Origin: Escherichia phage SmurfNell
Sequence record: OR896824.1
DNA: 64,000 nucleotides
Reading direction: 5' to 3' (one strand)
The position numbers and the translations under genes were made by a program. Shown in pieces: positions 1 through 64,000 of the stretch. The notes under the pieces are model-generated. The model saw only the letters and a list, made by a program, of their open reading frames with translations, ran no database searches and had not been told where the DNA came from. Positions within the stretch are counted from its first letter, which is position 1, and each line of letters opens with the position of its first letter.

Positions 1-181
1 AAACCATGAAGATACCCCAACAATCATTATTGGGGATGGCTTAAGAAAGTTCTGAAAAGCCTGGAGTAATGGCTTGTAAACCCAATCACCACCAAAGAAT
101 AGCTTCTCACTATCTGGAGCATGATGGTGAGAGATGCTCGAATTGAGCACCCCATCAATATCCAGGAAAATCACAGGAGTA

Positions 182-370
182 TTACTTATTTCCACCAGTA
201 GCATCCCACGTCCAGACTTTAACTTCATCAGTAAAAGGAACTGGAACCTTCAATTCACCTTTACCCCACATAACAGATAGGAACAGAGAATAAATGGTAA
301 TCATACCGATTAGGTTGACAAACCATACTAGACCTTTCCAGATACCCTTAAAAATCTTCTTCACCATATT
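182..370 (-). CDS. small membrane protein (hypothetical)
   Basis: ATG preceded by AGGAGG RBS on minus strand; hydrophobic core LVWFVNLIGMITIYSLFLSV; the longer track ORF 182..490 probably starts here. Confidence 0.45.
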   Translation of the reverse strand, partial: NMVKKIFKGIWKGLVWFVNLIGMITIYSLFLSVMWGKGELKVPVPFTDEVKVWTWDATGGNK

Positions 371-507
371 CTCCCTCCTTAATAAGGAACTCTTTCCATT
401 CTGCTGTATCCTCATAGATAACGCAGAAATCATCACTCTTCCATGAGAAGTCATCAGTAGCAAATTCGAAACGGTAGCACCAACTACCATCTGGCCATAC
501 TAAAAGA

Positions 508-1359
508 TCACACATGCTTTTCTGGGACATAAATATTTCCCTCCATAAAAGCTTCAACTTGATCAATAAAGTGTTTATTACCAAAAACTTCGGCAGCTCC
601 AGCACGCCATACAGTAACACCACGTTTCTCATACTCAAGCTGTTCGTCATAACGAACTTGTGGGTTAACAACCATCATCTTAGTTCCACGACATACAGCA
701 GGAAATAATTCCCAGTTGAAGTTGATAACTTGGTTACTACAACCCACCACAATAACCATGTCATTGCTAGTAAGAGTATCAAACAGGTTGATTTGACCCA
801 TGTACCACGGAGCTGTCTCACCAAAGAACACCACGTTTGGTTTTACCCATTCGTAATCTTCAGGGGCAATCGCAGTATACCCAACATCTTCGATGATTTG
901 ATTGCGACCCTGATGATAGATCACCTCTTTCAAGTACCCGTGAGCGTGAATGATTTCATCACGAGGGATACCAGCACGTTCCAGAAGGTCATCAACGTTA
1001 GTAGTGAAGTTCTTCACGCTACCCGCATCATAACGCTGGAACCATTCTGCAATTCGCAGATGGGCAATGTTAGGCTCAACAGTCTGTAGTTCCTGACGAC
1101 GCATGTTGTAGAACTCATGAGTCTTGAGATACAGATCGTTACCATCTTCATCAATGCCAGGGAAACGAGCGCTGAAGTAGTTAGGATCATCTTCACCACA
1201 GAAGCGACGGAAGCCAGCTTCAAAGTTAGGCAAGCTACATACTTCCTCTAGATCGTACTCATCCCACAAAGATTTTCCACTAGCAGTATCAGTACGGAAA
1301 GCACGAACACCACTATCTACACTCAAACCTGCACCACTAACAACAATTAGTCTACGCAT
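508..1359 (-). CDS. SIR2-family NAD-dependent deacylase-like protein
   Basis: 283 aa ORF; N-terminal GAGLSVDSGVRAFR resembles the Sir2 GAGIS..SGIP.FR motif; HG dipeptide in IIHAHGY. Confidence 0.55.
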   Translation of the reverse strand: MRRLIVVSGAGLSVDSGVRAFRTDTASGKSLWDEYDLEEVCSLPNFEAGFRRFCGEDDPNYFSARFPGIDEDGNDLYLKTHEFYNMRRQELQTVEPNIAHLRIAEWFQRYDAGSVKNFTTNVDDLLERAGIPRDEIIHAHGYLKEVIYHQGRNQIIEDVGYTAIAPEDYEWVKPNVVFFGETAPWYMGQINLFDTLTSNDMVIVVGCSNQVINFNWELFPAVCRGTKMMVVNPQVRYDEQLEYEKRGVTVWRAGAAEVFGNKHFIDQVEAFMEGNIYVPEKHV

Positions 1360-1553
1360 TATACGATTCCTTGCTTGAATCCTTCGATGATATTTTGGAG
1401 CAGAATTGCTTCTTCTGGGCGAACCTTCTCTTGCTTAATAAGCATATCCAAACCAGCAATACAGGTAGCTACTCCAGCATTATACCCAGCATTCCACTGC
1501 TCCATAAGCATATTTTCTAAATTACTTTTTAGATTCTGATTCAAGAAGTCCAT
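1359..1553 (-). CDS. hypothetical protein
   Basis: Internal Met of track ORF 1359..1637; its stop overlaps the SIR2-like start codon. Confidence 0.3.
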   Translation of the reverse strand: MDFLNQNLKSNLENMLMEQWNAGYNAGVATCIAGLDMLIKQEKVRPEEAILLQNIIEGFKQGIV

Positions 1554-1725
1554 AAAGTTTTTCCTCCAATTCCATAATACGATTTTCGTAAGAAGCACGC
1601 AGCTTCTCGATGGACAAAGCACGAACTGTAACTTCATCTGAATTGATCGCTAGCTGAGCTAGATCTTCTGTTTCCATACGTCCGTTGTAAATTAAGCGAT
1701 ATTTAAGATGTTTTACGTTTTTCAT
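1522..1725 (-). CDS. hypothetical protein
   Basis: 67 aa ORF downstream of the nrdD operon, charged and helical. Confidence 0.35.
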   Translation of the reverse strand: MKNVKHLKYRLIYNGRMETEDLAQLAINSDEVTVRALSIEKLRASYENRIMELEEKLYGLLESESKK

Positions 1726-1734
1726 TCTTGTTCC

Positions 1735-2016
1735 TTAGTTCTGTACTGTAAATTCATTCTTATCACAGTGAGCATAATAATATCCATACATACGATAAAT
1801 TTTCACAGCCTTAGTAGACCCCTTCGATTCTTCATAATCAATCCAGAGCCACTTGTCTTTACCTACATAATGTACCCGAAACTTCTTAACTTTCTTATCA
1901 TTCCATGTTGCAACAACACGACGATAATCAAATCCGCCCAACCAATCTAGAGCCTTACGTTCTTCACTAGGCTCTCCAAGATAGGAAACATCTACTTTCG
2001 GAAGCAATTCGCTCAT
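1735..2016 (-). CDS. hypothetical protein
   Basis: 93 aa ORF immediately downstream of nrdD on the same strand. Confidence 0.45.
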   Translation of the reverse strand: MSELLPKVDVSYLGEPSEERKALDWLGGFDYRRVVATWNDKKVKKFRVHYVGKDKWLWIDYEESKGSTKAVKIYRMYGYYYAHCDKNEFTVQN

Positions 2017-2114
2017 AGCTTTCTCCTCTCAAATTTATAAATCAATTATACATAAGTTTTAGCTCGAAAGCAAATAAAATAAAAGCCAGGTCGACTAGCA
2101 ACCTGGCTGATTCA

Positions 2115-3989
2115 TTATTTAGCGCGAATGTCCTGATGTTTCACTCGACCCATAACCTCATGTTGTTTACCTGGGTTAAATGGACGAGCACCTGGATTTC
2201 CGAGATATCCACAAACTCGACGAGTTACCTCAAGAGTCTCAGGATCATGGTTGCCACAAATTGGGCATTTGAAACCATCCTCAGAAGCTATAGTTTCACC
2301 CAAGAACCCACATTCCCCACAAGAGTCTACTGGAGTATTAATACCAAAGTAATGAACTTTACTTGCGGCATAGTTAATAACCCATTCCAGTGCATCTGGG
2401 AATCGTTTCATATCCGGCAATTCCACATAGGAAATGCATCCACCAGAAGCAATTGGAGTAAAGTTAGACTCATAATCGAACTTCACGTTTGGAGCAACCT
2501 TACGTTCTACATCAAGGTGATGGGAATTAGTGTAATATCCTTTAGCCAGAATATCTTCATGCTCTGGAAAATACTCACGGTCTAGGCGACAGAAGCGATC
2601 ACATAGAGATTCAGATGGTGTAGCATATAGACTATACCCTAATTGAGTCTCTTCCTTCTTCTGATCAGCACGATCACGCATGTATTGTAGCACACGTTGA
2701 ACGAACTTGACACAAGACTCAGACATTGTATCTACATCTTTACCAAACATGAACTGCAACATTTCGTGGCAGCCTATATATCCTAGAGATACAGAAGCAC
2801 GCTTGTAGAAATGATCAAACACATATTCATCTGGCCCCAGACGTAATCCAAAGGCTCCTGACATATAGAGGATGGGTGCAGCTTTAGCTTGGATGTATTT
2901 TAAGCGATCAACCCTCCACTCCAATGCTTTTAACGCGGTATCCACACGCAGCTCAAGTAGATCGAAGAATAGATCAATATTTCCTTCCGCTTCGATAGCG
3001 ATTCGAGGAAGGTTTACGGAAACAACACCTAAGTTATTACGGCCAGAAGTTTCACCATCTTCCGCAGCAGCTAGGAATGATCGACAGCCCATAGAGACTT
3101 TGTAGTCTCCCGTAACTTCTACAACCTTATCATAACTGATGTAGTCAGGATACATACGTTCAGCAGTACATTTCATAGCTAACTTCTTGATATCATAGTT
3201 AACATCACCAGGTTTCATATTTACGCCATCACGCAAAACAAATACCAGTTTAGGGAAGATAGCTGTACGTTTATTGATACCCAAACCATCCATACGCACT
3301 TCTAAGATTGCTTTCTGTACAAGACGTGCTTCCCAGGAAGTTCCTAGACCAAAACCAAAGGTAATAAATGGACTCTGACCATTAGAGTTGAACATCGTAT
3401 TGATTTCATACTCTAGACCTTGACAGGCATCGTAAACTTCTTTCTCAGTCATTTCCGTAGCCATTACAGATGCTTTGGCTTCATCCTTAGTCCAACGCTT
3501 TGCAAACGCATGATTCTTATCATAAGACTTACGAACATAAGGAGCCAGTACTTCATCTAATCGGTCTACAGAAGTACCACCATATTGATGGGAGCTAACC
3601 TGAGTAATAATCTGAGCTGTAATAGCAGCCGCAGTAGTAATGGAGTTTGGCGTACTGATTTCAGCATTACCAACCTTCATACCGTTTTTCAACATATCTT
3701 CCAAAGCAACCAGGCAACAGTTAGTCATACCTAACACAGCGTAATCAGCATCATGGAAGTGAATATCACCAATCATGTGAGCATTTCGAATCTGGATTGG
3801 CATTTCTTCCAGAATCAGATATTTACTCAATTCCCCTGCAAGCATGTCCCTTTGTGTAGGGAAACGTTCTGAGGGCTTATTGGCATTATTAAACAGCAGC
3901 TCTTCATCTGCTGACCCTTCGATAATCTCTTTGCAGTTTCTAATTAACGCCTGCATTTCTTTATACTTTAGTTCTTCATTGCGATTCAT
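2115..3989 (-). CDS. nrdD: anaerobic ribonucleoside-triphosphate reductase (class III RNR)
   Basis: 624 aa; C-terminal glycyl radical motif RVCGYLG preceded by a CGECGF...CPICG zinc ribbon. Confidence 0.85.
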   Translation of the reverse strand: MNRNEELKYKEMQALIRNCKEIIEGSADEELLFNNANKPSERFPTQRDMLAGELSKYLILEEMPIQIRNAHMIGDIHFHDADYAVLGMTNCCLVALEDMLKNGMKVGNAEISTPNSITTAAAITAQIITQVSSHQYGGTSVDRLDEVLAPYVRKSYDKNHAFAKRWTKDEAKASVMATEMTEKEVYDACQGLEYEINTMFNSNGQSPFITFGFGLGTSWEARLVQKAILEVRMDGLGINKRTAIFPKLVFVLRDGVNMKPGDVNYDIKKLAMKCTAERMYPDYISYDKVVEVTGDYKVSMGCRSFLAAAEDGETSGRNNLGVVSVNLPRIAIEAEGNIDLFFDLLELRVDTALKALEWRVDRLKYIQAKAAPILYMSGAFGLRLGPDEYVFDHFYKRASVSLGYIGCHEMLQFMFGKDVDTMSESCVKFVQRVLQYMRDRADQKKEETQLGYSLYATPSESLCDRFCRLDREYFPEHEDILAKGYYTNSHHLDVERKVAPNVKFDYESNFTPIASGGCISYVELPDMKRFPDALEWVINYAASKVHYFGINTPVDSCGECGFLGETIASEDGFKCPICGNHDPETLEVTRRVCGYLGNPGARPFNPGKQHEVMGRVKHQDIRAK

Positions 3990-4182
3990 TATACTCTCCT
4001 TCTCTAACTAAGACTACTATTATAACTCATTCGAGGGCGGATGTCAATATAATTTTTCTCTTAGACATTGTATTTTGATCTGTGCTAAGAAAATTGATCA
4101 GAATGTCAAAATTTTATTGACACCACCATAACTTTTGTATAAGATATACACATAACTTAAAAATTTTGACAAGGAAATAAAA

Positions 4183-4674
4183 ATGAATACTGAAATAACA
4201 CAAGACCTACTAAGAACCTACTTTGACTATAAAGATGGAGAATTGTTTTACAAACCAACCTATAAAACCCCTGCGGGAAGAATATCCAAAAAAGCAGGTA
4301 AATCTGCCAGACTAACTCCGTGTAACGGGTACTATCGTATAAATGTACCAAGAATAGGTGTACAGAAAGAACATAGGATGATTTTCCTATATCATGAAGG
4401 ATACCTACCAGAAGTAGTAGATCATATTGATAGGGATAAAGAAAATAATAGGATAGAGAACCTTAGGGCATCTAATCTTCAGGATAACGCTATTAATCGC
4501 TCCATAAGTAAGAGTAATACCTCTGGTATTGTGGGTGTACATTATGATGAATCATATGGTAAGTGGGTTGTAACGTATAGGGGTAAGTACTTTGGAAGAT
4601 TCGATACTAAAGAAGAAGCTGCCGAAGTTAATGCTAATGTTCGTGCCCTTGATCAAACCCGTATAAATAGTTGA
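4183..4674 (+). CDS. HNH homing endonuclease with AP2-like DNA-binding domain
   Basis: HRMIFLYHEGYLPEVVDHIDRDKENNRIENLR HNH motif; C-terminal GIVGVHYDESYGKWVVTYRGKYFGRF AP2-like repeat. Confidence 0.75.
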   Translation: MNTEITQDLLRTYFDYKDGELFYKPTYKTPAGRISKKAGKSARLTPCNGYYRINVPRIGVQKEHRMIFLYHEGYLPEVVDHIDRDKENNRIENLRASNLQDNAINRSISKSNTSGIVGVHYDESYGKWVVTYRGKYFGRFDTKEEAAEVNANVRALDQTRINS

Positions 4675-4757
4675 GTATCTAGTACCACACATCTCCCAAT
4701 AAAAGCAAGCAAATTTTTTATTTAAAAGCAATATCATAGGCTTATTTAAAATTGTAG

Positions 4758-4786
4758 TTGCTTTCTCCCGTATATATTGGTATAAT
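4758..4786 (+). promoter_or_regulatory. sigma70-type early promoter (TTGCTT-17-TATAAT)
   Basis: -35 TTGCTT and extended -10 TGGTATAAT with 17 bp spacer upstream of phoH. Confidence 0.6.
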
Positions 4787-4859
4787 ATATTTGTAAGTTG
4801 ATAAACAAGATCTTTTTGTTGATCCTCTGTTAGCGAAGTACACTATAGGAGTGTTATTT

Positions 4860-5612
4860 ATGGGAAAAGCACGTCAAAAAAGAGAGAACCGCAATGGTTC
4901 AAGAAAGCGTGGCAACAAGTACGAGAGCAACGTAATTCAAGCAGATTTCTCTGGTGATTACGCCAATCCAGTTGCTAAACCCCTAGTTGGTAAAAACCGT
5001 GAGCAAAAATCATATATCAATATGATCAAGAACAACACAGTGACTGTGGGTATTGGTGAACCAGGTACTGGTAAAACCTTTATTCCATCCGTTCTTGCAG
5101 CTCAGGAACTCGTAGACATTCACTCAGATATTGAGCAAGTGATCCTCGTGCGTCCGAACGAACCTCTAGGTAAATCTCTTGGTATGCTCCCAGGTGATCT
5201 GGCAGAAAAGCTAGAGCCTTGGTTAGAGCCAATAGCTGATGGCATGAAATGGGCAATCGGTGATCACGCCTACAAAGGATATGTCGAACGTCAGAAAATT
5301 AAATTCCTGGCTATCGAACATGCCCGTGGCCGAACTTTCAACAACTCCTATGTAATTGTCGATGAAGCTCAGAATATCTCCGTTGAAGCAATGATCTGTC
5401 TCCTGACTCGTGTAGGACAAGATTGTCGTTTAATTATCTGTGGGGATATAGCGCAGAAAGACATCAAGGGTGATTCAGGTCTAGCACTTCTTATGGAAGT
5501 CTATGAGAAGTATGAAAACTCTCCTTTCTCTATGATCGAACTGATCGACAACGTTCGCTCACCAGAGTCTAAAGCATTCTACGATATCTTTAAGGATATG
5601 GGGAAGGTGTAA
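4860..5612 (+). CDS. phoH: PhoH-like ATPase
   Basis: Walker A GIGEPGTGKTF; ATG at 4860 with AGGAG RBS (track start 4851 is GTG). Confidence 0.8.
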   Translation: MGKARQKRENRNGSRKRGNKYESNVIQADFSGDYANPVAKPLVGKNREQKSYINMIKNNTVTVGIGEPGTGKTFIPSVLAAQELVDIHSDIEQVILVRPNEPLGKSLGMLPGDLAEKLEPWLEPIADGMKWAIGDHAYKGYVERQKIKFLAIEHARGRTFNNSYVIVDEAQNISVEAMICLLTRVGQDCRLIICGDIAQKDIKGDSGLALLMEVYEKYENSPFSMIELIDNVRSPESKAFYDIFKDMGKV

Positions 5613-5613
5613 T

Positions 5614-5856
5614 ATGGGAAACGTCGTACATCTGCACCGCAAAACTAAGATCCACCGTACTTCACTGAGTGCTGCTAATATGATTACACGTAAGGAAGGG
5701 GAAGAAAGTCCTAAGACTACCCTAGCGTGGAAAATTGTAGCCTCTAATCCAAATCGGCCTTTTAATTATAATGAACTTTCAACATCAGTAGATATTCTTC
5801 TGAGGGCGAATGCGAAAGCAAAAGTAATTAATCAAGCCGAAAAACTAGACTGGTAA
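5614..5856 (+). CDS. hypothetical protein
   Basis: 80 aa ORF, start overlaps the phoH stop. Confidence 0.4.
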   Translation: MGNVVHLHRKTKIHRTSLSAANMITRKEGEESPKTTLAWKIVASNPNRPFNYNELSTSVDILLRANAKAKVINQAEKLDW

Positions 5857-5911
5857 TATAGAAGGCCTGGGTATGAAAATATCCGGGCTCTTTTTATCTG
5901 TAAAATTGTAC

Positions 5912-5940
5912 TTGCAAAATGACCCAAAACAAAGTAGAAT
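5912..5940 (+). promoter_or_regulatory. sigma70-type promoter (TTGCAA-17-TAGAAT)
   Basis: -35/-10 hexamers with 17 bp spacer upstream of nrdA; implies the real nrdA start is the ATG at 5979. Confidence 0.45.
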
Positions 5941-5978
5941 ATTTCCTAAATCCTGATAACTACAAAAAGGAAAGCCAA

Positions 5979-8309
5979 ATGAGCCATCGCATAGAAAAAG
6001 TAATTAAACGTGACGGTACTGTAGAAGACTTTGCTCCTGAAAAACTCAATGGTTGGGCAGTGTATGGCTGCAAAACAGTTGATGTAAGCTGGTCATCCAT
6101 CACTATGGCTGCTCAAAAAACTCTACCTAAAGGTGTTGTAGACTCCGACACCCTAATGGATGCGTTAATTAAAGCCGCTGAAGGTCTTATCAAAGATAAC
6201 CCAGCATATGACGTGCCGGCTAAGGAATTACGTCTTGCGCAGATGCGTAAACGTCTATATGATTCCTTCGAGCCTCCTTCTCTGCGTTTCTTCCACGATC
6301 ATATGGTTAGTGTTGGAGCTTGGGAAGACATGAGTGCATGGATTACTGATGAACAATTTGAAGCTCTGAATCAAGTTATCGACCATGATCGTGATCGTTT
6401 ATTCACCAGTGGTGGACTGAAACAGTTCTTCGACAAGTATTCCCGTCGTAATATTGCAACTGGTGAAATTTATGAAACTCCGCAGTTTGCCTACATGGGT
6501 ATGGCAATGGCGATGCTATCTCAACCTAACTGGACAATTCTAGATGCAATCGACCTCTACAATGCAATGTCGCTCCACAAAATCAACGTTCCTACGCCGC
6601 CACTGGTTGGCCTGCGCTCTAGTGACCGTGGATTTGCTAGTTGCTGCCTCGTGGATTCCACTGACACGCTGGATTCAATCGACACAGCCGAGCACATCGT
6701 CTTCAAAATGGTCGCAGCCAGAGCGGGAATCGGGTATCATCTTGAAAGCCGATCAATTGCTGATCCGGTGCGAAATGGGGCATTCCCGCATTCCGGAAAA
6801 CTGCCATATTATAGACACATTGACCGATCAGTAAAAGCTAACACTCAGCAAACCCGTGGTGGTTCTGCTACTGTGTCTTACCCATACTTCGATCCTGAAA
6901 TCATTCAGTTGATGCAGGTTAAACAGCAACGTGCTACAGACGAGAATAAAATCGATAAGATGGATTACTCTCTGAGCTTTAACAACCTTCTGTTAAAACG
7001 TTACCTGAAAAACGAAGATATTACGCTAATGTCCTACTTCTACGCACCAGAAGTTCATAAAGCGTTTTATGGTGAAGATGAGGCTAAGTTTGAAGAAATC
7101 TACGTGGCAGCGGAGAAACGTGTGGCATCTCTTACAAAGATCGACCACGAAGGAAAAACAATTCCAGCAGCTCCTAGAATCTCTGCAAAAGAAATCCTAG
7201 ATACTTGGTTACGTATCCGTATGGAAACAGGGCGTATGTATGCTCATCACATTGGTGAATCTAACCGTCATGGTAACTTCCTTGACCCGATTCGTATGAC
7301 CAACCTTTGTGTTGAAATTACTCAGCCAACCCGTCCATTCCATCACATTACGGAACTGTATAAGACCCAAGATCAGTTAGACGATATGCGTCCAGAAGAT
7401 ATTGGTGAAGTATCTTTGTGTAACTTAGGTGGTGTTGTACTAGGTCGCATGGAATCTCTAGCTGAATGGGAGAAAACTTGCTACATCCTTCTGAAATTCG
7501 TTGATACAATCATCGAGATTCAGGACTACCCATTCCCAACCATGGAATACACGGCTAAGAAACGTCGTAACGTTGGTATTGGTCTGATGAACGCGGCAGG
7601 TGCAATGGCAGCAGAAGGTTTGGCTTACGAAGGTGTTGAAGCCCGTAACTGGATTCACCGTGAAGCTGAAAAGCTGTCCTACTTCCTGCACAAAGCCTCT
7701 GTACGTCTGGCTAAAGAACAAGGTGCATGTGACTGGTTTAATCGTACTAAACCATCCAAAGGAACTCTGGTAATCGACACGTACAAGAAAACTGTTGATG
7801 AACTGGTAACTGTAGGTCTAGAAATGGATTGGGAATCTCTGCGTGCAGATATTCTGAAATATGGTATGCGCAACTCTGTTCTGACTGCTCAGATGCCGGG
7901 AGAAAGTTCCTCTGTACTGCTAGGTGTTACTAACTCTATCGAGCCGCCTCGTAAGATTGTATCTATCAAGGGTAGTGCAGTGAATAAAGTAATTGCAATT
8001 GCTCCAGGTGCAACCGATTGGGATACATTAATGAGTTATAAACTGGCTTATGATGTAGATCGTATCGAGTGGATCAAATGGGTAGCAACCATGCAGAAAT
8101 TCTTCAGTCAGTCTATCAGTACGAATATGTACTATGACTACACCAAGTTTGAGAATGAAATCATTCCTGGTCCAGTAGTAGTTCGTGATTTCATGACTGC
8201 TGTTAAGTACGGCTGGAAAACTTGGTACTACGCTAACTTCAACACTGAAAATGGTGGTGGAGCTGGTGAAGAAGCAGCAGGTTGTGCATCAGGTGGTTGT
8301 ACTATTTAA
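5979..8309 (+). CDS. nrdA: ribonucleoside-diphosphate reductase alpha subunit (class Ia)
   Basis: ATP-cone-like N-terminus VIKRDGTVEDF; active-site NLCVEI motif; start set at second ATG with AAAGGA RBS (track ORF begins 5919). Confidence 0.85.
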   Translation: MSHRIEKVIKRDGTVEDFAPEKLNGWAVYGCKTVDVSWSSITMAAQKTLPKGVVDSDTLMDALIKAAEGLIKDNPAYDVPAKELRLAQMRKRLYDSFEPPSLRFFHDHMVSVGAWEDMSAWITDEQFEALNQVIDHDRDRLFTSGGLKQFFDKYSRRNIATGEIYETPQFAYMGMAMAMLSQPNWTILDAIDLYNAMSLHKINVPTPPLVGLRSSDRGFASCCLVDSTDTLDSIDTAEHIVFKMVAARAGIGYHLESRSIADPVRNGAFPHSGKLPYYRHIDRSVKANTQQTRGGSATVSYPYFDPEIIQLMQVKQQRATDENKIDKMDYSLSFNNLLLKRYLKNEDITLMSYFYAPEVHKAFYGEDEAKFEEIYVAAEKRVASLTKIDHEGKTIPAAPRISAKEILDTWLRIRMETGRMYAHHIGESNRHGNFLDPIRMTNLCVEITQPTRPFHHITELYKTQDQLDDMRPEDIGEVSLCNLGGVVLGRMESLAEWEKTCYILLKFVDTIIEIQDYPFPTMEYTAKKRRNVGIGLMNAAGAMAAEGLAYEGVEARNWIHREAEKLSYFLHKASVRLAKEQGACDWFNRTKPSKGTLVIDTYKKTVDELVTVGLEMDWESLRADILKYGMRNSVLTAQMPGESSSVLLGVTNSIEPPRKIVSIKGSAVNKVIAIAPGATDWDTLMSYKLAYDVDRIEWIKWVATMQKFFSQSISTNMYYDYTKFENEIIPGPVVVRDFMTAVKYGWKTWYYANFNTENGGGAGEEAAGCASGGCTI

Positions 8310-8317
8310 TAAAAACA

Positions 8318-8345
8318 AGGAGATCTTCGGGTCTCCTTTTTCTTT
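8318..8345 (+). terminator. rho-independent terminator
   Basis: 8 bp stem AGGAGATC/GGTCTCCT with TTCG loop followed by a T-run. Confidence 0.6.
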
Positions 8346-8355
8346 GAAATTTTAC

Positions 8356-8385
8356 TTGCTAATCGCTACCAGATTTGCTATAATA
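8356..8385 (+). promoter_or_regulatory. sigma70-type promoter ending 5 nt before the HNH start codon
   Basis: TTGCTA-18-TATAAT; ATG at 8391 lies 5 nt downstream of the -10, implying a leaderless transcript. Confidence 0.45.
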
Positions 8386-8390
8386 TCTAT

Positions 8391-8888
8391 ATGAAATTAA
8401 CACAGAGTAGATTAAAAGAGCTAATCTCCTATGACCCTGAAACTGGCGAATTTACCTGGCTCCCAAGAAAAACTTTAGCAAAGCATTTATGGAACGCTAA
8501 AGCAGGAACCTATGATAAATTAGGGTATCTTCGTATAAAAGTTGAAGGAGTTCAATATTTAGCTCATCGCCTAGCCTTCTTGTATATGACTGGAGAAATA
8601 CCAGAAGGAAAAATTGACCATAAAGATACTAATCCGTCTAATTGCGCCTGGGATAATCTCCGTGAAGCCACGAGTTCTCAAAATTCTATGAACTCGTGTG
8701 CAAGATCGGATAACCAGCTTGGAATGAAAAATATTCGTGTAAAAGGCACTTCATTTCAGGTTAGGATAGGCAAAGACGGCAAATCTTATACAAAAACTTT
8801 TAAAACCCTAGAAGAAGCTATAGAATGGAGAGACACCAAACTACTAGAACTTCATGGGGACTTTGCAAACAACGGAGAAGCTAAATGA
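8391..8888 (+). CDS. HNH homing endonuclease (free-standing, between nrdA and nrdB)
   Basis: EGKIDHKDTNPSNCAWDNLREAT HNH motif; C-terminal AP2-like repeat; stop overlaps the nrdB start. Confidence 0.75.
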   Translation: MKLTQSRLKELISYDPETGEFTWLPRKTLAKHLWNAKAGTYDKLGYLRIKVEGVQYLAHRLAFLYMTGEIPEGKIDHKDTNPSNCAWDNLREATSSQNSMNSCARSDNQLGMKNIRVKGTSFQVRIGKDGKSYTKTFKTLEEAIEWRDTKLLELHGDFANNGEAK

Positions 8889-10030
8889 CTACTTTACTTA
8901 ACTTAGAATGGGAACATACTAACGCTGATCTTTTCCTCGGTGATTCTTTGGGTATCGCAGATTATGTGCGTGTGGCACACCCCGAACTAGAGCGATTAGC
9001 TCTGTTGCAGCGTTCCCAGTTCTGGACTGAAACTGAAATTAGTCTTGAAGCTGATAAAAAGCAGTGGGGTAATCTCCCGCGTGATATTCAGGAAATTACT
9101 CTCCTGAACTTAGCATGGCAAACCCAAACAGATTCTTTCATTAGTCGTGCTCCTGAAGCAGCTATTATGCCACTTGTAAGCCGTCCTGAACTGGAAGGTA
9201 TGCTCAAGCAGTGGAGCTACTTCGAAGATCTGCACAGCCGTGCGTATAGTAATATTATTCGTAACGTTCTGACTGATCCAGCAGAATTTATTGATTCTGT
9301 AACTAAAAACCAAGAAGCATTTGCACGTATCGCAGATTCTGTTGAACTGTTTGATGAATTGTATCTGTTAGGTCAGTATTTCCTTGCAGTACGTGATCAT
9401 CGTGGTGATAATACTTATCCAGAAACTGAGTTCCCTGAAGTTAAACGTGAAACTCAGGCTAAGCTGTTAGATGCTTACTTTGCAATCTACGGTCTGGAAG
9501 CAATGCAGTTCTACGCATCCTTTGCATGTACCTTTGCTCTAGCAGAGAACGATATTCTGCAAGGTATTGCCAAGAACCTGCAACTAATTGCTAAAGATGA
9601 AGCTCTGCACACTCAAATGTCTAAAGCTATCATCCAGATTATGTTTCAGCAATTTGATAAAGATCTGGTAGATGAAGCATTAGCTAAAGCACCAGCACAA
9701 CTCCTAAAAACTCTGAAAACTGAGATTGAATGGGGTCACTTTATCTTTAAAGGCCGTAGTCTGATTGGTTTGAACGCAGAACTGCTTGAAGAATATCTTT
9801 ACTTTGTAGGACGTAACGCATTTATGCACATTGGTGTAGAATGGCCAAGCCACTTACCTGTAATTACTAAGAACCCTATTCCGTGGATTATGAACTGGTT
9901 GGATACTACATCTTTACAACCTGCTCCGCAAGAGATTCAGATTGGTGCAGCATATCGTGTAGGTCAGGTAACTGAAACCTCTGCTGATACTCTGAAAGAT
10001 CTTGGCAACGAATTTGAGGGTATGTTCTAA
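8885..10030 (+). CDS. nrdB: ribonucleoside-diphosphate reductase beta subunit
   Basis: 381 aa, size and position typical of NrdB directly downstream of nrdA. Confidence 0.75.
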   Translation: MTTLLNLEWEHTNADLFLGDSLGIADYVRVAHPELERLALLQRSQFWTETEISLEADKKQWGNLPRDIQEITLLNLAWQTQTDSFISRAPEAAIMPLVSRPELEGMLKQWSYFEDLHSRAYSNIIRNVLTDPAEFIDSVTKNQEAFARIADSVELFDELYLLGQYFLAVRDHRGDNTYPETEFPEVKRETQAKLLDAYFAIYGLEAMQFYASFACTFALAENDILQGIAKNLQLIAKDEALHTQMSKAIIQIMFQQFDKDLVDEALAKAPAQLLKTLKTEIEWGHFIFKGRSLIGLNAELLEEYLYFVGRNAFMHIGVEWPSHLPVITKNPIPWIMNWLDTTSLQPAPQEIQIGAAYRVGQVTETSADTLKDLGNEFEGMF

Positions 10031-10560
10031 TGATAGCAGCAATCTATGCAACTGGGCCGAATGGGGAGTTCGGCCTCAATGGTAAACTCCCTTGGGGTTC
10101 TTTCAAAGAAGAACTAGATATCTTCTATGCTACTTTGGATTCTCTAGCACCTGACAATATTATTGTAGGAGCAGGAACTTGGTTAGCATTCCCTGAGACT
10201 CTGCAAAAAAGAATACTAGGAGATTCTGACCTATTTATTTATGCAAATAGACCACTACCTAACTCTGTAGGATCAGCCACACGCATAAGTAACATTGGAT
10301 ACAGTCTACCTGATTTCCTCAAGGAAGAAGTAACTGTAGTATTAGGGGGAGCAACTCTGCTTCTTGAAATGTATGTCAAAAATCATCTAGATATGGCGTA
10401 TATCTCTACTATTACTTCAGCTACACCATTATCTGCTGATGTACATCTGCATCATCACATTACTTTAACTAATTCAATGGCAACTAGAATGGACTATGTG
10501 GCAGGACAGAATGCAGATAAAACGCTTTCATTCTTACAAGAATTGGTGATATTTAAATGA
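10030..10560 (+). CDS. dihydrofolate reductase
   Basis: N-terminal [22 protein letters not shown] matches the DHFR signature; start overlaps nrdB stop. Confidence 0.75.
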
Positions 10561-11411
10561 AGCAATATATTGAAACTGGAAAACGTATTCTTGAAGAGGG
10601 TGTATGGGTAACGAATCCTAGAACAGGGGTTCGTTGCCTAACCATTATTGATGCAGACTTTACCTTTAACGTAGGAGCAGGAGAACTGCCGCTAGTAACT
10701 ACTCGTAAAGCATTTGCTAAACAAGCAATAATGGAAATGATCGGATATCTCCGTGGGTACGACTCAGCAGCACAATTCCGCGCTATTGGTGTTAATACAT
10801 GGAATGCTAATGCAAATGAAAATATTGCCTGGCTAGGTAATCCATTCCGTAAAGGCGAGGATGATATGGGACGAGTCTATGGTGTTCAAGGACGTCATTG
10901 GACTAATTCTGATGGTATGGTATTTGATCAGTTAGCCAAAGTCTATCATAATTTGAAAAGAGGGATTGACGATCGTGGAGAAATTTTAACTTTTTGGAAC
11001 CCTGGGGAATTTCGTAGAGGATGCCTACGTCCGTGTATGCATACCCATCAATTCTCTATTTTAGGTGATACACTATACCTAAACTCTTTCCAGAGGTCTA
11101 ATGATTTCTTGCTGGGCCAAGTATTTAATATGGTGCAATGCTATGCACTTCTAGCTATTATGGCACAGATTACAGGTCTTAAGCCAGGTATTGCTCGTCA
11201 AAAGATTATTAATCTTCATATCTATGAAGATCAGTATAATGTTCTGATGGAGCACAAGCAATTCGATCGTGAACCTTTTGCACCTCCTACTTTAGAAATC
11301 AATCCAAATATTAGAACTTTGGATGATGTATTAACGTGGGTAAGTAAGGATGATTTTACTGTTCGTGGCTATGAACACCATCCTGCTATTGCATACCCAT
11401 TCACAGTCTAA
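10557..11411 (+). CDS. thyA: thymidylate synthase
   Basis: 284 aa; RPCMHTHQF active-site Cys region and RSNDF...GQVFN motif; translationally coupled to the DHFR gene. Confidence 0.7.
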
Positions 11412-11415
11412 TTCA

Positions 11416-11441
11416 AATAGCCCTTCGGGGCTATTATATTT
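11416..11441 (+). terminator. rho-independent terminator
   Basis: TAGCCC-TTCG-GGGCTA hairpin followed by T-rich tract after thyA. Confidence 0.55.
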
Positions 11442-11450
11442 AAATTTCAT

Positions 11451-11479
11451 TTGCTTACTGAGTGAAATTCAAATATAAT
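11451..11479 (+). promoter_or_regulatory. early promoter (TTGCTT-17-TATAAT)
   Basis: consensus hexamers with 17 bp spacer. Confidence 0.6.
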
Positions 11480-11509
11480 ATACTTCTAATTTGACAGAAG
11501 GATTTAATA

Positions 11510-12088
11510 ATGACAGCCATAGTAGCATTTAAATATAAAGATAAAGTATACTTAGCTGGTGATCGTATGGGTTCTAATGGCTATACGAAACTGCTGGTTA
11601 AAAATCCGAAAGTATTCAAAATCTCTGATGATTTGTACTTCGGATACACTAGTTCCTTCTACATGGGACAATTACTAGAGCATAGCTTTACTGTACCACC
11701 ACGTTTAGCAGATATTTCCGATGATAAATATTTATATACGGAAATAGTACCTAAATTACGTGATATGTTTAACCAGAAAGACTTTGGCGAAAAGAAAAAT
11801 GAAAAATATGCTGAACCTAATCTGGGACAATTTATTATGCTCTACAAAGGAAGAATCTTTATTTTCCAATCTAATGCTTCTATTCTAGAAGTTGAATATG
11901 CCGGTGTAGGCTGTGGAGGAGAAGATGTACTTTCCAGTATTCGTACAGGTTTAGCTATTGCGGATTGTCGAGCCACAGATTTAGATGTAGATGATATATT
12001 TGAAATCATTGATCTGGCTTTTACGCATTGTGCAGATTATATGTGTGGTGTATCTTCCCAACATGATGTTTTAGTAATTGGAGAATAA
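11510..12088 (+). CDS. Ntn-hydrolase / HslV-like (proteasome beta-type) peptidase
   Basis: N-terminus MTAIVAFKYKDKVYLAGD parallels the HslV TTIV...AGD start with Thr2 as likely nucleophile. Confidence 0.5.
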   Translation: MTAIVAFKYKDKVYLAGDRMGSNGYTKLLVKNPKVFKISDDLYFGYTSSFYMGQLLEHSFTVPPRLADISDDKYLYTEIVPKLRDMFNQKDFGEKKNEKYAEPNLGQFIMLYKGRIFIFQSNASILEVEYAGVGCGGEDVLSSIRTGLAIADCRATDLDVDDIFEIIDLAFTHCADYMCGVSSQHDVLVIGE

Positions 12089-12090
12089 AT

Positions 12091-12360
12091 ATGTCTATTC
12101 TTTTATCTGCTTTAGAAGCAAAACAAAATACTATTGCTAGTATTAAAAAGGAAGTAATTGACTTAGAGTCACTTATTGCCGTAGAGATTGACAAAGCCAT
12201 CAAAGATAAAGAATTTAATTGCCACATCCAGGGACTGACTGAATACTCAGAAAACGCTAGAAATAGCGTTATGCAAAAACTTAGCAAACTAGGTTATGTT
12301 GTGGAAGCTAAGTATGAACAGCGTGAAGGTTTTTGGCTTGAAATTGATTGGAGCAAATAA
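12091..12360 (+). CDS. hypothetical protein
   Basis: 89 aa ORF, stop overlaps the RNase H start. Confidence 0.45.
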   Translation: MSILLSALEAKQNTIASIKKEVIDLESLIAVEIDKAIKDKEFNCHIQGLTEYSENARNSVMQKLSKLGYVVEAKYEQREGFWLEIDWSK

Positions 12361-12836
12361 TGTCGGTTTTCCACATATATACAGATGGTGCATGTAAAGG
12401 CAATCCTGGTTTAGGTGCGTGGGGATTCGTTGTCTATAATGATAATGATGATCGTATTGGCTCTAAATCTGGCTTCAGCCCTAAAACTACTAATAACGAA
12501 ATGGAACTTACTGCAATTGTAGAAGTTCTTCGTTGGTCTACTAAGAAAGATAATCGTCCAGTAATTATCTACACTGATTCTGCTTACTGCAAAAATGGTA
12601 TGGAAAGCTGGATGTGGTCTTGGCAGAAGAAAGGCTGGAAGAAGGGAGATGGTGAAACTCCTCTTAATCTAGAACTCTGGCAAGAAGCATTTAAACTAAC
12701 TCAACAGTATATTAACTTCCATGATACCAATCCAACCTTTGTTAAGGTTAAAGGTCACTCAGGTATTCGTGGTAATGAAGAAGTTGATGCTCTATGCAAT
12801 ACTGTAATTACTGAGCAAGAACTTGCTGAGATGTAA
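12360..12836 (+). CDS. ribonuclease H
   Basis: YTDGACKGNPGLGAWG matches the RNase HI DGSC.GNPG motif; ATG at 12360 (track start 12348 is TTG). Confidence 0.8.
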   Translation: MSVFHIYTDGACKGNPGLGAWGFVVYNDNDDRIGSKSGFSPKTTNNEMELTAIVEVLRWSTKKDNRPVIIYTDSAYCKNGMESWMWSWQKKGWKKGDGETPLNLELWQEAFKLTQQYINFHDTNPTFVKVKGHSGIRGNEEVDALCNTVITEQELAEM

Positions 12837-12856
12837 TAAATAATTTAAAAATTCAC

Positions 12857-12885
12857 TTACTTAAAGCCCTCGAATTTAGTATAAT
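12857..12885 (+). promoter_or_regulatory. early promoter with embedded inverted repeat
   Basis: TTACTT-17-TATAAT; AAAGCCCTC (12863-12871) in the spacer is complementary to GAGGGCTTT (12904-12912) covering the RBS. Confidence 0.5.
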
Positions 12886-12912
12886 ATTCGTATTGAAAGT
12901 GAGGAGGGCTTT

Positions 12913-13191
12913 ATGCGAATTTACAACTCAAATTCATTAGGATTTAAACCTTTGAGAAAACGCGCACAATCTCCGCGTCAGATCAGAAAGGCAAATATTG
13001 GTGAGCCAGAAACTAGGCTTCCACCACCTCCGGAGCAGCGTCTAGTTTATCTAGATGAAGAATTAGCCGAAAGGGAACGCAAAGCTCAAGAAGAAATTGA
13101 GCGTAAGAAACTGTGTACTGCTCCTGCATATAACAAGGGTGGTTATCAGTACGTTTCCAGTGAGGAACAAGCTAAGATGATCGGCAGATAA
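12913..13191 (+). CDS. hypothetical protein
   Basis: 92 aa ORF with GAGGAGG RBS. Confidence 0.5.
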   Translation: MRIYNSNSLGFKPLRKRAQSPRQIRKANIGEPETRLPPPPEQRLVYLDEELAERERKAQEEIERKKLCTAPAYNKGGYQYVSSEEQAKMIGR

Positions 13192-13207
13192 TTTTTAAAA
13201 AATTCAT

Positions 13208-13236
13208 TTGCTAAACGCTTCAAAATTTCGTATAAT
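13208..13236 (+). promoter_or_regulatory. early promoter (TTGCTA-17-TATAAT)
   Basis: consensus hexamers followed by conserved ATAAATTGA box. Confidence 0.6.
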
Positions 13237-13274
13237 ATATCTCATAAATTGATCAACAAAAAGGAAAACAAATA

Positions 13275-13790
13275 ATGGCTAAGCAGAAAAACGCAAAAAC
13301 TCAGGCAGCTCCGGCAGTTAAAACTTTCGCTCAGACCGAAGCCAATCGTAAGGCTCGTCTGGAACGTCATCTGCGTAAGCATCCTACTGATGCTCAGGCT
13401 CAGACTGCCCTGAAGTCTGCGGCTCCGGTTCGCCAGAAGCCGAAGGCCAAGAACTCTACTCGCGCAACTGCTAAGCAGGTTGTGTTCATCAAGGGTGAAG
13501 GTCATAAGTCTGTACCGGTAACTCTGAGCTTTAACGGCGGTGCTGAGATGTTCGCCCGCAACGGTATGGCTCTGAAAGACTACGAAAAAGCAGTCAATCA
13601 GAAGCGTAAGCCAATGGCTGACGTAATGCGTGAATCCCGTGGACAGTTTGGCTCCGTTAAACCGAATATTTTCGGTGTAGAGTATAGCCGTGACAACGTT
13701 CGCGCTCTGTGCTACGGTATCGGTATTAAGTTTACTGGTGCTTCTGATCGTAAATCCGCTAAACCTACTCGTAAGCGTAAAGCGAAGTAA
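13275..13790 (+). CDS. basic hypothetical protein
   Basis: 171 aa, K/R/A-rich, codon usage suggests high expression. Confidence 0.55.
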   Translation: MAKQKNAKTQAAPAVKTFAQTEANRKARLERHLRKHPTDAQAQTALKSAAPVRQKPKAKNSTRATAKQVVFIKGEGHKSVPVTLSFNGGAEMFARNGMALKDYEKAVNQKRKPMADVMRESRGQFGSVKPNIFGVEYSRDNVRALCYGIGIKFTGASDRKSAKPTRKRKAK

Positions 13791-13851
13791 TGATTGATGG
13801 GGCGAAAGCCCCATATACTAACTCTTTCTCTGACTAATTAAGGATATTTTT

Positions 13852-14067
13852 ATGTTCTCTAAGAAACCACGTTCCGTTACTGAAATCGTTGCTTCCTTTA
13901 CCACTATTACTGATGAACTTCAAGCTCGTATTGAAGCTGACCAGAAAACTGCTGCTGATATTCAGAAACAGCAGGAAGAACTCGCTCTGAAACTGGCTGA
14001 AACCAATAAGAGTGAAAAATCTGCTCAAACTATTAAGGAAAATATCCTTAAACTGCTGGGCAAGTAA
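13852..14067 (+). CDS. hypothetical protein
   Basis: 71 aa helical ORF with RBS. Confidence 0.45.
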   Translation: MFSKKPRSVTEIVASFTTITDELQARIEADQKTAADIQKQQEELALKLAETNKSEKSAQTIKENILKLLGK

Positions 14068-14073
14068 TTTAAA

Positions 14074-14099
14074 TCAGGGGGCGAAAGCCCCTCTTATTT
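14074..14099 (+). terminator. rho-independent terminator
   Basis: AGGGGC-GAAA-GCCCCT hairpin followed by T-rich tract. Confidence 0.5.
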
Positions 14100-14108
14100 G
14101 GAGAAACT

Positions 14109-14321
14109 ATGCGTAACTTCGTTGCAAAGAATGATTTTAACCGTGCTAGCACTCACAAGTCTGCTAGAGACTACACTCGTCTTTCTAAACATGAGCTTCT
14201 AGAAGAAATCATGGAAGAAAACTGGGATGTTAGTGAAAATGGAACAGACCTGTTTGAAGAAGAGGAACTTCCTCTGAAAGACCCCAAACAGTGGGAGTCT
14301 ATTAAAGAGACAGCTCTTTAA
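14109..14321 (+). CDS. acidic hypothetical protein
   Basis: 70 aa ORF. Confidence 0.4.
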   Translation: MRNFVAKNDFNRASTHKSARDYTRLSKHELLEEIMEENWDVSENGTDLFEEEELPLKDPKQWESIKETAL

Positions 14322-14351
14322 TAGTTTTCTACAACAATAAAGGACATAATT

Positions 14352-15053
14352 ATGAAATTCAAGCCCTTTGGTATGCTGGACATTGAATCTCTAGGTACTC
14401 CAGGAAATTGCGGTACTACTCATATTGCAATGCCTTCTTTCGCTTTTGTAGCGATGCACGGAATTGATAAAGATCCTGATCTGGTATTCGTTACTCTAGA
14501 CGTTCAAGATCAGCTTAATGCGGGTGCTAAGGTAACTGCCTCTACTATTGCATTCTGGATGGATCAAGCTAAAAACAGTCCATCTGCGCTCCATATTATG
14601 GAGGCTCTAAATGGTCGTAATCCTAAGCTGATTGCCTTCCGTGATGGTAAGCATCACTGCACTAATGACGTAGGCTCTAATTATGCTGCCTTCTCTATGG
14701 CTCAGAACATTATGGAATTGTCTCTAGGAGATAATGCTCTGTATTACGGCAATGGCCCAGAGTTTGATATGACAATCTACTCTGCAAATACGTTCCATGC
14801 CGGAACCCATGAAGAAATAGTTCCGTGGAAATTCTGGAACTTAGGTAACGTTCGATCTTTCCGTAATCAGTGGATGCAAGCTGGTTATAGCTATAAAGAT
14901 CTAGAAGCCGAAGGTGCTAGCTGGGCAAAAGCTAAAATGGAAAAGATGGACACCATTCGTTATGGAATCTATCCTGTGAAGCATGATCCAGCATTCGATG
15001 CTTTAGTTGAAAGTTATTGTGTAGCCGTCATGATCGAAAAAATCAAAATTTGA
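14352..15053 (+). CDS. DEDD-type 3'-5' exonuclease-like protein
   Basis: LDIESLG (Exo I-like), YGNGPEFDM (Exo II-like) and HDPAFDA (Exo III-like H-x4-D) motifs. Confidence 0.45.
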   Translation: MKFKPFGMLDIESLGTPGNCGTTHIAMPSFAFVAMHGIDKDPDLVFVTLDVQDQLNAGAKVTASTIAFWMDQAKNSPSALHIMEALNGRNPKLIAFRDGKHHCTNDVGSNYAAFSMAQNIMELSLGDNALYYGNGPEFDMTIYSANTFHAGTHEEIVPWKFWNLGNVRSFRNQWMQAGYSYKDLEAEGASWAKAKMEKMDTIRYGIYPVKHDPAFDALVESYCVAVMIEKIKI

Positions 15054-15054
15054 T

Positions 15055-15083
15055 TTGCTTTCAGCTCCAAAATTCTGTATAAT
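15055..15083 (+). promoter_or_regulatory. early promoter (TTGCTT-17-TATAAT)
   Basis: consensus hexamers plus ATAAATTTGAGAGAAC box. Confidence 0.6.
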
Positions 15084-15123
15084 ATATTCATAAATTTGAG
15101 AGAACAACAAAAGGAAAATAATT

Positions 15124-15306
15124 ATGCCAGTATCTAAAAACGTCCGTAAAAATGGTAAAGTAGCAAAACGTAACCTGGGTCTGCGTCGTATGGCTGAGCG
15201 TCAGTCCGGCATCCAGAAAATCTTTAATGTACTGAATCGCGCCAACCCGAATATTGATAACAGTTCTGATACTGTTCTGCGCACTCTGCTGGCAATCGGT
15301 CTGTAA
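15124..15306 (+). CDS. small basic protein
   Basis: 60 aa, K/R-rich. Confidence 0.4.
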   Translation: MPVSKNVRKNGKVAKRNLGLRRMAERQSGIQKIFNVLNRANPNIDNSSDTVLRTLLAIGL

Positions 15307-15360
15307 TAGGCCGTTTTTAAAACAAATTCAAATCTCAAACTTCATATAAGGAAGCAAATA

Positions 15361-15999
15361 ATGACTACTCGTATCTCTAAAACTCGTGCTCTGGCAACTA
15401 TCAAGTCTCTGGAAGCTAAAATCCGTAAAGCTACTGAACAACAGCTTTTGATCGCTGTTGGTGAAGGTAAGGACAAGAACCAAGTTGTCGTTGGCGCTGC
15501 AATCGAAGTAGATGCTCTGTCTACTCGTATTAAGACTGATTTCCAGTCTCTGCTGGATATGATGTCCCAGCGTGATCAGCTGAAAGCTGCGCTGATCAAG
15601 AGCAATGCTGAAACTGTTGTAGAGATCGGTTCTCGCTCTATGACTGTTGCGGAAGCAATCGAAGCTAAGCGTTCTATGGAACTCAAAGCTCAGTTGCTGG
15701 CTAACATGCGTAAGCAGTTCCATGCTGCTACTGTTAAGTTTAACACTCAGAAGGCTCAGTTTGACGCCAAGTATGAGCGTCTGCAGGATACCATGGCTAC
15801 CCGCGACAAGAAGACTTCCGAGGATGAAGTTAAGATGCAGCTTAACCTGCTGGAACTCAAGAACACTCCGTTCCTGATCGATCCGCTGGAGCTAGAAAAG
15901 CTGATCAAGCAACACGACGAAGAATACCAGGACTTTGCAACTAACGTTGACTTTGTTCTGTCTGAGTCCAACGCCTCTACTTTCATCGAAGTAGAGTAA
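15361..15999 (+). CDS. hypothetical protein
   Basis: 212 aa helical ORF with AAGGAAG RBS. Confidence 0.55.
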   Translation: MTTRISKTRALATIKSLEAKIRKATEQQLLIAVGEGKDKNQVVVGAAIEVDALSTRIKTDFQSLLDMMSQRDQLKAALIKSNAETVVEIGSRSMTVAEAIEAKRSMELKAQLLANMRKQFHAATVKFNTQKAQFDAKYERLQDTMATRDKKTSEDEVKMQLNLLELKNTPFLIDPLELEKLIKQHDEEYQDFATNVDFVLSESNASTFIEVE

Positions 16000-16378
16000 T
16001 AATTTAAAAGACTAGTAAATCGGTAGACGAAAGCCCAAGCATCTTACCTCGCAGCAGCGGTTGAAATACGAGGTTAAATAAGACCGCTGACCATACTATA
16101 AAGTATAATCTATTGGAGATTATGTTTATTACACCAGCCTCTTAAGCTGAACTGTAAAAACGGTCGTTGGTAGTACCAACACAACTTCAAAGATCAACGC
16201 TCAAGTATGAAAGCTGAAAAGTTAAAAGAACTCAAACTTCTAACCTTCTAAAGCTAAAAGATGCAAAGTATTCGTTGATGATTCAAACCCTAGATCAAAG
16301 GTACATGGCTCATAAGATATGGCCTGTGGCGCCTCTAGGCTGTTTATCGGTTCACTAGTCTCTCAATTTAAAAATGTA

Positions 16379-16408
16379 TTTGCTAATTAGTTTAGTTTTC
16401 TATATAAT
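16379..16408 (+). promoter_or_regulatory. early promoter (TTGCTA-18-TATAAT)
   Basis: consensus hexamers plus AAATTGATGAGACGAGG box. Confidence 0.55.
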
Positions 16409-16438
16409 ATATTTTTAAATTGATGAGACGAGGCTATT

Positions 16439-16756
16439 ATGATTTTTCATATTCTGATTGATGATGTTCGTGACCTGCATGGGATGGATATTATCATTCG
16501 AACCCCCGAAGCCGCTATTGAGTTTCTGAATACAACCGATACCACCGGACATTTCGTTTATATGGATAATGATCTGGCTGTAGATGGTATGGAAGGTTAT
16601 CAAATTCTTCGTTTACTCCTAGAATTTGGACAGAGACCCAAGAAAGTGGTACTAGTAACCTCGAACCCTGTAGCTAAGCAGAACATGCGTAATGATTTGC
16701 TTGACGAAGGGTATCAAGAAAGCCCTAATCGTATTGAGTACGATTGGCCGGAGTAA
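16439..16756 (+). CDS. hypothetical protein
   Basis: 105 aa ORF. Confidence 0.5.
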   Translation: MIFHILIDDVRDLHGMDIIIRTPEAAIEFLNTTDTTGHFVYMDNDLAVDGMEGYQILRLLLEFGQRPKKVVLVTSNPVAKQNMRNDLLDEGYQESPNRIEYDWPE

Positions 16757-16761
16757 ATAAA

Positions 16762-17211
16762 ATGAAGGCAGCTTTGCTTCTAATAGCTGCCCTAACCTAT
16801 AGCTTCAATAGTCATGCTACCTACGACTCAAAGCAGATTGATTGCATTGCAAAAAATATCTACTTCGAAGCACGAGGTGATGGCACAAAGGGAATGATTG
16901 CAGTTGCACAGGTTACTAAAAACCGTGTAAACTCCGGTAAATTCCCTGATTCTTACTGTAAAGTAGTATATCAGTCTAACCAATTCAGCTGGACAGCTAA
17001 AAAACCTAGGGTTGATAAAACAGATGAGACTTGGCAAGTTGCTAAGAACTTAGCTAGAGTGATATACTACGTTGATTTACCACAAGATCCAACACAGGGG
17101 GCGTTATACTTCCATAGCGGTAAAGATAAACCGTACTGGACAAAGAAGTTTAAGAAAACAACGAAGATTCAAGGCCATACGTTCTACAAGCCTGTGGTTA
17201 AGAAAACTTAA
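16762..17211 (+). CDS. secreted cell wall hydrolase (SleB-like)
   Basis: Signal peptide MKAALLLIAALTYSFNSHA; IAKNIYFEARGD...AVAQVTKNRV...QFSW pattern of the cell wall hydrolase family; ATG at 16762. Confidence 0.55.
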   Translation: MKAALLLIAALTYSFNSHATYDSKQIDCIAKNIYFEARGDGTKGMIAVAQVTKNRVNSGKFPDSYCKVVYQSNQFSWTAKKPRVDKTDETWQVAKNLARVIYYVDLPQDPTQGALYFHSGKDKPYWTKKFKKTTKIQGHTFYKPVVKKT

Positions 17212-17219
17212 AAATTCGA

Positions 17220-17248
17220 TTGCTTAAAGACTTAAATTTCTGTATAAT
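17220..17248 (+). promoter_or_regulatory. early promoter (TTGCTT-17-TATAAT)
   Basis: consensus hexamers plus ATAAATTAATGAGAGG box. Confidence 0.6.
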
Positions 17249-17279
17249 ACTTTCATAAATTAATGAGAGGAAGCGAAAT

Positions 17280-17450
17280 ATGAAATCAGTTGTAATTATT
17301 GGTGTTAATACCCGTGGTATCCGTACTACGAAAACAGTTAAAACTACTAACGTTGCTGAAATTACTACAAACCCTAAGAAGTTTGATTTCGCCAAAGTCT
17401 CGGCAGTTATGACAGAACAATCTTTTAACCAAGCACTGGGAATTAAATAA
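17280..17450 (+). CDS. small hypothetical protein (56 aa)
   Basis: ORF below the track cutoff, found by reading downstream of the promoter; stop overlaps the next start. Confidence 0.4.
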   Translation: MKSVVIIGVNTRGIRTTKTVKTTNVAEITTNPKKFDFAKVSAVMTEQSFNQALGIK

Positions 17451-17893
17451 TGGAAGAAAATATTCTAAATGTTTTGCGTAGGGCTTTGCAGGAATCTAAG
17501 ATTGATGGCTCTGATAAAGAGGTAGCTAAAAGCTACCAGACCATAATCGAAGATCTTCAGCGTGTTGATAAAGACTTCATTACTTCTGAACAGTTTGTGT
17601 CTTATCTCAAAGCTCAGCTGAAAAGCATTAATCAGACGAAAGCTAAACTTCATGGTCAAGACCTTGATAATTATAGCTTGCAGTCTGCTCAGTATGAATA
17701 TATACTGAACAAATGGCTACAACAGTATCTGCCGCCTCAGCTTTCTGATTCTGAGATTCGCAAATACTTTGCAGAATTAGTTAAGTTGAACCCTGGGATT
17801 ACGAAGAGTATGCTGATGAAAGCGATTAAGGAAGAATTCCCTGGTCGTTATGACGGTGGCATCGCTGCTCAGGTTGCTGGCGAATTTAACTAA
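17450..17893 (+). CDS. hypothetical protein
   Basis: 147 aa ORF. Confidence 0.5.
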   Translation: MEENILNVLRRALQESKIDGSDKEVAKSYQTIIEDLQRVDKDFITSEQFVSYLKAQLKSINQTKAKLHGQDLDNYSLQSAQYEYILNKWLQQYLPPQLSDSEIRKYFAELVKLNPGITKSMLMKAIKEEFPGRYDGGIAAQVAGEFN

Positions 17894-17901
17894 AAATTGA
17901 T

Positions 17902-17930
17902 TTGCTAAACGCTTCAAAATTCTGTATAAT
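17902..17930 (+). promoter_or_regulatory. early promoter driving a non-coding region
   Basis: TTGCTA-17-TATAAT; no ORF of 60 aa or more follows for about 850 nt. Confidence 0.6.
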
Positions 17931-17936
17931 AGATTC

Positions 17937-18789
17937 ATAAATTAGAGAACAGCGAGCCGATTACGCTGAGTGAGTTTAGTGATTCCTACTAGGATAGCTA
18001 CTCCACTGAATAGAGTCGGTGAGTTGGAGACTAGTAAGTACTCTGAGAGAGGCTACGAGCTAACGCTTATTGCTATTGATAGGGAACTGAAAATCTGCGG
18101 AAAACTCGGGAGCTGTCCCGAAATCTCGTAAACTCTTCTCTAGTTTATGTTAGTGGGGTGTCGAACTGACTTATGTGATAACACTGCCGTCCTAGTATAA
18201 ACGGTAATATCAAACCGTAACTGGTGGAAGATGCAGGTTCGAATCCTGCGGTCGGAAAGAATCAGATAACTCGGGCTTATACCGGATAAGCATTCGCTGC
18301 TGTAGTACATACTATGACGGTTCAGGAGGTACGCCTCCTGATCAGTATTAGGTTAGAATCGAAACAGCTAAACCACGAGGAAACCTGACGGCCTCAACCA
18401 AACTCGGAACTCGGGATCACTGCCTAGTGTGTACCCCGTTTAACCTGAGACTAGGCATCCAGCTTCGCATCGAAAATCGGAGGTGCGATTCTAACAGACC
18501 GCGTGAATATGAGAGTGGGAAACGCTGACATGAGAGATGTCACTAATGGTGCCCAATAGTACAGGTAATTCGCGATAATTCCTGTTGAGCGGCAGCAGTA
18601 GGCTGGGAGTCATGACCTAAGCCTAACCGAGTTCTTCACATACGGAGAACATAACCACAAAGTCACCCTGACTTAAACTGGAAGATATTGTCTGACGGAA
18701 GGGCTGCAGAGCTTAATCTGAGGGGGCTGACCCTACCTACCGTCGGGTATCTTTAAGAGCTTTTATAAGAGTTCTTAAAAATACCTAAA
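17937..18789 (+). ncRNA. promoter-driven structured non-coding region (candidate RNA gene or tRNA precursor leader)
   Basis: No ORF of 60 aa or more on either strand; many GC-rich hairpins; tRNA-like T-arm GCAGGTTCGAATCCTGC at 18233-18249 without a matching acceptor stem. Confidence 0.3.
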
Positions 18790-18864
18790 CGGGGTGTAGT
18801 CTAAGGGATAGGCAGGAGTCTTCTAAATTCCTTTATGCAGGTTCGAATCCTGTCACCTCGGCCA
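18790..18864 (+). tRNA. tRNA-Arg (anticodon UCU)
   Basis: Hand-folded cloverleaf: acceptor CGGGGTG/CACCTCG, anticodon loop CTTCTAA, T-loop TTCGAAT, encoded CCA. Confidence 0.65.
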
Positions 18865-18890
18865 ATTTTATTAACTGCTAGGAAAATAAA

Positions 18891-19091
18891 GTGAAAACAC
18901 GATATATAGTAAAAGTAGTAGGTGAACATTCACAAGTAAATACCACCGATGTTACAGCGCTAGCATTTGAAGTAGTCTCCGGTATAGTCATATTTCATAA
19001 CGGAGATATCAAAGCTCCTGAATTTGCTGTGGATGCTAGCCTGTTTATTTCTGCAACTAAAGTAACTGTAGTAGCTAACCCTTCTAAATAA
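18891..19091 (+). CDS. hypothetical protein
   Basis: 66 aa ORF with GTG start directly upstream of the SPFH gene. Confidence 0.3.
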   Translation: MKTRYIVKVVGEHSQVNTTDVTALAFEVVSGIVIFHNGDIKAPEFAVDASLFISATKVTVVANPSK

Positions 19092-19102
19092 TAAGGAAAT
19101 AT

Positions 19103-20047
19103 ATGTTTACTAAAAACACTAAAGAACTGACTTCCGATCAAAAAGTAATTCGTACTATTAAACGTTGGGGCGTTGGTGCTGTAGTTGGTCTTGGCGCTCT
19201 TATTCTGGCTCTCAATTCCTATACAGTTGTTCAGGACGGTACGGTTAAAACTCAGACTTTCCTGGGTAAAGTTAGTCCTAATCCTGTATTGCCGGGGTTC
19301 CATATTGTCAACCCATTCGCCTCTTTTGATACTTTTAGTACGAAAGATATTTCTATGAAACTGGATAAACTTCAGGTTCCTAGCCAGGATAAGTTTAAGT
19401 CCACTGTTGACATTACCGTTATGTTGCAGTTTGATGGTGCTAAAGCTCCTATGAACCGTGTTAACGCAGGTACTCAGGATCAAGCTCTGAACAAGTACGT
19501 TGAAGAGAAGATGCTATCTACGATTCGTGAGTTTGGTAAGTCTGTACCAAAAGCACAAGATCTGTTCGACGCTAAGATTCAGGCTCAACTGCAAACTGCT
19601 ATTCAGCAAGAAGTAGAAGAGTACGCGCGTCCTTATGGTTACACGGTTAAGCAAGTATTCCTTCAGGATATTACTCTGCCACCTGTAATCATGGAACAGG
19701 TACAAAACACAAAAGTTCGTGAAGAACAAGTTAACGCCGCTAAAGCTGAATTGGCTCGTGTTGAACAAGAAGCACAGCAGAAAGTTAAGCAAGCTGAAGC
19801 TGATCGTTCTGCTCGTGAAAACATGGCAGTAGCTAACGAACGTGACGCAGATGCTAAACTGTACGCAGCTAAGAAAGAAGCTGAAGCTAACGCCGCGCTG
19901 CAACGTACCATTACTCCTGAAATGATTCGTTGGAAGCAGCTGGAAGTTGAAATGCTTCGTGCTGAAAAATACCAAGGTGGTGTACCGCAGACTATTGTTG
20001 GTACTGGCTACGATGGTCAAATGATCATGGATATGCGTAACAAGTAA
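19103..20047 (+). CDS. SPFH/band-7 (prohibitin/HflK-like) membrane protein
   Basis: N-terminal TM helix WGVGAVVGLGALILAL, central SPFH-like region, C-terminal Ala/Glu/Lys-rich coiled coil. Confidence 0.55.
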   Translation: MFTKNTKELTSDQKVIRTIKRWGVGAVVGLGALILALNSYTVVQDGTVKTQTFLGKVSPNPVLPGFHIVNPFASFDTFSTKDISMKLDKLQVPSQDKFKSTVDITVMLQFDGAKAPMNRVNAGTQDQALNKYVEEKMLSTIREFGKSVPKAQDLFDAKIQAQLQTAIQQEVEEYARPYGYTVKQVFLQDITLPPVIMEQVQNTKVREEQVNAAKAELARVEQEAQQKVKQAEADRSARENMAVANERDADAKLYAAKKEAEANAALQRTITPEMIRWKQLEVEMLRAEKYQGGVPQTIVGTGYDGQMIMDMRNK

Positions 20048-20069
20048 TAGTTACACGTAATCTTCGAAC

Positions 20070-20106
20070 CAAGCCCGCGTTTCCTCCGAGAGCGCGGGCT
20101 TTTCTG
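20070..20106 (+). terminator. rho-independent terminator
   Basis: AAGCCCGCG...CGCGGGCTT hairpin followed by TTTCTG. Confidence 0.55.
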
Positions 20107-20259
20107 TATTTAAGGCAAAAGAAAAGCCCATAAGTTATTCAACTAAGGTCTTTAGTATTTAATTCTTTAATTCTTTAGAATCATATACTATTATTGTAGC
20201 AACAACGTGCTACCACTAAATGCCTTGAGATTTTTCCACTAAAAAGTTTAAAAATTCGA

Positions 20260-20288
20260 TTGCTTGAACGCTAAATTCTCTGTATAAT
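20260..20288 (+). promoter_or_regulatory. early promoter (TTGCTT-17-TATAAT)
   Basis: consensus hexamers plus ATAAATTTGAGAGAGG box. Confidence 0.6.
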
Positions 20289-20318
20289 ATATTTATAAAT
20301 TTGAGAGAGGAATCAAAT

Positions 20319-21374
20319 ATGATTAAGACTGGTCTAGTAATTGGTAAGTTCGCGCCATTAACGCGTGGTCATATTAACCTAATAAACACAGCAGCAACTA
20401 TGTGTGAACGAGTTATTGTTGTAGTTAGTCATGATAATCGTTGGCTGGATAAGCAGAACACACGTGATCAGGAAGTATTACAGTTAAAGAATCGACTTCG
20501 TTGGTTAGAACAAACTTACGCGGATATTGAGCACATTTCGGTAGAGTACATTATTGAAGATGATATTCCTGAATATCCGAATGGTTGGCCGGAATATGCT
20601 AGAATCCTTAATGAAAATTACGGACATTTGCCTGAGATCACCGTTTTCTCTAGCGAACTAGACTATGATGCAGAATATAAGAAATATCTGCCGAAGTTTG
20701 GTCATTATATTGTAGATTCTGATCGGACTCGTGTTCCAATCTCAGCTACAATGATTCGTAATGATCTTATGAAGTATTGGGAGTTTCTTCCTAGCGTAGT
20801 TCGTAAAGATTACGTGCGTAAGGTTGTAATCATTGGGACTGAAAGCTCGGGAAAGACTACTTTAACAAAATACCTTGCGAAGCTATACAACACTTCGTGG
20901 GTAGAAGAATATGGCCGAACGTATTGTGAAGTTGATCTAGTTGGTAACGAAAATCTACTTATCAGTGAAGATTACAGTAAAATTGCGTTCAGACACAAAG
21001 AGCTAGAGTTTGAGGCAGAACGTACTGCAAATAAGATCATGTTTGTAGACACAAATGCTTTTATTACTGAGTTCTACCACAGACTTTATGAACATCGTAA
21101 GAATCCTGTGGTTACAGCAATTGCAAAAGAAGAACATTACGATTTAGTAATTGTTCTAGCGCCTACTGTTAAGTGGGTAGATGATGGTTTACGTATTAAC
21201 TCCGATCGTTCAATTACTTCTGAACTGTTCGAGCAGATGAAGAAAGAATTTCCAAATCAGTTCCCTGAAGGGCGTACTGTTTACATCGACTCCCCGGACT
21301 ACAAAGTTCGTATGGACGAAGCAGTAAACGCAGTAGACTGGCTGATTCATCACTTTAACGTTGGAGAGTTTTAA
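20319..21374 (+). CDS. nadR: NadR-like bifunctional NMN adenylyltransferase / ribosylnicotinamide kinase
   Basis: N-terminal GKFAPLTRGHINLI (nucleotidyltransferase HxGH-type motif) and central Walker A IIGTESSGKTT; ATG at 20319. Confidence 0.65.
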   Translation: MIKTGLVIGKFAPLTRGHINLINTAATMCERVIVVVSHDNRWLDKQNTRDQEVLQLKNRLRWLEQTYADIEHISVEYIIEDDIPEYPNGWPEYARILNENYGHLPEITVFSSELDYDAEYKKYLPKFGHYIVDSDRTRVPISATMIRNDLMKYWEFLPSVVRKDYVRKVVIIGTESSGKTTLTKYLAKLYNTSWVEEYGRTYCEVDLVGNENLLISEDYSKIAFRHKELEFEAERTANKIMFVDTNAFITEFYHRLYEHRKNPVVTAIAKEEHYDLVIVLAPTVKWVDDGLRINSDRSITSELFEQMKKEFPNQFPEGRTVYIDSPDYKVRMDEAVNAVDWLIHHFNVGEF

Positions 21375-21375
21375 T

Positions 21376-22053
21376 ATGACTAACTATCTTGTAAATGACT
21401 TTAAAAACTGGAAACCTTTGGAATATCTGTGGCTGTTTATAGCAGTCGCCTTTATTAGTTTAGCAAACTATAATGGTACAGCTCTAGATTGGGCTACTGC
21501 AATAACCAATGTGGTTTGTGTTATTCTGGTTGCAAAAGGACGTGTTTCCAACTATATTTGGGGCTTAGTGGGTGTTCTTACATATGGTATTACAGCTTTA
21601 AACGCAGATCTTTATGGTAACGCTGCACTAAACCTGCTATACTACGTTCCTATGCAGTTTTATGGAATGTACTTATGGCATAAAAATAAGCCAAGTAATC
21701 TGCCAGATGTTCCAACTAAGTTTCTGACTAAAGCCCAAGCTCTGCTGACTCTAGGGATTCTAGCAGTAGCCACGTTAGGGTATGGTAGTTTCTTAGCTAC
21801 TACAGCTGATCCATTCCCAATGCTCGATGCATTTACTGCGGTTGGTAGTGTGATCGCTATGTGGCTTATGGTTAAGCAGTATGCCGAGCAGTGGCTGATC
21901 TGGATTGCTATTAACATTGGTACTGTGTACATTTGGCTTGTAACTGCTCAATCTACAGGTGCATCTTATGCAATCCTAGCAATGTGGCTAGTATTCTTAG
22001 GTAACTCTATTATGGGAGCCTATAAAGGATACTTTGTACGCGTTAACAAATAA
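21376..22053 (+). CDS. pnuC: nicotinamide riboside transporter PnuC-like
   Basis: About 225 aa polytopic membrane protein rich in Trp/Tyr, translationally coupled to the NadR-like gene. Confidence 0.55.
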   Translation: MTNYLVNDFKNWKPLEYLWLFIAVAFISLANYNGTALDWATAITNVVCVILVAKGRVSNYIWGLVGVLTYGITALNADLYGNAALNLLYYVPMQFYGMYLWHKNKPSNLPDVPTKFLTKAQALLTLGILAVATLGYGSFLATTADPFPMLDAFTAVGSVIAMWLMVKQYAEQWLIWIAINIGTVYIWLVTAQSTGASYAILAMWLVFLGNSIMGAYKGYFVRVNK

Positions 22054-22100
22054 AGTAGTTATAGCCCTCGCTTAGAGGGCTATTATACAGAAATTTTCAC

Positions 22101-22129
22101 TTGCTTAATATAGAAAATTTCTGTATAAT
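22101..22129 (+). promoter_or_regulatory. early promoter (TTGCTT-17-TATAAT)
   Basis: consensus hexamers plus ATAAATTCGAGAGAGG box. Confidence 0.6.
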
Positions 22130-22159
22130 ATATTTATAAATTCGAGAGAGGAATCAAAC

Positions 22160-22456
22160 ATGAAACGCATTGTACTTGCATTGACTCTAGTATCTACTTC
22201 TGTATTTGCTGCTCCGCAACAGGAACTTTGTCAAGTTCAGGTTTGTAATAAGCTAGAACGATTTACTCTAAACATTTGGTCCCATATTAAAGATAATATG
22301 GGTGAACAGTGTTTTGATATTGTTCTGCCAAAAGAACAGGCTATTCCTGGTGCTGTTCTTAGCTCAGAATCACGTTGGTGGCAGGGTTCTTCTATCAATC
22401 CAACTAAGAAGTCAGTGACACGTATCAAACAAGTATATCAGTGCAAGGTTCAGTAA
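22160..22456 (+). CDS. secreted/periplasmic hypothetical protein
   Basis: Signal peptide MKRIVLALTLVSTSVFA; several Cys. Confidence 0.5.
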   Translation: MKRIVLALTLVSTSVFAAPQQELCQVQVCNKLERFTLNIWSHIKDNMGEQCFDIVLPKEQAIPGAVLSSESRWWQGSSINPTKKSVTRIKQVYQCKVQ

Positions 22457-22464
22457 AATTTCAC

Positions 22465-22493
22465 TTGCTTAATGTCGAAATTTTCTGTATAAT
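22465..22493 (+). promoter_or_regulatory. early promoter driving a tRNA operon
   Basis: TTGCTT-17-TATAAT, 15 nt upstream of tRNA-Ser. Confidence 0.6.
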
Positions 22494-22507
22494 ATATTCA
22501 TAAATTC

Positions 22508-22601
22508 GGAAGATTAACCCTAATGGTAAGGGAGCTGTTTGCTAAACAGCCAGTAGCTGTGGAGACACGGTGTGCCAGTTCGAATCTGGCATCTTCCTCC
22601 A
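22508..22601 (+). tRNA. tRNA-Ser (anticodon GCU), class II
   Basis: Acceptor GGAAGAT/ATCTTCC, anticodon loop TTGCTAA, long variable arm, T-loop TTCGAAT, CCA. Confidence 0.7.
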
Positions 22602-22606
22602 GATTT

Positions 22607-22684
22607 GGTTCTCAAGCTCATTTGGTATGAGCCGTCGCCTCATAAGCGAAAGGTAGGTAGGTTCGAATCCTCCGGGAGCCACCA
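22607..22684 (+). tRNA. tRNA with CAU anticodon (Met, fMet or Ile2)
   Basis: Acceptor GGTTCTC/GGGAGCC, anticodon loop CTCATAA, T-loop TTCGAAT, CCA. Confidence 0.7.
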
Positions 22685-22701
22685 ATTAATTAGGAGACTA
22701 T

Positions 22702-22887
22702 ATGTCACGCTTTCGAGAAATTGCTCAAGAGCTAGAAGAATGTGCCTGCCCAAAATGCTTCGGAGCAGGTGAATGGAACGATGCTGAACCTGGTGATACA
22801 TGGTATAATACATACGTTTGTACACATTGTAATAGTTCTGGTATTAATCCTGAATGCGGTATTTCTCTAGATATTGAGCGAGGCTAA
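22702..22887 (+). CDS. zinc-ribbon small protein
   Basis: CACPKC...CTHCNSSG double Cys pairs. Confidence 0.45.
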   Translation: MSRFREIAQELEECACPKCFGAGEWNDAEPGDTWYNTYVCTHCNSSGINPECGISLDIERG

Positions 22888-23221
22888 GATGGATATCTAC
22901 ACTACACCAGCAGTAAACCTGATTGGCTCTTGCCTTGTGCATTTCCGCTTCTTCCAAACGGATGATAGCAAAGAGGAGTATACCTATCCTCTGATGGATT
23001 TTCAGATTGAGGACTTCTTCCGTGAAGTGCGTAATATCTCTGAGAACTTCTATTATGGCATGGATAAGGAAGACTTTGACATTAAGTTCCCTATAATCTC
23101 TCGTTATTTCCTAGAGCAGTCCGATGCTCGGTTTGAGAAGATTGAACACATGGAAGTAGCCTGGGCTATCCAGTTCGAAATTACTGGCTTTGCTCGATAC
23201 ATTCAAGGTTACGAACTATGA
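22874..23221 (+). CDS. hypothetical protein
   Basis: 115 aa ORF. Confidence 0.45.
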   Translation: MSEAKMDIYTTPAVNLIGSCLVHFRFFQTDDSKEEYTYPLMDFQIEDFFREVRNISENFYYGMDKEDFDIKFPIISRYFLEQSDARFEKIEHMEVAWAIQFEITGFARYIQGYEL

Positions 23222-23313
23222 AATTAAAAGATTATTATATTGGTTGGTTTGTAGGACTAATAGTAGGATTTTCACTGGGCTACAACTTGTATCAACTGAT
23301 AAACTGATTACAT

Positions 23314-23390
23314 GGGGGTGTAATCGAATTGGCATAGGTACTGGACTTAAAATTCAGGTTTTGTGGGTTCGAATCCCACCACCCCTACCA
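23314..23390 (+). tRNA. tRNA with UAA anticodon (Leu-type), class I architecture
   Basis: Acceptor GGGGGTG/CACCCCT (G1-U72), anticodon loop CTTAAAA, 5 nt variable loop, T-loop TTCGAAT, A73, CCA. Confidence 0.55.
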
Positions 23391-23542
23391 AATTAAGGAA
23401 ATAAAAATGAAAGCTATTAAGAAAGCACTACGTAAATTTATGTACTGTCGTTTTCATAGCATCAAGTCTTCGACTAATGGTACGACTTATGATCGCTATG
23501 ATCCTAAGTTTGGCTTACATTCTAAATAACTGGAGAAAACAA

Positions 23543-23749
23543 ATGGCTAATCCTGAAATTACAGCACAACGCTTTATGCTGAAAGGAATTATTGCTGAAG
23601 CAGGCATGACAGAAGAAGTTGCAGATTTTCAAAAGCAATTCCTCAATATTCTCACTCAAGCCAAAGAGCTAGGAGAGAAAGAACATGACGCAGCTGTTAT
23701 GGCAATCACGTTGGTTGGGCTTGATCTGGCAGAAGAATCAGGAGTTTAA
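23543..23749 (+). CDS. hypothetical protein
   Basis: ATG at 23543 with GGAGAAAA RBS, inside track ORF 23477..23749. Confidence 0.45.
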   Translation: MANPEITAQRFMLKGIIAEAGMTEEVADFQKQFLNILTQAKELGEKEHDAAVMAITLVGLDLAEESGV

Positions 23750-23779
23750 CTCCTCCAAGCAGAAATTTTAAAAATGTAC

Positions 23780-23809
23780 TTGCTTTTTACTTAAGATTTC
23801 TGCTATAAT
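23780..23809 (+). promoter_or_regulatory. early promoter (TTGCTT-18-TATAAT)
   Basis: consensus hexamers plus ATAAATTGATGAAGGAG box. Confidence 0.55.
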
Positions 23810-23839
23810 AGTTATATAAATTGATGAAGGAGTTAACGA

Positions 23840-24115
23840 ATGTCAAAACGTGTTACTGCAACTGGTGTTGAAAGTGCTGTTTGTAAATCCTGGGGTGGCT
23901 GGGAAGGTGAGATTGAATGGCTTTATTTCTACGACGTAGAACTTCTGCCGGAAGTCAAAGCTAAATGTGTGGAAGCCGGTATGGCTCCTGATGCAAAGGC
24001 TGATATCGAAATCACCATGCCTAAGCTAGAAGGTCGTGTAATTACGCTCAATGATGATTATGAAGAAGTGTTCGAGCTTCCCTTCAAACTGAGTGTCACT
24101 CCTAGCTTCGAGTAA
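23840..24115 (+). CDS. hypothetical protein
   Basis: 91 aa ORF. Confidence 0.5.
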   Translation: MSKRVTATGVESAVCKSWGGWEGEIEWLYFYDVELLPEVKAKCVEAGMAPDAKADIEITMPKLEGRVITLNDDYEEVFELPFKLSVTPSFE

Positions 24116-24151
24116 CTGATATAGCACTGAGCAAGTTCTTTAAAATTTGAC

Positions 24152-24180
24152 TTGCTCAGTCCTTCAAATCTTGATATAAT
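24152..24180 (+). promoter_or_regulatory. early promoter driving a tRNA operon
   Basis: TTGCTC-17-TATAAT upstream of tRNA-Tyr. Confidence 0.55.
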
Positions 24181-24243
24181 AGTTATCTAATTTGGAAACA
24201 TATTTAAAAGTGTTTAAACTAGTATTTGAATATTTCTAAATAT

Positions 24244-24334
24244 GTTGGATTAGTATCGTAGAGGTAGCGAAGCAGACTGTAAATCTGCCGACTCGGAAGG
24301 GTCTCGGGTGGTTCGACTCCATCATCCAACACCA
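24244..24334 (+). tRNA. tRNA-Tyr (anticodon GUA), class II
   Basis: Acceptor GTTGGAT/ATCCAAC, anticodon loop CTGTAAA, long variable arm, T-loop TTCGACT, CCA. Confidence 0.7.
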
Positions 24335-24341
24335 AATTTAA

Positions 24342-24418
24342 GTCCTGTTAGACAAACTGGTAAAGTCACTACCCTTTCAAGGTAGGATTTGCGGGTTCGA
24401 TCCCCGCACAGGACGCCA
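24342..24418 (+). tRNA. tRNA-Glu (anticodon UUC)
   Basis: Acceptor GTCCTGT/ACAGGAC, anticodon loop CTTTCAA, T-loop TTCGATC, CCA. Confidence 0.75.
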
Positions 24419-24425
24419 ATTTCTG

Positions 24426-24503
24426 CATTCCTAGAGTGTTACTGGACAGCATGTCGGTCTCCAAAACCGTACGGTCTAGGTTCGAGTCCTAGTAGGTTTG
24501 CCA
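24426..24503 (+). tRNA. tRNA-like element, possible tRNA-Trp (anticodon CCA); acceptor stem unresolved
   Basis: T-arm CTAGG-TTCGAGT-CCTAG and encoded CCA at 24501-24503; candidate anticodon loop CTCCAAA; no canonical 5' acceptor strand found by eye. Confidence 0.3.
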
Positions 24504-24509
24504 ATATTT

Positions 24510-24584
24510 GCGACTTTAGCTGAGATGGATTAGCGTCTCCCTGAAAAGGAGAAGAGGTACGATCGTTACGTACAGGTTGCACCA
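24510..24584 (+). tRNA. tRNA-Phe (anticodon GAA) with atypical T-loop
   Basis: Acceptor GCGACTT/AGGTTGC, anticodon loop CTGAAAA, T-arm GTACG-ATCGTTA-CGTAC, CCA. Confidence 0.6.
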
Positions 24585-24595
24585 ATTTGAAGGAG

Positions 24596-24874
24596 ATGCT
24601 GATGCATCCTGAAAACTTCTTTATTTACTGTGCGGATAAGTCATTAAAACGCAGAATTAACAAAGTCTACCATTATCGTGCTAGTCAACAGCCTTATGTT
24701 TATGCTTTTGATGGAGAAACCATTCCACTAAAGCAGTTGGCATGTGATTACATGGTCTTGAAGAACTTTGATGAGACAAAGATCTCAAGCGTTCATAATC
24801 GACAGAATCCATTAACGTGGAAGTATAAGAAGAAAAAGAAAGGCATCAAATTTCTGAAAAATGTAGTTGCTTAA
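24596..24874 (+). CDS. hypothetical protein
   Basis: ATG at 24596 after GAAGGAG RBS, 12 nt after the tRNA-Phe CCA. Confidence 0.5.
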   Translation: MLMHPENFFIYCADKSLKRRINKVYHYRASQQPYVYAFDGETIPLKQLACDYMVLKNFDETKISSVHNRQNPLTWKYKKKKKGIKFLKNVVA

Positions 24875-24895
24875 ATCCTTAAAGTTCTGTATAAT
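24867..24895 (+). promoter_or_regulatory. early promoter (TTGCTT-17-TATAAT)
   Basis: consensus hexamers plus ATAAATTGAACTGGAGAAG box. Confidence 0.55.
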
Positions 24896-24924
24896 TATTA
24901 CATAAATTGAACTGGAGAAGCAAC

Positions 24925-25149
24925 ATGACAGAACAAGAATTAAAAGAACGTAAGCTGGTAATGCTTCGCTTACTAAACATTTTCTCTGGTATGGATGGTG
25001 GTATTGACTTCGTTCAACTACGCACTTTTGTAGAAGAAGCTGAAGGCGAATCTATTACTAAAATCCTTAAACATATGGGTTTATTACTAGACGCTGCTAA
25101 TGTAGCTACTGAATATAAATTAGAAGATCTACCGGAGCGTGTTTCATGA
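24925..25149 (+). CDS. hypothetical protein
   Basis: ATG at 24925 (track start 24907 is TTG). Confidence 0.45.
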   Translation: MTEQELKERKLVMLRLLNIFSGMDGGIDFVQLRTFVEEAEGESITKILKHMGLLLDAANVATEYKLEDLPERVS

Positions 25150-25337
25150 AAATGTTAGTTAAATTTAAGTGTTGTGGTTCTGAACATATTTTCACTCGTT
25201 ATAGAGAGTTTAAGATGTGTGAGTGTGGTAAGTCAGGCTATGATGCTGGAGATGGCTATTATGCTAGATCTATAGGACATTCTAAAGATCTAGAGTTTAC
25301 TAATCTCGAAAAGCAAGATAAATCGACCGTTGGCTGA
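25146..25337 (+). CDS. zinc-ribbon small protein
   Basis: CCGSEH...CECGKSGYD Cys pairs; 3' end overlaps the tRNA-Cys 5' end. Confidence 0.4.
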   Translation: MKMLVKFKCCGSEHIFTRYREFKMCECGKSGYDAGDGYYARSIGHSKDLEFTNLEKQDKSTVG

Positions 25338-25399
25338 ATGGCTTAGGCGGAGGCCTGCAAAACCTCCTTATGTGAGTTCGAATCTCATGCGGTCGTCCA
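25324..25399 (+). tRNA. tRNA-Cys (anticodon GCA)
   Basis: Acceptor CGACCGT/GCGGTCG, anticodon loop CTGCAAA, U73, T-loop TTCGAAT, CCA. Confidence 0.6.
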
Positions 25400-25406
25400 A
25401 ATTTTA

Positions 25407-25489
25407 GGGTCGTTAGCCAAGCGGTTTGGCGGTGGACTGTTAATCCATGTCGAAAGACAACGTAGGTTCGAATCCTACACGGCCCGCCA
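25407..25489 (+). tRNA. class II-type tRNA carrying a GUU (Asn-type) anticodon
   Basis: Acceptor GGGTCGT/ACGGCCC, anticodon arm GTGGA-CTGTTAA-TCCAT, 13 nt variable arm, G73, T-loop TTCGAAT, CCA. Confidence 0.55.
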
Positions 25490-25591
25490 TATTCTGTGTA
25501 GAGTTAAGTAAACCGGTAGCCAACCAGCTATCATTACTGATATTGAATTCAGTCACAGATACCATTTTCATTAATAACTGAGGAAATAGAT

Positions 25592-25777
25592 ATGACAACT
25601 CGTGCAATTGCTCGACTAGAAGCTGATCGTGATAGTCTGATTAATAATATTAAGGTTTGGGATCAAGAAATTGAAAACCAAAAACTGACATTAATTCAAG
25701 ATATGCAGCAACAGAATGCCCGTCGTGAAGCTCTAAAAGAGGTTGAGGAAGCTATCGAAAAACTCAAAACTGAGTAA
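25592..25777 (+). CDS. hypothetical coiled-coil protein
   Basis: 61 aa ORF with GAGGAAA RBS. Confidence 0.45.
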   Translation: MTTRAIARLEADRDSLINNIKVWDQEIENQKLTLIQDMQQQNARREALKEVEEAIEKLKTE

Positions 25778-25786
25778 ATAAATTAT

Positions 25787-25863
25787 GCGATCGGGGCTGG
25801 CTTGGTAATGGTACTCCCCTGTCACGGGAGAAAATGTGGGTTCGAATCCCATCGGTCGCGCCA
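25787..25863 (+). tRNA. tRNA-Asp (anticodon GUC)
   Basis: Acceptor GCGATCG/CGGTCGC, anticodon loop CTGTCAC, T-loop TTCGAAT, CCA. Confidence 0.75.
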
Positions 25864-25939
25864 ATTTTTGCAGGACGCTGGTATAGATAACCACCGCGTG
25901 GGAAGTGTCTATATTTAGAGCACTGCAAAACATAATAAT

Positions 25940-26015
25940 ACATCCATAGCTCAATGGTTAGAGCTACCGCCTCTTAAGCGGAGGGTTCTAGGTTCAAGTC
26001 CTAGTGGGTGTACCA
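25940..26015 (+). tRNA. tRNA-Lys (anticodon CUU)
   Basis: Acceptor ACATCCA/TGGGTGT, D-arm GCTC..GAGC, anticodon loop CTCTTAA, T-loop TTCAAGT, CCA. Confidence 0.6.
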
Positions 26016-26228
26016 AACATCAGAGTAGCGTGATGTACTGCAAAGACCCAAAGTCCGGGGTGGACTTCTTGATTCAAAGGAGCAGGCATTAATTATCATT
26101 CTAGCGTGGTGGAGAGGGGACACCAGCTTGCCGAGGGTAGAAGCTCGTTCGATTCGAGTGAAAGAATGGTTCTCGTAAATCCGCACAAGTGATAGCAGGT
26201 TCAAGTCCTGCCTAGATTGACTTATTAT

Positions 26229-26302
26229 GCGTTCGTAGTTAAAAGGTATAATTTTTGGTTGCCAACCAGAAGTTGAGGGTTCGATTCCCTCCGACCGCAC
26301 CA
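26229..26302 (+). tRNA. tRNA-Gly (anticodon GCC)
   Basis: Acceptor GCGTTCG/CGACCGC (one mismatch), anticodon loop TTGCCAA, T-loop TTCGATT, CCA. Confidence 0.65.
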
Positions 26303-26550
26303 AATTTAGGTTTCTGCTTCCTAGAGAACTGACGCCTAGATAAACAAGGCGATGAGTTTCCGGCCGGTTCTAGTCGCTGAAAATCCTCCCGACCAGGTAG
26401 GTGTAAGTAAACGAAAGTTTACTTATTAAGTAAGTCCGACACATCGGCGGGTGTGTTCTAGTACTTAAAGAAGGTCTCGCAAACTTTCTCGCTAGCATGA
26501 GTTGATAGCTCGGTGACTTACCTAATAAGTAAATTTATTAAAAAATGTAG

Positions 26551-26579
26551 TTGCTATTTAGCTTAATTCTCTGTATAAT
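26551..26579 (+). promoter_or_regulatory. early promoter driving a tRNA operon
   Basis: TTGCTA-17-TATAAT upstream of tRNA-Pro. Confidence 0.55.
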
Positions 26580-26611
26580 ATATTTTATAAAGTGAGTTAA
26601 CAAAGAATATT

Positions 26612-26689
26612 CTCCGTGTAGCTCAGTTTGGCCAGAGCGTTTCGTTTGGGGCGATAGGGTCGGGGGTTCAAATCCTCCCACGGAGACCA
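26612..26689 (+). tRNA. tRNA-Pro (anticodon UGG)
   Basis: Acceptor CTCCGTG/CACGGAG, D-arm GCTC..GAGC, anticodon loop TTTGGGG, T-loop TTCAAAT, CCA. Confidence 0.75.
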
Positions 26690-26695
26690 AACAAT

Positions 26696-26773
26696 TGCGG
26701 GTTAGATCTCTGGTAGAGATCGCTAGTCTCATAAGCTAGAAAGAGGTAGGTTCGATTCCTGCACCCGCTTCCA
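26696..26773 (+). tRNA. tRNA with CAU anticodon (second copy; initiator-like 1-72 mismatch)
   Basis: Acceptor TGCGGGT/ACCCGCT with U1xU72 mismatch, anticodon loop CTCATAA, T-loop TTCGATT, CCA. Confidence 0.65.
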
Positions 26774-26794
26774 ATTTAATAGAAGGATTTCTAA

Positions 26795-26959
26795 ATGAAA
26801 TTGTTTCGTTTAAAAGTAAGTGATATACGTTCTAGTAAAGATCGTAAGAAGTATCCACTAGCTCACTACGGTAAAGATGAAAACGAAGTGATGGCGGAAT
26901 TTGGTATTAATCATCCTTACTTGAAAATATACTCTATCAAAGAAGTATACATGTATTAA
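26795..26959 (+). CDS. small hypothetical protein (54 aa)
   Basis: ORF with AAGGA RBS between two tRNAs, below the track cutoff. Confidence 0.35.
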   Translation: MKLFRLKVSDIRSSKDRKKYPLAHYGKDENEVMAEFGINHPYLKIYSIKEVYMY

Positions 26960-26961
26960 AT

Positions 26962-27040
26962 AGATCGCTAGCTCAATTGGTTTAGCAGCACCCGGCTTTT
27001 AACCGGAAGGTTCTGGGTTCGAGTCCCAGGCGGTCTACCA
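26962..27040 (+). tRNA. tRNA-Lys (anticodon UUU)
   Basis: Acceptor AGATCGC/GCGGTCT, anticodon arm CCGG-CTTTTAA-CCGG, T-loop TTCGAGT, CCA. Confidence 0.75.
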
Positions 27041-27057
27041 ATTTAAAGGAATTTGTT

Positions 27058-27375
27058 ATGAATATTAACAAAGTTCTAGAAACAATATCAGAAATGTCTG
27101 GTAGAGCTGGAAAACGCTTTACTGAACTATGTATTAAAAATCAAAAAATACCAGAACATCAATGTCATTATTGTCGAGACTGTGAACAATACCATGAAAT
27201 GTGTGTGGTTGAAGATTGGATCTGGGATCAGATAAGAAAAGAACAATCCAAAGATATTGTTCTATGTTTTACTTGTATGGAACGACGTTTAGGACGTAAA
27301 ATTACTCTTAAAGATCTTAAACATGTTCCCTGTAACGCTCCTTACTTCATTGGTTTTAGAATGGAGAGATTTTGA
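27058..27375 (+). CDS. Cys-rich zinc-binding protein
   Basis: CHYCRDCEQYHEMC and CFTC motifs. Confidence 0.5.
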   Translation: MNINKVLETISEMSGRAGKRFTELCIKNQKIPEHQCHYCRDCEQYHEMCVVEDWIWDQIRKEQSKDIVLCFTCMERRLGRKITLKDLKHVPCNAPYFIGFRMERF

Positions 27376-27518
27376 TGATAATCTGGTTTTACTTAATGAA
27401 ACAAAAAGTCAAGCAGTACAACGTATTTTCTGCTGATTTTACTATTGGAATGTTCTTAGCAGGATTATGTGAGTTTCTGTTTGAAGCATTCTTAATCGGA
27501 AGTCTTTTGCTCGGTTAG
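27375..27518 (+). CDS. small membrane peptide (47 aa)
   Basis: Hydrophobic ORF overlapping the previous stop, below the track cutoff. Confidence 0.3.
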   Translation: MIIWFYLMKQKVKQYNVFSADFTIGMFLAGLCEFLFEAFLIGSLLLG

Positions 27519-27582
27519 TTTAATGGGAGAACCCCGTCTTTACACGGCGGTTGCGATAGTTCGATTCTATCACCGAGTACCA
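27509..27582 (+). tRNA. tRNA-Val (anticodon UAC)
   Basis: Acceptor GCTCGGT/ACCGAGT, anticodon arm CCGTC-TTTACAC-GGCGG, T-loop TTCGATT, CCA. Confidence 0.65.
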
Positions 27583-27601
27583 ATTAACTCAAAATAAGGA
27601 A

Positions 27602-27961
27602 TTGCAAATGCAATTATCAAGCAAGGTTCAAGGCTACTTCGGTCATGTAACAATGGAGTTCGCTATCTCTAAAGGTTGGGACTTCGAACAAGATTTAGCT
27701 GAGTTCTACAAAGATATTGATCTGAACGTACCGTACATGGGACTCTCTACTGGTCAGGAAATCACAGAAGCCGATGTATTCAAGGCAAGTCAAGGTGAGA
27801 TAACACCTAGTTTTGCCGAGTTCTGGTTAGGAATTACTCTGAAAGATGATGCACCGGATGGTGGTGTGGTTATGCAGAGTATGCACTCTGGAAGCTCTGA
27901 TTACCTTTTCGTTAGCGACGTTAAGGAAATACAAGAAATCTGCAAAAATGTACTTGCTTGA
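27602..27961 (+). CDS. hypothetical protein
   Basis: 119 aa acidic ORF. Confidence 0.5.
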   Translation: MQMQLSSKVQGYFGHVTMEFAISKGWDFEQDLAEFYKDIDLNVPYMGLSTGQEITEADVFKASQGEITPSFAEFWLGITLKDDAPDGGVVMQSMHSGSSDYLFVSDVKEIQEICKNVLA

Positions 27962-27982
27962 TACTTAATTTCTTGTTATAAT
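27954..27982 (+). promoter_or_regulatory. early promoter driving a structured leader and tRNA operon
   Basis: TTGCTT-17-TATAAT; transcript would start with the TTGATGAGGAGAAATCCTCATCAA hairpin. Confidence 0.55.
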
Positions 27983-28018
27983 ATTTATATAAATTGATGA
28001 GGAGAAATCCTCATCAAA

Positions 28019-28244
28019 GTTCACTAAGGTATTAGCTCGACCTAGGACTGGCTGCCAAAAAGCACGGTTGCAATTAGACCCCTAATGGCGGGGGATACTT
28101 TGCAAGAAGTTCTAGATTAGTCCACTAGATTCAGCGGCAACTGAATAGTGTATCGGGTTTGTGAAGAGCGGTTATCCTCTACTGGCTAATGTCTGAGGGT
28201 AATACGCACGCCGAGCTAATAGCCTTAGTAAACTTAAAGATTTT
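28019..28244 (+). other. non-coding leader between promoter and tRNA-Ala (possible small RNA)
   Basis: About 225 nt without an ORF, GC-balanced unlike the AT-rich spacers. Confidence 0.25.
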
Positions 28245-28318
28245 GGGGATATAGTTTAATGGTAGAACATCTGCTTTGCACGCAGAAGACGAGGGTTCAA
28301 CTCCCCCTTTCTCCACCA
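28245..28318 (+). tRNA. tRNA-Ala (anticodon UGC)
   Basis: Acceptor GGGGATA/TTTCTCC with G3-U70, anticodon arm TCTGC-TTTGCAC-GCAGA, T-loop TTCAACT, CCA. Confidence 0.6.
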
Positions 28319-28324
28319 AAATTT

Positions 28325-28400
28325 GGGGTCATAGGTTATTTGGTTAAACTTACTGCCTTGCAAGCAGTGGAACTCAGTTCAATTCTGAGTGACTCCACCA
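28325..28400 (+). tRNA. tRNA-Ala-like second copy (anticodon UGC)
   Basis: Acceptor GGGGTCA/TGACTCC with G3-U70, anticodon arm ACTGC-CTTGCAA-GCAGT, T-loop TTCAATT, CCA. Confidence 0.5.
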
Positions 28401-28413
28401 AATTAGAGGAAGC

Positions 28414-28875
28414 ATGGCTAGAACAGATATATTGGAAAGAAAGGATGAAATTCTTCTCTGGATAGAAGAAAATCAACCCAAAGCTGAAATTGCTAGAAGA
28501 TTACGCTGCAAAGTTGATACACTGAATACTTATCTGAAAAAGATGGGAATACAATATTCAGGTAACTCTGCTAGAAAAGGTTTTATACGTTCTGAGATAC
28601 AGGATGGGTATATTCCGGCAGTGAATTACTTTTACAAAAATAGCCCAATATCTTCTAGTCAGCTTAGAATAAAGATACTACGTGATGGCTTAAAACCTCA
28701 CAAATGTGAAAATTGTAATTTATCTGAATGGATGGGAGTTCCAATCCCCTTAGAGTTAGAGCATAAAGATGGTGATCATTATAATAATGAGTGGGATAAT
28801 TTAGCTTTATTATGTCCCAACTGTCATACACTAACAGATACACATTCAGGTAAGAATAAAGGAACATACGCGTGA
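28414..28875 (+). CDS. HNH endonuclease with N-terminal HTH, inserted in the tRNA island
   Basis: C-terminal HKCENCN...EHKDGDHYNNEWDNLALLCPNCH HNH motif. Confidence 0.75.
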   Translation: MARTDILERKDEILLWIEENQPKAEIARRLRCKVDTLNTYLKKMGIQYSGNSARKGFIRSEIQDGYIPAVNYFYKNSPISSSQLRIKILRDGLKPHKCENCNLSEWMGVPIPLELEHKDGDHYNNEWDNLALLCPNCHTLTDTHSGKNKGTYA

Positions 28876-28946
28876 TTGATGGAATTGGCATACATACCGT
28901 CCTTAGAAGTCGGGTTTTGAGGGTTCGAATCCCTTGTCACGCACCA
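28870..28946 (+). tRNA. tRNA with UAG anticodon (Leu-type), class I architecture
   Basis: Acceptor GCGTGAT/GTCACGC, anticodon loop CTTAGAA, 5 nt variable loop, A73, CCA; scaffold resembles the tRNA at 23314; 5' end overlaps the HNH stop. Confidence 0.5.
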
Positions 28947-28963
28947 ATTTTGTAGTAAACAAC

Positions 28964-29063
28964 GGAAGAGCAAATCGATAGGTGACGAAAACCGCTTGGA
29001 AAGTGGCTGACTTGTGAAAGCAGGCTTGAGAGTTCGAATCTCTCTTCTTCCGCCAAACAATAG
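28964..29063 (+). tRNA. tRNA-like element, about 100 nt, fold unresolved
   Basis: Complementary termini GGAAGAG/TTCTTCC, T-arm GAGAG-TTCGAAT-CTCTC, G73, CCA; too long for a standard tRNA. Confidence 0.3.
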
Positions 29064-29069
29064 AAGATA

Positions 29070-29151
29070 GGACGTAGTGGTACGTAACCGGTCTTGAAAA
29101 CCGGCCCGCTGTAGTGATACGGTGATGGTTCGACTCCATTATCTTCTGCCA
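29070..29151 (+). tRNA. tRNA-Ser (anticodon UGA), class II
   Basis: Acceptor AGAAGAT/ATCTTCT, anticodon arm CCGGT-CTTGAAA-ACCGG, long variable arm, G73, CCA. Confidence 0.7.
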
Positions 29152-29466
29152 AATCTTGAAGTATGCCGGAATCGGTAGACGGGGCTTCCTAAAGGGCGTA
29201 AGAGGAACATCCACTCCTCATAAGATACCCGAAAACGAGGCTGAGATAAATGGTCTATCTCGTGAAGGTTCAAGTCCTTCTGCTTCTTGATATTCAATGG
29301 CTCAAAGAGTAACGGTGCACCTTTCTAGAGAATTTTCTGGGCGAGAATCCAGAAGTAATCAACTAGTTGTTAGTGTGATGAGTTTCGGAGAGCCGCCACA
29401 ATTGAAGTCTTTAGAATGGGTATCGCCCTTTAGCCCCTCCGAAAGGGATAACTAGAGATTTCAATT

Positions 29467-29543
29467 GTGGCTATATCATAATTGGTTAATGATCCTGATT
29501 GTGAATCAGGCCTATGTGGATTCGAATTCCACTAGCCACCCCA
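29467..29543 (+). tRNA. tRNA-His (anticodon GUG)
   Basis: Acceptor GTGGCTA/TAGCCAC, anticodon arm CCTGA-TTGTGAA-TCAGG, C73, CCA. Confidence 0.75.
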
Positions 29544-29549
29544 AATATT

Positions 29550-29624
29550 GCGTCCTTATTTCAATGGAAAGAATGTAAAGCTACGAACTTTACGATCGGG
29601 GTTCGATTCCCTGAGGATGCACCA
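29550..29624 (+). tRNA. tRNA-Arg (anticodon ACG)
   Basis: Acceptor GCGTCCT/AGGATGC, anticodon arm GTAAAG-CTACGAA-CTTTAC, A73, CCA. Confidence 0.75.
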
Positions 29625-29648
29625 ATTAACTTATATAGGAAATAAAAT

Positions 29649-29849
29649 ATGGCTGATTTCTGCAAAGAATGCTCTATCGATATGTGGGGCAAAGATACTG
29701 GTGATCTTTCTGGTCTGATTACAGAAGCCGAAGTTAAAGAAGGCTATGGTGCTGTTGTAATCTGTGAAGGTTGTGGTATTATTCGTGTTGATCATAATGG
29801 TAAACGTCTAGAAGAACCAGATCCAATTGCCACGGTTCCTGTAGAATAA
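29649..29849 (+). CDS. zinc-ribbon small protein
   Basis: CKEC...CEGCG motifs. Confidence 0.45.
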   Translation: MADFCKECSIDMWGKDTGDLSGLITEAEVKEGYGAVVICEGCGIIRVDHNGKRLEEPDPIATVPVE

Positions 29850-29856
29850 AAATTAT

Positions 29857-29932
29857 TGGGATGTAGATCAATTGGCAGATCGTCGGCCTCTGACTCCGAA
29901 GGTTCCACGTTCGATCCGTGGCATCCCAGCCA
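29857..29932 (+). tRNA. tRNA-Gln (anticodon CUG)
   Basis: Acceptor TGGGATG/CATCCCA with U1-A72 and G73, anticodon loop CTCTGAC, CCA. Confidence 0.65.
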
Positions 29933-29938
29933 AATACT

Positions 29939-30014
29939 TGGAGAGTAGTGTAACGGTTAGCACAACGGCCTTTGACTCCGTTAATGGTAGGTTCGATTCC
30001 TCCTTCTCCAGCCA
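29939..30014 (+). tRNA. tRNA-Gln (anticodon UUG)
   Basis: Acceptor TGGAGAG/TTCTCCA with U1-A72 and G73, anticodon loop CTTTGAC, CCA. Confidence 0.65.
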
Positions 30015-30020
30015 ATTTAT

Positions 30021-30095
30021 GCGTGATTAGTTCAGTGGCTAGAATAACTGGCTTCCAACCAGTAGACACGAGTTCGACTCTCGTATCCCGCACCA
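30021..30095 (+). tRNA. tRNA-Gly (anticodon UCC)
   Basis: Acceptor GCGTGAT/ATCCCGC, anticodon arm CTGG-CTTCCAA-CCAG, T-loop TTCGACT, CCA. Confidence 0.7.
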
Positions 30096-30111
30096 AATAT
30101 AAGAAAACGTT

Positions 30112-30333
30112 ATGGACGTTTTTGAGTTTCGTAATAAAAACCCTAGTAGACGAGTTTTAATTATTGGTGAAACATATCGAGCTTATGAGCAAGAAGATGG
30201 TTCGGTTTTATTAAATGATGAAAAGCAAGGCTATAGTTTTCATCCAGAAGAAACATATGAGGAATTTCGTACTAAGTTTCTTTTACCAGACTGGCTAGCA
30301 ATAGCTGAGCAAAGAGAACCCGAAGATGGCTGA
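30112..30333 (+). CDS. hypothetical protein
   Basis: 73 aa ORF. Confidence 0.45.
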   Translation: MDVFEFRNKNPSRRVLIIGETYRAYEQEDGSVLLNDEKQGYSFHPEETYEEFRTKFLLPDWLAIAEQREPEDG

Positions 30334-30488
30334 TAATCTAAAGCTAAAGGTAGATAAACAAATGAAGTGCGTTGAGGTTGAGTTGGGTGAAGAACGTTTA
30401 AAACTCTCCTTCGAATTCTTACAACAGTTGGCTATGACAGTAATGTCTGATAAGTCTCCTGTATTTGAAAAAGAAATTCCGTTGAAAT
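30321..30488 (+). CDS. small hypothetical protein (55 aa)
   Basis: ORF overlapping the previous stop, below the track cutoff. Confidence 0.3.
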
Positions 30489-30500
30489 AACGGGTTTATT

Positions 30501-30575
30501 GCTCCTAAAGCATTGCTGGCGATGCAGTTGCCTTGTAAGCATCTGAACCGGGTTCGATTCCTGGTGGGAGCACCA
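30501..30575 (+). tRNA. tRNA-Thr (anticodon UGU)
   Basis: Acceptor GCTCCTA/TGGGAGC, D-arm GCAT..ATGC, anticodon loop CTTGTAA, T-loop TTCGATT, CCA. Confidence 0.7.
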
Positions 30576-30590
30576 AATTTAAAAATTCAT

Positions 30591-30620
30591 TTGCCTTCTC
30601 TCTTATTTCTTGTTATAATA
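30591..30620 (+). promoter_or_regulatory. early promoter (TTGCCT-18-TATAAT)
   Basis: consensus hexamers plus ATAAATTAATGAGAGGG box. Confidence 0.55.
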
Positions 30621-30649
30621 TTTATATAAATTAATGAGAGGGAAACCAA

Positions 30650-30943
30650 ATGAAACGTTATCTTTCTGTCGTGTTCCAAACTGGTGGTCAACGCTACACT
30701 TATGAATTTCCTGAGTCCTGGAAAATTAAAGAAGGTGATCAAGTTGTTGTATTAACACCTCGTGAAGGCTTCAAAGTAGTAACGGTTAAACAAGTATTTC
30801 CAAAAGATCACGAACCATCTAAGTCTATTCAGTACAAGATGATTCATGGTCTAGTTCGTAAAGTACCACGAACTGAGGTAGAAGTAGATAAGACTGGTGA
30901 AGCTAAATACCAGTATACTTCTTACTTAGATGAAATGATGTAA
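30650..30943 (+). CDS. hypothetical protein
   Basis: 97 aa ORF. Confidence 0.5.
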   Translation: MKRYLSVVFQTGGQRYTYEFPESWKIKEGDQVVVLTPREGFKVVTVKQVFPKDHEPSKSIQYKMIHGLVRKVPRTEVEVDKTGEAKYQYTSYLDEMM

Positions 30944-30944
30944 T

Positions 30945-31020
30945 GCTCTGATAGTTCAACAGGTTAGAACAGGCGACCGATAATCGTCAAATCTTGGTTC
31001 GATCCCAAGTCGGAGTACCA
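30945..31020 (+). tRNA. tRNA-Ile (anticodon GAU)
   Basis: Acceptor GCTCTGA/TCGGAGT, D-arm GTTC..GAAC, anticodon arm GGCGA-CCGATAA-TCGTC, T-loop TTCGATC, CCA. Confidence 0.65.
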
Positions 31021-31026
31021 AATTAT

Positions 31027-31099
31027 AGTTAGTTGGCAGAGCGGTTATGCACCTCCTTCATACGGAGCGACTACAGTGGTTCAAATCCACTACTAACTA
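31027..31099 (+). tRNA. tRNA with CAU anticodon (third copy), no encoded CCA
   Basis: Perfect acceptor AGTTAGT/ACTAACT, anticodon loop TTCATAC, T-arm AGTGG-TTCAAAT-CCACT; followed by ACTA rather than CCA. Confidence 0.45.
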
Positions 31100-31470
31100 C
31101 TAAACAGAGGATCAGGTAATTGTACCAGATCCTGCTGAGAAGAGAGTCCACATTCTATAAATGGCCGGGCGTGACAGCAGGAAGTAGACTGCAACTCCAT
31201 GCTATCCAGGAGTATAAATGTAGAAGCTAAGACTTTAGATAGCCATTGTCTTAGCGTGAGCAATCACGTAGTTGCAACAGACCTGGAAGATCGCAACGTT
31301 AAAATCAAAGTTCCAGTGCTTATTTATCTAATCGAGACCATCAATCTCACCGGAATGCTAGCACCCCAACAGTAGCTAGTGATTAGATAATAAGCAAGCC
31401 TGCCTTCCAGTTTTTATCTTGCTTCTGGGTTAACAAAAAGCTGAGCCAAATTCTAACATCAGGGAGATCT
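31100..31470 (+). other. structured non-coding region downstream of the tRNA island
   Basis: 370 nt without an ORF of 60 aa or more; higher GC than flanks; hairpins such as GGATCAGG...CCAGATCC. Confidence 0.25.
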
Positions 31471-31471
31471 A

Positions 31472-31840
31472 ATGAAAGCATATCAAAGTCTTAAGTCTGG
31501 CGTAATTAACATTGTTCATAACAATCAGATCATTCAACTATACTCTAAAGATGGTGAACTTAAACAGAAAGTTCTAGTTGAAGATCTAGAAGGTATCACA
31601 CCTCACTTTGACCCTGAGGCCTTTCGCATTGTAGATGTGGAAGTGGTTCCCCAAGTCGAGGGTGGTCAGCACCTAAATGTCAATGTGTTAAGCCGTGATC
31701 AGCTTTTGGATGCGCAGAAACATCCTGAAAAATATCCTCAGTTGACCATCCGTGTCTCTGGCTATGCTGTTCGATTTAACGCATTGACGCGTGAACAACA
31801 GAACGACGTTATTAGTCGTACATTTACTCAGGCGATATAA
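31472..31840 (+). CDS. grcA: autonomous glycyl radical cofactor (GrcA/YfiD-like)
   Basis: C-terminal [12 protein letters not shown]...[21 protein letters not shown] is nearly identical in pattern to the E. coli GrcA glycyl-radical domain (from memory). Confidence 0.8.
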
Positions 31841-31921
31841 TGGGGTTTGGATACGATTTCTCCCAGCTACGCAAGGTAGTCGAGCAAACTCCATTTATCT
31901 CCCAAGTTTTAGGAGAAATGT

Positions 31922-32215
31922 GTGGATCGAGCATTAAGACGCCATCACTGGCAACGTGTGAAAAACAACCGAAAGAAGTATTGGACAGTATTCCCTCATG
32001 AAGAAAGTCCTAAGCGGTTAGGCATTATTACTACCACGCCTTGCATCTGTTCTTGTTGGATGTGTGGGAATCCTCGCAAATACTATAAGAATAGTAAAGC
32101 AGGTATGAAAATCTCGGAGATTAAAAAGATGGATGCAATGATCTTAGGTATCGGATACGGCGAAGGTATTTCAAATGATGAATTTGATGGCTTCGTAGGT
32201 TTCGGTGAAGGTTAA
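31922..32215 (+). CDS. hypothetical protein
   Basis: 97 aa ORF, basic N-terminus, Cys cluster CICSCWMC. Confidence 0.4.
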   Translation: MDRALRRHHWQRVKNNRKKYWTVFPHEESPKRLGIITTTPCICSCWMCGNPRKYYKNSKAGMKISEIKKMDAMILGIGYGEGISNDEFDGFVGFGEG

Positions 32216-32223
32216 TTAATAAT

Positions 32224-32262
32224 AAACCCCGGCTATTGAATAAGTAGTCTGGGGTTTTCTTG
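32224..32262 (+). terminator. rho-independent terminator
   Basis: AACCCCGG...CTGGGGTT hairpin followed by TTCTT. Confidence 0.55.
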
Positions 32263-32279
32263 TATATAGGATTTTCGAA

Positions 32280-32465
32280 ATGAAAATTTTTAAAGTGAAC
32301 TATAGCGGCCTGTGGTTAGGTGGTACAGCTATTGTTGTTGCGGAAACTGCAGAAGAAGCAATCGAACTGGCTAGAAATCATAGAAGTTCTATAGAATTCG
32401 AGAATGTGACAGTAGAAGAACTCCCTAGCAGTGGGGTAGTATACAACGACAACGGAGATTACTAA
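32280..32465 (+). CDS. hypothetical protein
   Basis: 61 aa ORF. Confidence 0.4.
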   Translation: MKIFKVNYSGLWLGGTAIVVAETAEEAIELARNHRSSIEFENVTVEELPSSGVVYNDNGDY

Positions 32466-32523
32466 TGTTATATTTTGAAGTTCGTCCACATTAAGTTAAT
32501 TTAAAAGACTTAATGGAGGTAAT

Positions 32524-32919
32524 ATGAGCCGTACATATCGTAAACAATCTGGTGATCGTCACTGGCGTGATGCACATCGTTCTACTTATAATTTTCATAG
32601 CACTAATATCCGTATTCCGTATATCTACACGGATAGGGATGGTAAGCAGTGGAAATATTATCAAGTTCGATCCAATGAAGCATGGGCTAAAACTTGGGAT
32701 GAAATTGAGAAGGAGATTCAGGAAAATATCATTCGTAACGAGAAGAAAGATGGGCACTGGTGGGATTCTATTAGTAGAAGTGTTAAGTGGCATTCTAACA
32801 AAATGGTTCGTCAGGGAAACCGTCGTGAACTTCACCGTGTGATGAAAGATCCAGAAAATTACGACTATAATCGTGATCATGACCTGCGTAAGCGTGGGTT
32901 ATGGTGGGTTTACGACTAA
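32524..32919 (+). CDS. hypothetical protein (Trp/His/Arg-rich)
   Basis: 131 aa ORF with GGAGG RBS. Confidence 0.5.
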   Translation: MSRTYRKQSGDRHWRDAHRSTYNFHSTNIRIPYIYTDRDGKQWKYYQVRSNEAWAKTWDEIEKEIQENIIRNEKKDGHWWDSISRSVKWHSNKMVRQGNRRELHRVMKDPENYDYNRDHDLRKRGLWWVYD

Positions 32920-32936
32920 TTTCATAAATAATTCAT

Positions 32937-32965
32937 TTGCTAAAACCCTCTCCTTTTGATATAAT
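32937..32965 (+). promoter_or_regulatory. early promoter with embedded inverted repeat
   Basis: TTGCTA-17-TATAAT; CCCTCTCC in the spacer is complementary to GAGAGGG at the RBS. Confidence 0.5.
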
Positions 32966-32995
32966 ATTTATATAAATTGATGAGAGGGCTTTGAA

Positions 32996-33268
32996 ATGAA
33001 AGAAGCAGAAATTAATGAAATGGCTAGAATATTCATCGTTTCCTATATGCAAGGCAGTTGCAATAGTTTATTCGAGTCTGCTATAGTATTTCAGGAAATG
33101 TTAGCCGAGAAAGGCGTACATATGGAAGATACTGAAATTGAAGATCTTCTAATGGAAACTTGTAGTAGTGCTGAAGTCTTCCAGTGTGGTAACTGTAATT
33201 GGTGGTGTCCAGAGCATGATCGTTCTGAAGAAGGTTCCTACTGTTCCGATTGTGAAGGAGAAGAATAA
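32996..33268 (+). CDS. acidic Cys-rich protein
   Basis: CGNCNWWC...CSDC motifs. Confidence 0.45.
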   Translation: MKEAEINEMARIFIVSYMQGSCNSLFESAIVFQEMLAEKGVHMEDTEIEDLLMETCSSAEVFQCGNCNWWCPEHDRSEEGSYCSDCEGEE

Positions 33269-33567
33269 TGAATAAGTTTATTATTGCTCTAGTAATTTCA
33301 GCAGTTAGTTTCGGTTCTCTGGCATCTACCAAAGTTTCTATGAAAAATGGTAATGTTAAAGTTCAGCAGAATGGCATTACCACCGAATATGGTAAAGTAC
33401 GTGATGTAAAAGAACGTAATGGCAAAGTAGAAATATATACTAATAAAAACTTCTCTACTCCGGCTGTTACTGTTAGTAAACGTGGTGAAATCACTACTCA
33501 ACGTACTAATAGTTCTGATTCTTTTACTTGCCGTTATGACTGCGGCTTTGAAGGTGAAGATGAGTAA
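33268..33567 (+). CDS. secreted hypothetical protein
   Basis: Signal peptide MNKFIIALVISAVSFGSLAS. Confidence 0.5.
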   Translation: MNKFIIALVISAVSFGSLASTKVSMKNGNVKVQQNGITTEYGKVRDVKERNGKVEIYTNKNFSTPAVTVSKRGEITTQRTNSSDSFTCRYDCGFEGEDE

Positions 33568-33979
33568 TTTAGACCCTAGAATTAAACATGCAGTTGAAGA
33601 AATCCAAGATCAAATCGATGAGGATTTCACTGTTTGGTCAAGATTTGGTAATGGTGAAGGTTGTCAGCTTTATAGCATGAAAATGGGTATCTCGATTGAA
33701 CTTAGTATCAATCCCGAGGGTAACGTAGAAGCCCAACCCATGTTCAGTGTTCCAGGCTTCTCTGGATTTGTTATGGGCATGAAACTATGTCTACCAAATA
33801 AACATCTTTACCGTGTTATCTGTCAGCTAGAAACAATTAAACATTTCTTGCCAGAAGATAACATTAATGACTACTATCATGAAGTTGTAGCAGCTTACAT
33901 GATGAAAGAACGCAAACGTCGGAGAGCAGAACGTGAAAGAGCTAAATCTCAACAGTCTAGTACAGATTCCAGCAACTGA
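33566..33979 (+). CDS. hypothetical protein
   Basis: Internal ATG at 33566 of track ORF 33482..33979, chosen to avoid long overlap with the previous gene. Confidence 0.4.
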   Translation, partial: NLDPRIKHAVEEIQDQIDEDFTVWSRFGNGEGCQLYSMKMGISIELSINPEGNVEAQPMFSVPGFSGFVMGMKLCLPNKHLYRVICQLETIKHFLPEDNINDYYHEVVAAYMMKERKRRRAERERAKSQQSSTDSSN

Positions 33980-34229
33980 TGCTGTACTAGACTTCCTCAA
34001 GCAGGAACATATTAAGTTCTGGACTAACTATGCAGAACAGTACGAAGAAACTTCTAGTGCAATAACATTCGCGGATAAACGAATAGCTGAGTATACAGAT
34101 CCTAGAGTTAAAAATGGTATGATTACCTTACCACTTTGGGATGTAATGGAAAAGTTTGGTAAAGATTTGTGCCCAGGTTGTATACCATTGTTTGTTACTA
34201 TTCTAATTGACGAAAAGGATCTTAAATGA
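33933..34229 (+). CDS. hypothetical protein
   Basis: 98 aa ORF. Confidence 0.4.
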   Translation: MKELNLNSLVQIPATDAVLDFLKQEHIKFWTNYAEQYEETSSAITFADKRIAEYTDPRVKNGMITLPLWDVMEKFGKDLCPGCIPLFVTILIDEKDLK

Positions 34230-34510
34230 TTATCTCTCCATTTGCTTTGTGGTTTGTTATTGGTGCAGTTGTCGCGATTTACAGTCTGATTGATGATCTG
34301 TATATCTCTAAAAATAAAGATGTTATTCTTTATGTTATAAACAAATATCGTCCGCCAGAATTAGCAGAATTTGACGATGAAAAGATGTTCAAATTCATTA
34401 TGTCAGGTATGCTTATTATGGACACCTTGTTCGGGCCAGTAGCTACTTACTTCTTCTTCCGTAAAACTCGTAAGATGAAAAAGTTTCGCGCTGAAATGCA
34501 GAGCAAGTAA
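34226..34510 (+). CDS. small membrane protein
   Basis: Two predicted TM helices. Confidence 0.45.
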   Translation: MIISPFALWFVIGAVVAIYSLIDDLYISKNKDVILYVINKYRPPELAEFDDEKMFKFIMSGMLIMDTLFGPVATYFFFRKTRKMKKFRAEMQSK

Positions 34511-34626
34511 AGAACTCGCGTAGGACCGAGTTGCGTCACCTGCAACTGTTACGGATAAGGGAGTCGTGCCCCTTAGTGCGGTAAGTGGTGAGTTGGTCGC
34601 TGACCTCAACTTTAACTGGAGATATC

Positions 34627-34977
34627 ATGAGCTTTATTTTATTCATTGTAGCAGCATGGTTTATTATTGGTTTAGGCTATGCTATTGCAGTTATTCGTCA
34701 TCTGGATGAATATTCTGCTGAATGGTTTATTAAGTACCTACGTTTAGACGATCAAGAACACGAGTTCGACAGTGCTGAGGAAAGACAGGCTGTCCAGTCA
34801 ATGACTCCCAAAGAATGCTTGCTATACATGCGTGTTATTGGCTTCTTTGGTTTACTGGTTCTAGGGCCGATCGGTTCCACCATCGCCCCATACAAAGAAA
34901 CAGTTGCCGACATTAAATTATGGAGAACTGCCGGGTCGCTACGTCGTGCTAGAGAATTGAGTACCAAAGAAGATTGA
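34627..34977 (+). CDS. small membrane protein
   Basis: ATG at 34627; TM helices FILFIVAAWFIIGLGYAIAVI and GFFGLLVLGPIG. Confidence 0.45.
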   Translation: MSFILFIVAAWFIIGLGYAIAVIRHLDEYSAEWFIKYLRLDDQEHEFDSAEERQAVQSMTPKECLLYMRVIGFFGLLVLGPIGSTIAPYKETVADIKLWRTAGSLRRARELSTKED

Positions 34978-35063
34978 CATCAAGTCAACTTACTAGCAAA
35001 ATAATAATGACAAAGCCCAGCCTGCACTTTTGCGACTGGGCTATTTTTGTAATAAAATTTTAG

Positions 35064-35092
35064 TTGCATAGATGCCCAAACTTTTGTATAAT
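35064..35092 (+). promoter_or_regulatory. early promoter (TTGCAT-17-TATAAT)
   Basis: consensus-like hexamers. Confidence 0.5.
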
Positions 35093-35123
35093 ATGTTTAT
35101 AGATTGAGGCAAGAGGATTAAAT

Positions 35124-35822
35124 ATGAGAATCATTTCTAAATTCGCCGATGTGTATGACTTGCAGAACAGTTTATTCGACCCCGATCGTGTGTGGGAGCG
35201 TAAAACTGAAGAGTTACTGGTAAAAGTAACTGATGATGCAGAAAAGAACATTGTGCATAATCGCCAAGTATTTCGTGATGGTTCACTATCTTTCCGTGGC
35301 GACTTCGAATACTTTGTAAACCCACTGTTTGTTGCAGGTGAAGTTTACTGGTTACATGAGCTATACTGCTGGCATCCAGCATTTAGTTTCAAAACGTTCA
35401 ACCTCGACGCTATGTTCGATAAAATGGAAGAGATGGGATTACATGCTCGCTCTTACCTACTGGATAAGAGTCGTGTGGATGTTCGTGAAACAATGCGTGA
35501 TTTGCTTGTTGAAGCAAAACCTAAAGCAGAACGTATCTTGTCCGAGCTGCGTGTACCGATTGCATATGTGAAAGGTATTAAGAAGAACGATAACGACGAT
35601 GTTCGTAACTTCGTGATTCAGACTAACATTCGTTTCCATCAGTCCGGTATTCCGTGGCAGGAAATTGAAAGTAACTTATACCGTTTACACCAAGTTCTCG
35701 AACAGTATATCTTCGGTGTACTAGGAACTGGTGAGCCTGATATGATTAAAGTATCAGATAAAGACAGGTTAGCAGCACATGGATTTGATACAAAAACTTC
35801 TTTCAGGAATATGGCAAGGTAA
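35124..35822 (+). CDS. hypothetical protein
   Basis: 232 aa ORF. Confidence 0.55.
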   Translation: MRIISKFADVYDLQNSLFDPDRVWERKTEELLVKVTDDAEKNIVHNRQVFRDGSLSFRGDFEYFVNPLFVAGEVYWLHELYCWHPAFSFKTFNLDAMFDKMEEMGLHARSYLLDKSRVDVRETMRDLLVEAKPKAERILSELRVPIAYVKGIKKNDNDDVRNFVIQTNIRFHQSGIPWQEIESNLYRLHQVLEQYIFGVLGTGEPDMIKVSDKDRLAAHGFDTKTSFRNMAR

Positions 35823-36228
35823 GTGGTATATCCTGGGAGCAGGTATAGCGATAGGCATCGGATTCGGTGCTTATCACTTAGTAAATAAGGTAGAAACTCT
35901 AGCAGGTGATCTTGCAGTAGCTACTAAAAAGATCTCTTCTCTAGAGACTTCTCTTAATAATGTGAAAGCTGAGAGCGAACTTCGTGAGACTCGTATGAAT
36001 CAGTATTTCACAATGAATAATGTTTCCCAAGCAGATCTAGACAAGAAAATTAGTCAGCTTGATAAAGCGCTTAGTCGTCAAGACATTATAGCTGCAAAGC
36101 CTGGATTGGTTACATTAATTGCTAAAAAGCAGAGTAAGGAGTTCGAGGAAAGATTAGCATGTTTAACTGGAAACTTGGAGTACTGCTCGCAGCCGCAATC
36201 ACAATCACAGGCTGTGCAGAAGAAATAA
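35779..36228 (+). CDS. i-spanin-like (Rz-like) membrane protein
   Basis: N-terminal TM helix WYILGAGIAIGIGFGAY followed by a coiled-coil periplasmic domain; 3' end overlaps the lipoprotein gene in another frame. Confidence 0.45.
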   Translation: MDLIQKLLSGIWQGKWYILGAGIAIGIGFGAYHLVNKVETLAGDLAVATKKISSLETSLNNVKAESELRETRMNQYFTMNNVSQADLDKKISQLDKALSRQDIIAAKPGLVTLIAKKQSKEFEERLACLTGNLEYCSQPQSQSQAVQKK

Positions 36229-36512
36229 AACCAGAGCCTTCACATGAGTTAAAGCAAGCTCATGTTGACTGGCCCAAAGGACTTCAGCCGTGTAGCTTTG
36301 ATTTCAAATTCGAAAAGAAATTAGCTACAAATGGTGAAGATGGCGTAGTAGTTGTTGTACCATACAAAGATTGGAATGCAAAAGCAAAATGCGAGGAAGC
36401 AGTTTACTCTTACATTTCACGGCTGACTAGTATGGTTTGCTTCTACCGCCAAGATTTACAAGAAAAACGTTGCTTAGTTTACTATCCACCCATTACAAAT
36501 AGGAAAGATTAA
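36159..36512 (+). CDS. o-spanin-like (Rz1-like) lipoprotein
   Basis: Signal peptide with lipobox LLAAAITITGC; start embedded in the preceding gene. Confidence 0.45.
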   Translation: MFNWKLGVLLAAAITITGCAEEIKPEPSHELKQAHVDWPKGLQPCSFDFKFEKKLATNGEDGVVVVVPYKDWNAKAKCEEAVYSYISRLTSMVCFYRQDLQEKRCLVYYPPITNRKD

Positions 36513-37261
36513 TGTCAGTATTAGTCGGTTTACATGGTGAGGCTGGTGCAGGGAAAGATACCGTTGCAAAATTAATGATTGACTGGTGCAATGACACGTA
36601 TCCAACGTGTTTATCCCGTCGTTACAGTTTTGCTAAACCCGTTTACGAACTTGCATCCGTAATCCTCGGGGTAACTCCAGAGTTTCTGGGAGAGCGCAGG
36701 GGAAAAGAGATTAGTCAATGGTTTACAGTGACTCAATCTCAATTGGAGCGAGCTAGAGACGTATGGTTTAAGTACGGTATTGATAAGTTTGAGGACTTCT
36801 CGTACATTTGGCCGATTTTTGAAGGAAAATACCTTGATCCTCAGCAATTGATTGGACAAGAAGATGATGCACTCTATAGTGTGTTTATCTCCCCAAGAAA
36901 GATGCTACAGCTTGTAGGTACTGAGTTAGGAAGGCAGCTGGTGCATGAACGCATTTGGCTCATAATTCTGGAGCAATCCATCGCTAAAGACGACCCAGAC
37001 GTCGCAATAGTTACAGATGTGAGATTCCCTAATGAAGGAGAGTTAATCCGAGAAACCAATCATCTAGATATGGATTCTTTGTTGATAAATGTAGTACCAG
37101 CAGAGCAGGAATACACTATTAAGACAGATCATCCGTCTGAAAAAGGTATCCCAGCTAAATACATAATCCATGAACTGGTGAATCCGTTCATCGGTATGGA
37201 TAACCTTAAACTAGAAGTGTATAACTTCTGTGACTTAGAGCTAGAACCACTAGTTGGATAA
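36512..37261 (+). CDS. deoxynucleoside monophosphate kinase
   Basis: N-terminal P-loop VGLHGEAGAGKDT resembling the T4 gp1-type dNMP kinase motif. Confidence 0.55.
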   Translation: MSVLVGLHGEAGAGKDTVAKLMIDWCNDTYPTCLSRRYSFAKPVYELASVILGVTPEFLGERRGKEISQWFTVTQSQLERARDVWFKYGIDKFEDFSYIWPIFEGKYLDPQQLIGQEDDALYSVFISPRKMLQLVGTELGRQLVHERIWLIILEQSIAKDDPDVAIVTDVRFPNEGELIRETNHLDMDSLLINVVPAEQEYTIKTDHPSEKGIPAKYIIHELVNPFIGMDNLKLEVYNFCDLELEPLVG

Positions 37262-37273
37262 TTAAGGATCACT

Positions 37274-37873
37274 ATGACTAATAAGAAAGAAGAAAAGACT
37301 AACCTGTTCCACTCCGTTCACCAATCTAACGAGTATACTTTTTTCTTTGACGAGGAACTCGGGCCAGCAGATGAGTATCGTGACTTATCTATGATCCTGG
37401 TGCAGGCTAATGAAGGAGATGTCATTAATCTGATGATTAATGGGCCTGGTGGTTATGTTGATACTGCTGCACAGCTATCTAACCTGATCGCTAACTGTCG
37501 TGGAACGGTTATTGGACACCTGCTCGGTCCTAGTGCTTCTGCTTACTGCACAATCTTCCTGTCTTGCCACGGTTGGGTTGTTCATCCACACTCTACGCTT
37601 ATGGGACATACGTTCTCTGGCGGATTCTGTGAGAAGGGTCAAGAAATCAAGAAAGCCTATGAATCTTACAATCAGTTTGTAGAAGATATGATGCTCGATA
37701 TCTACTTCCCGTTCTTCTCCATCGAAGAAATTGAGGATATGGTAAAAGAGAACAAGAATATCTATCTCAACAGCAAGGAAATCAATAAGCGTATTGAGAA
37801 ATTGGCAGCATACCGCGAGGAGCAATTCAGCAAAGCTCAATGTCCTCACCCTGAGGAACATGGAGAAGTGTAA
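37274..37873 (+). CDS. ClpP-like serine protease
   Basis: INGPGG, GPSASAYC (Ser) and MGHTFSGG (His) align with the ClpP INSPGG...QAASMG...MIHQPLGG pattern. Confidence 0.55.
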   Translation: MTNKKEEKTNLFHSVHQSNEYTFFFDEELGPADEYRDLSMILVQANEGDVINLMINGPGGYVDTAAQLSNLIANCRGTVIGHLLGPSASAYCTIFLSCHGWVVHPHSTLMGHTFSGGFCEKGQEIKKAYESYNQFVEDMMLDIYFPFFSIEEIEDMVKENKNIYLNSKEINKRIEKLAAYREEQFSKAQCPHPEEHGEV

Positions 37874-37881
37874 GTAGTTTT

Positions 37882-37912
37882 AAGCCAGAGTTTAACGACT
37901 CTGGCTTTTCTT
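37882..37912 (+). terminator. rho-independent terminator
   Basis: AAGCCAGAG...CTCTGGCTT hairpin followed by TTCTTTTG. Confidence 0.6.
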
Positions 37913-37976
37913 TTGCCTAAAATTCTTCTTGACAACGACAAAATTTTGTGCTCCAGAAGTGATCTTTAAAAACACG

Positions 37977-38005
37977 TTGTAATTTTCCTCTAGAATTAGT
38001 ATAAT
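37977..38005 (+). promoter_or_regulatory. promoter with embedded inverted repeat
   Basis: TTGTAA-17-TATAAT; CCTCTAGA in the spacer is complementary to TTAGAGGAGG at the RBS of the holin gene. Confidence 0.45.
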
Positions 38006-38029
38006 GGTAATGGTTAGAGGAGGTTACAA

Positions 38030-38686
38030 GTGGAAAAGTTTCTACAACTATTAACGGTACTGCTCCAAGAAGCGAAAGATCCAGCATCGCTTCTTAAACG
38101 TCTGCTAACTATCTTAGTTGCTGTCATTATTTTCTTATTTGTTAGTAATACTAGCGAGGTGATGTCGTTCTTAAAGACTTTCTCCACGTCTGCGGTTTTA
38201 CAGGATGTTCAAACCCAAAGGATAGATAACTTTCCTAATATAGCGAGAGAAAAGAGCATGGTTCTTTTCTCCCAGACGGGTGCGGATGCTGTTTTTGTAG
38301 TCAAGTATAAACCCGATGCTATCAATGATTATTCCAACATTATTGCATGGGAAAGCAATGCGCAATTAGATAGGGCTGACTTGGCCGATAAAGCAGTAAA
38401 TAAGACGTCTGAGATGTATAGACGTCACCTAGAAGGTTTTAACTACGCTTCGGATTTAACTGTAAAGATTAATAAATACATGGGGGCAAATATCCCTTCG
38501 TTTAAAAACGTAACATTTAATTATATTTACACGTGTCCGTACTTCAACCTAAACAACATCTATGCTGGATATATTGGTGTTGCTTGGAAGGATAAACCCG
38601 TAGATAATGCCGACTCGGAACAATTTAACGAGTACTTAACAAAGCTCTGTTCACCACAGCAGAGATCATTAGGTAGATCAATATGA
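38030..38686 (+). CDS. holin-like membrane protein
   Basis: GTG start after GAGGAGG RBS; N-terminal TM helix LLTILVAVIIFLFV; stop overlaps the endolysin start. Confidence 0.45.
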   Translation: MEKFLQLLTVLLQEAKDPASLLKRLLTILVAVIIFLFVSNTSEVMSFLKTFSTSAVLQDVQTQRIDNFPNIAREKSMVLFSQTGADAVFVVKYKPDAINDYSNIIAWESNAQLDRADLADKAVNKTSEMYRRHLEGFNYASDLTVKINKYMGANIPSFKNVTFNYIYTCPYFNLNNIYAGYIGVAWKDKPVDNADSEQFNEYLTKLCSPQQRSLGRSI

Positions 38687-39096
38687 GTTTTAAATTTGGT
38701 AAAAATAGTGAAAAACAATTAGCTACTGTTAAGCCTGAGCTACAAAAAGTAGCTCGTAGGGCTTTAGAACTATCTCCGTATGACTTCACAATCGTACAAG
38801 GTATTCGTACAGTAGCACAAAGTGCCCAAAACATTGCTAACGGTACTTCATTCTTGAAAGACCCTAGCAAGAGTAAGCATGTGACTGGAAATGCCCTCGA
38901 TTTCGCACCATATATTAATGGTAAGATTGACTGGAAAGATCTAGAAGCATTTTGGGCAGTTAAGAAGGCTTTTGAACAAGCTGGAAAAGAACTTGGTATC
39001 AAACTTCGTTTTGGTGCTGACTGGAATGCCTCAGGGGATTATCATGACGAAATCGATCGTGGTACCTATGACGGCGGTCATGTAGAATTGGTTTAA
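38683..39096 (+). CDS. endolysin, L-alanyl-D-glutamate peptidase (M15-like)
   Basis: 137 aa; zinc-ligand pattern HVTGNALDF...DGGH typical of M15C peptidases. Confidence 0.75.
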   Translation: MSFKFGKNSEKQLATVKPELQKVARRALELSPYDFTIVQGIRTVAQSAQNIANGTSFLKDPSKSKHVTGNALDFAPYINGKIDWKDLEAFWAVKKAFEQAGKELGIKLRFGADWNASGDYHDEIDRGTYDGGHVELV

Positions 39097-39107
39097 ATAG
39101 TAAGTTA

Positions 39108-39135
39108 AGGCGGGCTTGTCCCGCCTTTTAAAGCA
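39108..39135 (+). terminator. rho-independent terminator
   Basis: AGGCGGG-CTTGT-CCCGCCT hairpin followed by TTTTAAAG. Confidence 0.6.
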
Positions 39136-39171
39136 AAGGGGGCTTTAAAAACTTAATGATAGGAGAAAGCC

Positions 39172-39588
39172 ATGTTTGCAGAACTATTCACCATGATATT
39201 ACTAGGAGTATGGAAAATAAGCCTAGTAGTTTTCATCTTAATGATAATTCTCACTGTTGTCGCACTAGTTACCCAAAATGATACATTAAAGAAAGTCGTT
39301 CATGGGCTAGAGTATATAATTATGGGCACATTCGGCGTTTGCAAATGCAACTGCCAGAGGAATACGAAATATTGTTGGCTTTGGATGGAGTTAGAGAACT
39401 GCATCACAGTAGCCCTGGCTGTCTCATTCGGTATGATTCTTATGGCCCTTACTCTAGCATTGATACCACTAATGTTAGCTGGGGGAGTCACGGCTTATTT
39501 CACCCTTTTCTCCCCTATACTTATGTATTCAATATATCCAATAACTATGTACTTAGTTAGGAAGAGATTCCCACATCAAGCACACTAA
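39172..39588 (+). CDS. polytopic membrane protein
   Basis: 138 aa with three to four predicted TM helices. Confidence 0.5.
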   Translation: MFAELFTMILLGVWKISLVVFILMIILTVVALVTQNDTLKKVVHGLEYIIMGTFGVCKCNCQRNTKYCWLWMELENCITVALAVSFGMILMALTLALIPLMLAGGVTAYFTLFSPILMYSIYPITMYLVRKRFPHQAH

Positions 39589-39602
39589 TATAAAAAAGTA
39601 GT

Positions 39603-39631
39603 TGACTTTCCACTGAAATTTTTATATAATA
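39603..39631 (+). promoter_or_regulatory. early promoter (TTGACT-17-TATAAT)
   Basis: near-consensus sigma70 hexamers. Confidence 0.6.
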
Positions 39632-39663
39632 TTTGTATAAATTGAATCAGAGGAGTTTCACAA

Positions 39664-40074
39664 ATGTCAGATCGTTACTATACTCAGATGGCTAACCATT
39701 ACAATATGGCTCCGTATGAATTGAACATCGCATTACGTGACCTCGATTCACCAGAGCGTGCAAAACTTGAGAAAAAGGCGGGAATTCGTATGTCTAGCAA
39801 GGGCAAGAAACTTACTCGTATTGACTTAAATACCATGCTAATGGAAGAGCTTGGCGTGAATATTGAAGGTCAGAAGTTGCCTCTCAATGTTCTTGAAACG
39901 ATGCTGGATAAAGTCAAAAAGAAAACCTATAAGAAAGTACAAGTACCGGAAGGCAGGCTAAAAGCCCCTTATCAGGCTGCTGTATCTGAGTGCTTAGGTG
40001 CTACCTTAGATCTTAGCACTGCAACTGTTAAAGTGATGAAGGCATTTTTGGAGGCCATTAATAAACATGAGTAA
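39664..40074 (+). CDS. hypothetical protein
   Basis: 136 aa ORF with GAGGAG RBS. Confidence 0.5.
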   Translation: MSDRYYTQMANHYNMAPYELNIALRDLDSPERAKLEKKAGIRMSSKGKKLTRIDLNTMLMEELGVNIEGQKLPLNVLETMLDKVKKKTYKKVQVPEGRLKAPYQAAVSECLGATLDLSTATVKVMKAFLEAINKHE

Positions 40075-40357
40075 ATTAGTATATCTACTGAAGGGATCTA
40101 CCTGCAATCCTTGTAAACTTTTCGAGCCTGTATTCGATAAAGTAGTACAGGACTACAGTCTAGAAGTTCATAAAGAGACTGATAACACAGAACTTATGCA
40201 GAAATTTGGCGTTCGTCAGGTTCCTGTAGTAGTTCTAGCAGATCGTCTCCCTAATGGTCGTGTGGAAGCCAACCACATTCTGATTGGTCGTCAACTTCGT
40301 AAAGAAACTATGCATGACGCAATAAAAAACTTCCTGGAAGATAATCCAGAAGATTAA
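40067..40357 (+). CDS. thioredoxin/glutaredoxin-like protein
   Basis: CNPC redox motif near the N-terminus and VPVVVL beta-strand. Confidence 0.55.
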   Translation: MSKLVYLLKGSTCNPCKLFEPVFDKVVQDYSLEVHKETDNTELMQKFGVRQVPVVVLADRLPNGRVEANHILIGRQLRKETMHDAIKNFLEDNPED

Positions 40358-40364
40358 TAAATCT

Positions 40365-40397
40365 AACCCAGATCTTAGCTGATCTGGGTTTTTTATT
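40365..40397 (+). terminator. rho-independent terminator
   Basis: ACCCAGATC...GATCTGGGT hairpin followed by TTTTTATT. Confidence 0.65.
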
Positions 40398-40399
40398 AC

Positions 40400-40428
40400 T
40401 TGCTTTCTGCTAAAAATTTTGATATAAT
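40400..40428 (+). promoter_or_regulatory. early promoter (TTGCTT-17-TATAAT)
   Basis: consensus hexamers plus ATAAATTGATGAGAGGAG box. Confidence 0.6.
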
Positions 40429-40459
40429 ATATGTATAAATTGATGAGAGGAGTATCACA

Positions 40460-40840
40460 TTGAATTACGCATATCTTATAATACATAACAACGTGGTCTG
40501 TGGTACTCGTGCTGTAGAGATGGGAATCACAGAAGAAAAGTATAACTCTTTGTCTAAATCGGAGCAAGAATACTATGTTGAACAGGCTGCTTGGGAATAT
40601 GCTGAGGCTTATCCCGAAGAACGTGAAGGCCGTGTTACTATTGTTGTTACTTTGGGGCTGGTGGGCTGTGATACCGAAGTTGATACAGATCTAGAAACAC
40701 TTGAAGAATGGGAAGAATTGGATATTGCAGAACAAAATGCTATCATCCGTCAATCTTTCTGGGAAGCAGTAGACTGTCACGTTGTCTTTGAGCCAAATGA
40801 TACAGAAGCTGAAAAACACACTAATTGGATGACTCGATAA
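40460..40840 (+). CDS. acidic hypothetical protein
   Basis: 126 aa ORF with probable TTG start. Confidence 0.4.
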   Translation: MNYAYLIIHNNVVCGTRAVEMGITEEKYNSLSKSEQEYYVEQAAWEYAEAYPEEREGRVTIVVTLGLVGCDTEVDTDLETLEEWEELDIAEQNAIIRQSFWEAVDCHVVFEPNDTEAEKHTNWMTR

Positions 40841-41703
40841 TGAAAAAAGAATTTAACCTGCACGAAATGTTAGTAGTACCAGACGATGTTAACCTGTTCT
40901 TCGTAGGAGATATTCACGGCTGTAATGATATGCTGGAAGATGCTCTTAAACTAGCAGGATATAAAGAAAAGCGTGACTATGTTGTCTGTGTTGGCGACTT
41001 AATTGACCGTGGCCCGCAGAACTTACAGGTTCTAGCCAAATTCTTATATAACCCACGCTTCCGCAGCGTTCGTGGCAACCATGATCAGTTTATGATTGCT
41101 GGTGACTACGCCAACTGGATGTATAATGGTGGAATGTGGGCAATGAATGATCTGGATACCGATACAATTAAAGGTATCGCAGAAGATATGGCAGTTAAAA
41201 TGCCAGTATTCATGACTGTACTCCATCGTGGCAAGAAATACGGTGTTGTTCATGGTGGAATACCATTCCAATATAAAGATGCGGGATTCGATGTACATAC
41301 ACCTAATTGGGACGATATTATTGATCATATCGCTGCAAGTGAAAATGATCATAATGATCATCCTAGTTATTACATTGAGCCATATCTATGGGATCGTGAT
41401 GTAATTCAGGAAATTGGTTTTCATCTGTCTAAGCAAGGTGCAGAGCACCCCTATTTCCAGCGTTATGCAGGATTTAAAGATGAACTGACTGTGGAAGTGC
41501 CAGAAGTTGAAAGTGTAGATTTCGTATTCCATGGTCACACTGGTGTTCCTTACCCAATTCTGTACAAGAACCGTGTTTATCTCGATACTGGCGGTGTTTT
41601 CAACGGGCAGTTGACGGTTGCGCAAGTTAATGATGAAGCCGGTAAAATCATGACATTTACCACAGATAAAAATGATAGCTGTGGTGTACAGAGGATTCTA
41701 TAA
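40840..41703 (+). CDS. serine/threonine protein phosphatase (metallophosphoesterase)
   Basis: GDIHGC, GDLIDRG and GNHD motifs. Confidence 0.8.
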   Translation: MKKEFNLHEMLVVPDDVNLFFVGDIHGCNDMLEDALKLAGYKEKRDYVVCVGDLIDRGPQNLQVLAKFLYNPRFRSVRGNHDQFMIAGDYANWMYNGGMWAMNDLDTDTIKGIAEDMAVKMPVFMTVLHRGKKYGVVHGGIPFQYKDAGFDVHTPNWDDIIDHIAASENDHNDHPSYYIEPYLWDRDVIQEIGFHLSKQGAEHPYFQRYAGFKDELTVEVPEVESVDFVFHGHTGVPYPILYKNRVYLDTGGVFNGQLTVAQVNDEAGKIMTFTTDKNDSCGVQRIL

Positions 41704-42071
41704 TGGAACGTGAAGAACGTTATGTAGTTATAAAGCTATCTGATATTGAGAAAGCCATAGAATTAGGGCATATCACTCAAAGTAACTTTACTACTTTGGA
41801 GCATATCTTGTCCAAACTATGGTATAGTCGAGCACAACGTGGTAAAGAGGATCTTAAAACAGTCGTAGTAGAGCATGATTGGCCAGAGTACGAAGAAGTC
41901 TGGAAGATGCTAGAGAATCGTGTTGAATTTGAACAAGCACGACAGGAAGAGGTTGACAAAGGCTACCAAGAAGCGAAAGAGCACCATGAGGTTTATGATG
42001 AAATATTCAAACTTCGTGGTATTAGTAGTTATTGTCAGGGTTGGAATAAATATGCGGAGGAAGTTCTGTAA
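41703..42071 (+). CDS. hypothetical protein
   Basis: 122 aa ORF. Confidence 0.45.
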   Translation: MEREERYVVIKLSDIEKAIELGHITQSNFTTLEHILSKLWYSRAQRGKEDLKTVVVEHDWPEYEEVWKMLENRVEFEQARQEEVDKGYQEAKEHHEVYDEIFKLRGISSYCQGWNKYAEEVL

Positions 42072-42277
42072 TGAAGAGATTACTACTATTATCAGTACTA
42101 ATACTAGCTGGATGTGATTCCTACGACGATAATATGAGATTTACTGCAGAAGATACAAAACACTTATGTGATGTAGCTGGAGGTGAGCTAGATTATTCCA
42201 GTATTCAAATTGGACTCACAAAAGGTATATTCTACGATAGTTATACTATTACATCCACATGTGTAAGGAATAAATAA
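42071..42277 (+). CDS. small lipoprotein
   Basis: Signal peptide with lipobox LILAGC. Confidence 0.5.
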   Translation: MKRLLLLSVLILAGCDSYDDNMRFTAEDTKHLCDVAGGELDYSSIQIGLTKGIFYDSYTITSTCVRNK

Positions 42278-42861
42278 TGAAAGTTAAATTCTGGAGTGAA
42301 CTCCACTTAGACCACCCAGGGATTCTTCGTTTTCGCCCCTGGTTTAAGAACATGAAAGAGCACGATGAGTATATCCTAGATACTTTGTCCAAGCACATTG
42401 GCAAGCGTACAAAACTTGTGCTGCTAGGAGATAGTGCCGTGGGGCGAGAAGGGTTGGCCAAGTTGAAGTCGGTTATCCACAACGTGCCTAACCAACTAAT
42501 TATGGGAAACCACGATGCTGAGCGTCAGGGTCTGCATATTAAAGATCTTGTAGACGTTTATGATGATATTCAGGCTCTAGGTAAGCAAACAGGTGGTGGC
42601 AAGAAGTTTTGGCTGTCACATTGTCCATTGCACGAAGCAGAACTTCGTGGTAGGCTAAACATTCACGGACATGTGCACACCAATTCTGTACGTGACCAAC
42701 GCTATATCAACGTCTCCTTTGAAATGAGTAAGACACCTATTTCCTTGGAAGATATCGTATCTGGCAAGTTTCAGACGTGGAACAAGATTGTTGATCCAGT
42801 AACTGGTGTTGTATCTGAAATTGATGCTGGCGATTTGGCGATGGGAGTATACGATGTTTGA
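42277..42861 (+). CDS. calcineurin-like metallophosphoesterase
   Basis: LVLLGDS, MGNHD and GHVH motifs. Confidence 0.55.
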   Translation: MKVKFWSELHLDHPGILRFRPWFKNMKEHDEYILDTLSKHIGKRTKLVLLGDSAVGREGLAKLKSVIHNVPNQLIMGNHDAERQGLHIKDLVDVYDDIQALGKQTGGGKKFWLSHCPLHEAELRGRLNIHGHVHTNSVRDQRYINVSFEMSKTPISLEDIVSGKFQTWNKIVDPVTGVVSEIDAGDLAMGVYDV

Positions 42862-42963
42862 TTTTGATGGAATGACTCGTGATATAGTTGTAGCAGCAGC
42901 AATAATTGTTGTTGTTTCTTTCTTACTTGGCGTAGGAATAGGTATTTTATTATAAAAATTCAG

Positions 42964-42992
42964 TTGCTAAAATACCTTAATTTCTGTATAAT
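42964..42992 (+). promoter_or_regulatory. early promoter (TTGCTA-17-TATAAT)
   Basis: consensus hexamers plus ATAAATTGATGAGAAGGAA box. Confidence 0.6.
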
Positions 42993-43022
42993 TACTTTAT
43001 AAATTGATGAGAAGGAATCAAA

Positions 43023-43454
43023 ATGCAAAAGATTGATAAAGCACTTTTAATCGCAACAGCAGATAAGTTTGAGCAAGTTAAAGCTACTTTTAAGGCAGTC
43101 TTTCAGTCCTATGTTCAAGACAAATCTAACCCTATTTCTGAGCGTTTGATGATGTGGGAATGTTTTGCTTGCAATGCTCTGCTAATTTCCGATTATAATG
43201 GAGAAGTATCTGAGGAATTGCATGAGATCTTTATTAATGAGGATACTCCACGCTATCAGTTAGTGAACTTCCAAGATCTAGCTGAGCAAGTTATTCCTGA
43301 TGATCTTTGGGACAAGTATTACGGTGATCCTGAAGAAGATGGTATGGAACCTGAGAAGTGCATCGAACTGATCTGTAAGGATCACATTGAAATTGCTGAG
43401 AAATTTGAGCTAGTATTTGCTTCTGAGTTCTCAGGTTTCGTTAACGATTGGTAA
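43023..43454 (+). CDS. hypothetical protein
   Basis: 143 aa ORF. Confidence 0.5.
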   Translation: MQKIDKALLIATADKFEQVKATFKAVFQSYVQDKSNPISERLMMWECFACNALLISDYNGEVSEELHEIFINEDTPRYQLVNFQDLAEQVIPDDLWDKYYGDPEEDGMEPEKCIELICKDHIEIAEKFELVFASEFSGFVNDW

Positions 43455-43471
43455 GTAAATAAAAAATTCAG

Positions 43472-43500
43472 TTGCTTCTAGCTTTAAAATTCTGTATAAT
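43472..43500 (+). promoter_or_regulatory. early promoter (TTGCTT-17-TATAAT)
   Basis: consensus hexamers plus ATAAATTAATGAGAGAGG box. Confidence 0.6.
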
Positions 43501-43532
43501 AAGTTCATAAATTAATGAGAGAGGAAATTCTA

Positions 43533-43784
43533 ATGGAAAACATGACTAAAACTGAAATGGCTAACGTTCTGGCAATTCTCCTCGATATGCAGGGTTTTGA
43601 AGGTCAGCTCATGAAGATGTCTATTCCGGCAATGAAAAAGATGTATGATTCTCTGAACAAGAATGCTATGGCATTCAACCTTGCGAAACAAGAAGCACGT
43701 TTTGCGAAAGAGCATCAGGCAACTGCCGAACGTCGTGCAGCATCTTTTGAGCGTGAAGTTAAGCAACTGAAAGGTAAGAAATAA
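43533..43784 (+). CDS. hypothetical protein
   Basis: ATG at 43533 (track ORF begins 43515). Confidence 0.45.
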   Translation: MENMTKTEMANVLAILLDMQGFEGQLMKMSIPAMKKMYDSLNKNAMAFNLAKQEARFAKEHQATAERRAASFEREVKQLKGKK

Positions 43785-44182
43785 TGACTAACGGAAAATT
43801 CTTACTTGTACTAGGGCTGAATGCCCTAGTCTCCCTAGCTATCACACTCGGTGTTAGTGACTTTATGCTTAATCAGCATGAGAAGAAAGAAGCTCTTGAA
43901 CAAGTATACATTAGCCCGGAAGTCAAAGAACAAGCAAAACGTAATAAAATGCTCGCAGAAGCAAACCTTGTGCTTAATCAAGCAGAGTTTGATATAGCTC
44001 TCTCAAAATATTCCGGTGCTAAAGTAAAAGATGCACACGTTATGAAAGACTTGGAAGAAATAAAGCATCAAATTGAAGAGGCCAAAAGATTTTGTAAATC
44101 AATTGACCAATCTTTAGAAAAAATCACGTTTTATAGAACTATAAGCCCATATATTGAATGTGGCAACGGAGTATTTAAATGA
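43784..44182 (+). CDS. membrane-anchored hypothetical protein
   Basis: N-terminal TM helix FLLVLGLNALVSLAITLGV. Confidence 0.45.
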   Translation: MTNGKFLLVLGLNALVSLAITLGVSDFMLNQHEKKEALEQVYISPEVKEQAKRNKMLAEANLVLNQAEFDIALSKYSGAKVKDAHVMKDLEEIKHQIEEAKRFCKSIDQSLEKITFYRTISPYIECGNGVFK

Positions 44183-44460
44183 TTACAGAAATTTTAATTG
44201 GATTGCTGGTTCTCACGACTTTAGCAGCAATTGGTGGAATCATTGGCATTCTTAATGCTAATAAAAATATGGAGAGGATGCGCCTCACCAATGATGGGCT
44301 AGTTAAACGCCTTGTCGAACAGGAAGAAGATATCGAATTAGCCCAAAGACGTTCAGATCTCCTTAAAGAAAAGCTAATGAATATTGAAACTCTTGTTGGT
44401 AACACTAAACTTCCTATTAAAGTCCTGCGCGCTCAGGTAATCACGGAGATTAAGAAATGA
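44179..44460 (+). CDS. membrane-anchored hypothetical protein
   Basis: N-terminal TM helix followed by coiled coil. Confidence 0.45.
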   Translation: MITEILIGLLVLTTLAAIGGIIGILNANKNMERMRLTNDGLVKRLVEQEEDIELAQRRSDLLKEKLMNIETLVGNTKLPIKVLRAQVITEIKK

Positions 44461-44702
44461 TGTTAATTATCTTAGCTTTTTATCTGGTTATTGTTGGTGT
44501 TCTGGTTACTAAGTATCATACCTGGACCCCGAAGAACGTTGGTAAAGTAGCACTGTTTGTTCTGCCAGTTCCTATCATCATCGTTGCAATGCTGTTCACG
44601 ATGTTGGCTGGTAAAGTGACAAAAACTGACGTTAAACGCATTGTAGACGAACTACAGCAATCTTCTGACATGATCGAGGATATTCTGAAAGATGAAGCTT
44701 AA
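44457..44702 (+). CDS. small membrane protein
   Basis: Two TM helices. Confidence 0.45.
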   Translation: MMLIILAFYLVIVGVLVTKYHTWTPKNVGKVALFVLPVPIIIVAMLFTMLAGKVTKTDVKRIVDELQQSSDMIEDILKDEA

Positions 44703-45024
44703 TTTTAGTGAATTAACCCTGCTGGACGAGTTTCTAGGTTTTGTTACTGAACGTGGGTTTATTAATGTAGATCCTCAGACACTAGAAGTCTTGCAATCCA
44801 TCCAGAATAAAACTAAAACAGATCTGGAAGACTTATGGCGACCACTTTCTGAGCTAACTCCTCTTAATATGAAAGTGATTGTTAAAAATATTGAAACTGG
44901 TGAAGAACGTGAGATGGTTCGTAAAGAACTGGCTAATAGTTATTCTCCAGAGTCCCTAGTGATGCATCATGACGATGAACCAGAAACACTTTGGACAGCC
45001 CATTATATGTGGCGTCTGCCTTGA
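44692..45024 (+). CDS. hypothetical protein
   Basis: 110 aa ORF. Confidence 0.45.
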   Translation: MKLNFSELTLLDEFLGFVTERGFINVDPQTLEVLQSIQNKTKTDLEDLWRPLSELTPLNMKVIVKNIETGEEREMVRKELANSYSPESLVMHHDDEPETLWTAHYMWRLP

Positions 45025-45124
45025 TTGATTTAACAACTGTTACGGCAATCCTAATCTTCGGTTTAGTGGTTGCCGTTTTCATAATCGTTGAGCAGGCCAA
45101 AGTAATACGGAGACTTAAAAATAG

Positions 45125-45325
45125 ATGATTAATTTTTATAACCCTAACTTGCAGAAAGCAACGTGGGATTACTTTATAATTCTACCAGCTTTTATGTTAA
45201 GTTGTGCAATCATTAACATTATGTATCAAGAAGCTGGTTGGACAGTCCAAGATTTCCACATTTCACAAGTTCTTCCTTTCATGTATGAAGGCGTTATCGC
45301 AGCAATAAATGGAGTTCGTAAATGA
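45125..45325 (+). CDS. small membrane protein
   Basis: 66 aa with central hydrophobic segment. Confidence 0.35.
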   Translation: MINFYNPNLQKATWDYFIILPAFMLSCAIINIMYQEAGWTVQDFHISQVLPFMYEGVIAAINGVRK

Positions 45326-45789
45326 CAGCACTGCAAAGATTACAGAATTACTGGTTTGATGGCCAATTTAATGATTTATTCATCCAGTTGTTTGTCGAAA
45401 CGAACGGACGTTTTAATTACCGCTTCTTTAATACTTTCCATGAAACGAAGTTCTCGCATACAGAGATTAACGCAGCGATTCAAGATCTCACTGGTTCTAA
45501 GGTAATTCCTTATCGTGATGTAGATTTTGCACCTGACTGTTTTGGTTTTGAACTGTTTAAGAAAGCATATAAGTTCGGTAAGTTCGAAGATGCACGACAT
45601 TGGGTTCATGACTTCTGGTATAATACCGATATCGTCCCTAGCCGTGTACTGATCCTCAACTGGATTGCTAAACAACATCCGCCGAAGGCACAATCGGCAT
45701 TCCTTCCAACTGATACAGGAAATCTTTACCATGACACAAAAGAAAAATCCAGTGCTAGAGCAGATGAAGCAGTTGGAGAAGCAGATTGA
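45322..45789 (+). CDS. hypothetical protein
   Basis: 155 aa ORF. Confidence 0.45.
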   Translation: MTALQRLQNYWFDGQFNDLFIQLFVETNGRFNYRFFNTFHETKFSHTEINAAIQDLTGSKVIPYRDVDFAPDCFGFELFKKAYKFGKFEDARHWVHDFWYNTDIVPSRVLILNWIAKQHPPKAQSAFLPTDTGNLYHDTKEKSSARADEAVGEAD

Positions 45790-46114
45790 GGAAGGAAGCG
45801 TTGATGGACAGTCAATTGTCAATCATGCTTTTGATCTTACAGTAGGATGTGCTAATCCGCTGGTGGCAGGTGAAACAGCAGATATTCTTGGGCTTTTAAT
45901 GGCAGTTGGCCAGTTAATCGAGATTACCCAAGAAGAGCTAGACAATGATGAAGAAGTAACTGTTCATGATGTTCTTGGTGCTCTAGATCTGATTGTTAAT
46001 GCTTATGCCTATAAACGCCGCCACTCAATTGATGAATATCTAGTTTCTCGTGAGATTACCGAATCTCTTCTGGAAACTGCTGATATGGCCTTAAACGGCA
46101 AGCAACTTCACTAA
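45731..46114 (+). CDS. acidic hypothetical protein
   Basis: Internal ATG of track ORF 45665..46114. Confidence 0.35.
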   Translation: MTQKKNPVLEQMKQLEKQIEEGSVDGQSIVNHAFDLTVGCANPLVAGETADILGLLMAVGQLIEITQEELDNDEEVTVHDVLGALDLIVNAYAYKRRHSIDEYLVSREITESLLETADMALNGKQLH

Positions 46115-46158
46115 TCCTAGAGGCCAGGACTTAATTGTTCTGGCCTTTCGTGTATACT

Positions 46159-46677
46159 ATGAGAGATAAAATAAACGAATTACTTTATGAGGAAGCATTA
46201 CAGTTTCCCATAAATAGATTCACTAAATCAGATGGATCTATTAATAGAATTAAACTCAAACAACTTCATCCAGACTTCCAGCAAGATGCACTTAATCTAA
46301 TCTTTATCAGGAGAGCTGTAGAAGCACATGGTAAGTTCTTTGGATATGAAAGAGTTAAGTATAGAACTATGCAACAGCAGGTTGAGATCTATTGCCCAGA
46401 TCACGATGGTTACTTCTTACAAACTGCACGGTCTCACTTAGAAGGACATGGTTGCCGATTATGTGCTCATAAAGTTGTAACACGCTTAACAGAATATGGA
46501 GTGTATACCGTACCAGCACCTTTCCACAAATTTGTAGTTGACGGTGAGCACATAATTTGGTATAATAAAGATCAAAAGTTAAAACAGGAGTTAAAGAAAG
46601 ATGGAGTACGTAGTCTGGTCAAACCCCTTAGCTCTACTCTCCCACAAACTGTTCAAGACGACGTGGGGAAGGAATGA
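46159..46677 (+). CDS. hypothetical protein with Cys/His cluster
   Basis: CPDHDGYF...HGCRLCAH; ATG at 46159. Confidence 0.4.
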   Translation: MRDKINELLYEEALQFPINRFTKSDGSINRIKLKQLHPDFQQDALNLIFIRRAVEAHGKFFGYERVKYRTMQQQVEIYCPDHDGYFLQTARSHLEGHGCRLCAHKVVTRLTEYGVYTVPAPFHKFVVDGEHIIWYNKDQKLKQELKKDGVRSLVKPLSSTLPQTVQDDVGKE

Positions 46678-46887
46678 GATAATTGTTAACGAGAGTCCTC
46701 TTAATCATCAACATCCTTTAGTTCCAGCTCTCTACAAGATTATTATAAATGGTACAGGATACCTAGTAGATGATTTCGGTAAAGAGTTTGTACAAAAAGC
46801 CATAGACAACAATAACATTTCTATGGGCGAATTAATTAATAGAGCATCTAACTTTGATAAGAGTTGGATGTTAATTTGGAGTAACTA

Positions 46888-47121
46888 ATGGAATATGTAT
46901 TAATTATCTTAGCAATTGCATTAGTATTTGCTATTAACACTGCTGTGCATAAGACTCGTGAAGCCAATCAGGTTATTGACGATAACGTGAAGTTGCGTAG
47001 CAAAGTTACTAATCTCAAACAACAGCGTGAAGCTCTGAAGTTATTCGTGGCTCAAGGTAGCCTAGAGCATGCACCGGAAGACTTCATTGTTTATCTTAAA
47101 CGTTACATGGGAATCAAATAA
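46888..47121 (+). CDS. membrane-anchored hypothetical protein
   Basis: N-terminal TM helix VLIILAIALVFAI. Confidence 0.4.
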   Translation: MEYVLIILAIALVFAINTAVHKTREANQVIDDNVKLRSKVTNLKQQREALKLFVAQGSLEHAPEDFIVYLKRYMGIK

Positions 47122-47306
47122 TGGAAACATTACTTCTTATATTACTGGGCGGTTCACTCTTAACCATTCTAGGCTTGATAATTGTATGTAGTCGCCTCAA
47201 TGTTAAGAATCTAGAATTAGATAGTGAGAATCAGATTCTTAACCGAGAAATTAAACAACATAATATCGCAGCTCGTAAGCTGTTAGATAAACTGGAGAAT
47301 AGATAA
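47121..47306 (+). CDS. membrane-anchored hypothetical protein
   Basis: N-terminal TM helix LLLILLGGSLLTILGLIIV. Confidence 0.4.
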   Translation: METLLLILLGGSLLTILGLIIVCSRLNVKNLELDSENQILNREIKQHNIAARKLLDKLENR

Positions 47307-47917
47307 TGTTTACACAACAAACCATTAAAGTAGTTGCAGATCATGAACTCGACACATGGGATTACAGCTTTAAAGATCTGACTGCTACAGTACAGTTTAA
47401 ATCTATGCAACTGTCGTTTTTGCACATTGATCTTCAGGCTTGCAAAGAGTTTCAGGCTAAGCTCATGAATGCTCGTAAGATCTTTGGCACGGCTCGCATC
47501 CCGGCTGATAATCTGATTAATGCACTAATCGATGCTGGATACAAACTCGTGAAGACTGAGGTGAACCGCCCGAGTACTCCAGTAACTATTCGAGATCCGT
47601 GGCAGTCAGGGCCAATCGCAATGCTGAATAATTCTGATAAAAGATTAATGTCGGATTTGCACAATGTTCCGTGTGGTGGCGTGGTAAGTAATACGCAATC
47701 ATATAAGTTTGGGGAAGCATCTAGTGTAGACGAGTGGAATAAAGCTGGAGTTGCAATGATGAGTTTCGCAAAGGATCGCGGAGCACAGGAAGACTCCGGA
47801 GTTTCTAGGAATTCGTACACAATTCGTTTAAGCAATCCTAGCAAAGAAGGTGAGCTTGAAGAAATGTTAACGAAAGTATTCGAAGCTATTGATGCAGATA
47901 AGGCTAGAGGTCGTTAA
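47306..47917 (+). CDS. hypothetical protein
   Basis: 203 aa ORF. Confidence 0.5.
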   Translation: MFTQQTIKVVADHELDTWDYSFKDLTATVQFKSMQLSFLHIDLQACKEFQAKLMNARKIFGTARIPADNLINALIDAGYKLVKTEVNRPSTPVTIRDPWQSGPIAMLNNSDKRLMSDLHNVPCGGVVSNTQSYKFGEASSVDEWNKAGVAMMSFAKDRGAQEDSGVSRNSYTIRLSNPSKEGELEEMLTKVFEAIDADKARGR

Positions 47918-48648
47918 TGAAAGATTTGGCAGTAAAATTTAAGAATATTCTAGCCCTCGCTAAGGGGGCTGATCATCGCTGTTTCTCTGATCTAACCGCT
48001 GGGGAGAAACATGCAGTAATGTTTGTTTGTGAGATGTTCCCTGCTAGATGGGAAGGTGGTAAGATTAAGTATGATAACAAAGCTGCAAAAGCTGACCTTG
48101 CTTACTCTTACGTTGATATGAATAAACTTCTCAAGTCTTTAGACCCAACTGCTAAAGGCCACATGGGAAACTATATTCACGTTATTATTGATGAACCTCT
48201 CCCAGCTTATAGAGAAACATCCGCTAGAGAAGCATTAGAAGCATATCCAGAACAATTATACATTCCACCTAAGAAATGTAAGTTCGATCATCTTCCAACA
48301 TTAGCATTTGAAACTAGCATCACATTTGAAGATATTTATAGAACGATTGGAGCTGTAGTAGCACGGATTGCAGTGGCACATTATCGTGATATAGAACTTA
48401 CTACAGCGGAAGATTATATTCTATATGCTATTCATGATGAAAAGGATTCTTTCAAACGTTTAATGGATGCCCTAGGATTAGGTAGTCTCACTGCGCTTGT
48501 GCTTAACCAGGCTCCTAGAACCAAGCGTTATGCAAAAGGATCTATTACTCTCGAAGAAACAGGATCTACATCTTCATTCCTTGCTACATATATTTATCTA
48601 GCATCTAAAGGAATCTATCTAAAGGCTAGAAAGAATGTCACTATATAA
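47917..48648 (+). CDS. hypothetical protein
   Basis: 243 aa ORF. Confidence 0.5.
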   Translation: MKDLAVKFKNILALAKGADHRCFSDLTAGEKHAVMFVCEMFPARWEGGKIKYDNKAAKADLAYSYVDMNKLLKSLDPTAKGHMGNYIHVIIDEPLPAYRETSAREALEAYPEQLYIPPKKCKFDHLPTLAFETSITFEDIYRTIGAVVARIAVAHYRDIELTTAEDYILYAIHDEKDSFKRLMDALGLGSLTALVLNQAPRTKRYAKGSITLEETGSTSSFLATYIYLASKGIYLKARKNVTI

Positions 48649-48991
48649 AGTATATATTCTTGCAAATAGGGATCTGACGAAGATCCCTAAGAGAACAAAG
48701 ATCGGTATTAGTATGAATCCACATAATAGGATTCAAACACTAAACTTAGATAAGATAGTTTATCGAGGTTTTGACGATCTATATGTGTATGGAATCTATG
48801 AAACCCACAATCCTAGAGATCTAGAAGCCGCTGCACATATCTACTTTAAGAAATACCGCTGTAACTTAAAAGGATTCGAAGGATGCACAGAGTTCTTTGA
48901 TATTCACCCACAACTTGCAGAACGATTCCTATTAAATACAGGAGCCAAGAAGATTTACGAACCCAATATCAATCTCGAAGAGGATGTATAA
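48635..48991 (+). CDS. GIY-YIG-related (T5orf172-type) domain protein
   Basis: N-terminal YKVYILAN...KIGISMNPHNR resembles the GIY-YIG-like T5orf172 signature. Confidence 0.35.
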   Translation: MSLYKVYILANRDLTKIPKRTKIGISMNPHNRIQTLNLDKIVYRGFDDLYVYGIYETHNPRDLEAAAHIYFKKYRCNLKGFEGCTEFFDIHPQLAERFLLNTGAKKIYEPNINLEEDV

Positions 48992-49008
48992 ACGTTAACA
49001 AAATCTTC

Positions 49009-49038
49009 TTGACAACTCATTGTGGCACATGTTATAAT
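49009..49038 (+). promoter_or_regulatory. sigma70-type promoter (TTGACA-18-TATAAT) facing the repeat region
   Basis: Perfect hexamers; no ORF follows. Confidence 0.5.
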
Positions 49039-49078
49039 AATCTCATAGATTAAAAACAACTCTTGTTTTGAACTCTAG

Positions 49079-49190
49079 GGGCGATGATTATTACACTTAG
49101 TATTACGTCTATACGTTGCGACAGCACGAGTATAGATCTAATTACTAAGTCTTCCGTAATACTCACGCGCCCCACGGGTAAGCTCTCATG
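49079..49190 (+). other. large imperfect hairpin, candidate small RNA or processing/terminator structure
   Basis: Nested inverted repeats GGGGCG...AGTATTACG / CGTAATACT...CGCCCC and CTATAC/GTATAG, followed by T-rich tract. Confidence 0.3.
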
Positions 49191-49316
49191 AAATGGGGGC
49201 TACTTTACTTTTTATTTATATGAATATATTTAAAGGCAATATTAACGTTCAAGATGATACACCTGTTGCCGCTCATCTGCTAGGATGGCTCAACACTTTC
49301 TTCTAGACTCCTAAGT

Positions 49317-49420
49317 TTCTAGGAAAACTCTCGCCAACTCAGGCGGTTTTCATGTTCCTAGAAACTCCAGCAATAGGTGGTTTAATACAGGGCGGTTATA
49401 GGGAGGGCGGTTATTTCTAG
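49317..49420. repeat. short direct repeats (GGCGGTT-type and TTCTAGRAA-type)
   Basis: GGCGGTT at about 49333, 49390 and 49405; TTCTAGGA/TTCTAGAA at about 49317, 49356, 49415 and 49477. Confidence 0.45.
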
Positions 49421-49456
49421 GAGACATTTTTTGAAAACACATTTCTGGAAATTACT

Positions 49457-50059
49457 GTCGGATTTGCACACTGTGTTTCTAGAAATTTATGGTCGGATTT
49501 GCACATTGATAGGAGTCTCCAAAGTTTTTAGGAACACTGAAAATAGCAGCATTATTTCGGGCCGAAGGCCCATGTTTGCCTGAGTTTTTTAGAGTCCCAG
49601 GAATTTTCACTTGTCAAGCTATTTTGCCCCATTTTGCTAATAAAATTTCGCAGAATCTCCACTTATCTCAATTCTATCCAAAACATCCCACATTATCCCC
49701 AAAAACGCAGCAAACCGGTGCTGAAGCACCACTACAGCTGCACCCTCCATAGTTCCTCCCAAAAACCTCGTCGGATTCGCACTTCTCCCCAAACCCACAC
49801 AATCACACACCCTCTCATCGAAGTCACAAAAATATTCCTGAAACCATAAATCTGTCTCCTAGCAAACTCATGTCGTATTTGCACATATACGGCTGGATTT
49901 GTGCGCAGCACGAGTCTGCCCGAGTTTTTAGGAAAATTCATTGTCGGATTCGCACACTATAAAAATATTTGCCATCGGATTTGCACACTACCAAAAATTG
50001 TCGGATTCGCACATACACGCTGGCACGTAATCCGTGGGGGCAAATGTCGGATTTGCACA
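49457..50059 (+). repeat. iteron-like array: nine direct copies of 14 bp motif GTCGGATT(T/C)GCACA
   Basis: Copies near 49457, 49492, 49770, 49872, 49893 (degenerate), 49943, 49974, 50000 and 50046, all in the same orientation. Confidence 0.7.
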
Positions 50060-50095
50060 AAAGCGCAGGGCAAATAGAAAATGCCCTGCCTGCCG

Positions 50096-50258
50096 AAATG
50101 CAAATGATAATGAGATTGATTCGCATTTGAGAAGTTGAATGCGAATGCGAATGAGAATAGTTATCATTTGACTACCGGAATACGAATGAGAATGATTCGC
50201 ATTTAGGAAGGGAAACGCGAATGATAATGAGAATGATTCGCATTTAGGAAGCGAAGTG
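50096..50258 (+). repeat. three direct repeats of about 27 bp, GA(A/T)TGAGAATGATTCGCATTTAGGAAG-like
   Basis: Copies near 50108, 50184 and 50228; each contains inverted GCGAAT/ATTCGC arms. Confidence 0.6.
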
Positions 50259-50277
50259 AGAAACACTGTTATTTAAG

Positions 50278-50286
50278 TTATCCACA
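50278..50286 (+). promoter_or_regulatory. DnaA box (TTATCCACA)
   Basis: Exact match to the consensus DnaA box. Confidence 0.5.
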
Positions 50287-50368
50287 GGTTTATTAACAGC
50301 ACGATTTGACTTGACAAAATCCTAGCGATTTTGAGGCGTTTTCAACAGACTTATCAACAGGTTATTCT

Positions 50369-50386
50369 ACTGTATATTTATACAGT
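50369..50386. repeat. 18 bp palindrome ACTGTATATTTATACAGT (copy 1)
   Basis: Perfect dyad symmetry; core repeated at 54387. Confidence 0.6.
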
Positions 50387-50418
50387 ATTTCTGTGTAGTG
50401 AATAACTCTAATATAGCT

Positions 50419-50448
50419 CTAAAACGCTCTGTAACGCATTCTAACGCG
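50419..50448 (+). repeat. 30 bp direct repeat CTAAAACGCTCTGTAACGCATTCTAACGCG (copy 1)
   Basis: Near-identical copy at 54811-54842. Confidence 0.6.
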
Positions 50449-50533
50449 TTTATTTTTGGAGGAGGTATTTTAATAAGGGGAAATTTGTTTGCAGGCAGAA
50501 AAGGCGGGGCCAGATAGTTGCGCCCCGTTATTA

Positions 50534-50728
50534 TTAGTCTGGTAGTCGATGTGTGATCTTTTCGCTTTCGCCGTAGGAGTCTACCAAATGTTGATAGTAA
50601 CCATCGTTATCATAAATCACTTTATCATAATCGCCACGCTCCACCACTTGCCGATTTTCCCGCGTATCAGGCACAAAGAAAGTATCAACGGTAACAGTAG
50701 TTTTAGTTACAACAATTTTATCACTCAT
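50534..50728 (-). CDS. hypothetical protein
   Basis: 64 aa ORF, first gene of the minus-strand cassette. Confidence 0.4.
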   Translation of the reverse strand: MSDKIVVTKTTVTVDTFFVPDTRENRQVVERGDYDKVIYDNDGYYQHLVDSYGESEKITHRLPD

Positions 50729-50858
50729 AACGCCATCGCTCCTAGAATGAGAATGATTATCAATATCATTGTAAAGCCATTACCAAATCGTAAACGCTGG
50801 GAATGTTTCCCAGCGGTATTATTAGATTTATGGCTTTGTGTTTTTCGCCACCAGCTAT

Positions 50859-51071
50859 TCACGGTTTTAAATTCTCTATAGTTAATTTTGCGCGGATAGT
50901 AATTCCGTATAATTCGCCTCCCTTGTTTCTTACATCAGGTAGCCAGTCCCACAATTCAGGGTATCCGCTTAAAATTCCTAGCGATGCAAGATTAGCAATA
51001 AAACCGGCTATAGTAACCGCTTCCAGTGAAATAGTTACACGATTATTAATAACTAAAGTAAACTTTTTCAT
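50859..51071 (-). CDS. hypothetical protein
   Basis: 70 aa ORF. Confidence 0.4.
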   Translation of the reverse strand: MKKFTLVINNRVTISLEAVTIAGFIANLASLGILSGYPELWDWLPDVRNKGGELYGITIRAKLTIENLKP

Positions 51072-51412
51072 TGCGCCACCTTTCGAAACGCTGTTTCGAT
51101 ACTTTCAGCGGTTGATTGAATATACGCGCCTTTCATAATCAGGCGCTCCGTACATACTTTGCGGAAAATGTCAATAAATTCATTTTCATTTTCCGCTATT
51201 AACGCTTCCCCCATAACCTGAATATCGCATGAGTTAAAAGTAAGAAACTGAAAGGCAAGCTCGCGAGCGACAACGGCAGAAACTTTATAATGTGCTTTGC
51301 CTTCATAGATATTAACCACGCCTTTATAAACTGGTGAAAGCTGATTTAAATAGTTTGCTAACAATGCCGGACGGCAATTAGCAACAAAACGATTGCCCTC
51401 ATAAATAACCAT
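51068..51412 (-). CDS. hypothetical protein
   Basis: 114 aa ORF, translationally coupled to the downstream gene. Confidence 0.5.
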   Translation of the reverse strand: MVIYEGNRFVANCRPALLANYLNQLSPVYKGVVNIYEGKAHYKVSAVVARELAFQFLTFNSCDIQVMGEALIAENENEFIDIFRKVCTERLIMKGAYIQSTAESIETAFRKVAQ

Positions 51413-51521
51413 TTGTCAACCTCCTAAAGCTGGGAAAATATCATGTACATTTTTAAAACAAATGCGGCGACGGAACATACAACGCCAACGGTAGCAAACG
51501 CTAGAGCAATATATAAGGATC

Positions 51522-51734
51522 TCATAATACCCCACGAAACGCAGCGTAAAAAGTAGCAAAGTGTTTAACCGTTTCGGCTATCAAATTGCCACGCTTGTCA
51601 AATTTCTTTTCTGTAACACGGAAAGCGTTTTTGTTGCGTGCTACATATTCGATTTTACAATCTGGACGCTCGAACGTGTTAACATCCACCAGCTTAAAAC
51701 CTTTGTAACGGGCAAGGGAAACATTCTTTAACAT
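51522..51734 (-). CDS. hypothetical protein
   Basis: 70 aa basic ORF. Confidence 0.45.
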   Translation of the reverse strand: MLKNVSLARYKGFKLVDVNTFERPDCKIEYVARNKNAFRVTEKKFDKRGNLIAETVKHFATFYAAFRGVL

Positions 51735-51736
51735 TT

Positions 51737-51886
51737 TTATTCCCCTTTACCAGTCATACAGCCTAACAAGTAAGAAAACCCCGCGATACCTGCTCCAATA
51801 ATAACCACGTTAACGCCGAAAGCTATTACAAACAGTGATAAAATAGCGCCCAAGATACTAGCTAGAATAGATCGAAAAATAACCAT
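51737..51886 (-). CDS. small membrane peptide
   Basis: Hydrophobic ORF below the track cutoff, read from the minus strand. Confidence 0.3.
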   Translation of the reverse strand: MVIFRSILASILGAILSLFVIAFGVNVVIIGAGIAGFSYLLGCMTGKGE

Positions 51887-51932
51887 TTTATTAGCTCCTA
51901 GAAATTAGGGGATAATATACCCCCTTTATTAA

Positions 51933-52160
51933 TTACATTAAAACAATTTTTGCCGCTTGCTTTTTAGTGCAATGGTTAGCTTTCAATTCATCCAGCAAAA
52001 ATCCGGCGGTTTGCTGGTCAATCTTGTCATTGTCGTAAAGCCCCTGAATGGTAACATAAGTTTTACCTATGCCGAACTCAGAAACCATAACGCTGACAAT
52101 AGCGGGAACGGATACCCATTCCATACCGTTAAAAATTGCAGAAGATGATGAATGTACCAT
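51933..52160 (-). CDS. hypothetical protein
   Basis: 75 aa ORF. Confidence 0.4.
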   Translation of the reverse strand: MVHSSSSAIFNGMEWVSVPAIVSVMVSEFGIGKTYVTIQGLYDNDKIDQQTAGFLLDELKANHCTKKQAAKIVLM

Positions 52161-52209
52161 TTTAACGCCTCCTAGAAATCAGGGAAAATTTTCAACCCAC
52201 CGTTTCGGT

Positions 52210-52245
52210 GTAAAGGCATTATAACAAAAAAGGTCGCCATAATAG
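52210..52245 (-). terminator. rho-independent terminator (minus strand)
   Basis: AGGTCGCC...GGCGACCT hairpin with a T-run on the minus strand. Confidence 0.5.
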
Positions 52246-52267
52246 GCGACCTTTACAAAACTTTACA

Positions 52268-52762
52268 TTAGACTATTTCTAATGCTTCAACATTAAAACA
52301 GCGTTTTAGTTCTTTCTGTAAAACGGCATATTCATCCCAACGGGAATTATCAGGAATATAAACAAGCTGTTTTAATCGGTTTGCGTATAATAACGCCTTG
52401 TTACCAATTATTTCCGCGCCACCGTGTTTAATAATTAGTTTCATAACGGTATTAATAGGATCGCCACCATTTACATAAGTACCGGACTTACTCAATTGAT
52501 AATGATAAAGACTCGCATATACATTATCATTTTCAATCCATTCCCCTGTTTCTTCATCTTCTTCCCCATCGCTACCGAAACGAGAAGCATTATCATATGC
52601 GTGTTCGTTCGCGAAAGCGTCCAGATCACAGCCAGTGGGAACAAAATGTTCCTCCGTCCAGCCTTCCCCACAATAGCCAGTGTGACAATCAACTAAAACG
52701 ATCATATCGTGTTTAGCTTCACTCACACTTTCTAGCGAAAAGCCATATTTTTCTTCTGACAT
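52268..52762 (-). CDS. acidic hypothetical protein
   Basis: 164 aa, Asp/Glu-rich. Confidence 0.5.
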   Translation of the reverse strand: MSEEKYGFSLESVSEAKHDMIVLVDCHTGYCGEGWTEEHFVPTGCDLDAFANEHAYDNASRFGSDGEEDEETGEWIENDNVYASLYHYQLSKSGTYVNGGDPINTVMKLIIKHGGAEIIGNKALLYANRLKQLVYIPDNSRWDEYAVLQKELKRCFNVEALEIV

Positions 52763-52775
52763 AATTAGTCTCCTA

Positions 52776-53084
52776 TTAATTAGCAGGGAAATAAAGAGAA
52801 TTTGCTACACCGTAAAACCCTTTATTCAAGAAAATTACGTCATCACGGACTATTTCATCCACTCCATAATCCAGCAAAGTTTCACCTGCAAAAATACATA
52901 GCCAGCCATAACCACGATCAAAGAAAGCATGATAATTATTAGCGCTTTCTACATGTTCCCATAAAAAGGGACGCCCTTGCTTTTCCCATACAGGAATATT
53001 GATTTTATCATCTGAATAATTAACGTGGGGGCTATTCGGCATTTTTTCGGCTAATTGCGTCAACATGATTTGATTCAGTTGCAT
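52776..53084 (-). CDS. hypothetical protein
   Basis: 102 aa ORF. Confidence 0.5.
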   Translation of the reverse strand: MQLNQIMLTQLAEKMPNSPHVNYSDDKINIPVWEKQGRPFLWEHVESANNYHAFFDRGYGWLCIFAGETLLDYGVDEIVRDDVIFLNKGFYGVANSLYFPAN

Positions 53085-53135
53085 AATAAGTAGTCTCCTA
53101 ACAATTAACAGGGAAATAATCCCCGCTAGTAATTA

Positions 53136-54137
53136 TTATTCTGTTTCGGTGTTAGTGGTAAAGGTAGAAATATCGATACCTTTTACCATTTCGTCGATCA
53201 TTTCCGCAATATTGAAACTCTGTACCATTTCCAACATTGCCGCTTCCATTGCCGCGCCTGCTACCGCTTTCGCTTTCTGATTAGTCGGGGCGTACTGGTC
53301 AACCGCTACGCTTAACAGGTTAGTGATCACTACGCGACCAATCGGAGTATCAATATAACCTTTAATCATAAACGGCGCTTTTTTAGCCGCTACTTTTGTG
53401 ATTTGAGTCAATGCAATTTTACCCGCTTCCAGTTTAGCAGCGTTTACAACGGCAGATTTGTTAGCAGCAACGATAGAAGATACTTTAGACATAATATTTC
53501 CTTTATTTTCAGTAGTTTGCGCATTTGCGCTTGAAGTTTGAGAGTTTACAGCCTGTTTTGCTACGTTGTCAAGCGGTAAAAGTGTAAATCCAGCATTTGC
53601 AACGTTTGATTCATTCCCATACTCTAAATAATCGTTAGGGATCAACATGTTACCGCTAGCGCGTTCAAAGCACAATACGCCAGTTGTTTCGATTGCGTCA
53701 CTATCAGCACCTTTATAACTGGATGATAATTCACGCCAGATACTATTTAATAACGATCCGACACTATCCAATCTGATATTATTTATTTTTGTTGCTGTTA
53801 CCTGCTCCTTTTCTTGCACGTTATATAATCGCGCAATGTAACCACTATGAGACTCACTATAACCAACAATGATAAAATCAATATCAGTTCCCCGACTATT
53901 ACGGAAAATGTGATAATCACGGTTGAAAATTACTAGCGCCCTTGTCTGGTCTAGTAATAGCGTGAAATCATCGACTGAATAATGAGTATCATTATTATCT
54001 AAAATATCCTCGTGAATTTTTTCAACCATTGCGGCGGTGTGCTGAATACTTGCCGCACTACTACCATCTAGCAGGTTGCGCAAACTACCTTTAACAATAG
54101 TTGCGTTTGCTGGTACTGCAATTCTTACAGTAGACAT
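53136..54137 (-). CDS. hypothetical protein
   Basis: 333 aa ORF, first gene of the leftward unit. Confidence 0.55.
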   Translation of the reverse strand: MSTVRIAVPANATIVKGSLRNLLDGSSAASIQHTAAMVEKIHEDILDNNDTHYSVDDFTLLLDQTRALVIFNRDYHIFRNSRGTDIDFIIVGYSESHSGYIARLYNVQEKEQVTATKINNIRLDSVGSLLNSIWRELSSSYKGADSDAIETTGVLCFERASGNMLIPNDYLEYGNESNVANAGFTLLPLDNVAKQAVNSQTSSANAQTTENKGNIMSKVSSIVAANKSAVVNAAKLEAGKIALTQITKVAAKKAPFMIKGYIDTPIGRVVITNLLSVAVDQYAPTNQKAKAVAGAAMEAAMLEMVQSFNIAEMIDEMVKGIDISTFTTNTETE

Positions 54138-54386
54138 TTCTTTGTCTCCATCATTAATCGGTGAGTGAATGATATAGATAATTGTTCGCTAGGGGCAAGA
54201 AAAAAGAAAAGGTTTTTTATTCCTTGCCTAACGCTTGTTTTTATGCTAATCGCGCGTTTTCTATTTCTAGCTATCTGTAAGCGTACACAAGGCTTTATTA
54301 TAATAAGGGTAGCAGTGAGAAAACGCCGTGTAGCGTGTTCTAGGCCGCTTAAATTTGATTGCGGTTGTTACTGCTACCATTCTACC

Positions 54387-54402
54387 CTGTATATTTATAC
54401 AG
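54387..54402. repeat. palindrome CTGTATATTTATACAG (copy 2)
   Basis: Same dyad core as 50369-50386. Confidence 0.6.
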
Positions 54403-54424
54403 TAGGATAACCTGTATATAAGTC

Positions 54425-54433
54425 TGTGGATAA
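54425..54433 (-). promoter_or_regulatory. DnaA box (TGTGGATAA)
   Basis: Exact reverse complement of TTATCCACA. Confidence 0.5.
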
Positions 54434-54473
54434 GTCGCCAAATCGTCGCCTATTGCGTCAAGTTATTTTGTGC

Positions 54474-54482
54474 TGTGGATAA
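54474..54482 (-). promoter_or_regulatory. DnaA box (TGTGGATAA)
   Basis: Second exact copy 49 bp from the first; one-mismatch copy AGTGGATAA near 54758. Confidence 0.5.
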
Positions 54483-54810
54483 CTTTGTGAATAACCTAAA
54501 TGATAGTGGTTCTCACTTAGCCGATAGTTTCTTATAGTTATTATTTCTCTTTAATTTATATGTATATTATATAATATAAAATAGTTAGTTGGCTAATAGG
54601 TTTTTAGAGTATTAATAGTCTGCTAACTGTTTCGGCTGTTACAATCCACCAGCGTGATCATCATCCTAGCGATTATTAGTCTGCTAATGATCTGATACAC
54701 GTCCAGACTTATTTGTCAATGCAAAATAATAGCAGAAAATACTTTTTTGAAAAATCAAGTGGATAACTCATTAAATTTCATTTTTGCTTTTTGTATAAGT
54801 TATTAACAGC

Positions 54811-54842
54811 CCCTAAAACGCTCTGTAAGCGATTCTAAGCGC
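54811..54842 (+). repeat. 30 bp direct repeat (copy 2)
   Basis: CCTAAAACGCTCTGTAAGCGATTCTAAGCGCC, near-identical to 50419-50448. Confidence 0.6.
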
Positions 54843-55244
54843 CTCAAAGGAAAAGATAAGCAATCATAAGGGGTACACCGAGAAAACCTCACCACGAGGA
54901 TTTTAGATTTTGTCAAGTAGGCAAGAGCAGATATAAATGAAAAAATTACTTGCTAAAATGGTTGTTTTAGTGTTATTCGCGCGCTCGTTTCATTAAATTT
55001 AGTGCGCCGCTGGATGTTTGCGGAGACTGGTTTTCTTTACGTTTCTTTACAAAAATAAGGTTGCGCCCTTCTCGGTATTCTCCTATTATTTATCACGTAG
55101 GGCGGCAATGACGAACTACACGGCGGGGATAACAGCGATTGACAGTCTGTTTGACCTTTCAAAACCCTGCCATGCTCTTTAAAAATTAGGGAACATCTTA
55201 AAGCCTATCGGCGGTAAACTTAGATATTATAAGGAATCGACGAT

Positions 55245-55454
55245 ATGAAACAAACGCTTTTGATCACTGGCAAGCCTATCAAGTCACTTGATAGCAGAAC
55301 AAAAAATTTGTTGACAGTAGCGCAAAGATCGGTAAAATACCGATTCAAGCAATACAAGAAAGGTAAGCAGCAAGGTCTGGAAATGGTGTGGCGTAATATA
55401 ATGATTGATTTATATAACTCACATCAAATCGAAAAAAGTTTAAAAAACGCTTGA
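55245..55454 (+). CDS. hypothetical protein
   Basis: 69 aa basic ORF with AAGGAA RBS. Confidence 0.4.
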   Translation: MKQTLLITGKPIKSLDSRTKNLLTVAQRSVKYRFKQYKKGKQQGLEMVWRNIMIDLYNSHQIEKSLKNA

Positions 55455-55620
55455 CACGCTAGCCGATAGGTTTTAAGATGTTCCCCGTAGTAACTGCTCT
55501 TTAACAATTTGGAAAAACGGTAATGTTTAGGCTAACTCCTAGCGGATTATAATCTAATAGCGTTTCAAAGTATCGAGGCGCTATTGTGGAATAATCCCCC
55601 AATAAACCGGAGTATTAAAA

Positions 55621-55872
55621 ATGCAAAACGTTATTACCGCGCCGAAAGTAGGTCAATCTGTATTCATTCCTTTTGTTACTAAAACGGATGAATTAACCGG
55701 AAAAGTCGAACGTATTAAAGGTGCGGCGCTTGATCCTTTCGATAAAATCGAAGCGGTCTACGCGGAAACGGAACGTAGCAACAACGGCAAGCCTATTTAT
55801 AATGTTCGCGTTAAATCTGGCGACGTTGTAAAGATCATTCAGAAGGATGATAAATGGCAAGCCATAGCATAA
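55621..55872 (+). CDS. hypothetical protein
   Basis: 83 aa ORF. Confidence 0.45.
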   Translation: MQNVITAPKVGQSVFIPFVTKTDELTGKVERIKGAALDPFDKIEAVYAETERSNNGKPIYNVRVKSGDVVKIIQKDDKWQAIA

Positions 55873-55972
55873 ATTAGTGTTACTTTTATATTCCCCTGAA
55901 ATATGGGGAATATATGGATTAACATTAGTTAATCATAATCCCTTAATTAATAATTGAATGGAGTATTAAATT

Positions 55973-56389
55973 ATGTCTAACGTTAAAACCGAAAAAACCG
56001 CAAAATTCTCTTGGAGCGAAGAAAACACCGAAAAAGCTGTTTCTATGTATTCTGAAATGGTTGCTAAAAGCGGCATTGAATTTGCTAACAGTGACGGCCT
56101 AAAAGAAATTGCCGCCGCCGTTGGCGCTGCTAGTCCGGTGTCTGTACGTTCTAAACTGACAAGCGCAAAAGCGTACCAGAAAAGTGATAAACCGCGTAAA
56201 GTTGGCGGCGGGTCTAGTGTCCGTAAAGCTCACTATGTGCGCGTCATTGCTAAACATGCCATTGATAGCGGCATTGTAAAAGACGCTGACGATCTGGCAA
56301 GTCTTGAAAGTGCAAAACTGGAAACGCTGGACGCCGTAGCGCAATTGTTAGGCGTAGCGGAGGAAGTAAAACAGGCCGCAGGTGAATAA
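55973..56389 (+). CDS. hypothetical protein
   Basis: 138 aa ORF. Confidence 0.5.
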   Translation: MSNVKTEKTAKFSWSEENTEKAVSMYSEMVAKSGIEFANSDGLKEIAAAVGAASPVSVRSKLTSAKAYQKSDKPRKVGGGSSVRKAHYVRVIAKHAIDSGIVKDADDLASLESAKLETLDAVAQLLGVAEEVKQAAGE

Positions 56390-56429
56390 ATTTTAATTAG
56401 CGGGGAATATTCCCCGCTATAATTTCCCT

Positions 56430-56675
56430 TTGACCGGAGTTATTAAAATGATTTTCTTTCCTAGTGAAGCGTTTATTTTAGGTTTATTTATAGTTGCCGC
56501 TATATTTATATTTAATTACGGCAAATATATAATCTCTATTATCGGCATTAATTCAGCTTATGCCGCTGATATGTTTAAACGTCAAGCTAATAAACAAAAA
56601 TATCTGGCGATTATATTTTTAACGCTGGCTATTAGTTGCGGGTTTAGTTCTAGTCTTATGCCAATTCTAGAATAA
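56430..56675 (+). CDS. small membrane protein
   Basis: Two TM helices. Confidence 0.45.
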   Translation: MTGVIKMIFFPSEAFILGLFIVAAIFIFNYGKYIISIIGINSAYAADMFKRQANKQKYLAIIFLTLAISCGFSSSLMPILE

Positions 56676-56783
56676 TATTGCAAATTATAACGCCTTTTAA
56701 ATTGTCCTCACTTCAGGCAAGGCGTTATATTTGGCAATATTGCCAGTATTAATATTTATCCCTTTATAGGAGTTGATTTAGTT

Positions 56784-58448
56784 ATGAATATTTCCGCAGA
56801 AAAACAAGCTCAAATTCTGAAAATGGCCGCAGATTTTAACTTCTACGGTAAGCGTTTACGCGCTACTAAATTGGAAGTTTGCGACGATATTTCAAAAGCT
56901 GTTTATGATACGCCGAAACATTCGACCGCAATTTGTGACTGGCTGGAAGCAAATAAGCCAGCGAAACCTAAAGCGGCAAAAGCTGAAAAGGCGATTAAAA
57001 ATGATGATCGCCCCGAAGCGGCGGGAATTGTTTCTAGTACCGTTGAACAATGGGAAGTTAAATCCGGTCGCCGTTTTATTCTAACGTCGATTCAAAATAA
57101 TACTTTCCCGCATAAAAACTTTTTAGCAAGTCTGGAAAAATTCGCTGAATATTGCGGCGCTGAATTGCTGATTAGTAAATTCATTTATAATAAAAATGGA
57201 TTCCAGAACGGGGAAGGGGCAAACGGTATTAAATACGATCCCGCATTTGATAAATATGTTTGTGATAAAAACGTATTTTTAAATAACCGCCGCTTTGCTT
57301 TCATGGCTGAAATTAACGTTTTACCAACGGCAGATTATCCGCTTTCAGGATTCGCAGAAACCGCCACGGCTTTAAATATCGAAGGTCTGGCAATTGGTCA
57401 CGCAAAAATTACCGCTGAAAGTGTTCCCGCGCTTAAAGGTGAAGTAGTGCGCCGTATGTATTCAACCGGAACGGCTACGCTTAAAAACTACATTCAGCAG
57501 AAAGCAGGTCAAAAAGCTGAGGCTTTACATAATTACGGCGCTTTGCTGGTGGAGTTCGACGACGACGGAGAATTTTATTGCCGCCAGCTTGAAACAATGG
57601 ATGAAAGCGGAATGTTCTATGATTTGAATGTTTGCGCTATGCCTACCGGATGTTTTGAAACGTCCGATCATGTTCTAGGCTTGCAATATGGCGATATTCA
57701 CGCCGAAAAACTAGATGATGATTGCGCCGTCGCTTCATGGGCTAGTGAAAACAGCTTGCTTGATATTCTTAAACCGAAATATCAATTTATTCATGATGTG
57801 CATGATTTTACATCGCGTAACCATCACAACCGCGCTAGTGGTGTATTCCTTGCGAAACAATACGCCGCCGGACGTGATAAAGTTATTGATGATCTTATTG
57901 ATACGGGTCGCGTATTAGAGTCTATGGAGCGTGATTTCTCTCAAACAATCATTGTGGAATCTAACCATGATTTAGCTCTTTCACGCTGGCTTGATGATCG
58001 TAACGCTAACATTAAAGATGATCCCGCAAACGCGGAATTGTATCACCGTCTAAACGCTGCGATTTACGCCGCTATTGCTGAAAAAGATGATACCTTTAAC
58101 GTGCTAGATTACGCCTTGCGTAGTGTCGCAGGTTGCGAATTTAACGCTATTTTCCTGACTACTGACCAGTCATTTAAAATCGCTGGCATTGAATGCGGCG
58201 TACACGGTCACAATGGCATTAACGGCAGTCGGGGCAATCCTAAGCAGTTTAAAAAGTTGGGACGCCTTAACACTGGTCACACTCACACGGCTAGCATTTA
58301 CGGCGGCGTTTATACCGCTGGCGTGGCGGGGTCGCTTGATATGGGCTACAACGTGGGCGCGTCAAGCTGGACGCAAACGCATTTAATTACCTATGCAAAC
58401 GGGCAACGTACTTTGATTGATTTCAAAAACGGTAAATTCTTTGCATAA
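56784..58448 (+). CDS. A1-like pre-early protein with metallophosphoesterase motifs
   Basis: 554 aa; GDIH, SNHD and GHTH motifs; size and context resemble T5 A1 (recalled as about 556 aa). Confidence 0.5.
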   Translation: MNISAEKQAQILKMAADFNFYGKRLRATKLEVCDDISKAVYDTPKHSTAICDWLEANKPAKPKAAKAEKAIKNDDRPEAAGIVSSTVEQWEVKSGRRFILTSIQNNTFPHKNFLASLEKFAEYCGAELLISKFIYNKNGFQNGEGANGIKYDPAFDKYVCDKNVFLNNRRFAFMAEINVLPTADYPLSGFAETATALNIEGLAIGHAKITAESVPALKGEVVRRMYSTGTATLKNYIQQKAGQKAEALHNYGALLVEFDDDGEFYCRQLETMDESGMFYDLNVCAMPTGCFETSDHVLGLQYGDIHAEKLDDDCAVASWASENSLLDILKPKYQFIHDVHDFTSRNHHNRASGVFLAKQYAAGRDKVIDDLIDTGRVLESMERDFSQTIIVESNHDLALSRWLDDRNANIKDDPANAELYHRLNAAIYAAIAEKDDTFNVLDYALRSVAGCEFNAIFLTTDQSFKIAGIECGVHGHNGINGSRGNPKQFKKLGRLNTGHTHTASIYGGVYTAGVAGSLDMGYNVGASSWTQTHLITYANGQRTLIDFKNGKFFA

Positions 58449-58500
58449 TTAAATTTAATCGGCGGTTGAAATATACCGCCATTAATAAAAGGTTTATTAA

Positions 58501-58758
58501 ATGAATATTGTATTACCTAAAACACTGGATAAAAAGCAGTATATAACGCCGGATGATATGGAATGCGGCAAGGTATACCAATTCGATTATATGTTGGCTA
58601 GTCCGACGAATACAGGTTGTATTATTGCAGTTGATACCCGTGATAATGACGTATTAACGTTTAATGATTATTCTGACTTTATGGAATGGTTAGATGATCA
58701 AAGTATTACTAATAACGGCGAATTAACGCCGTATCAATTAACAATTGCAATTAAATAA
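58501..58758 (+). CDS. hypothetical protein
   Basis: 85 aa ORF. Confidence 0.45.
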   Translation: MNIVLPKTLDKKQYITPDDMECGKVYQFDYMLASPTNTGCIIAVDTRDNDVLTFNDYSDFMEWLDDQSITNNGELTPYQLTIAIK

Positions 58759-58794
58759 GTTAATCCCGTAATTAAATAATCTGGAGTCATAAAC

Positions 58795-59187
58795 ATGAAA
58801 AACCAAAACATTCCTTTTGATCGTGCTACTTCTTCCATCGTTCTAGTTTATTCTAATGGCGAACGTTATCACGTCGAGGCGGGGCAAGTTAATTTCGATT
58901 TGCTGAATTATAACGACGCTTTGCAGGTTACTACCTTTGCTTATGATACCGGCAAAGTGGCAAGCCATACAAAAGCAAAAGGCGTTTACGCTGATACTTT
59001 GACAGTGCAAACAATTATTATTGATGCGCTTAAATCCGGTCTAGCGTTTGCAGTTGTTAAGCCGTGTCCGGTCTGCAATCCCGAAGCTAGCGCGATGGTT
59101 TACACTTGCGCGGGGATTCGCTCTAGCGTACATGGTGAAGATCTTAGCTTTATCGCCGATGCTCTCGCTTTTGGTCTGGCGTTCTAA
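58795..59187 (+). CDS. hypothetical pre-early protein
   Basis: 130 aa ORF between the A1-like and HAD phosphatase genes. Confidence 0.45.
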   Translation: MKNQNIPFDRATSSIVLVYSNGERYHVEAGQVNFDLLNYNDALQVTTFAYDTGKVASHTKAKGVYADTLTVQTIIIDALKSGLAFAVVKPCPVCNPEASAMVYTCAGIRSSVHGEDLSFIADALAFGLAF

Positions 59188-59274
59188 TAGTTAATTGAAC
59201 ATTGCCAGCTAATCTAATATAATTAGCTGGCAAGATTGAATTAACCTAAATCCCTTAAATGGAGAATGTAACAA

Positions 59275-60009
59275 ATGAATCAAGTCAATATGAATATTAC
59301 CCGCACTTTCCCGCATATTTCCCGCGTTATGATTTGGGATTTAGACGGTACAATCATTAACTCAATGCACCGTGTCGGGCCTTGTTTTGATGATAATGGG
59401 AATTTAGATTTAAATAAATATTCCCGCGAAGCCTGCAAGCATGATTTAATTATGCAGGATTCTTTATTGCCATTGGTTGAATATATGCGCCAATGTATGA
59501 ATGATCCCAATACCTTAAACCTTATTTGTACCGCTCGCTTAATGGGTAAATCTGATTATTATTTCTTGCGTAAACAAAGTCTAAGAGGGCGCGGAAATAG
59601 TAATATTCGCGTATTTTCCCGCGATACATTACATAAATACTTTGAAGCTGGTAAGGTTAGCGAAATATATCACAGCAAAGACGCTGTATATAAGTCTTAT
59701 TACTTTGAACTGTTTAAACAGCTATATCCTAACGCTGATTTTACGATGATTGATGATCATAAAGGTGTATTATCAGCGGCGGCAAGTGCTGGATTTAAAA
59801 CGCTGGACGCTCAAGCCGTTAACGATATCCTATCAATCGGCGTAACATTGATCGGTGAAACCTTTATTGATGAATCGCTTGATGATGATAACGATTATCA
59901 ATTCCTAGCCGAACGTTTAAAAATGTGTTGGGAAGGTATGACCGAGGAAGAACGCGAGGAATATAGTACCACACCTCAACAATTCATTGATAAATTAAAA
60001 GTTGCCTAA
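59275..60009 (+). CDS. HAD-superfamily 5'-deoxynucleotidase-like (Dmp-like)
   Basis: HAD motif I IWDLDGTII near the N-terminus; 244 aa. Confidence 0.5.
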   Translation: MNQVNMNITRTFPHISRVMIWDLDGTIINSMHRVGPCFDDNGNLDLNKYSREACKHDLIMQDSLLPLVEYMRQCMNDPNTLNLICTARLMGKSDYYFLRKQSLRGRGNSNIRVFSRDTLHKYFEAGKVSEIYHSKDAVYKSYYFELFKQLYPNADFTMIDDHKGVLSAAASAGFKTLDAQAVNDILSIGVTLIGETFIDESLDDDNDYQFLAERLKMCWEGMTEEEREEYSTTPQQFIDKLKVA

Positions 60010-60166
60010 CAATTAAAAATAAAATAGTCACACTGTGTAATGATAACATGGTGTGACTATTAGCTTGCTAAGTAAGGGGCGGTAATGAGACTCATTCTCA
60101 TCTAGGGAACCTCTGGGCACACCTTCATGTGTAATCTTATGAGATTTGGCAAAAGTCAAATTAGCG

Positions 60167-60463
60167 CTATTTACGGACTGACTGCTTGAGAATAGACTGC
60201 CATAGAGGGTCAGTCTTAACAAGATTATTGATGTACTCAATAGCTTCATCAAATCTCATAAATCCTTCTGGAATTTCCGAAGACTTAGGAAAAACTTGTA
60301 ACATCTCTTGGGTGATACCCATCTTTTCAAGTTCTTCTTGAGTTATCTCAAACTTACCGAAAAACCGCCCGAATTCTTTCATGAGCTTCTCCTGTCTACC
60401 GGCTTGTCTCCTGATTCTGACATACGAAATCTCCTCCGCGATGCCCGAGATCCATCCGACCAC
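60167..60463 (-). CDS. hypothetical protein
   Basis: 98 aa ORF in a GC-rich patch. Confidence 0.35.
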   Translation of the reverse strand: MVGWISGIAEEISYVRIRRQAGRQEKLMKEFGRFFGKFEITQEELEKMGITQEMLQVFPKSSEIPEGFMRFDEAIEYINNLVKTDPLWQSILKQSVRK

Positions 60464-60616
60464 TCTCGCTCAAACTCCTCCCGTTTCTCCGCAAACCTCC
60501 GCTCCCTTTCCGAAAGCTCCCGCGATACTCCCGCAACATATTCACGATGCTTGTTAATAGCCCCGAGTGTTCCGAAGATTCCCGCAAGTACCCCGATAAT
60601 GAAGATAGCTACAAAG

Positions 60617-60811
60617 CTAAACATCTAATTCCCTCTCAAGTTGGTGAATACGTGCCCGATCATTACATTGGGAGTCCAGTAACTTATCCATATTAATATT
60701 AAGCTGGGTGACTTTATCCTCTAGCCGCTGTATACGGTTGCGATGTGAAGTCATATATCCAACAATCCAGACAAGCCATACTACAAGTGTAATAAATCCT
60801 AACCAATCCAT
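60617..60811 (-). CDS. small membrane protein
   Basis: N-terminal TM helix WLGFITLVVWLVWIVGY. Confidence 0.4.
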   Translation of the reverse strand: MDWLGFITLVVWLVWIVGYMTSHRNRIQRLEDKVTQLNINMDKLLDSQCNDRARIHQLERELDV

Positions 60812-60987
60812 TATTTGTCTCCCCGCAGCTTACGTTCTATACGGGCTAAGTGGTTATCTAGAATGCACTGCCCGATAATTACCACAACTAGTAAAGCAAT
60901 AATCACTACTTCCATTATAACCACCCCGCCATAGCTGCTAACCAAAAGAGTACAAAGATAAAGAATAACACAGTCCCGAATCCGAAA

Positions 60988-61302
60988 CTATTTATCCAAC
61001 TTTCGTACACTTCCCCGCGTCTGTTCTTTCTTCTGTTGTCGTCTGACATCTCTTTGCTTCTCCTGTAGTCCTGGTATTTGGAATATCCTAGCAATTGCAC
61101 GAACCATTATGACCGTCCCGATAAGATCCATTACTTCATCGAAGCCGGATTCTTCTAGTAAGAAGGATGTTCCCATCACATCTTCCATTGTATCTTCTAT
61201 GACGTCTTGAATGATTTCGTTAATTGCATCATGTATTGCTTTAGTCCTGGGATCTATTTCAAAGTTAACAGGTTCCTGAAAGGACTTTTCTTCATCTTGC
61301 AT
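60988..61302 (-). CDS. acidic hypothetical protein
   Basis: 104 aa ORF. Confidence 0.4.
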   Translation of the reverse strand: MQDEEKSFQEPVNFEIDPRTKAIHDAINEIIQDVIEDTMEDVMGTSFLLEESGFDEVMDLIGTVIMVRAIARIFQIPGLQEKQRDVRRQQKKEQTRGSVRKLDK

Positions 61303-61376
61303 TGTGTTTGCTACCTGTACCTCATCCCAGAAATAAAAATTTTTGTTTACTTCGAGATCTTTTTACTTTATACTAA

Positions 61377-61643
61377 TTACAAGTGACCAGATTGTTCTAG
61401 TTTAAATTTGCAATCGCCATATTTGAGATCAAACTGTGACAAATCCCACCACCCAAACTTAGTGCGTAACTGAGTTTTAGGGAATCGGTAGCCCACAGTA
61501 CGTGCTTCTCGAATATCTAAAGCATAGTGTTCTTCACCAACATGACCATAAGACTTCACATATGCCTTACAAAATGGCTCGGGAGCTGGCACACAACCCG
61601 TCAACACTACTGCTGCAACTACGATGGCTAGTAACTTTTTCAT
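61377..61643 (-). CDS. Llp-like lipoprotein (candidate receptor-blocking superinfection-exclusion protein)
   Basis: Signal peptide with lipobox AVVLTGC; divergently transcribed from the adjacent large tail-protein gene. Confidence 0.5.
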   Translation of the reverse strand: MKKLLAIVVAAVVLTGCVPAPEPFCKAYVKSYGHVGEEHYALDIREARTVGYRFPKTQLRTKFGWWDLSQFDLKYGDCKFKLEQSGHL

Positions 61644-61726
61644 AATCGTTCCTCTGTTTAATTTATAAATATATTATAGCAAAATAGAGGGATCTAAGCA
61701 AATACATTTTTAAAGAAGGAGATTGT

Positions 61727-63508
61727 ATGAGTTTTTTCGCAGGAAAATTTAGTGATGGTAAAACTGTATTATCTCTAAACGCTGCTAATGGTGGTGATAT
61801 AAATCAGCACTACTCTCCAAATACTAATAGTATCTTCCACTCAGATATGCCATTTGTCCTAGTTGATGGGACTTACGAGGCTGCTCTAGGTGATGCAGGT
61901 AATGGGTATTTTGTTACTCAGATGCCTTGGGATATTATAAACATTAAATCCAATGATCCTGGTAGAGTTATACTAACTGCTATTGAGATAAACGGTACTC
62001 ATAGAGGATTCCTCAATGGTACTCAATCTCAGGTTGGCCAGATGCTAAACTTTTTTGAAGATCAACCACGTGCTGGCGCTGAGTTAGCTCTAACTTCTGC
62101 TTTTGCAATCGGTGATAGTCTAGCTCATGGTACTTATACGTATAATGGTAGTCTTGGTCATGAGGAATCTATTGCTCGGCAAGGAACTGGAGGTACTTTA
62201 CTACAGTCTTCCGGTTTCCAGATCTATAGACCTGGTGGTGTTTCTGCTGGTGAAGCCATTGCCAGAGCCTGGGCTCTTATTGGGTTTCCTTCAGGAGTTT
62301 CAGTACCTCCACTAGATGCAGCAAATACAGATTATTGGGATCCTAACTGGCAGGCGCCTATTGGATCTGCTGGCAGAGGGCATGATCATTTTTATGTATG
62401 TAACTCTAATATACGTGGATTTGTAGGTAAAAAAGGGGAGATACCTTCTAATGTAAACATTAACTACCAATCCCCCTCCTTTCCTACTAAAGTATATGTT
62501 TGTAGGGGTTCTACGACTAATATGGCTGCGCAAGCCACTAGAAAGGTATATGTACAGGACTGGTATAACGTTACTCCTACTAAGGTTATTTGGTATGTGC
62601 TAAATCTGCGCTATTCTAATGGTAATATGGGAGTTTCTGGTAATCCATTTACTGGTTCTGATATCCTTATTTCTCCCTCTAATTTTACTATTAAAGGGGT
62701 TAGTTTACCAAATACAGGATATAAATTCATTAACCAGAATGCCTTTGGAAACTTAGGCTATCGCCCTGATATGGAGTATGTTGGTAATAATGCTGCATAT
62801 ACTGGAGTTTTTGGTGATAATACTGCACGATGTGAATTTATAGGCTCCAGTAATGGTGGATTGTGGTCACCCATTAACTATGGAGGTGCAGCTTCCCAAA
62901 TTAGCCTTTATAAATTTGGTGTAGGTAAACAATGGTATGTAGATACTAATACTAACTCCATTGGTAATGAACATGGACCTGTATGGAGTCCTAGTACAGT
63001 ACCTTTAAGGTTATTCCCTAGCAATGTTGTCAGTACTTATGTTGGGGATGACCTCAATCCATCTTATCCTGCAGCAGGTGATTACTACCAGCCTTTAGCA
63101 ACAGTCTGGTTAGGACTGCCTAACACCAACTCTACTATCATATTAACTACCGAAGTTATTATGGGCAACATTAACACTGCGGGACAACGTGTTAGTACAT
63201 ACAGTGGGCAGGCCTGGCGTGTACAAGGTAGACGCCAACAGAGTTACACTGCGGGGGATGGTATATTTCACCAAATCCTTACCCTACCACCTGGCTATCT
63301 AGTACCATATCACAGTACAACTTCCTATAGTTACACACAAACTTGGGCTAGTAGACCTAATGAGATGGCTTTTCGTAGAAATGGGTATATTTATACAGTA
63401 AAAAACCTTGGTAACGGTAACGTTGAATTAGGAGTTATTATCCATGCTGCCGAAGCAGCTGCTATCTTCTTACCAAGACTACGTGTAACAGTTCAACGCC
63501 TAACCTAA
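61727..63508 (+). CDS. putative receptor-binding tail protein (pb5/Oad-like by position)
   Basis: 593 aa Gly/Asn/Ser/Thr/Tyr-rich protein; assignment rests on synteny with the lipoprotein gene. Confidence 0.4.
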
Positions 63509-63519
63509 AGGAGGATATA

Positions 63520-64000
63520 TGGCAAATGATGTATTAGTTCCCGATCTCATGTCTCCCGAAGGCATGGATGTTATTGAAGCCTACTTACAGTGTGGTAGTG
63601 ATATTCCTGCCGCTGCTCGTAGTCTTGGGATGTCCGAGATTGCATTTCGTGATATAATGAATCGTGGAGAAGTTAAAAACTATCTCAACGATATATTTAT
63701 GGAAAGTGGCTTCCGTAATCGTGACCGTTTATTCGGAGTTCTTGACGAAGTTATCAAGCGTAAGCTGGAAGAACTTGAAGAAACTGGCATGGGTTCTGAC
63801 CAGGATATCATGGATATTCTCTGGAAGGCGCACAAGATGAAGATGGAAGAAATGAAAATGATGGTAGAACTGGAGAAAGTGAAGGCAGCAGCCCGTACTC
63901 CGGCTAACCAGACTAATATTCAGAATAATATTATTGCTGGAAGTGGTGACGAAAACTATATGAATCTTATTACCGCTCTAGCAGGAGGAGGTAAGAGATA
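63520..64000 (+). CDS. hypothetical protein, 3' partial (possible HTH DNA-binding or small terminase-like)
   Basis: Strong AAGGAGG RBS; runs off the window end. Confidence 0.3.

Follow-up and report, generated by a model that had tools for sequence, protein, structure and literature searches.

A divergent lipoprotein and receptor-binding protein gene pair, probably directed at BtuB, in a T5-like Epseptimavirus genome

The window analysed here, 64,000 nucleotides of Escherichia phage SmurfNell (OR896824.1), carries two divergently transcribed genes separated by an 83-bp spacer (61644–61726). On the minus strand, llp (61377–61643) encodes the predicted 88-residue precursor of a receptor-blocking (superinfection-exclusion) lipoprotein of the BF23/EPS7 (BtuB) type, an assignment based on the open reading frame, a match to phrog_1119 and identity to annotated proteins. 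On the plus strand, 61727–63508 encodes a 593-residue protein identified through phrog_4815 and the pb5 structures as a putative receptor-binding tail-tip protein (RBP; oad/hrs, a pb5 homologue) of the BtuB-binding cluster. The lipoprotein reading frame begins with MKKLLAIVVAAVVLTGC and contains the lipobox LTGC with its cysteine at position 17; the sequence itself, the Pfam profile LPAM_1 and the family alignment delimit a lipoprotein signal peptide and lipobox at residues 1–17 (61593–61643, minus strand; MKKLLAIVVAAVVLTG, then the C that follows the cleavage point).

An 88-residue LTGC lipoprotein divergent from a 593-residue protein is what the original prediction had described, and both reading frames were recovered at these positions. 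Its characterization of the larger product as rich in Gly, Asn and Tyr holds for Gly (11.5%) and Asn (8.3%) but not for Tyr, which lies outside the eight commonest residues. Annotations of both coding sequences exist in hundreds of phage records, and a synteny comparison found the same gene order in 100268_sal2, T5, SPC35 and HASG4. The PHROG E-values and the conserved synteny exclude a chance or artefactual pair of reading frames.

The window belongs to Epseptimavirus, the T5-like siphophages of Salmonella and E. coli. It contains A1, dmp and 30 tRNA genes, and positions 60000–64000 are 98.6% identical at the nucleotide level to Salmonella phage 100268_sal2 (Epseptimavirus). Across 40000–64000, identity to S113, the best match among the genomes listed, is at most ∼95%, suggesting a separate isolate or a species-level relative. 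The pair had been placed directly after a pre-early-like block. The identification of that block stands, with A1 matching phrog_1745 (E 7e-244) and dmp annotated in relatives, but the adjacency does not: dmp lies at 59275–60009, and ∼1.37 kb separates it from llp. In line with the annotation of phage 100268_sal2, this interval holds five small minus-strand reading frames, and a hydrophobic segment is present in three of them.

The spacer is 75% A+T and aligns with its counterparts in SPC35, HASG4, D1G and T5, with 76 invariant columns in an alignment of 150 that extends ∼24 nt into llp and 34 nt into the RBP gene. The equivalent region of T5 has two annotated promoters. A scan of the spacer with consensus promoter and terminator models reported neither, whereas direct inspection and pattern search located an extended −10 element and with it a predicted promoter-like element for llp (61673–61701, minus strand), comprising a −35 TTGCTT (61701→61696), a 17-nt spacer and the extended −10 TGcTATAAT (61681→61673). 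The consensus scan missed this element because its −35 matches at only three of six positions. It is followed by the Shine-Dalgarno sequence of llp, GAGGA (61654→61650), and falls broadly where, in the GenBank record of D1G, putative −35 and −10 sequences for llp are annotated in the spacer. We infer early, sigma-70-type expression of llp. The Shine-Dalgarno sequence of the RBP gene, AAGGAG, lies at 61716–61721.

Judged by its sequence, the 593-residue protein is a receptor-binding tail-tip protein and a true homologue of pb5. All 593 residues align to positions 1–650 of the profile phrog_4815, "receptor binding tail protein" (E 4e-278); a Pfam search with the protein returned no family. It is 99.8% identical to the protein of S132, from which it differs solely by N545D, and 99.7% identical to that of 100268_sal2. 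Identity falls to 90.2% for JNwz02, 89.7% for TrudiRoth, 80.8% for SPC35, ∼62% for Hrs proteins of the BF23 cluster (D1G and HASG4) and 30.8% for T5 pb5, with T5-type and other clusters at ∼29–31%. Similarity to pb5- or Hrs-type receptor-binding proteins had been proposed as a check on the original prediction, and both were found, the BF23-cluster Hrs proteins at the identity just given and the solved T5 pb5 (PDB 8b14_B/8a8c_B) at E 8e-45.

The HMMER alignment to pb5 covers residues 1–157 and 273–593 only, and the central part of the protein, residues 158–272 (62198–62542, plus strand), has no alignable counterpart there. The same stretch is the most variable within the BtuB cluster: compared with BF23-cluster Hrs, identity falls to 40–47% in the bins covering residues 151–210 and 241–270, and ∼25 of the ∼60 substitutions relative to JNwz02 and TrudiRoth lie inside residues 181–271. 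We regard residues 158–272 as a candidate receptor-specificity region, which may include contacts with BtuB.

Clusters of RBP sequences have been reported to predict the receptor, with FepA- and FhuA-type proteins forming clusters of their own (PMC8594841). Sequence comparison places the RBP of the window in the BtuB-binding (BF23 Hrs) cluster and not in the FhuA cluster, and BtuB, the vitamin B12 transporter, is almost certainly the host receptor of the phage. The expectation that the sequence would indicate the receptor was borne out in this way, through cluster membership together with near-identity to the S132 protein. BtuB dependence is published for S132 and TrudiRoth (PMC8594841), and JNwz02 no longer forms plaques on a btuB deletion strain, its adsorption dropping from 91% to 8% (PMC11014889). 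In addition, a 2026 preprint describes 23 BtuB-binding Demerecviridae whose RBP is ∼30% identical to pb5, in agreement with the value measured here. The copy of the PDB that we searched contained neither a BtuB-Llp nor a BtuB-Hrs structure.

Because the central region of the RBP has diverged, the protein might bind not BtuB but another receptor, such as FepA or a porin specific to Salmonella, which would make the lipoprotein a relic or a mismatched partner. The high variability of residues 158–272 inside the cluster is compatible with such a switch, as is recombination between llp and the RBP gene, which clearly occurs: relative to TrudiRoth, 200 of 593 codons differ in the RBP gene and two of 88 in llp, and the same breakpoint has been described for DT57C versus BF23 (Golomidova et al., PMC4728585). 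However, a single residue separates the RBP from that of BtuB-dependent S132, and the more divergent cluster members TrudiRoth, JNwz02, SPC35, DT57C, BF23 and phiR2-01 are all BtuB users (PMC4728585, PMC8594841, PMC8624392, PMC11014889). The RBPs of the separate FepA and FhuA clusters (PMC8594841) are only ∼29% identical to it. A receptor other than BtuB is, in our assessment, highly improbable.

The lipoprotein points in the same direction. It matches phrog_1119 (E 1.2e-23), and at 100% identity it recurs as the annotated receptor-blocking protein of S132, JNwz02, TrudiRoth (Bas30) and 100268_sal2, and in at least 16 further phage records among those listed. Its identity to the BF23-type Llp of SPC35, HASG4 and D1G is 67–69%, with the C-terminal 30 residues identical, and the D1G protein is annotated as similar to the BtuB-blocking lipoprotein of BF23. 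A deep protein search retrieved 10 clusters only, each with an identity of 64% or more. The family alignment shows no variation at Gly16, at Cys17 (Cys1 in mature numbering) or at Cys9 and Cys62 of the mature protein. The only Pfam match for either protein, LPAM_1 on residues 1–17, scores 18.6 bits, just below the 20-bit cut-off. The mature protein is predicted to begin with an acylated Cys17, which is followed by Val. Under the established +2 sorting rule for lipoproteins, Val rather than Asp at this position makes sorting to the outer membrane the expected outcome.

These similarities place the lipoprotein in the BF23-type (BtuB-blocking) Llp family. Experiments have shown that the Llp of BF23 blocks BtuB, and cloned llp of DT57C, whose product differs from that of BF23 by one residue, reduced BF23 and DT57C plating by a factor of more than 100 and left T5 unaffected (PMC4728585). 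Roughly one residue in three differs between the window protein and this assayed BF23/DT57C allele, with most of the differences in the N-terminal half of mature Llp; in the literature, we found no report of an exclusion assay on an Epseptimavirus Llp allele. A search for lipoproteins beside the RBPs of other clusters, in GSW6, KEY, Riker and Eos, found none.

The relation to the Llp of T5 is of another kind. The original prediction had compared the locus with the llp-oad arrangement of T5, and the comparison is apt in that the pair is divergent, the RBP is a pb5 homologue and the spacer aligns with that of T5, but what is present is the BF23/EPS7 (BtuB) version. As for the lipoprotein, the likeness covers arrangement and class of role and does not extend to the sequence of the mature domain. 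BLASTP between the two gave E 0.059, with the match confined to the signal peptide region. T5 Llp matches phrog_1119 (E 1.1e-19) over the whole profile, as the window Llp does, and we considered whether this common match signals kinship. It was rejected as driven by the signal peptide: hhalign aligned only the first 28 columns, comprising the signal peptide and the second cysteine, and when the signal peptides were removed nothing in the mature domains aligned (probability 0.4%). With nothing left to align, we dropped the idea that the published description of the two Llp types as non-homologous is wrong. The window Llp is a functional analogue of T5 Llp and not a detectable homologue.

That shared profile is named "Cor superinfection exclusion protein", the label also used in RefSeq, and taken at face value it would make the lipoprotein a FhuA blocker of the Cor or T5-Llp type and the phage a FhuA user. 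The three-cysteine framework, which is alike in the window protein and T5 Llp (PMC9586334), could be read the same way. Yet the profile match stems from the signal peptide, and a PDB sequence search with the window Llp gave no match at E ≤ 10 even though T5 Llp is present there (8a60_B, 7qjf_A). Moreover, the partner RBP belongs to the BtuB cluster and is ∼30% identical to pb5, expression of BF23-type Llp gave no protection against T5 (PMC4728585), and phages with an identical Llp require BtuB. A FhuA-directed role is very improbable, the least probable of the readings weighed here.

The AlphaFold2 (AF2) model of the window Llp (pLDDT 82.6) has a five-stranded beta structure and a C-terminal helix. 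Foldseek found no match to it in the PDB at E ≤ 0.001, and T5 Llp was absent among the best 50, for what is a small protein represented by a model only; its weak PDB neighbours, none significant, are Tudor/chromo-like barrels. Against BFVD, the best neighbour and only strong match was the receptor-blocking protein of phiR2-01 (TM 0.82). Because AF2 is reported to be inaccurate for free T5 Llp (PMC9586334), a fold mismatch based on the model is weak evidence. T5 Llp has a Cys11–Cys58 disulphide (PMC9586334), and Cys9 and Cys62 of the mature window protein are placed similarly.

Taken together, we interpret the locus as the Epseptimavirus host-recognition and lytic-conversion module, in which a BtuB-binding RBP is paired with a BtuB-blocking Llp, and we give this reading a probability of roughly 0.88. 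Gene identities, homologies and arrangement come from the present analysis, BtuB dependence and exclusion from published work on near-identical or related proteins. The RBP, probably a monomer at the tip of the central tail fibre, would bind the TonB-dependent transporter BtuB irreversibly and so trigger DNA ejection. Llp would be exported, acylated at Cys17 and delivered to the outer membrane, where it would sit in the inner leaflet, bind BtuB and make it unusable by the phage itself and by other BtuB-dependent T5-like phages. The expected consequences are superinfection exclusion and the sparing of progeny from inactivation on the debris of lysed cells.

Following the crystal structure of T5 Llp with FhuA, Llp would likely jam BtuB from the periplasm, binding its periplasmic face or plug and allosterically changing the extracellular loops required by the RBP. 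As the mature protein has no detectable sequence homology to T5 Llp, and T5 Llp is absent among its 50 best PDB fold matches, extending this reverse allostery from FhuA to BtuB is by analogy only. An independently evolved protein of different fold could block BtuB otherwise, by masking its surface or by binding the Ton box or barrel rim with no remodelling of the plug. The mature domain with no detectable homology to T5 Llp, the beta-rich model with its barrel-like weak neighbours and the published view of the two types as non-homologous are all consistent with this option. On the other hand, the two lipoproteins share size class, lipobox, outer-membrane sorting signal and a similar cysteine framework that may join the N- and C-terminal regions, and they occupy the same genomic slot beside a conserved control region. 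Plug allostery is common to FhuA and BtuB, both TonB-dependent transporters, and on that ground the mechanism has been argued to be general; the reported inaccuracy of AF2 for free T5 Llp weakens the argument from fold (PMC9586334). We consider a different blocking mode unlikely, if still a serious alternative to plug jamming. Equally tentative is the broader suggestion that the BtuB-type Llp evolved independently and converged on silencing a TonB-dependent transporter through a so far unseen mode of binding.

Among known systems, a divergent llp adjacent to the RBP gene is the hallmark of the module (PMC8624392). Relative to the hrs/llp pairs of BF23, DT57C, SPC35, EPS7 and phiR2-01, the window proteins are 62–81% (RBP) and 67–69% (Llp) identical, with the Tequintavirus (BF23/SPC35) alleles differing in the N-terminal half of mature Llp and in central and C-terminal patches of the RBP. 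The oad (pb5)/llp pair of T5, known from structures of FhuA-pb5 (8A8C/8B14) and Llp (8A60/7QJF), shares the architecture, the conserved spacer, the conserved RBP N-terminus MSFFAGK... and a lipoprotein of the same size class with a lipobox, the cysteine framework and the same biological role. It differs in its receptor, FhuA, in a pb5 only ∼30% identical to the window RBP and unalignable over residues 158–272, and in an Llp whose mature part shows no detectable sequence similarity and, by comparison of a model, no fold match.

The module, its arrangement, the receptor class and the exclusion function are already known from publications, and GenBank contains annotated proteins that match both products exactly or almost exactly; found in many Salmonella and E. 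coli phages, the pair is an ordinary one. In practical terms, the phage is predicted to need BtuB, btuB mutants to resist it and infected cells to exclude other BtuB-dependent T5-like phages, predictions that are useful for the design of phage cocktails.

The Cor lipoproteins of T1, phi80, N15 and HK022 are small outer-membrane lipoproteins encoded beside host-recognition genes, and they mediate superinfection exclusion by inactivating the TonB-dependent transporter FhuA. The name that the window Llp family shares with them in RefSeq and PHROGs is a profile-cluster label only. In the Foldseek search against BFVD, the window Llp also matched, weakly, the exclusion protein of a small siphovirus, CEC_Kaz_2018 (E 2.5e-3, TM 0.46).

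The divergent lipoprotein and tail-protein genes form a module of already known biology, with BtuB (the outer-membrane vitamin B12 transporter) as the assigned receptor and a receptor-blocking lipoprotein (Llp) of the BF23/EPS7 type; both proteins are identical or near-identical to annotated GenBank entries. The llp gene occupies 61377-61643 on the minus strand (88-aa ORF; N-terminus MKKLLAIVVAAVVLTGC, a lipoprotein signal peptide with lipobox LTGC) and the gene for the receptor-binding tail-tip protein (RBP, 593 aa) occupies 61727-63508 on the plus strand, a divergent pair located exactly as in the original prediction. The spacer between them is 83 bp long and 75% A+T.

The window is the genome of a T5-like phage. 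Positions 60000-64000 match 420 phage records and share 98.6% identity with Salmonella phage 100268_sal2 (Demerecviridae, Markadamsvirinae, Epseptimavirus), and 40000-64000 are ∼95% identical to phage S113. Thirty tRNA genes lie on the plus strand at 18790-31100, among them three for tRNA-Met and two each for Ala, Gln, Gly, Lys, Leu, and Arg; large tRNA arrays are typical of T5-like phages. A1 (56784-58448; phrog_1745, E 7e-244) and dmp (59275-60009), both upstream on the plus strand, confirm the pre-early block, but the pair does not directly follow it as had been proposed: ∼1.37 kb separates dmp from llp. This interval contains five small minus-strand ORFs downstream of and co-directional with llp (60167-61302; ORF170-174 in the annotation of 100268_sal2), three of which carry one hydrophobic segment each, and which may be co-transcribed with llp. 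T5 has equivalent small ORFs (T5.159-162), arranged in a row and each with a single TM segment, in the interval from llp to the right terminal repeat.

The RBP matches phrog_4815 (“receptor binding tail protein”) over its full length (E 4e-278). Against solved T5 pb5 (8b14_B, 8a8c_B; E 8e-45), residues 1-157 and 273-593 were aligned, while the central residues 158-272 found no counterpart in the same search. Its composition is rich in Gly (11.5%) and Asn (8.3%) as described, but not in Tyr, which falls outside the eight commonest residues. Relatives among phage records sort into identity bands; in direct pairwise alignments, identity is 99.8% for S132 (sole change N545D), 99.7% for 100268_sal2, 90.2% for JNwz02, 89.7% for TrudiRoth, 80.8% for SPC35, ∼62% for the BF23-cluster hrs products of HASG4 and D1G, and 30.8% for T5 pb5. 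According to the BASEL paper (PMC8594841), the RBPs of this subfamily fall into three clusters, each predictive of a receptor (BtuB, FepA, or FhuA). A 2026 preprint describes 23 BtuB-binding Demerecviridae as sharing an RBP ∼30% identical to pb5. JNwz02 forms no plaques on a btuB deletion strain, where its adsorption drops from 91% to 8% (PMC11014889). Because the RBP is one residue from a characterized protein, that of S132, we assign BtuB as the receptor with high confidence on sequence grounds, in keeping with the expectation that this locus would reveal it.

Llp matches phrog_1119 over its full length (E 1.2e-23). It is 100% identical to proteins annotated as “receptor-blocking” or “superinfection exclusion” in S132, JNwz02, TrudiRoth, and 100268_sal2 and, among the matches listed, in at least 16 further phage records; 133 records reach ≥ 99% identity. 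Its counterparts in SPC35, HASG4, and D1G are 67-69% identical, with the last 30 residues unchanged and the differences confined to the N-terminal half of the mature chain; the annotation of D1G likens its Llp to the lipoprotein with which BF23 blocks BtuB. BF23 Llp blocks BtuB, and cloned DT57C llp, whose product is one residue away from BF23 Llp, lowers the plating of both BF23 and DT57C by a factor of more than 100 but leaves T5 unaffected (PMC4728585). A search of 5.8 billion proteins returned ten Llp clusters, all at least 64% identical and thus a narrow family, in which Gly16, Cys17 (the acylation site), Cys25, and Cys78 are invariant. Under the Lol sorting rule, lipoproteins with a +2 residue other than Asp go to the outer membrane; the +2 residue here is Val, so outer-membrane localization is predicted. 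We classify Llp as one of the BF23-type proteins, an analogue of T5 Llp in function rather than a demonstrated homologue.

The layout matches that of T5, where oad and llp diverge across ∼80 bp, with two annotated promoters, just upstream of the terminase genes; 76 of 150 alignment columns covering the spacer and first RBP codons are invariant between T5 and BtuB-type phages. The mature lipoproteins show 18-21% global identity, and BLASTP similarity (E 0.059) is confined to the signal peptide region. A PDB sequence search with Llp gave no match, although T5 Llp is present there (8a60_B, 7qjf_A). T5 Llp also matches phrog_1119 over its full length, which we ruled out as a sign of relatedness: hhalign aligned no more than columns 1-28, which span the signal peptide and end at the second Cys, and with signal peptides removed it aligned nothing (probability 0.4%). 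At the sequence level, the mature proteins are not detectably related. An AF2 model (pLDDT 82.6; five beta strands and a C-terminal helix) matched no PDB fold at E ≤ 0.001, with T5 Llp absent from the best 50 matches listed. In a viral library its sole strong neighbor was the receptor-blocking protein of BtuB-dependent phage phiR2-01 (TM 0.82), followed weakly by a small-siphovirus exclusion protein (E 2.5e-3, TM 0.46); the modeled fold also argues, weakly, against relatedness. These findings agree with the description of T5 and BF23 Llp as non-homologous within a retained module architecture (PMC4728585). The one resemblance is a similar placement of cysteines, Cys9 and Cys62 (mature numbering) being invariant here and Cys11-Cys58 forming a disulfide in T5 Llp (PMC9586334).

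In the proposed mechanism, the RBP at the central fiber tip would bind BtuB and trigger DNA ejection, as established for pb5-FhuA; Hrs can functionally substitute for pb5 (PMC9586334 and others). A putative llp promoter on the minus strand (-35 TTGCTT, 61701-61696; 17-nt spacer; extended -10 TGcTATAAT, 61681-61673), followed by a GAGGA ribosome-binding site, lies in the portion of the spacer to which the annotation of D1G assigns putative llp signals. In T5, expression of Llp is early (Decker et al. 1994, as cited in PMC8624392). Llp would then reach the outer membrane, where it would inactivate BtuB as a receptor for BtuB-dependent T5-like phages. T5 Llp binds a non-native FhuA plug from the periplasm, with loops EL7 and EL8 folded inward, a mechanism its authors suggest may be general for TonB-dependent transporters (PMC9586334). 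Llp could instead block BtuB by a different binding mode, a reading that the unrelated mature sequences leave room for and the similar cysteine placement does not favor, and which we consider the less likely; a T5-like periplasmic mechanism is proposed by analogy only.

The RBP gene differs from that of TrudiRoth at 200 of 593 codons (139 synonymous, 61 non-synonymous) and from that of JNwz02 at 198, whereas llp differs at 2 and 7 of 88 codons, respectively, all synonymous. This jump in divergence at the spacer is a sharp boundary that implies recombination between llp and the RBP gene, and the two genes are thus not strictly co-inherited; a like boundary is reported between DT57C and BF23 (PMC4728585). 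Amino-acid differences concentrate at residues 181-271, inside the stretch unalignable to pb5, and 421-510. Compared with the other-cluster RBP of phage GSW6, residues 1-30 are 83% and 31-60 are 63% identical, versus 3-50% (mean ∼23%) in other 30-aa bins, and the MSFFAGK start is common to T5 pb5. This suggests a lineage-conserved N-terminus (61727-61906, residues 1-60), possibly serving tail attachment, and an exchangeable receptor-specific body. Conservation between T5 and the BtuB-type phages extends over 61644-61760, covering the control region and the opening ∼30 nt of the RBP gene, although the flanking llp genes are non-homologous; this stretch could be a recombination site for module exchange.

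The T5-like phages GSW6 (Salmonella), KEY (Erwinia), Riker_ER52 (Klebsiella), and Eos, with RBPs of other clusters (∼28-34% identical), have no lipobox ORF within ∼1.2 kb upstream of the RBP gene, so a receptor-blocking lipoprotein may be missing from this site in these phages. The immediate neighbor of the GSW6 RBP gene is a homologue of the 104-aa ORF at 60988-61302. For phage Cit2, the RBP is given as 96.9% identical to “T5” and also 67-73% to BtuB-type RBPs (PMC12980165), which is incompatible with the ∼30% identity that we measured between pb5 and RBPs of the BtuB type. Cit2 Llp is BF23-type (68% identical to the present Llp), and the inferred FhuA receptor may derive from a mislabeled reference. 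Two records carry unexpected hosts: MG065642.1 (Campylobacter phage A148) shows 99.2% nucleotide identity over 95% of 60000-64000, and OR846838.1 (Listeria phage LM 4-11-1) encodes an RBP 66.9% identical to the present one. Both carry this Enterobacteria T5-like locus, and the probable cause is wrong host labels or mixed preparations.
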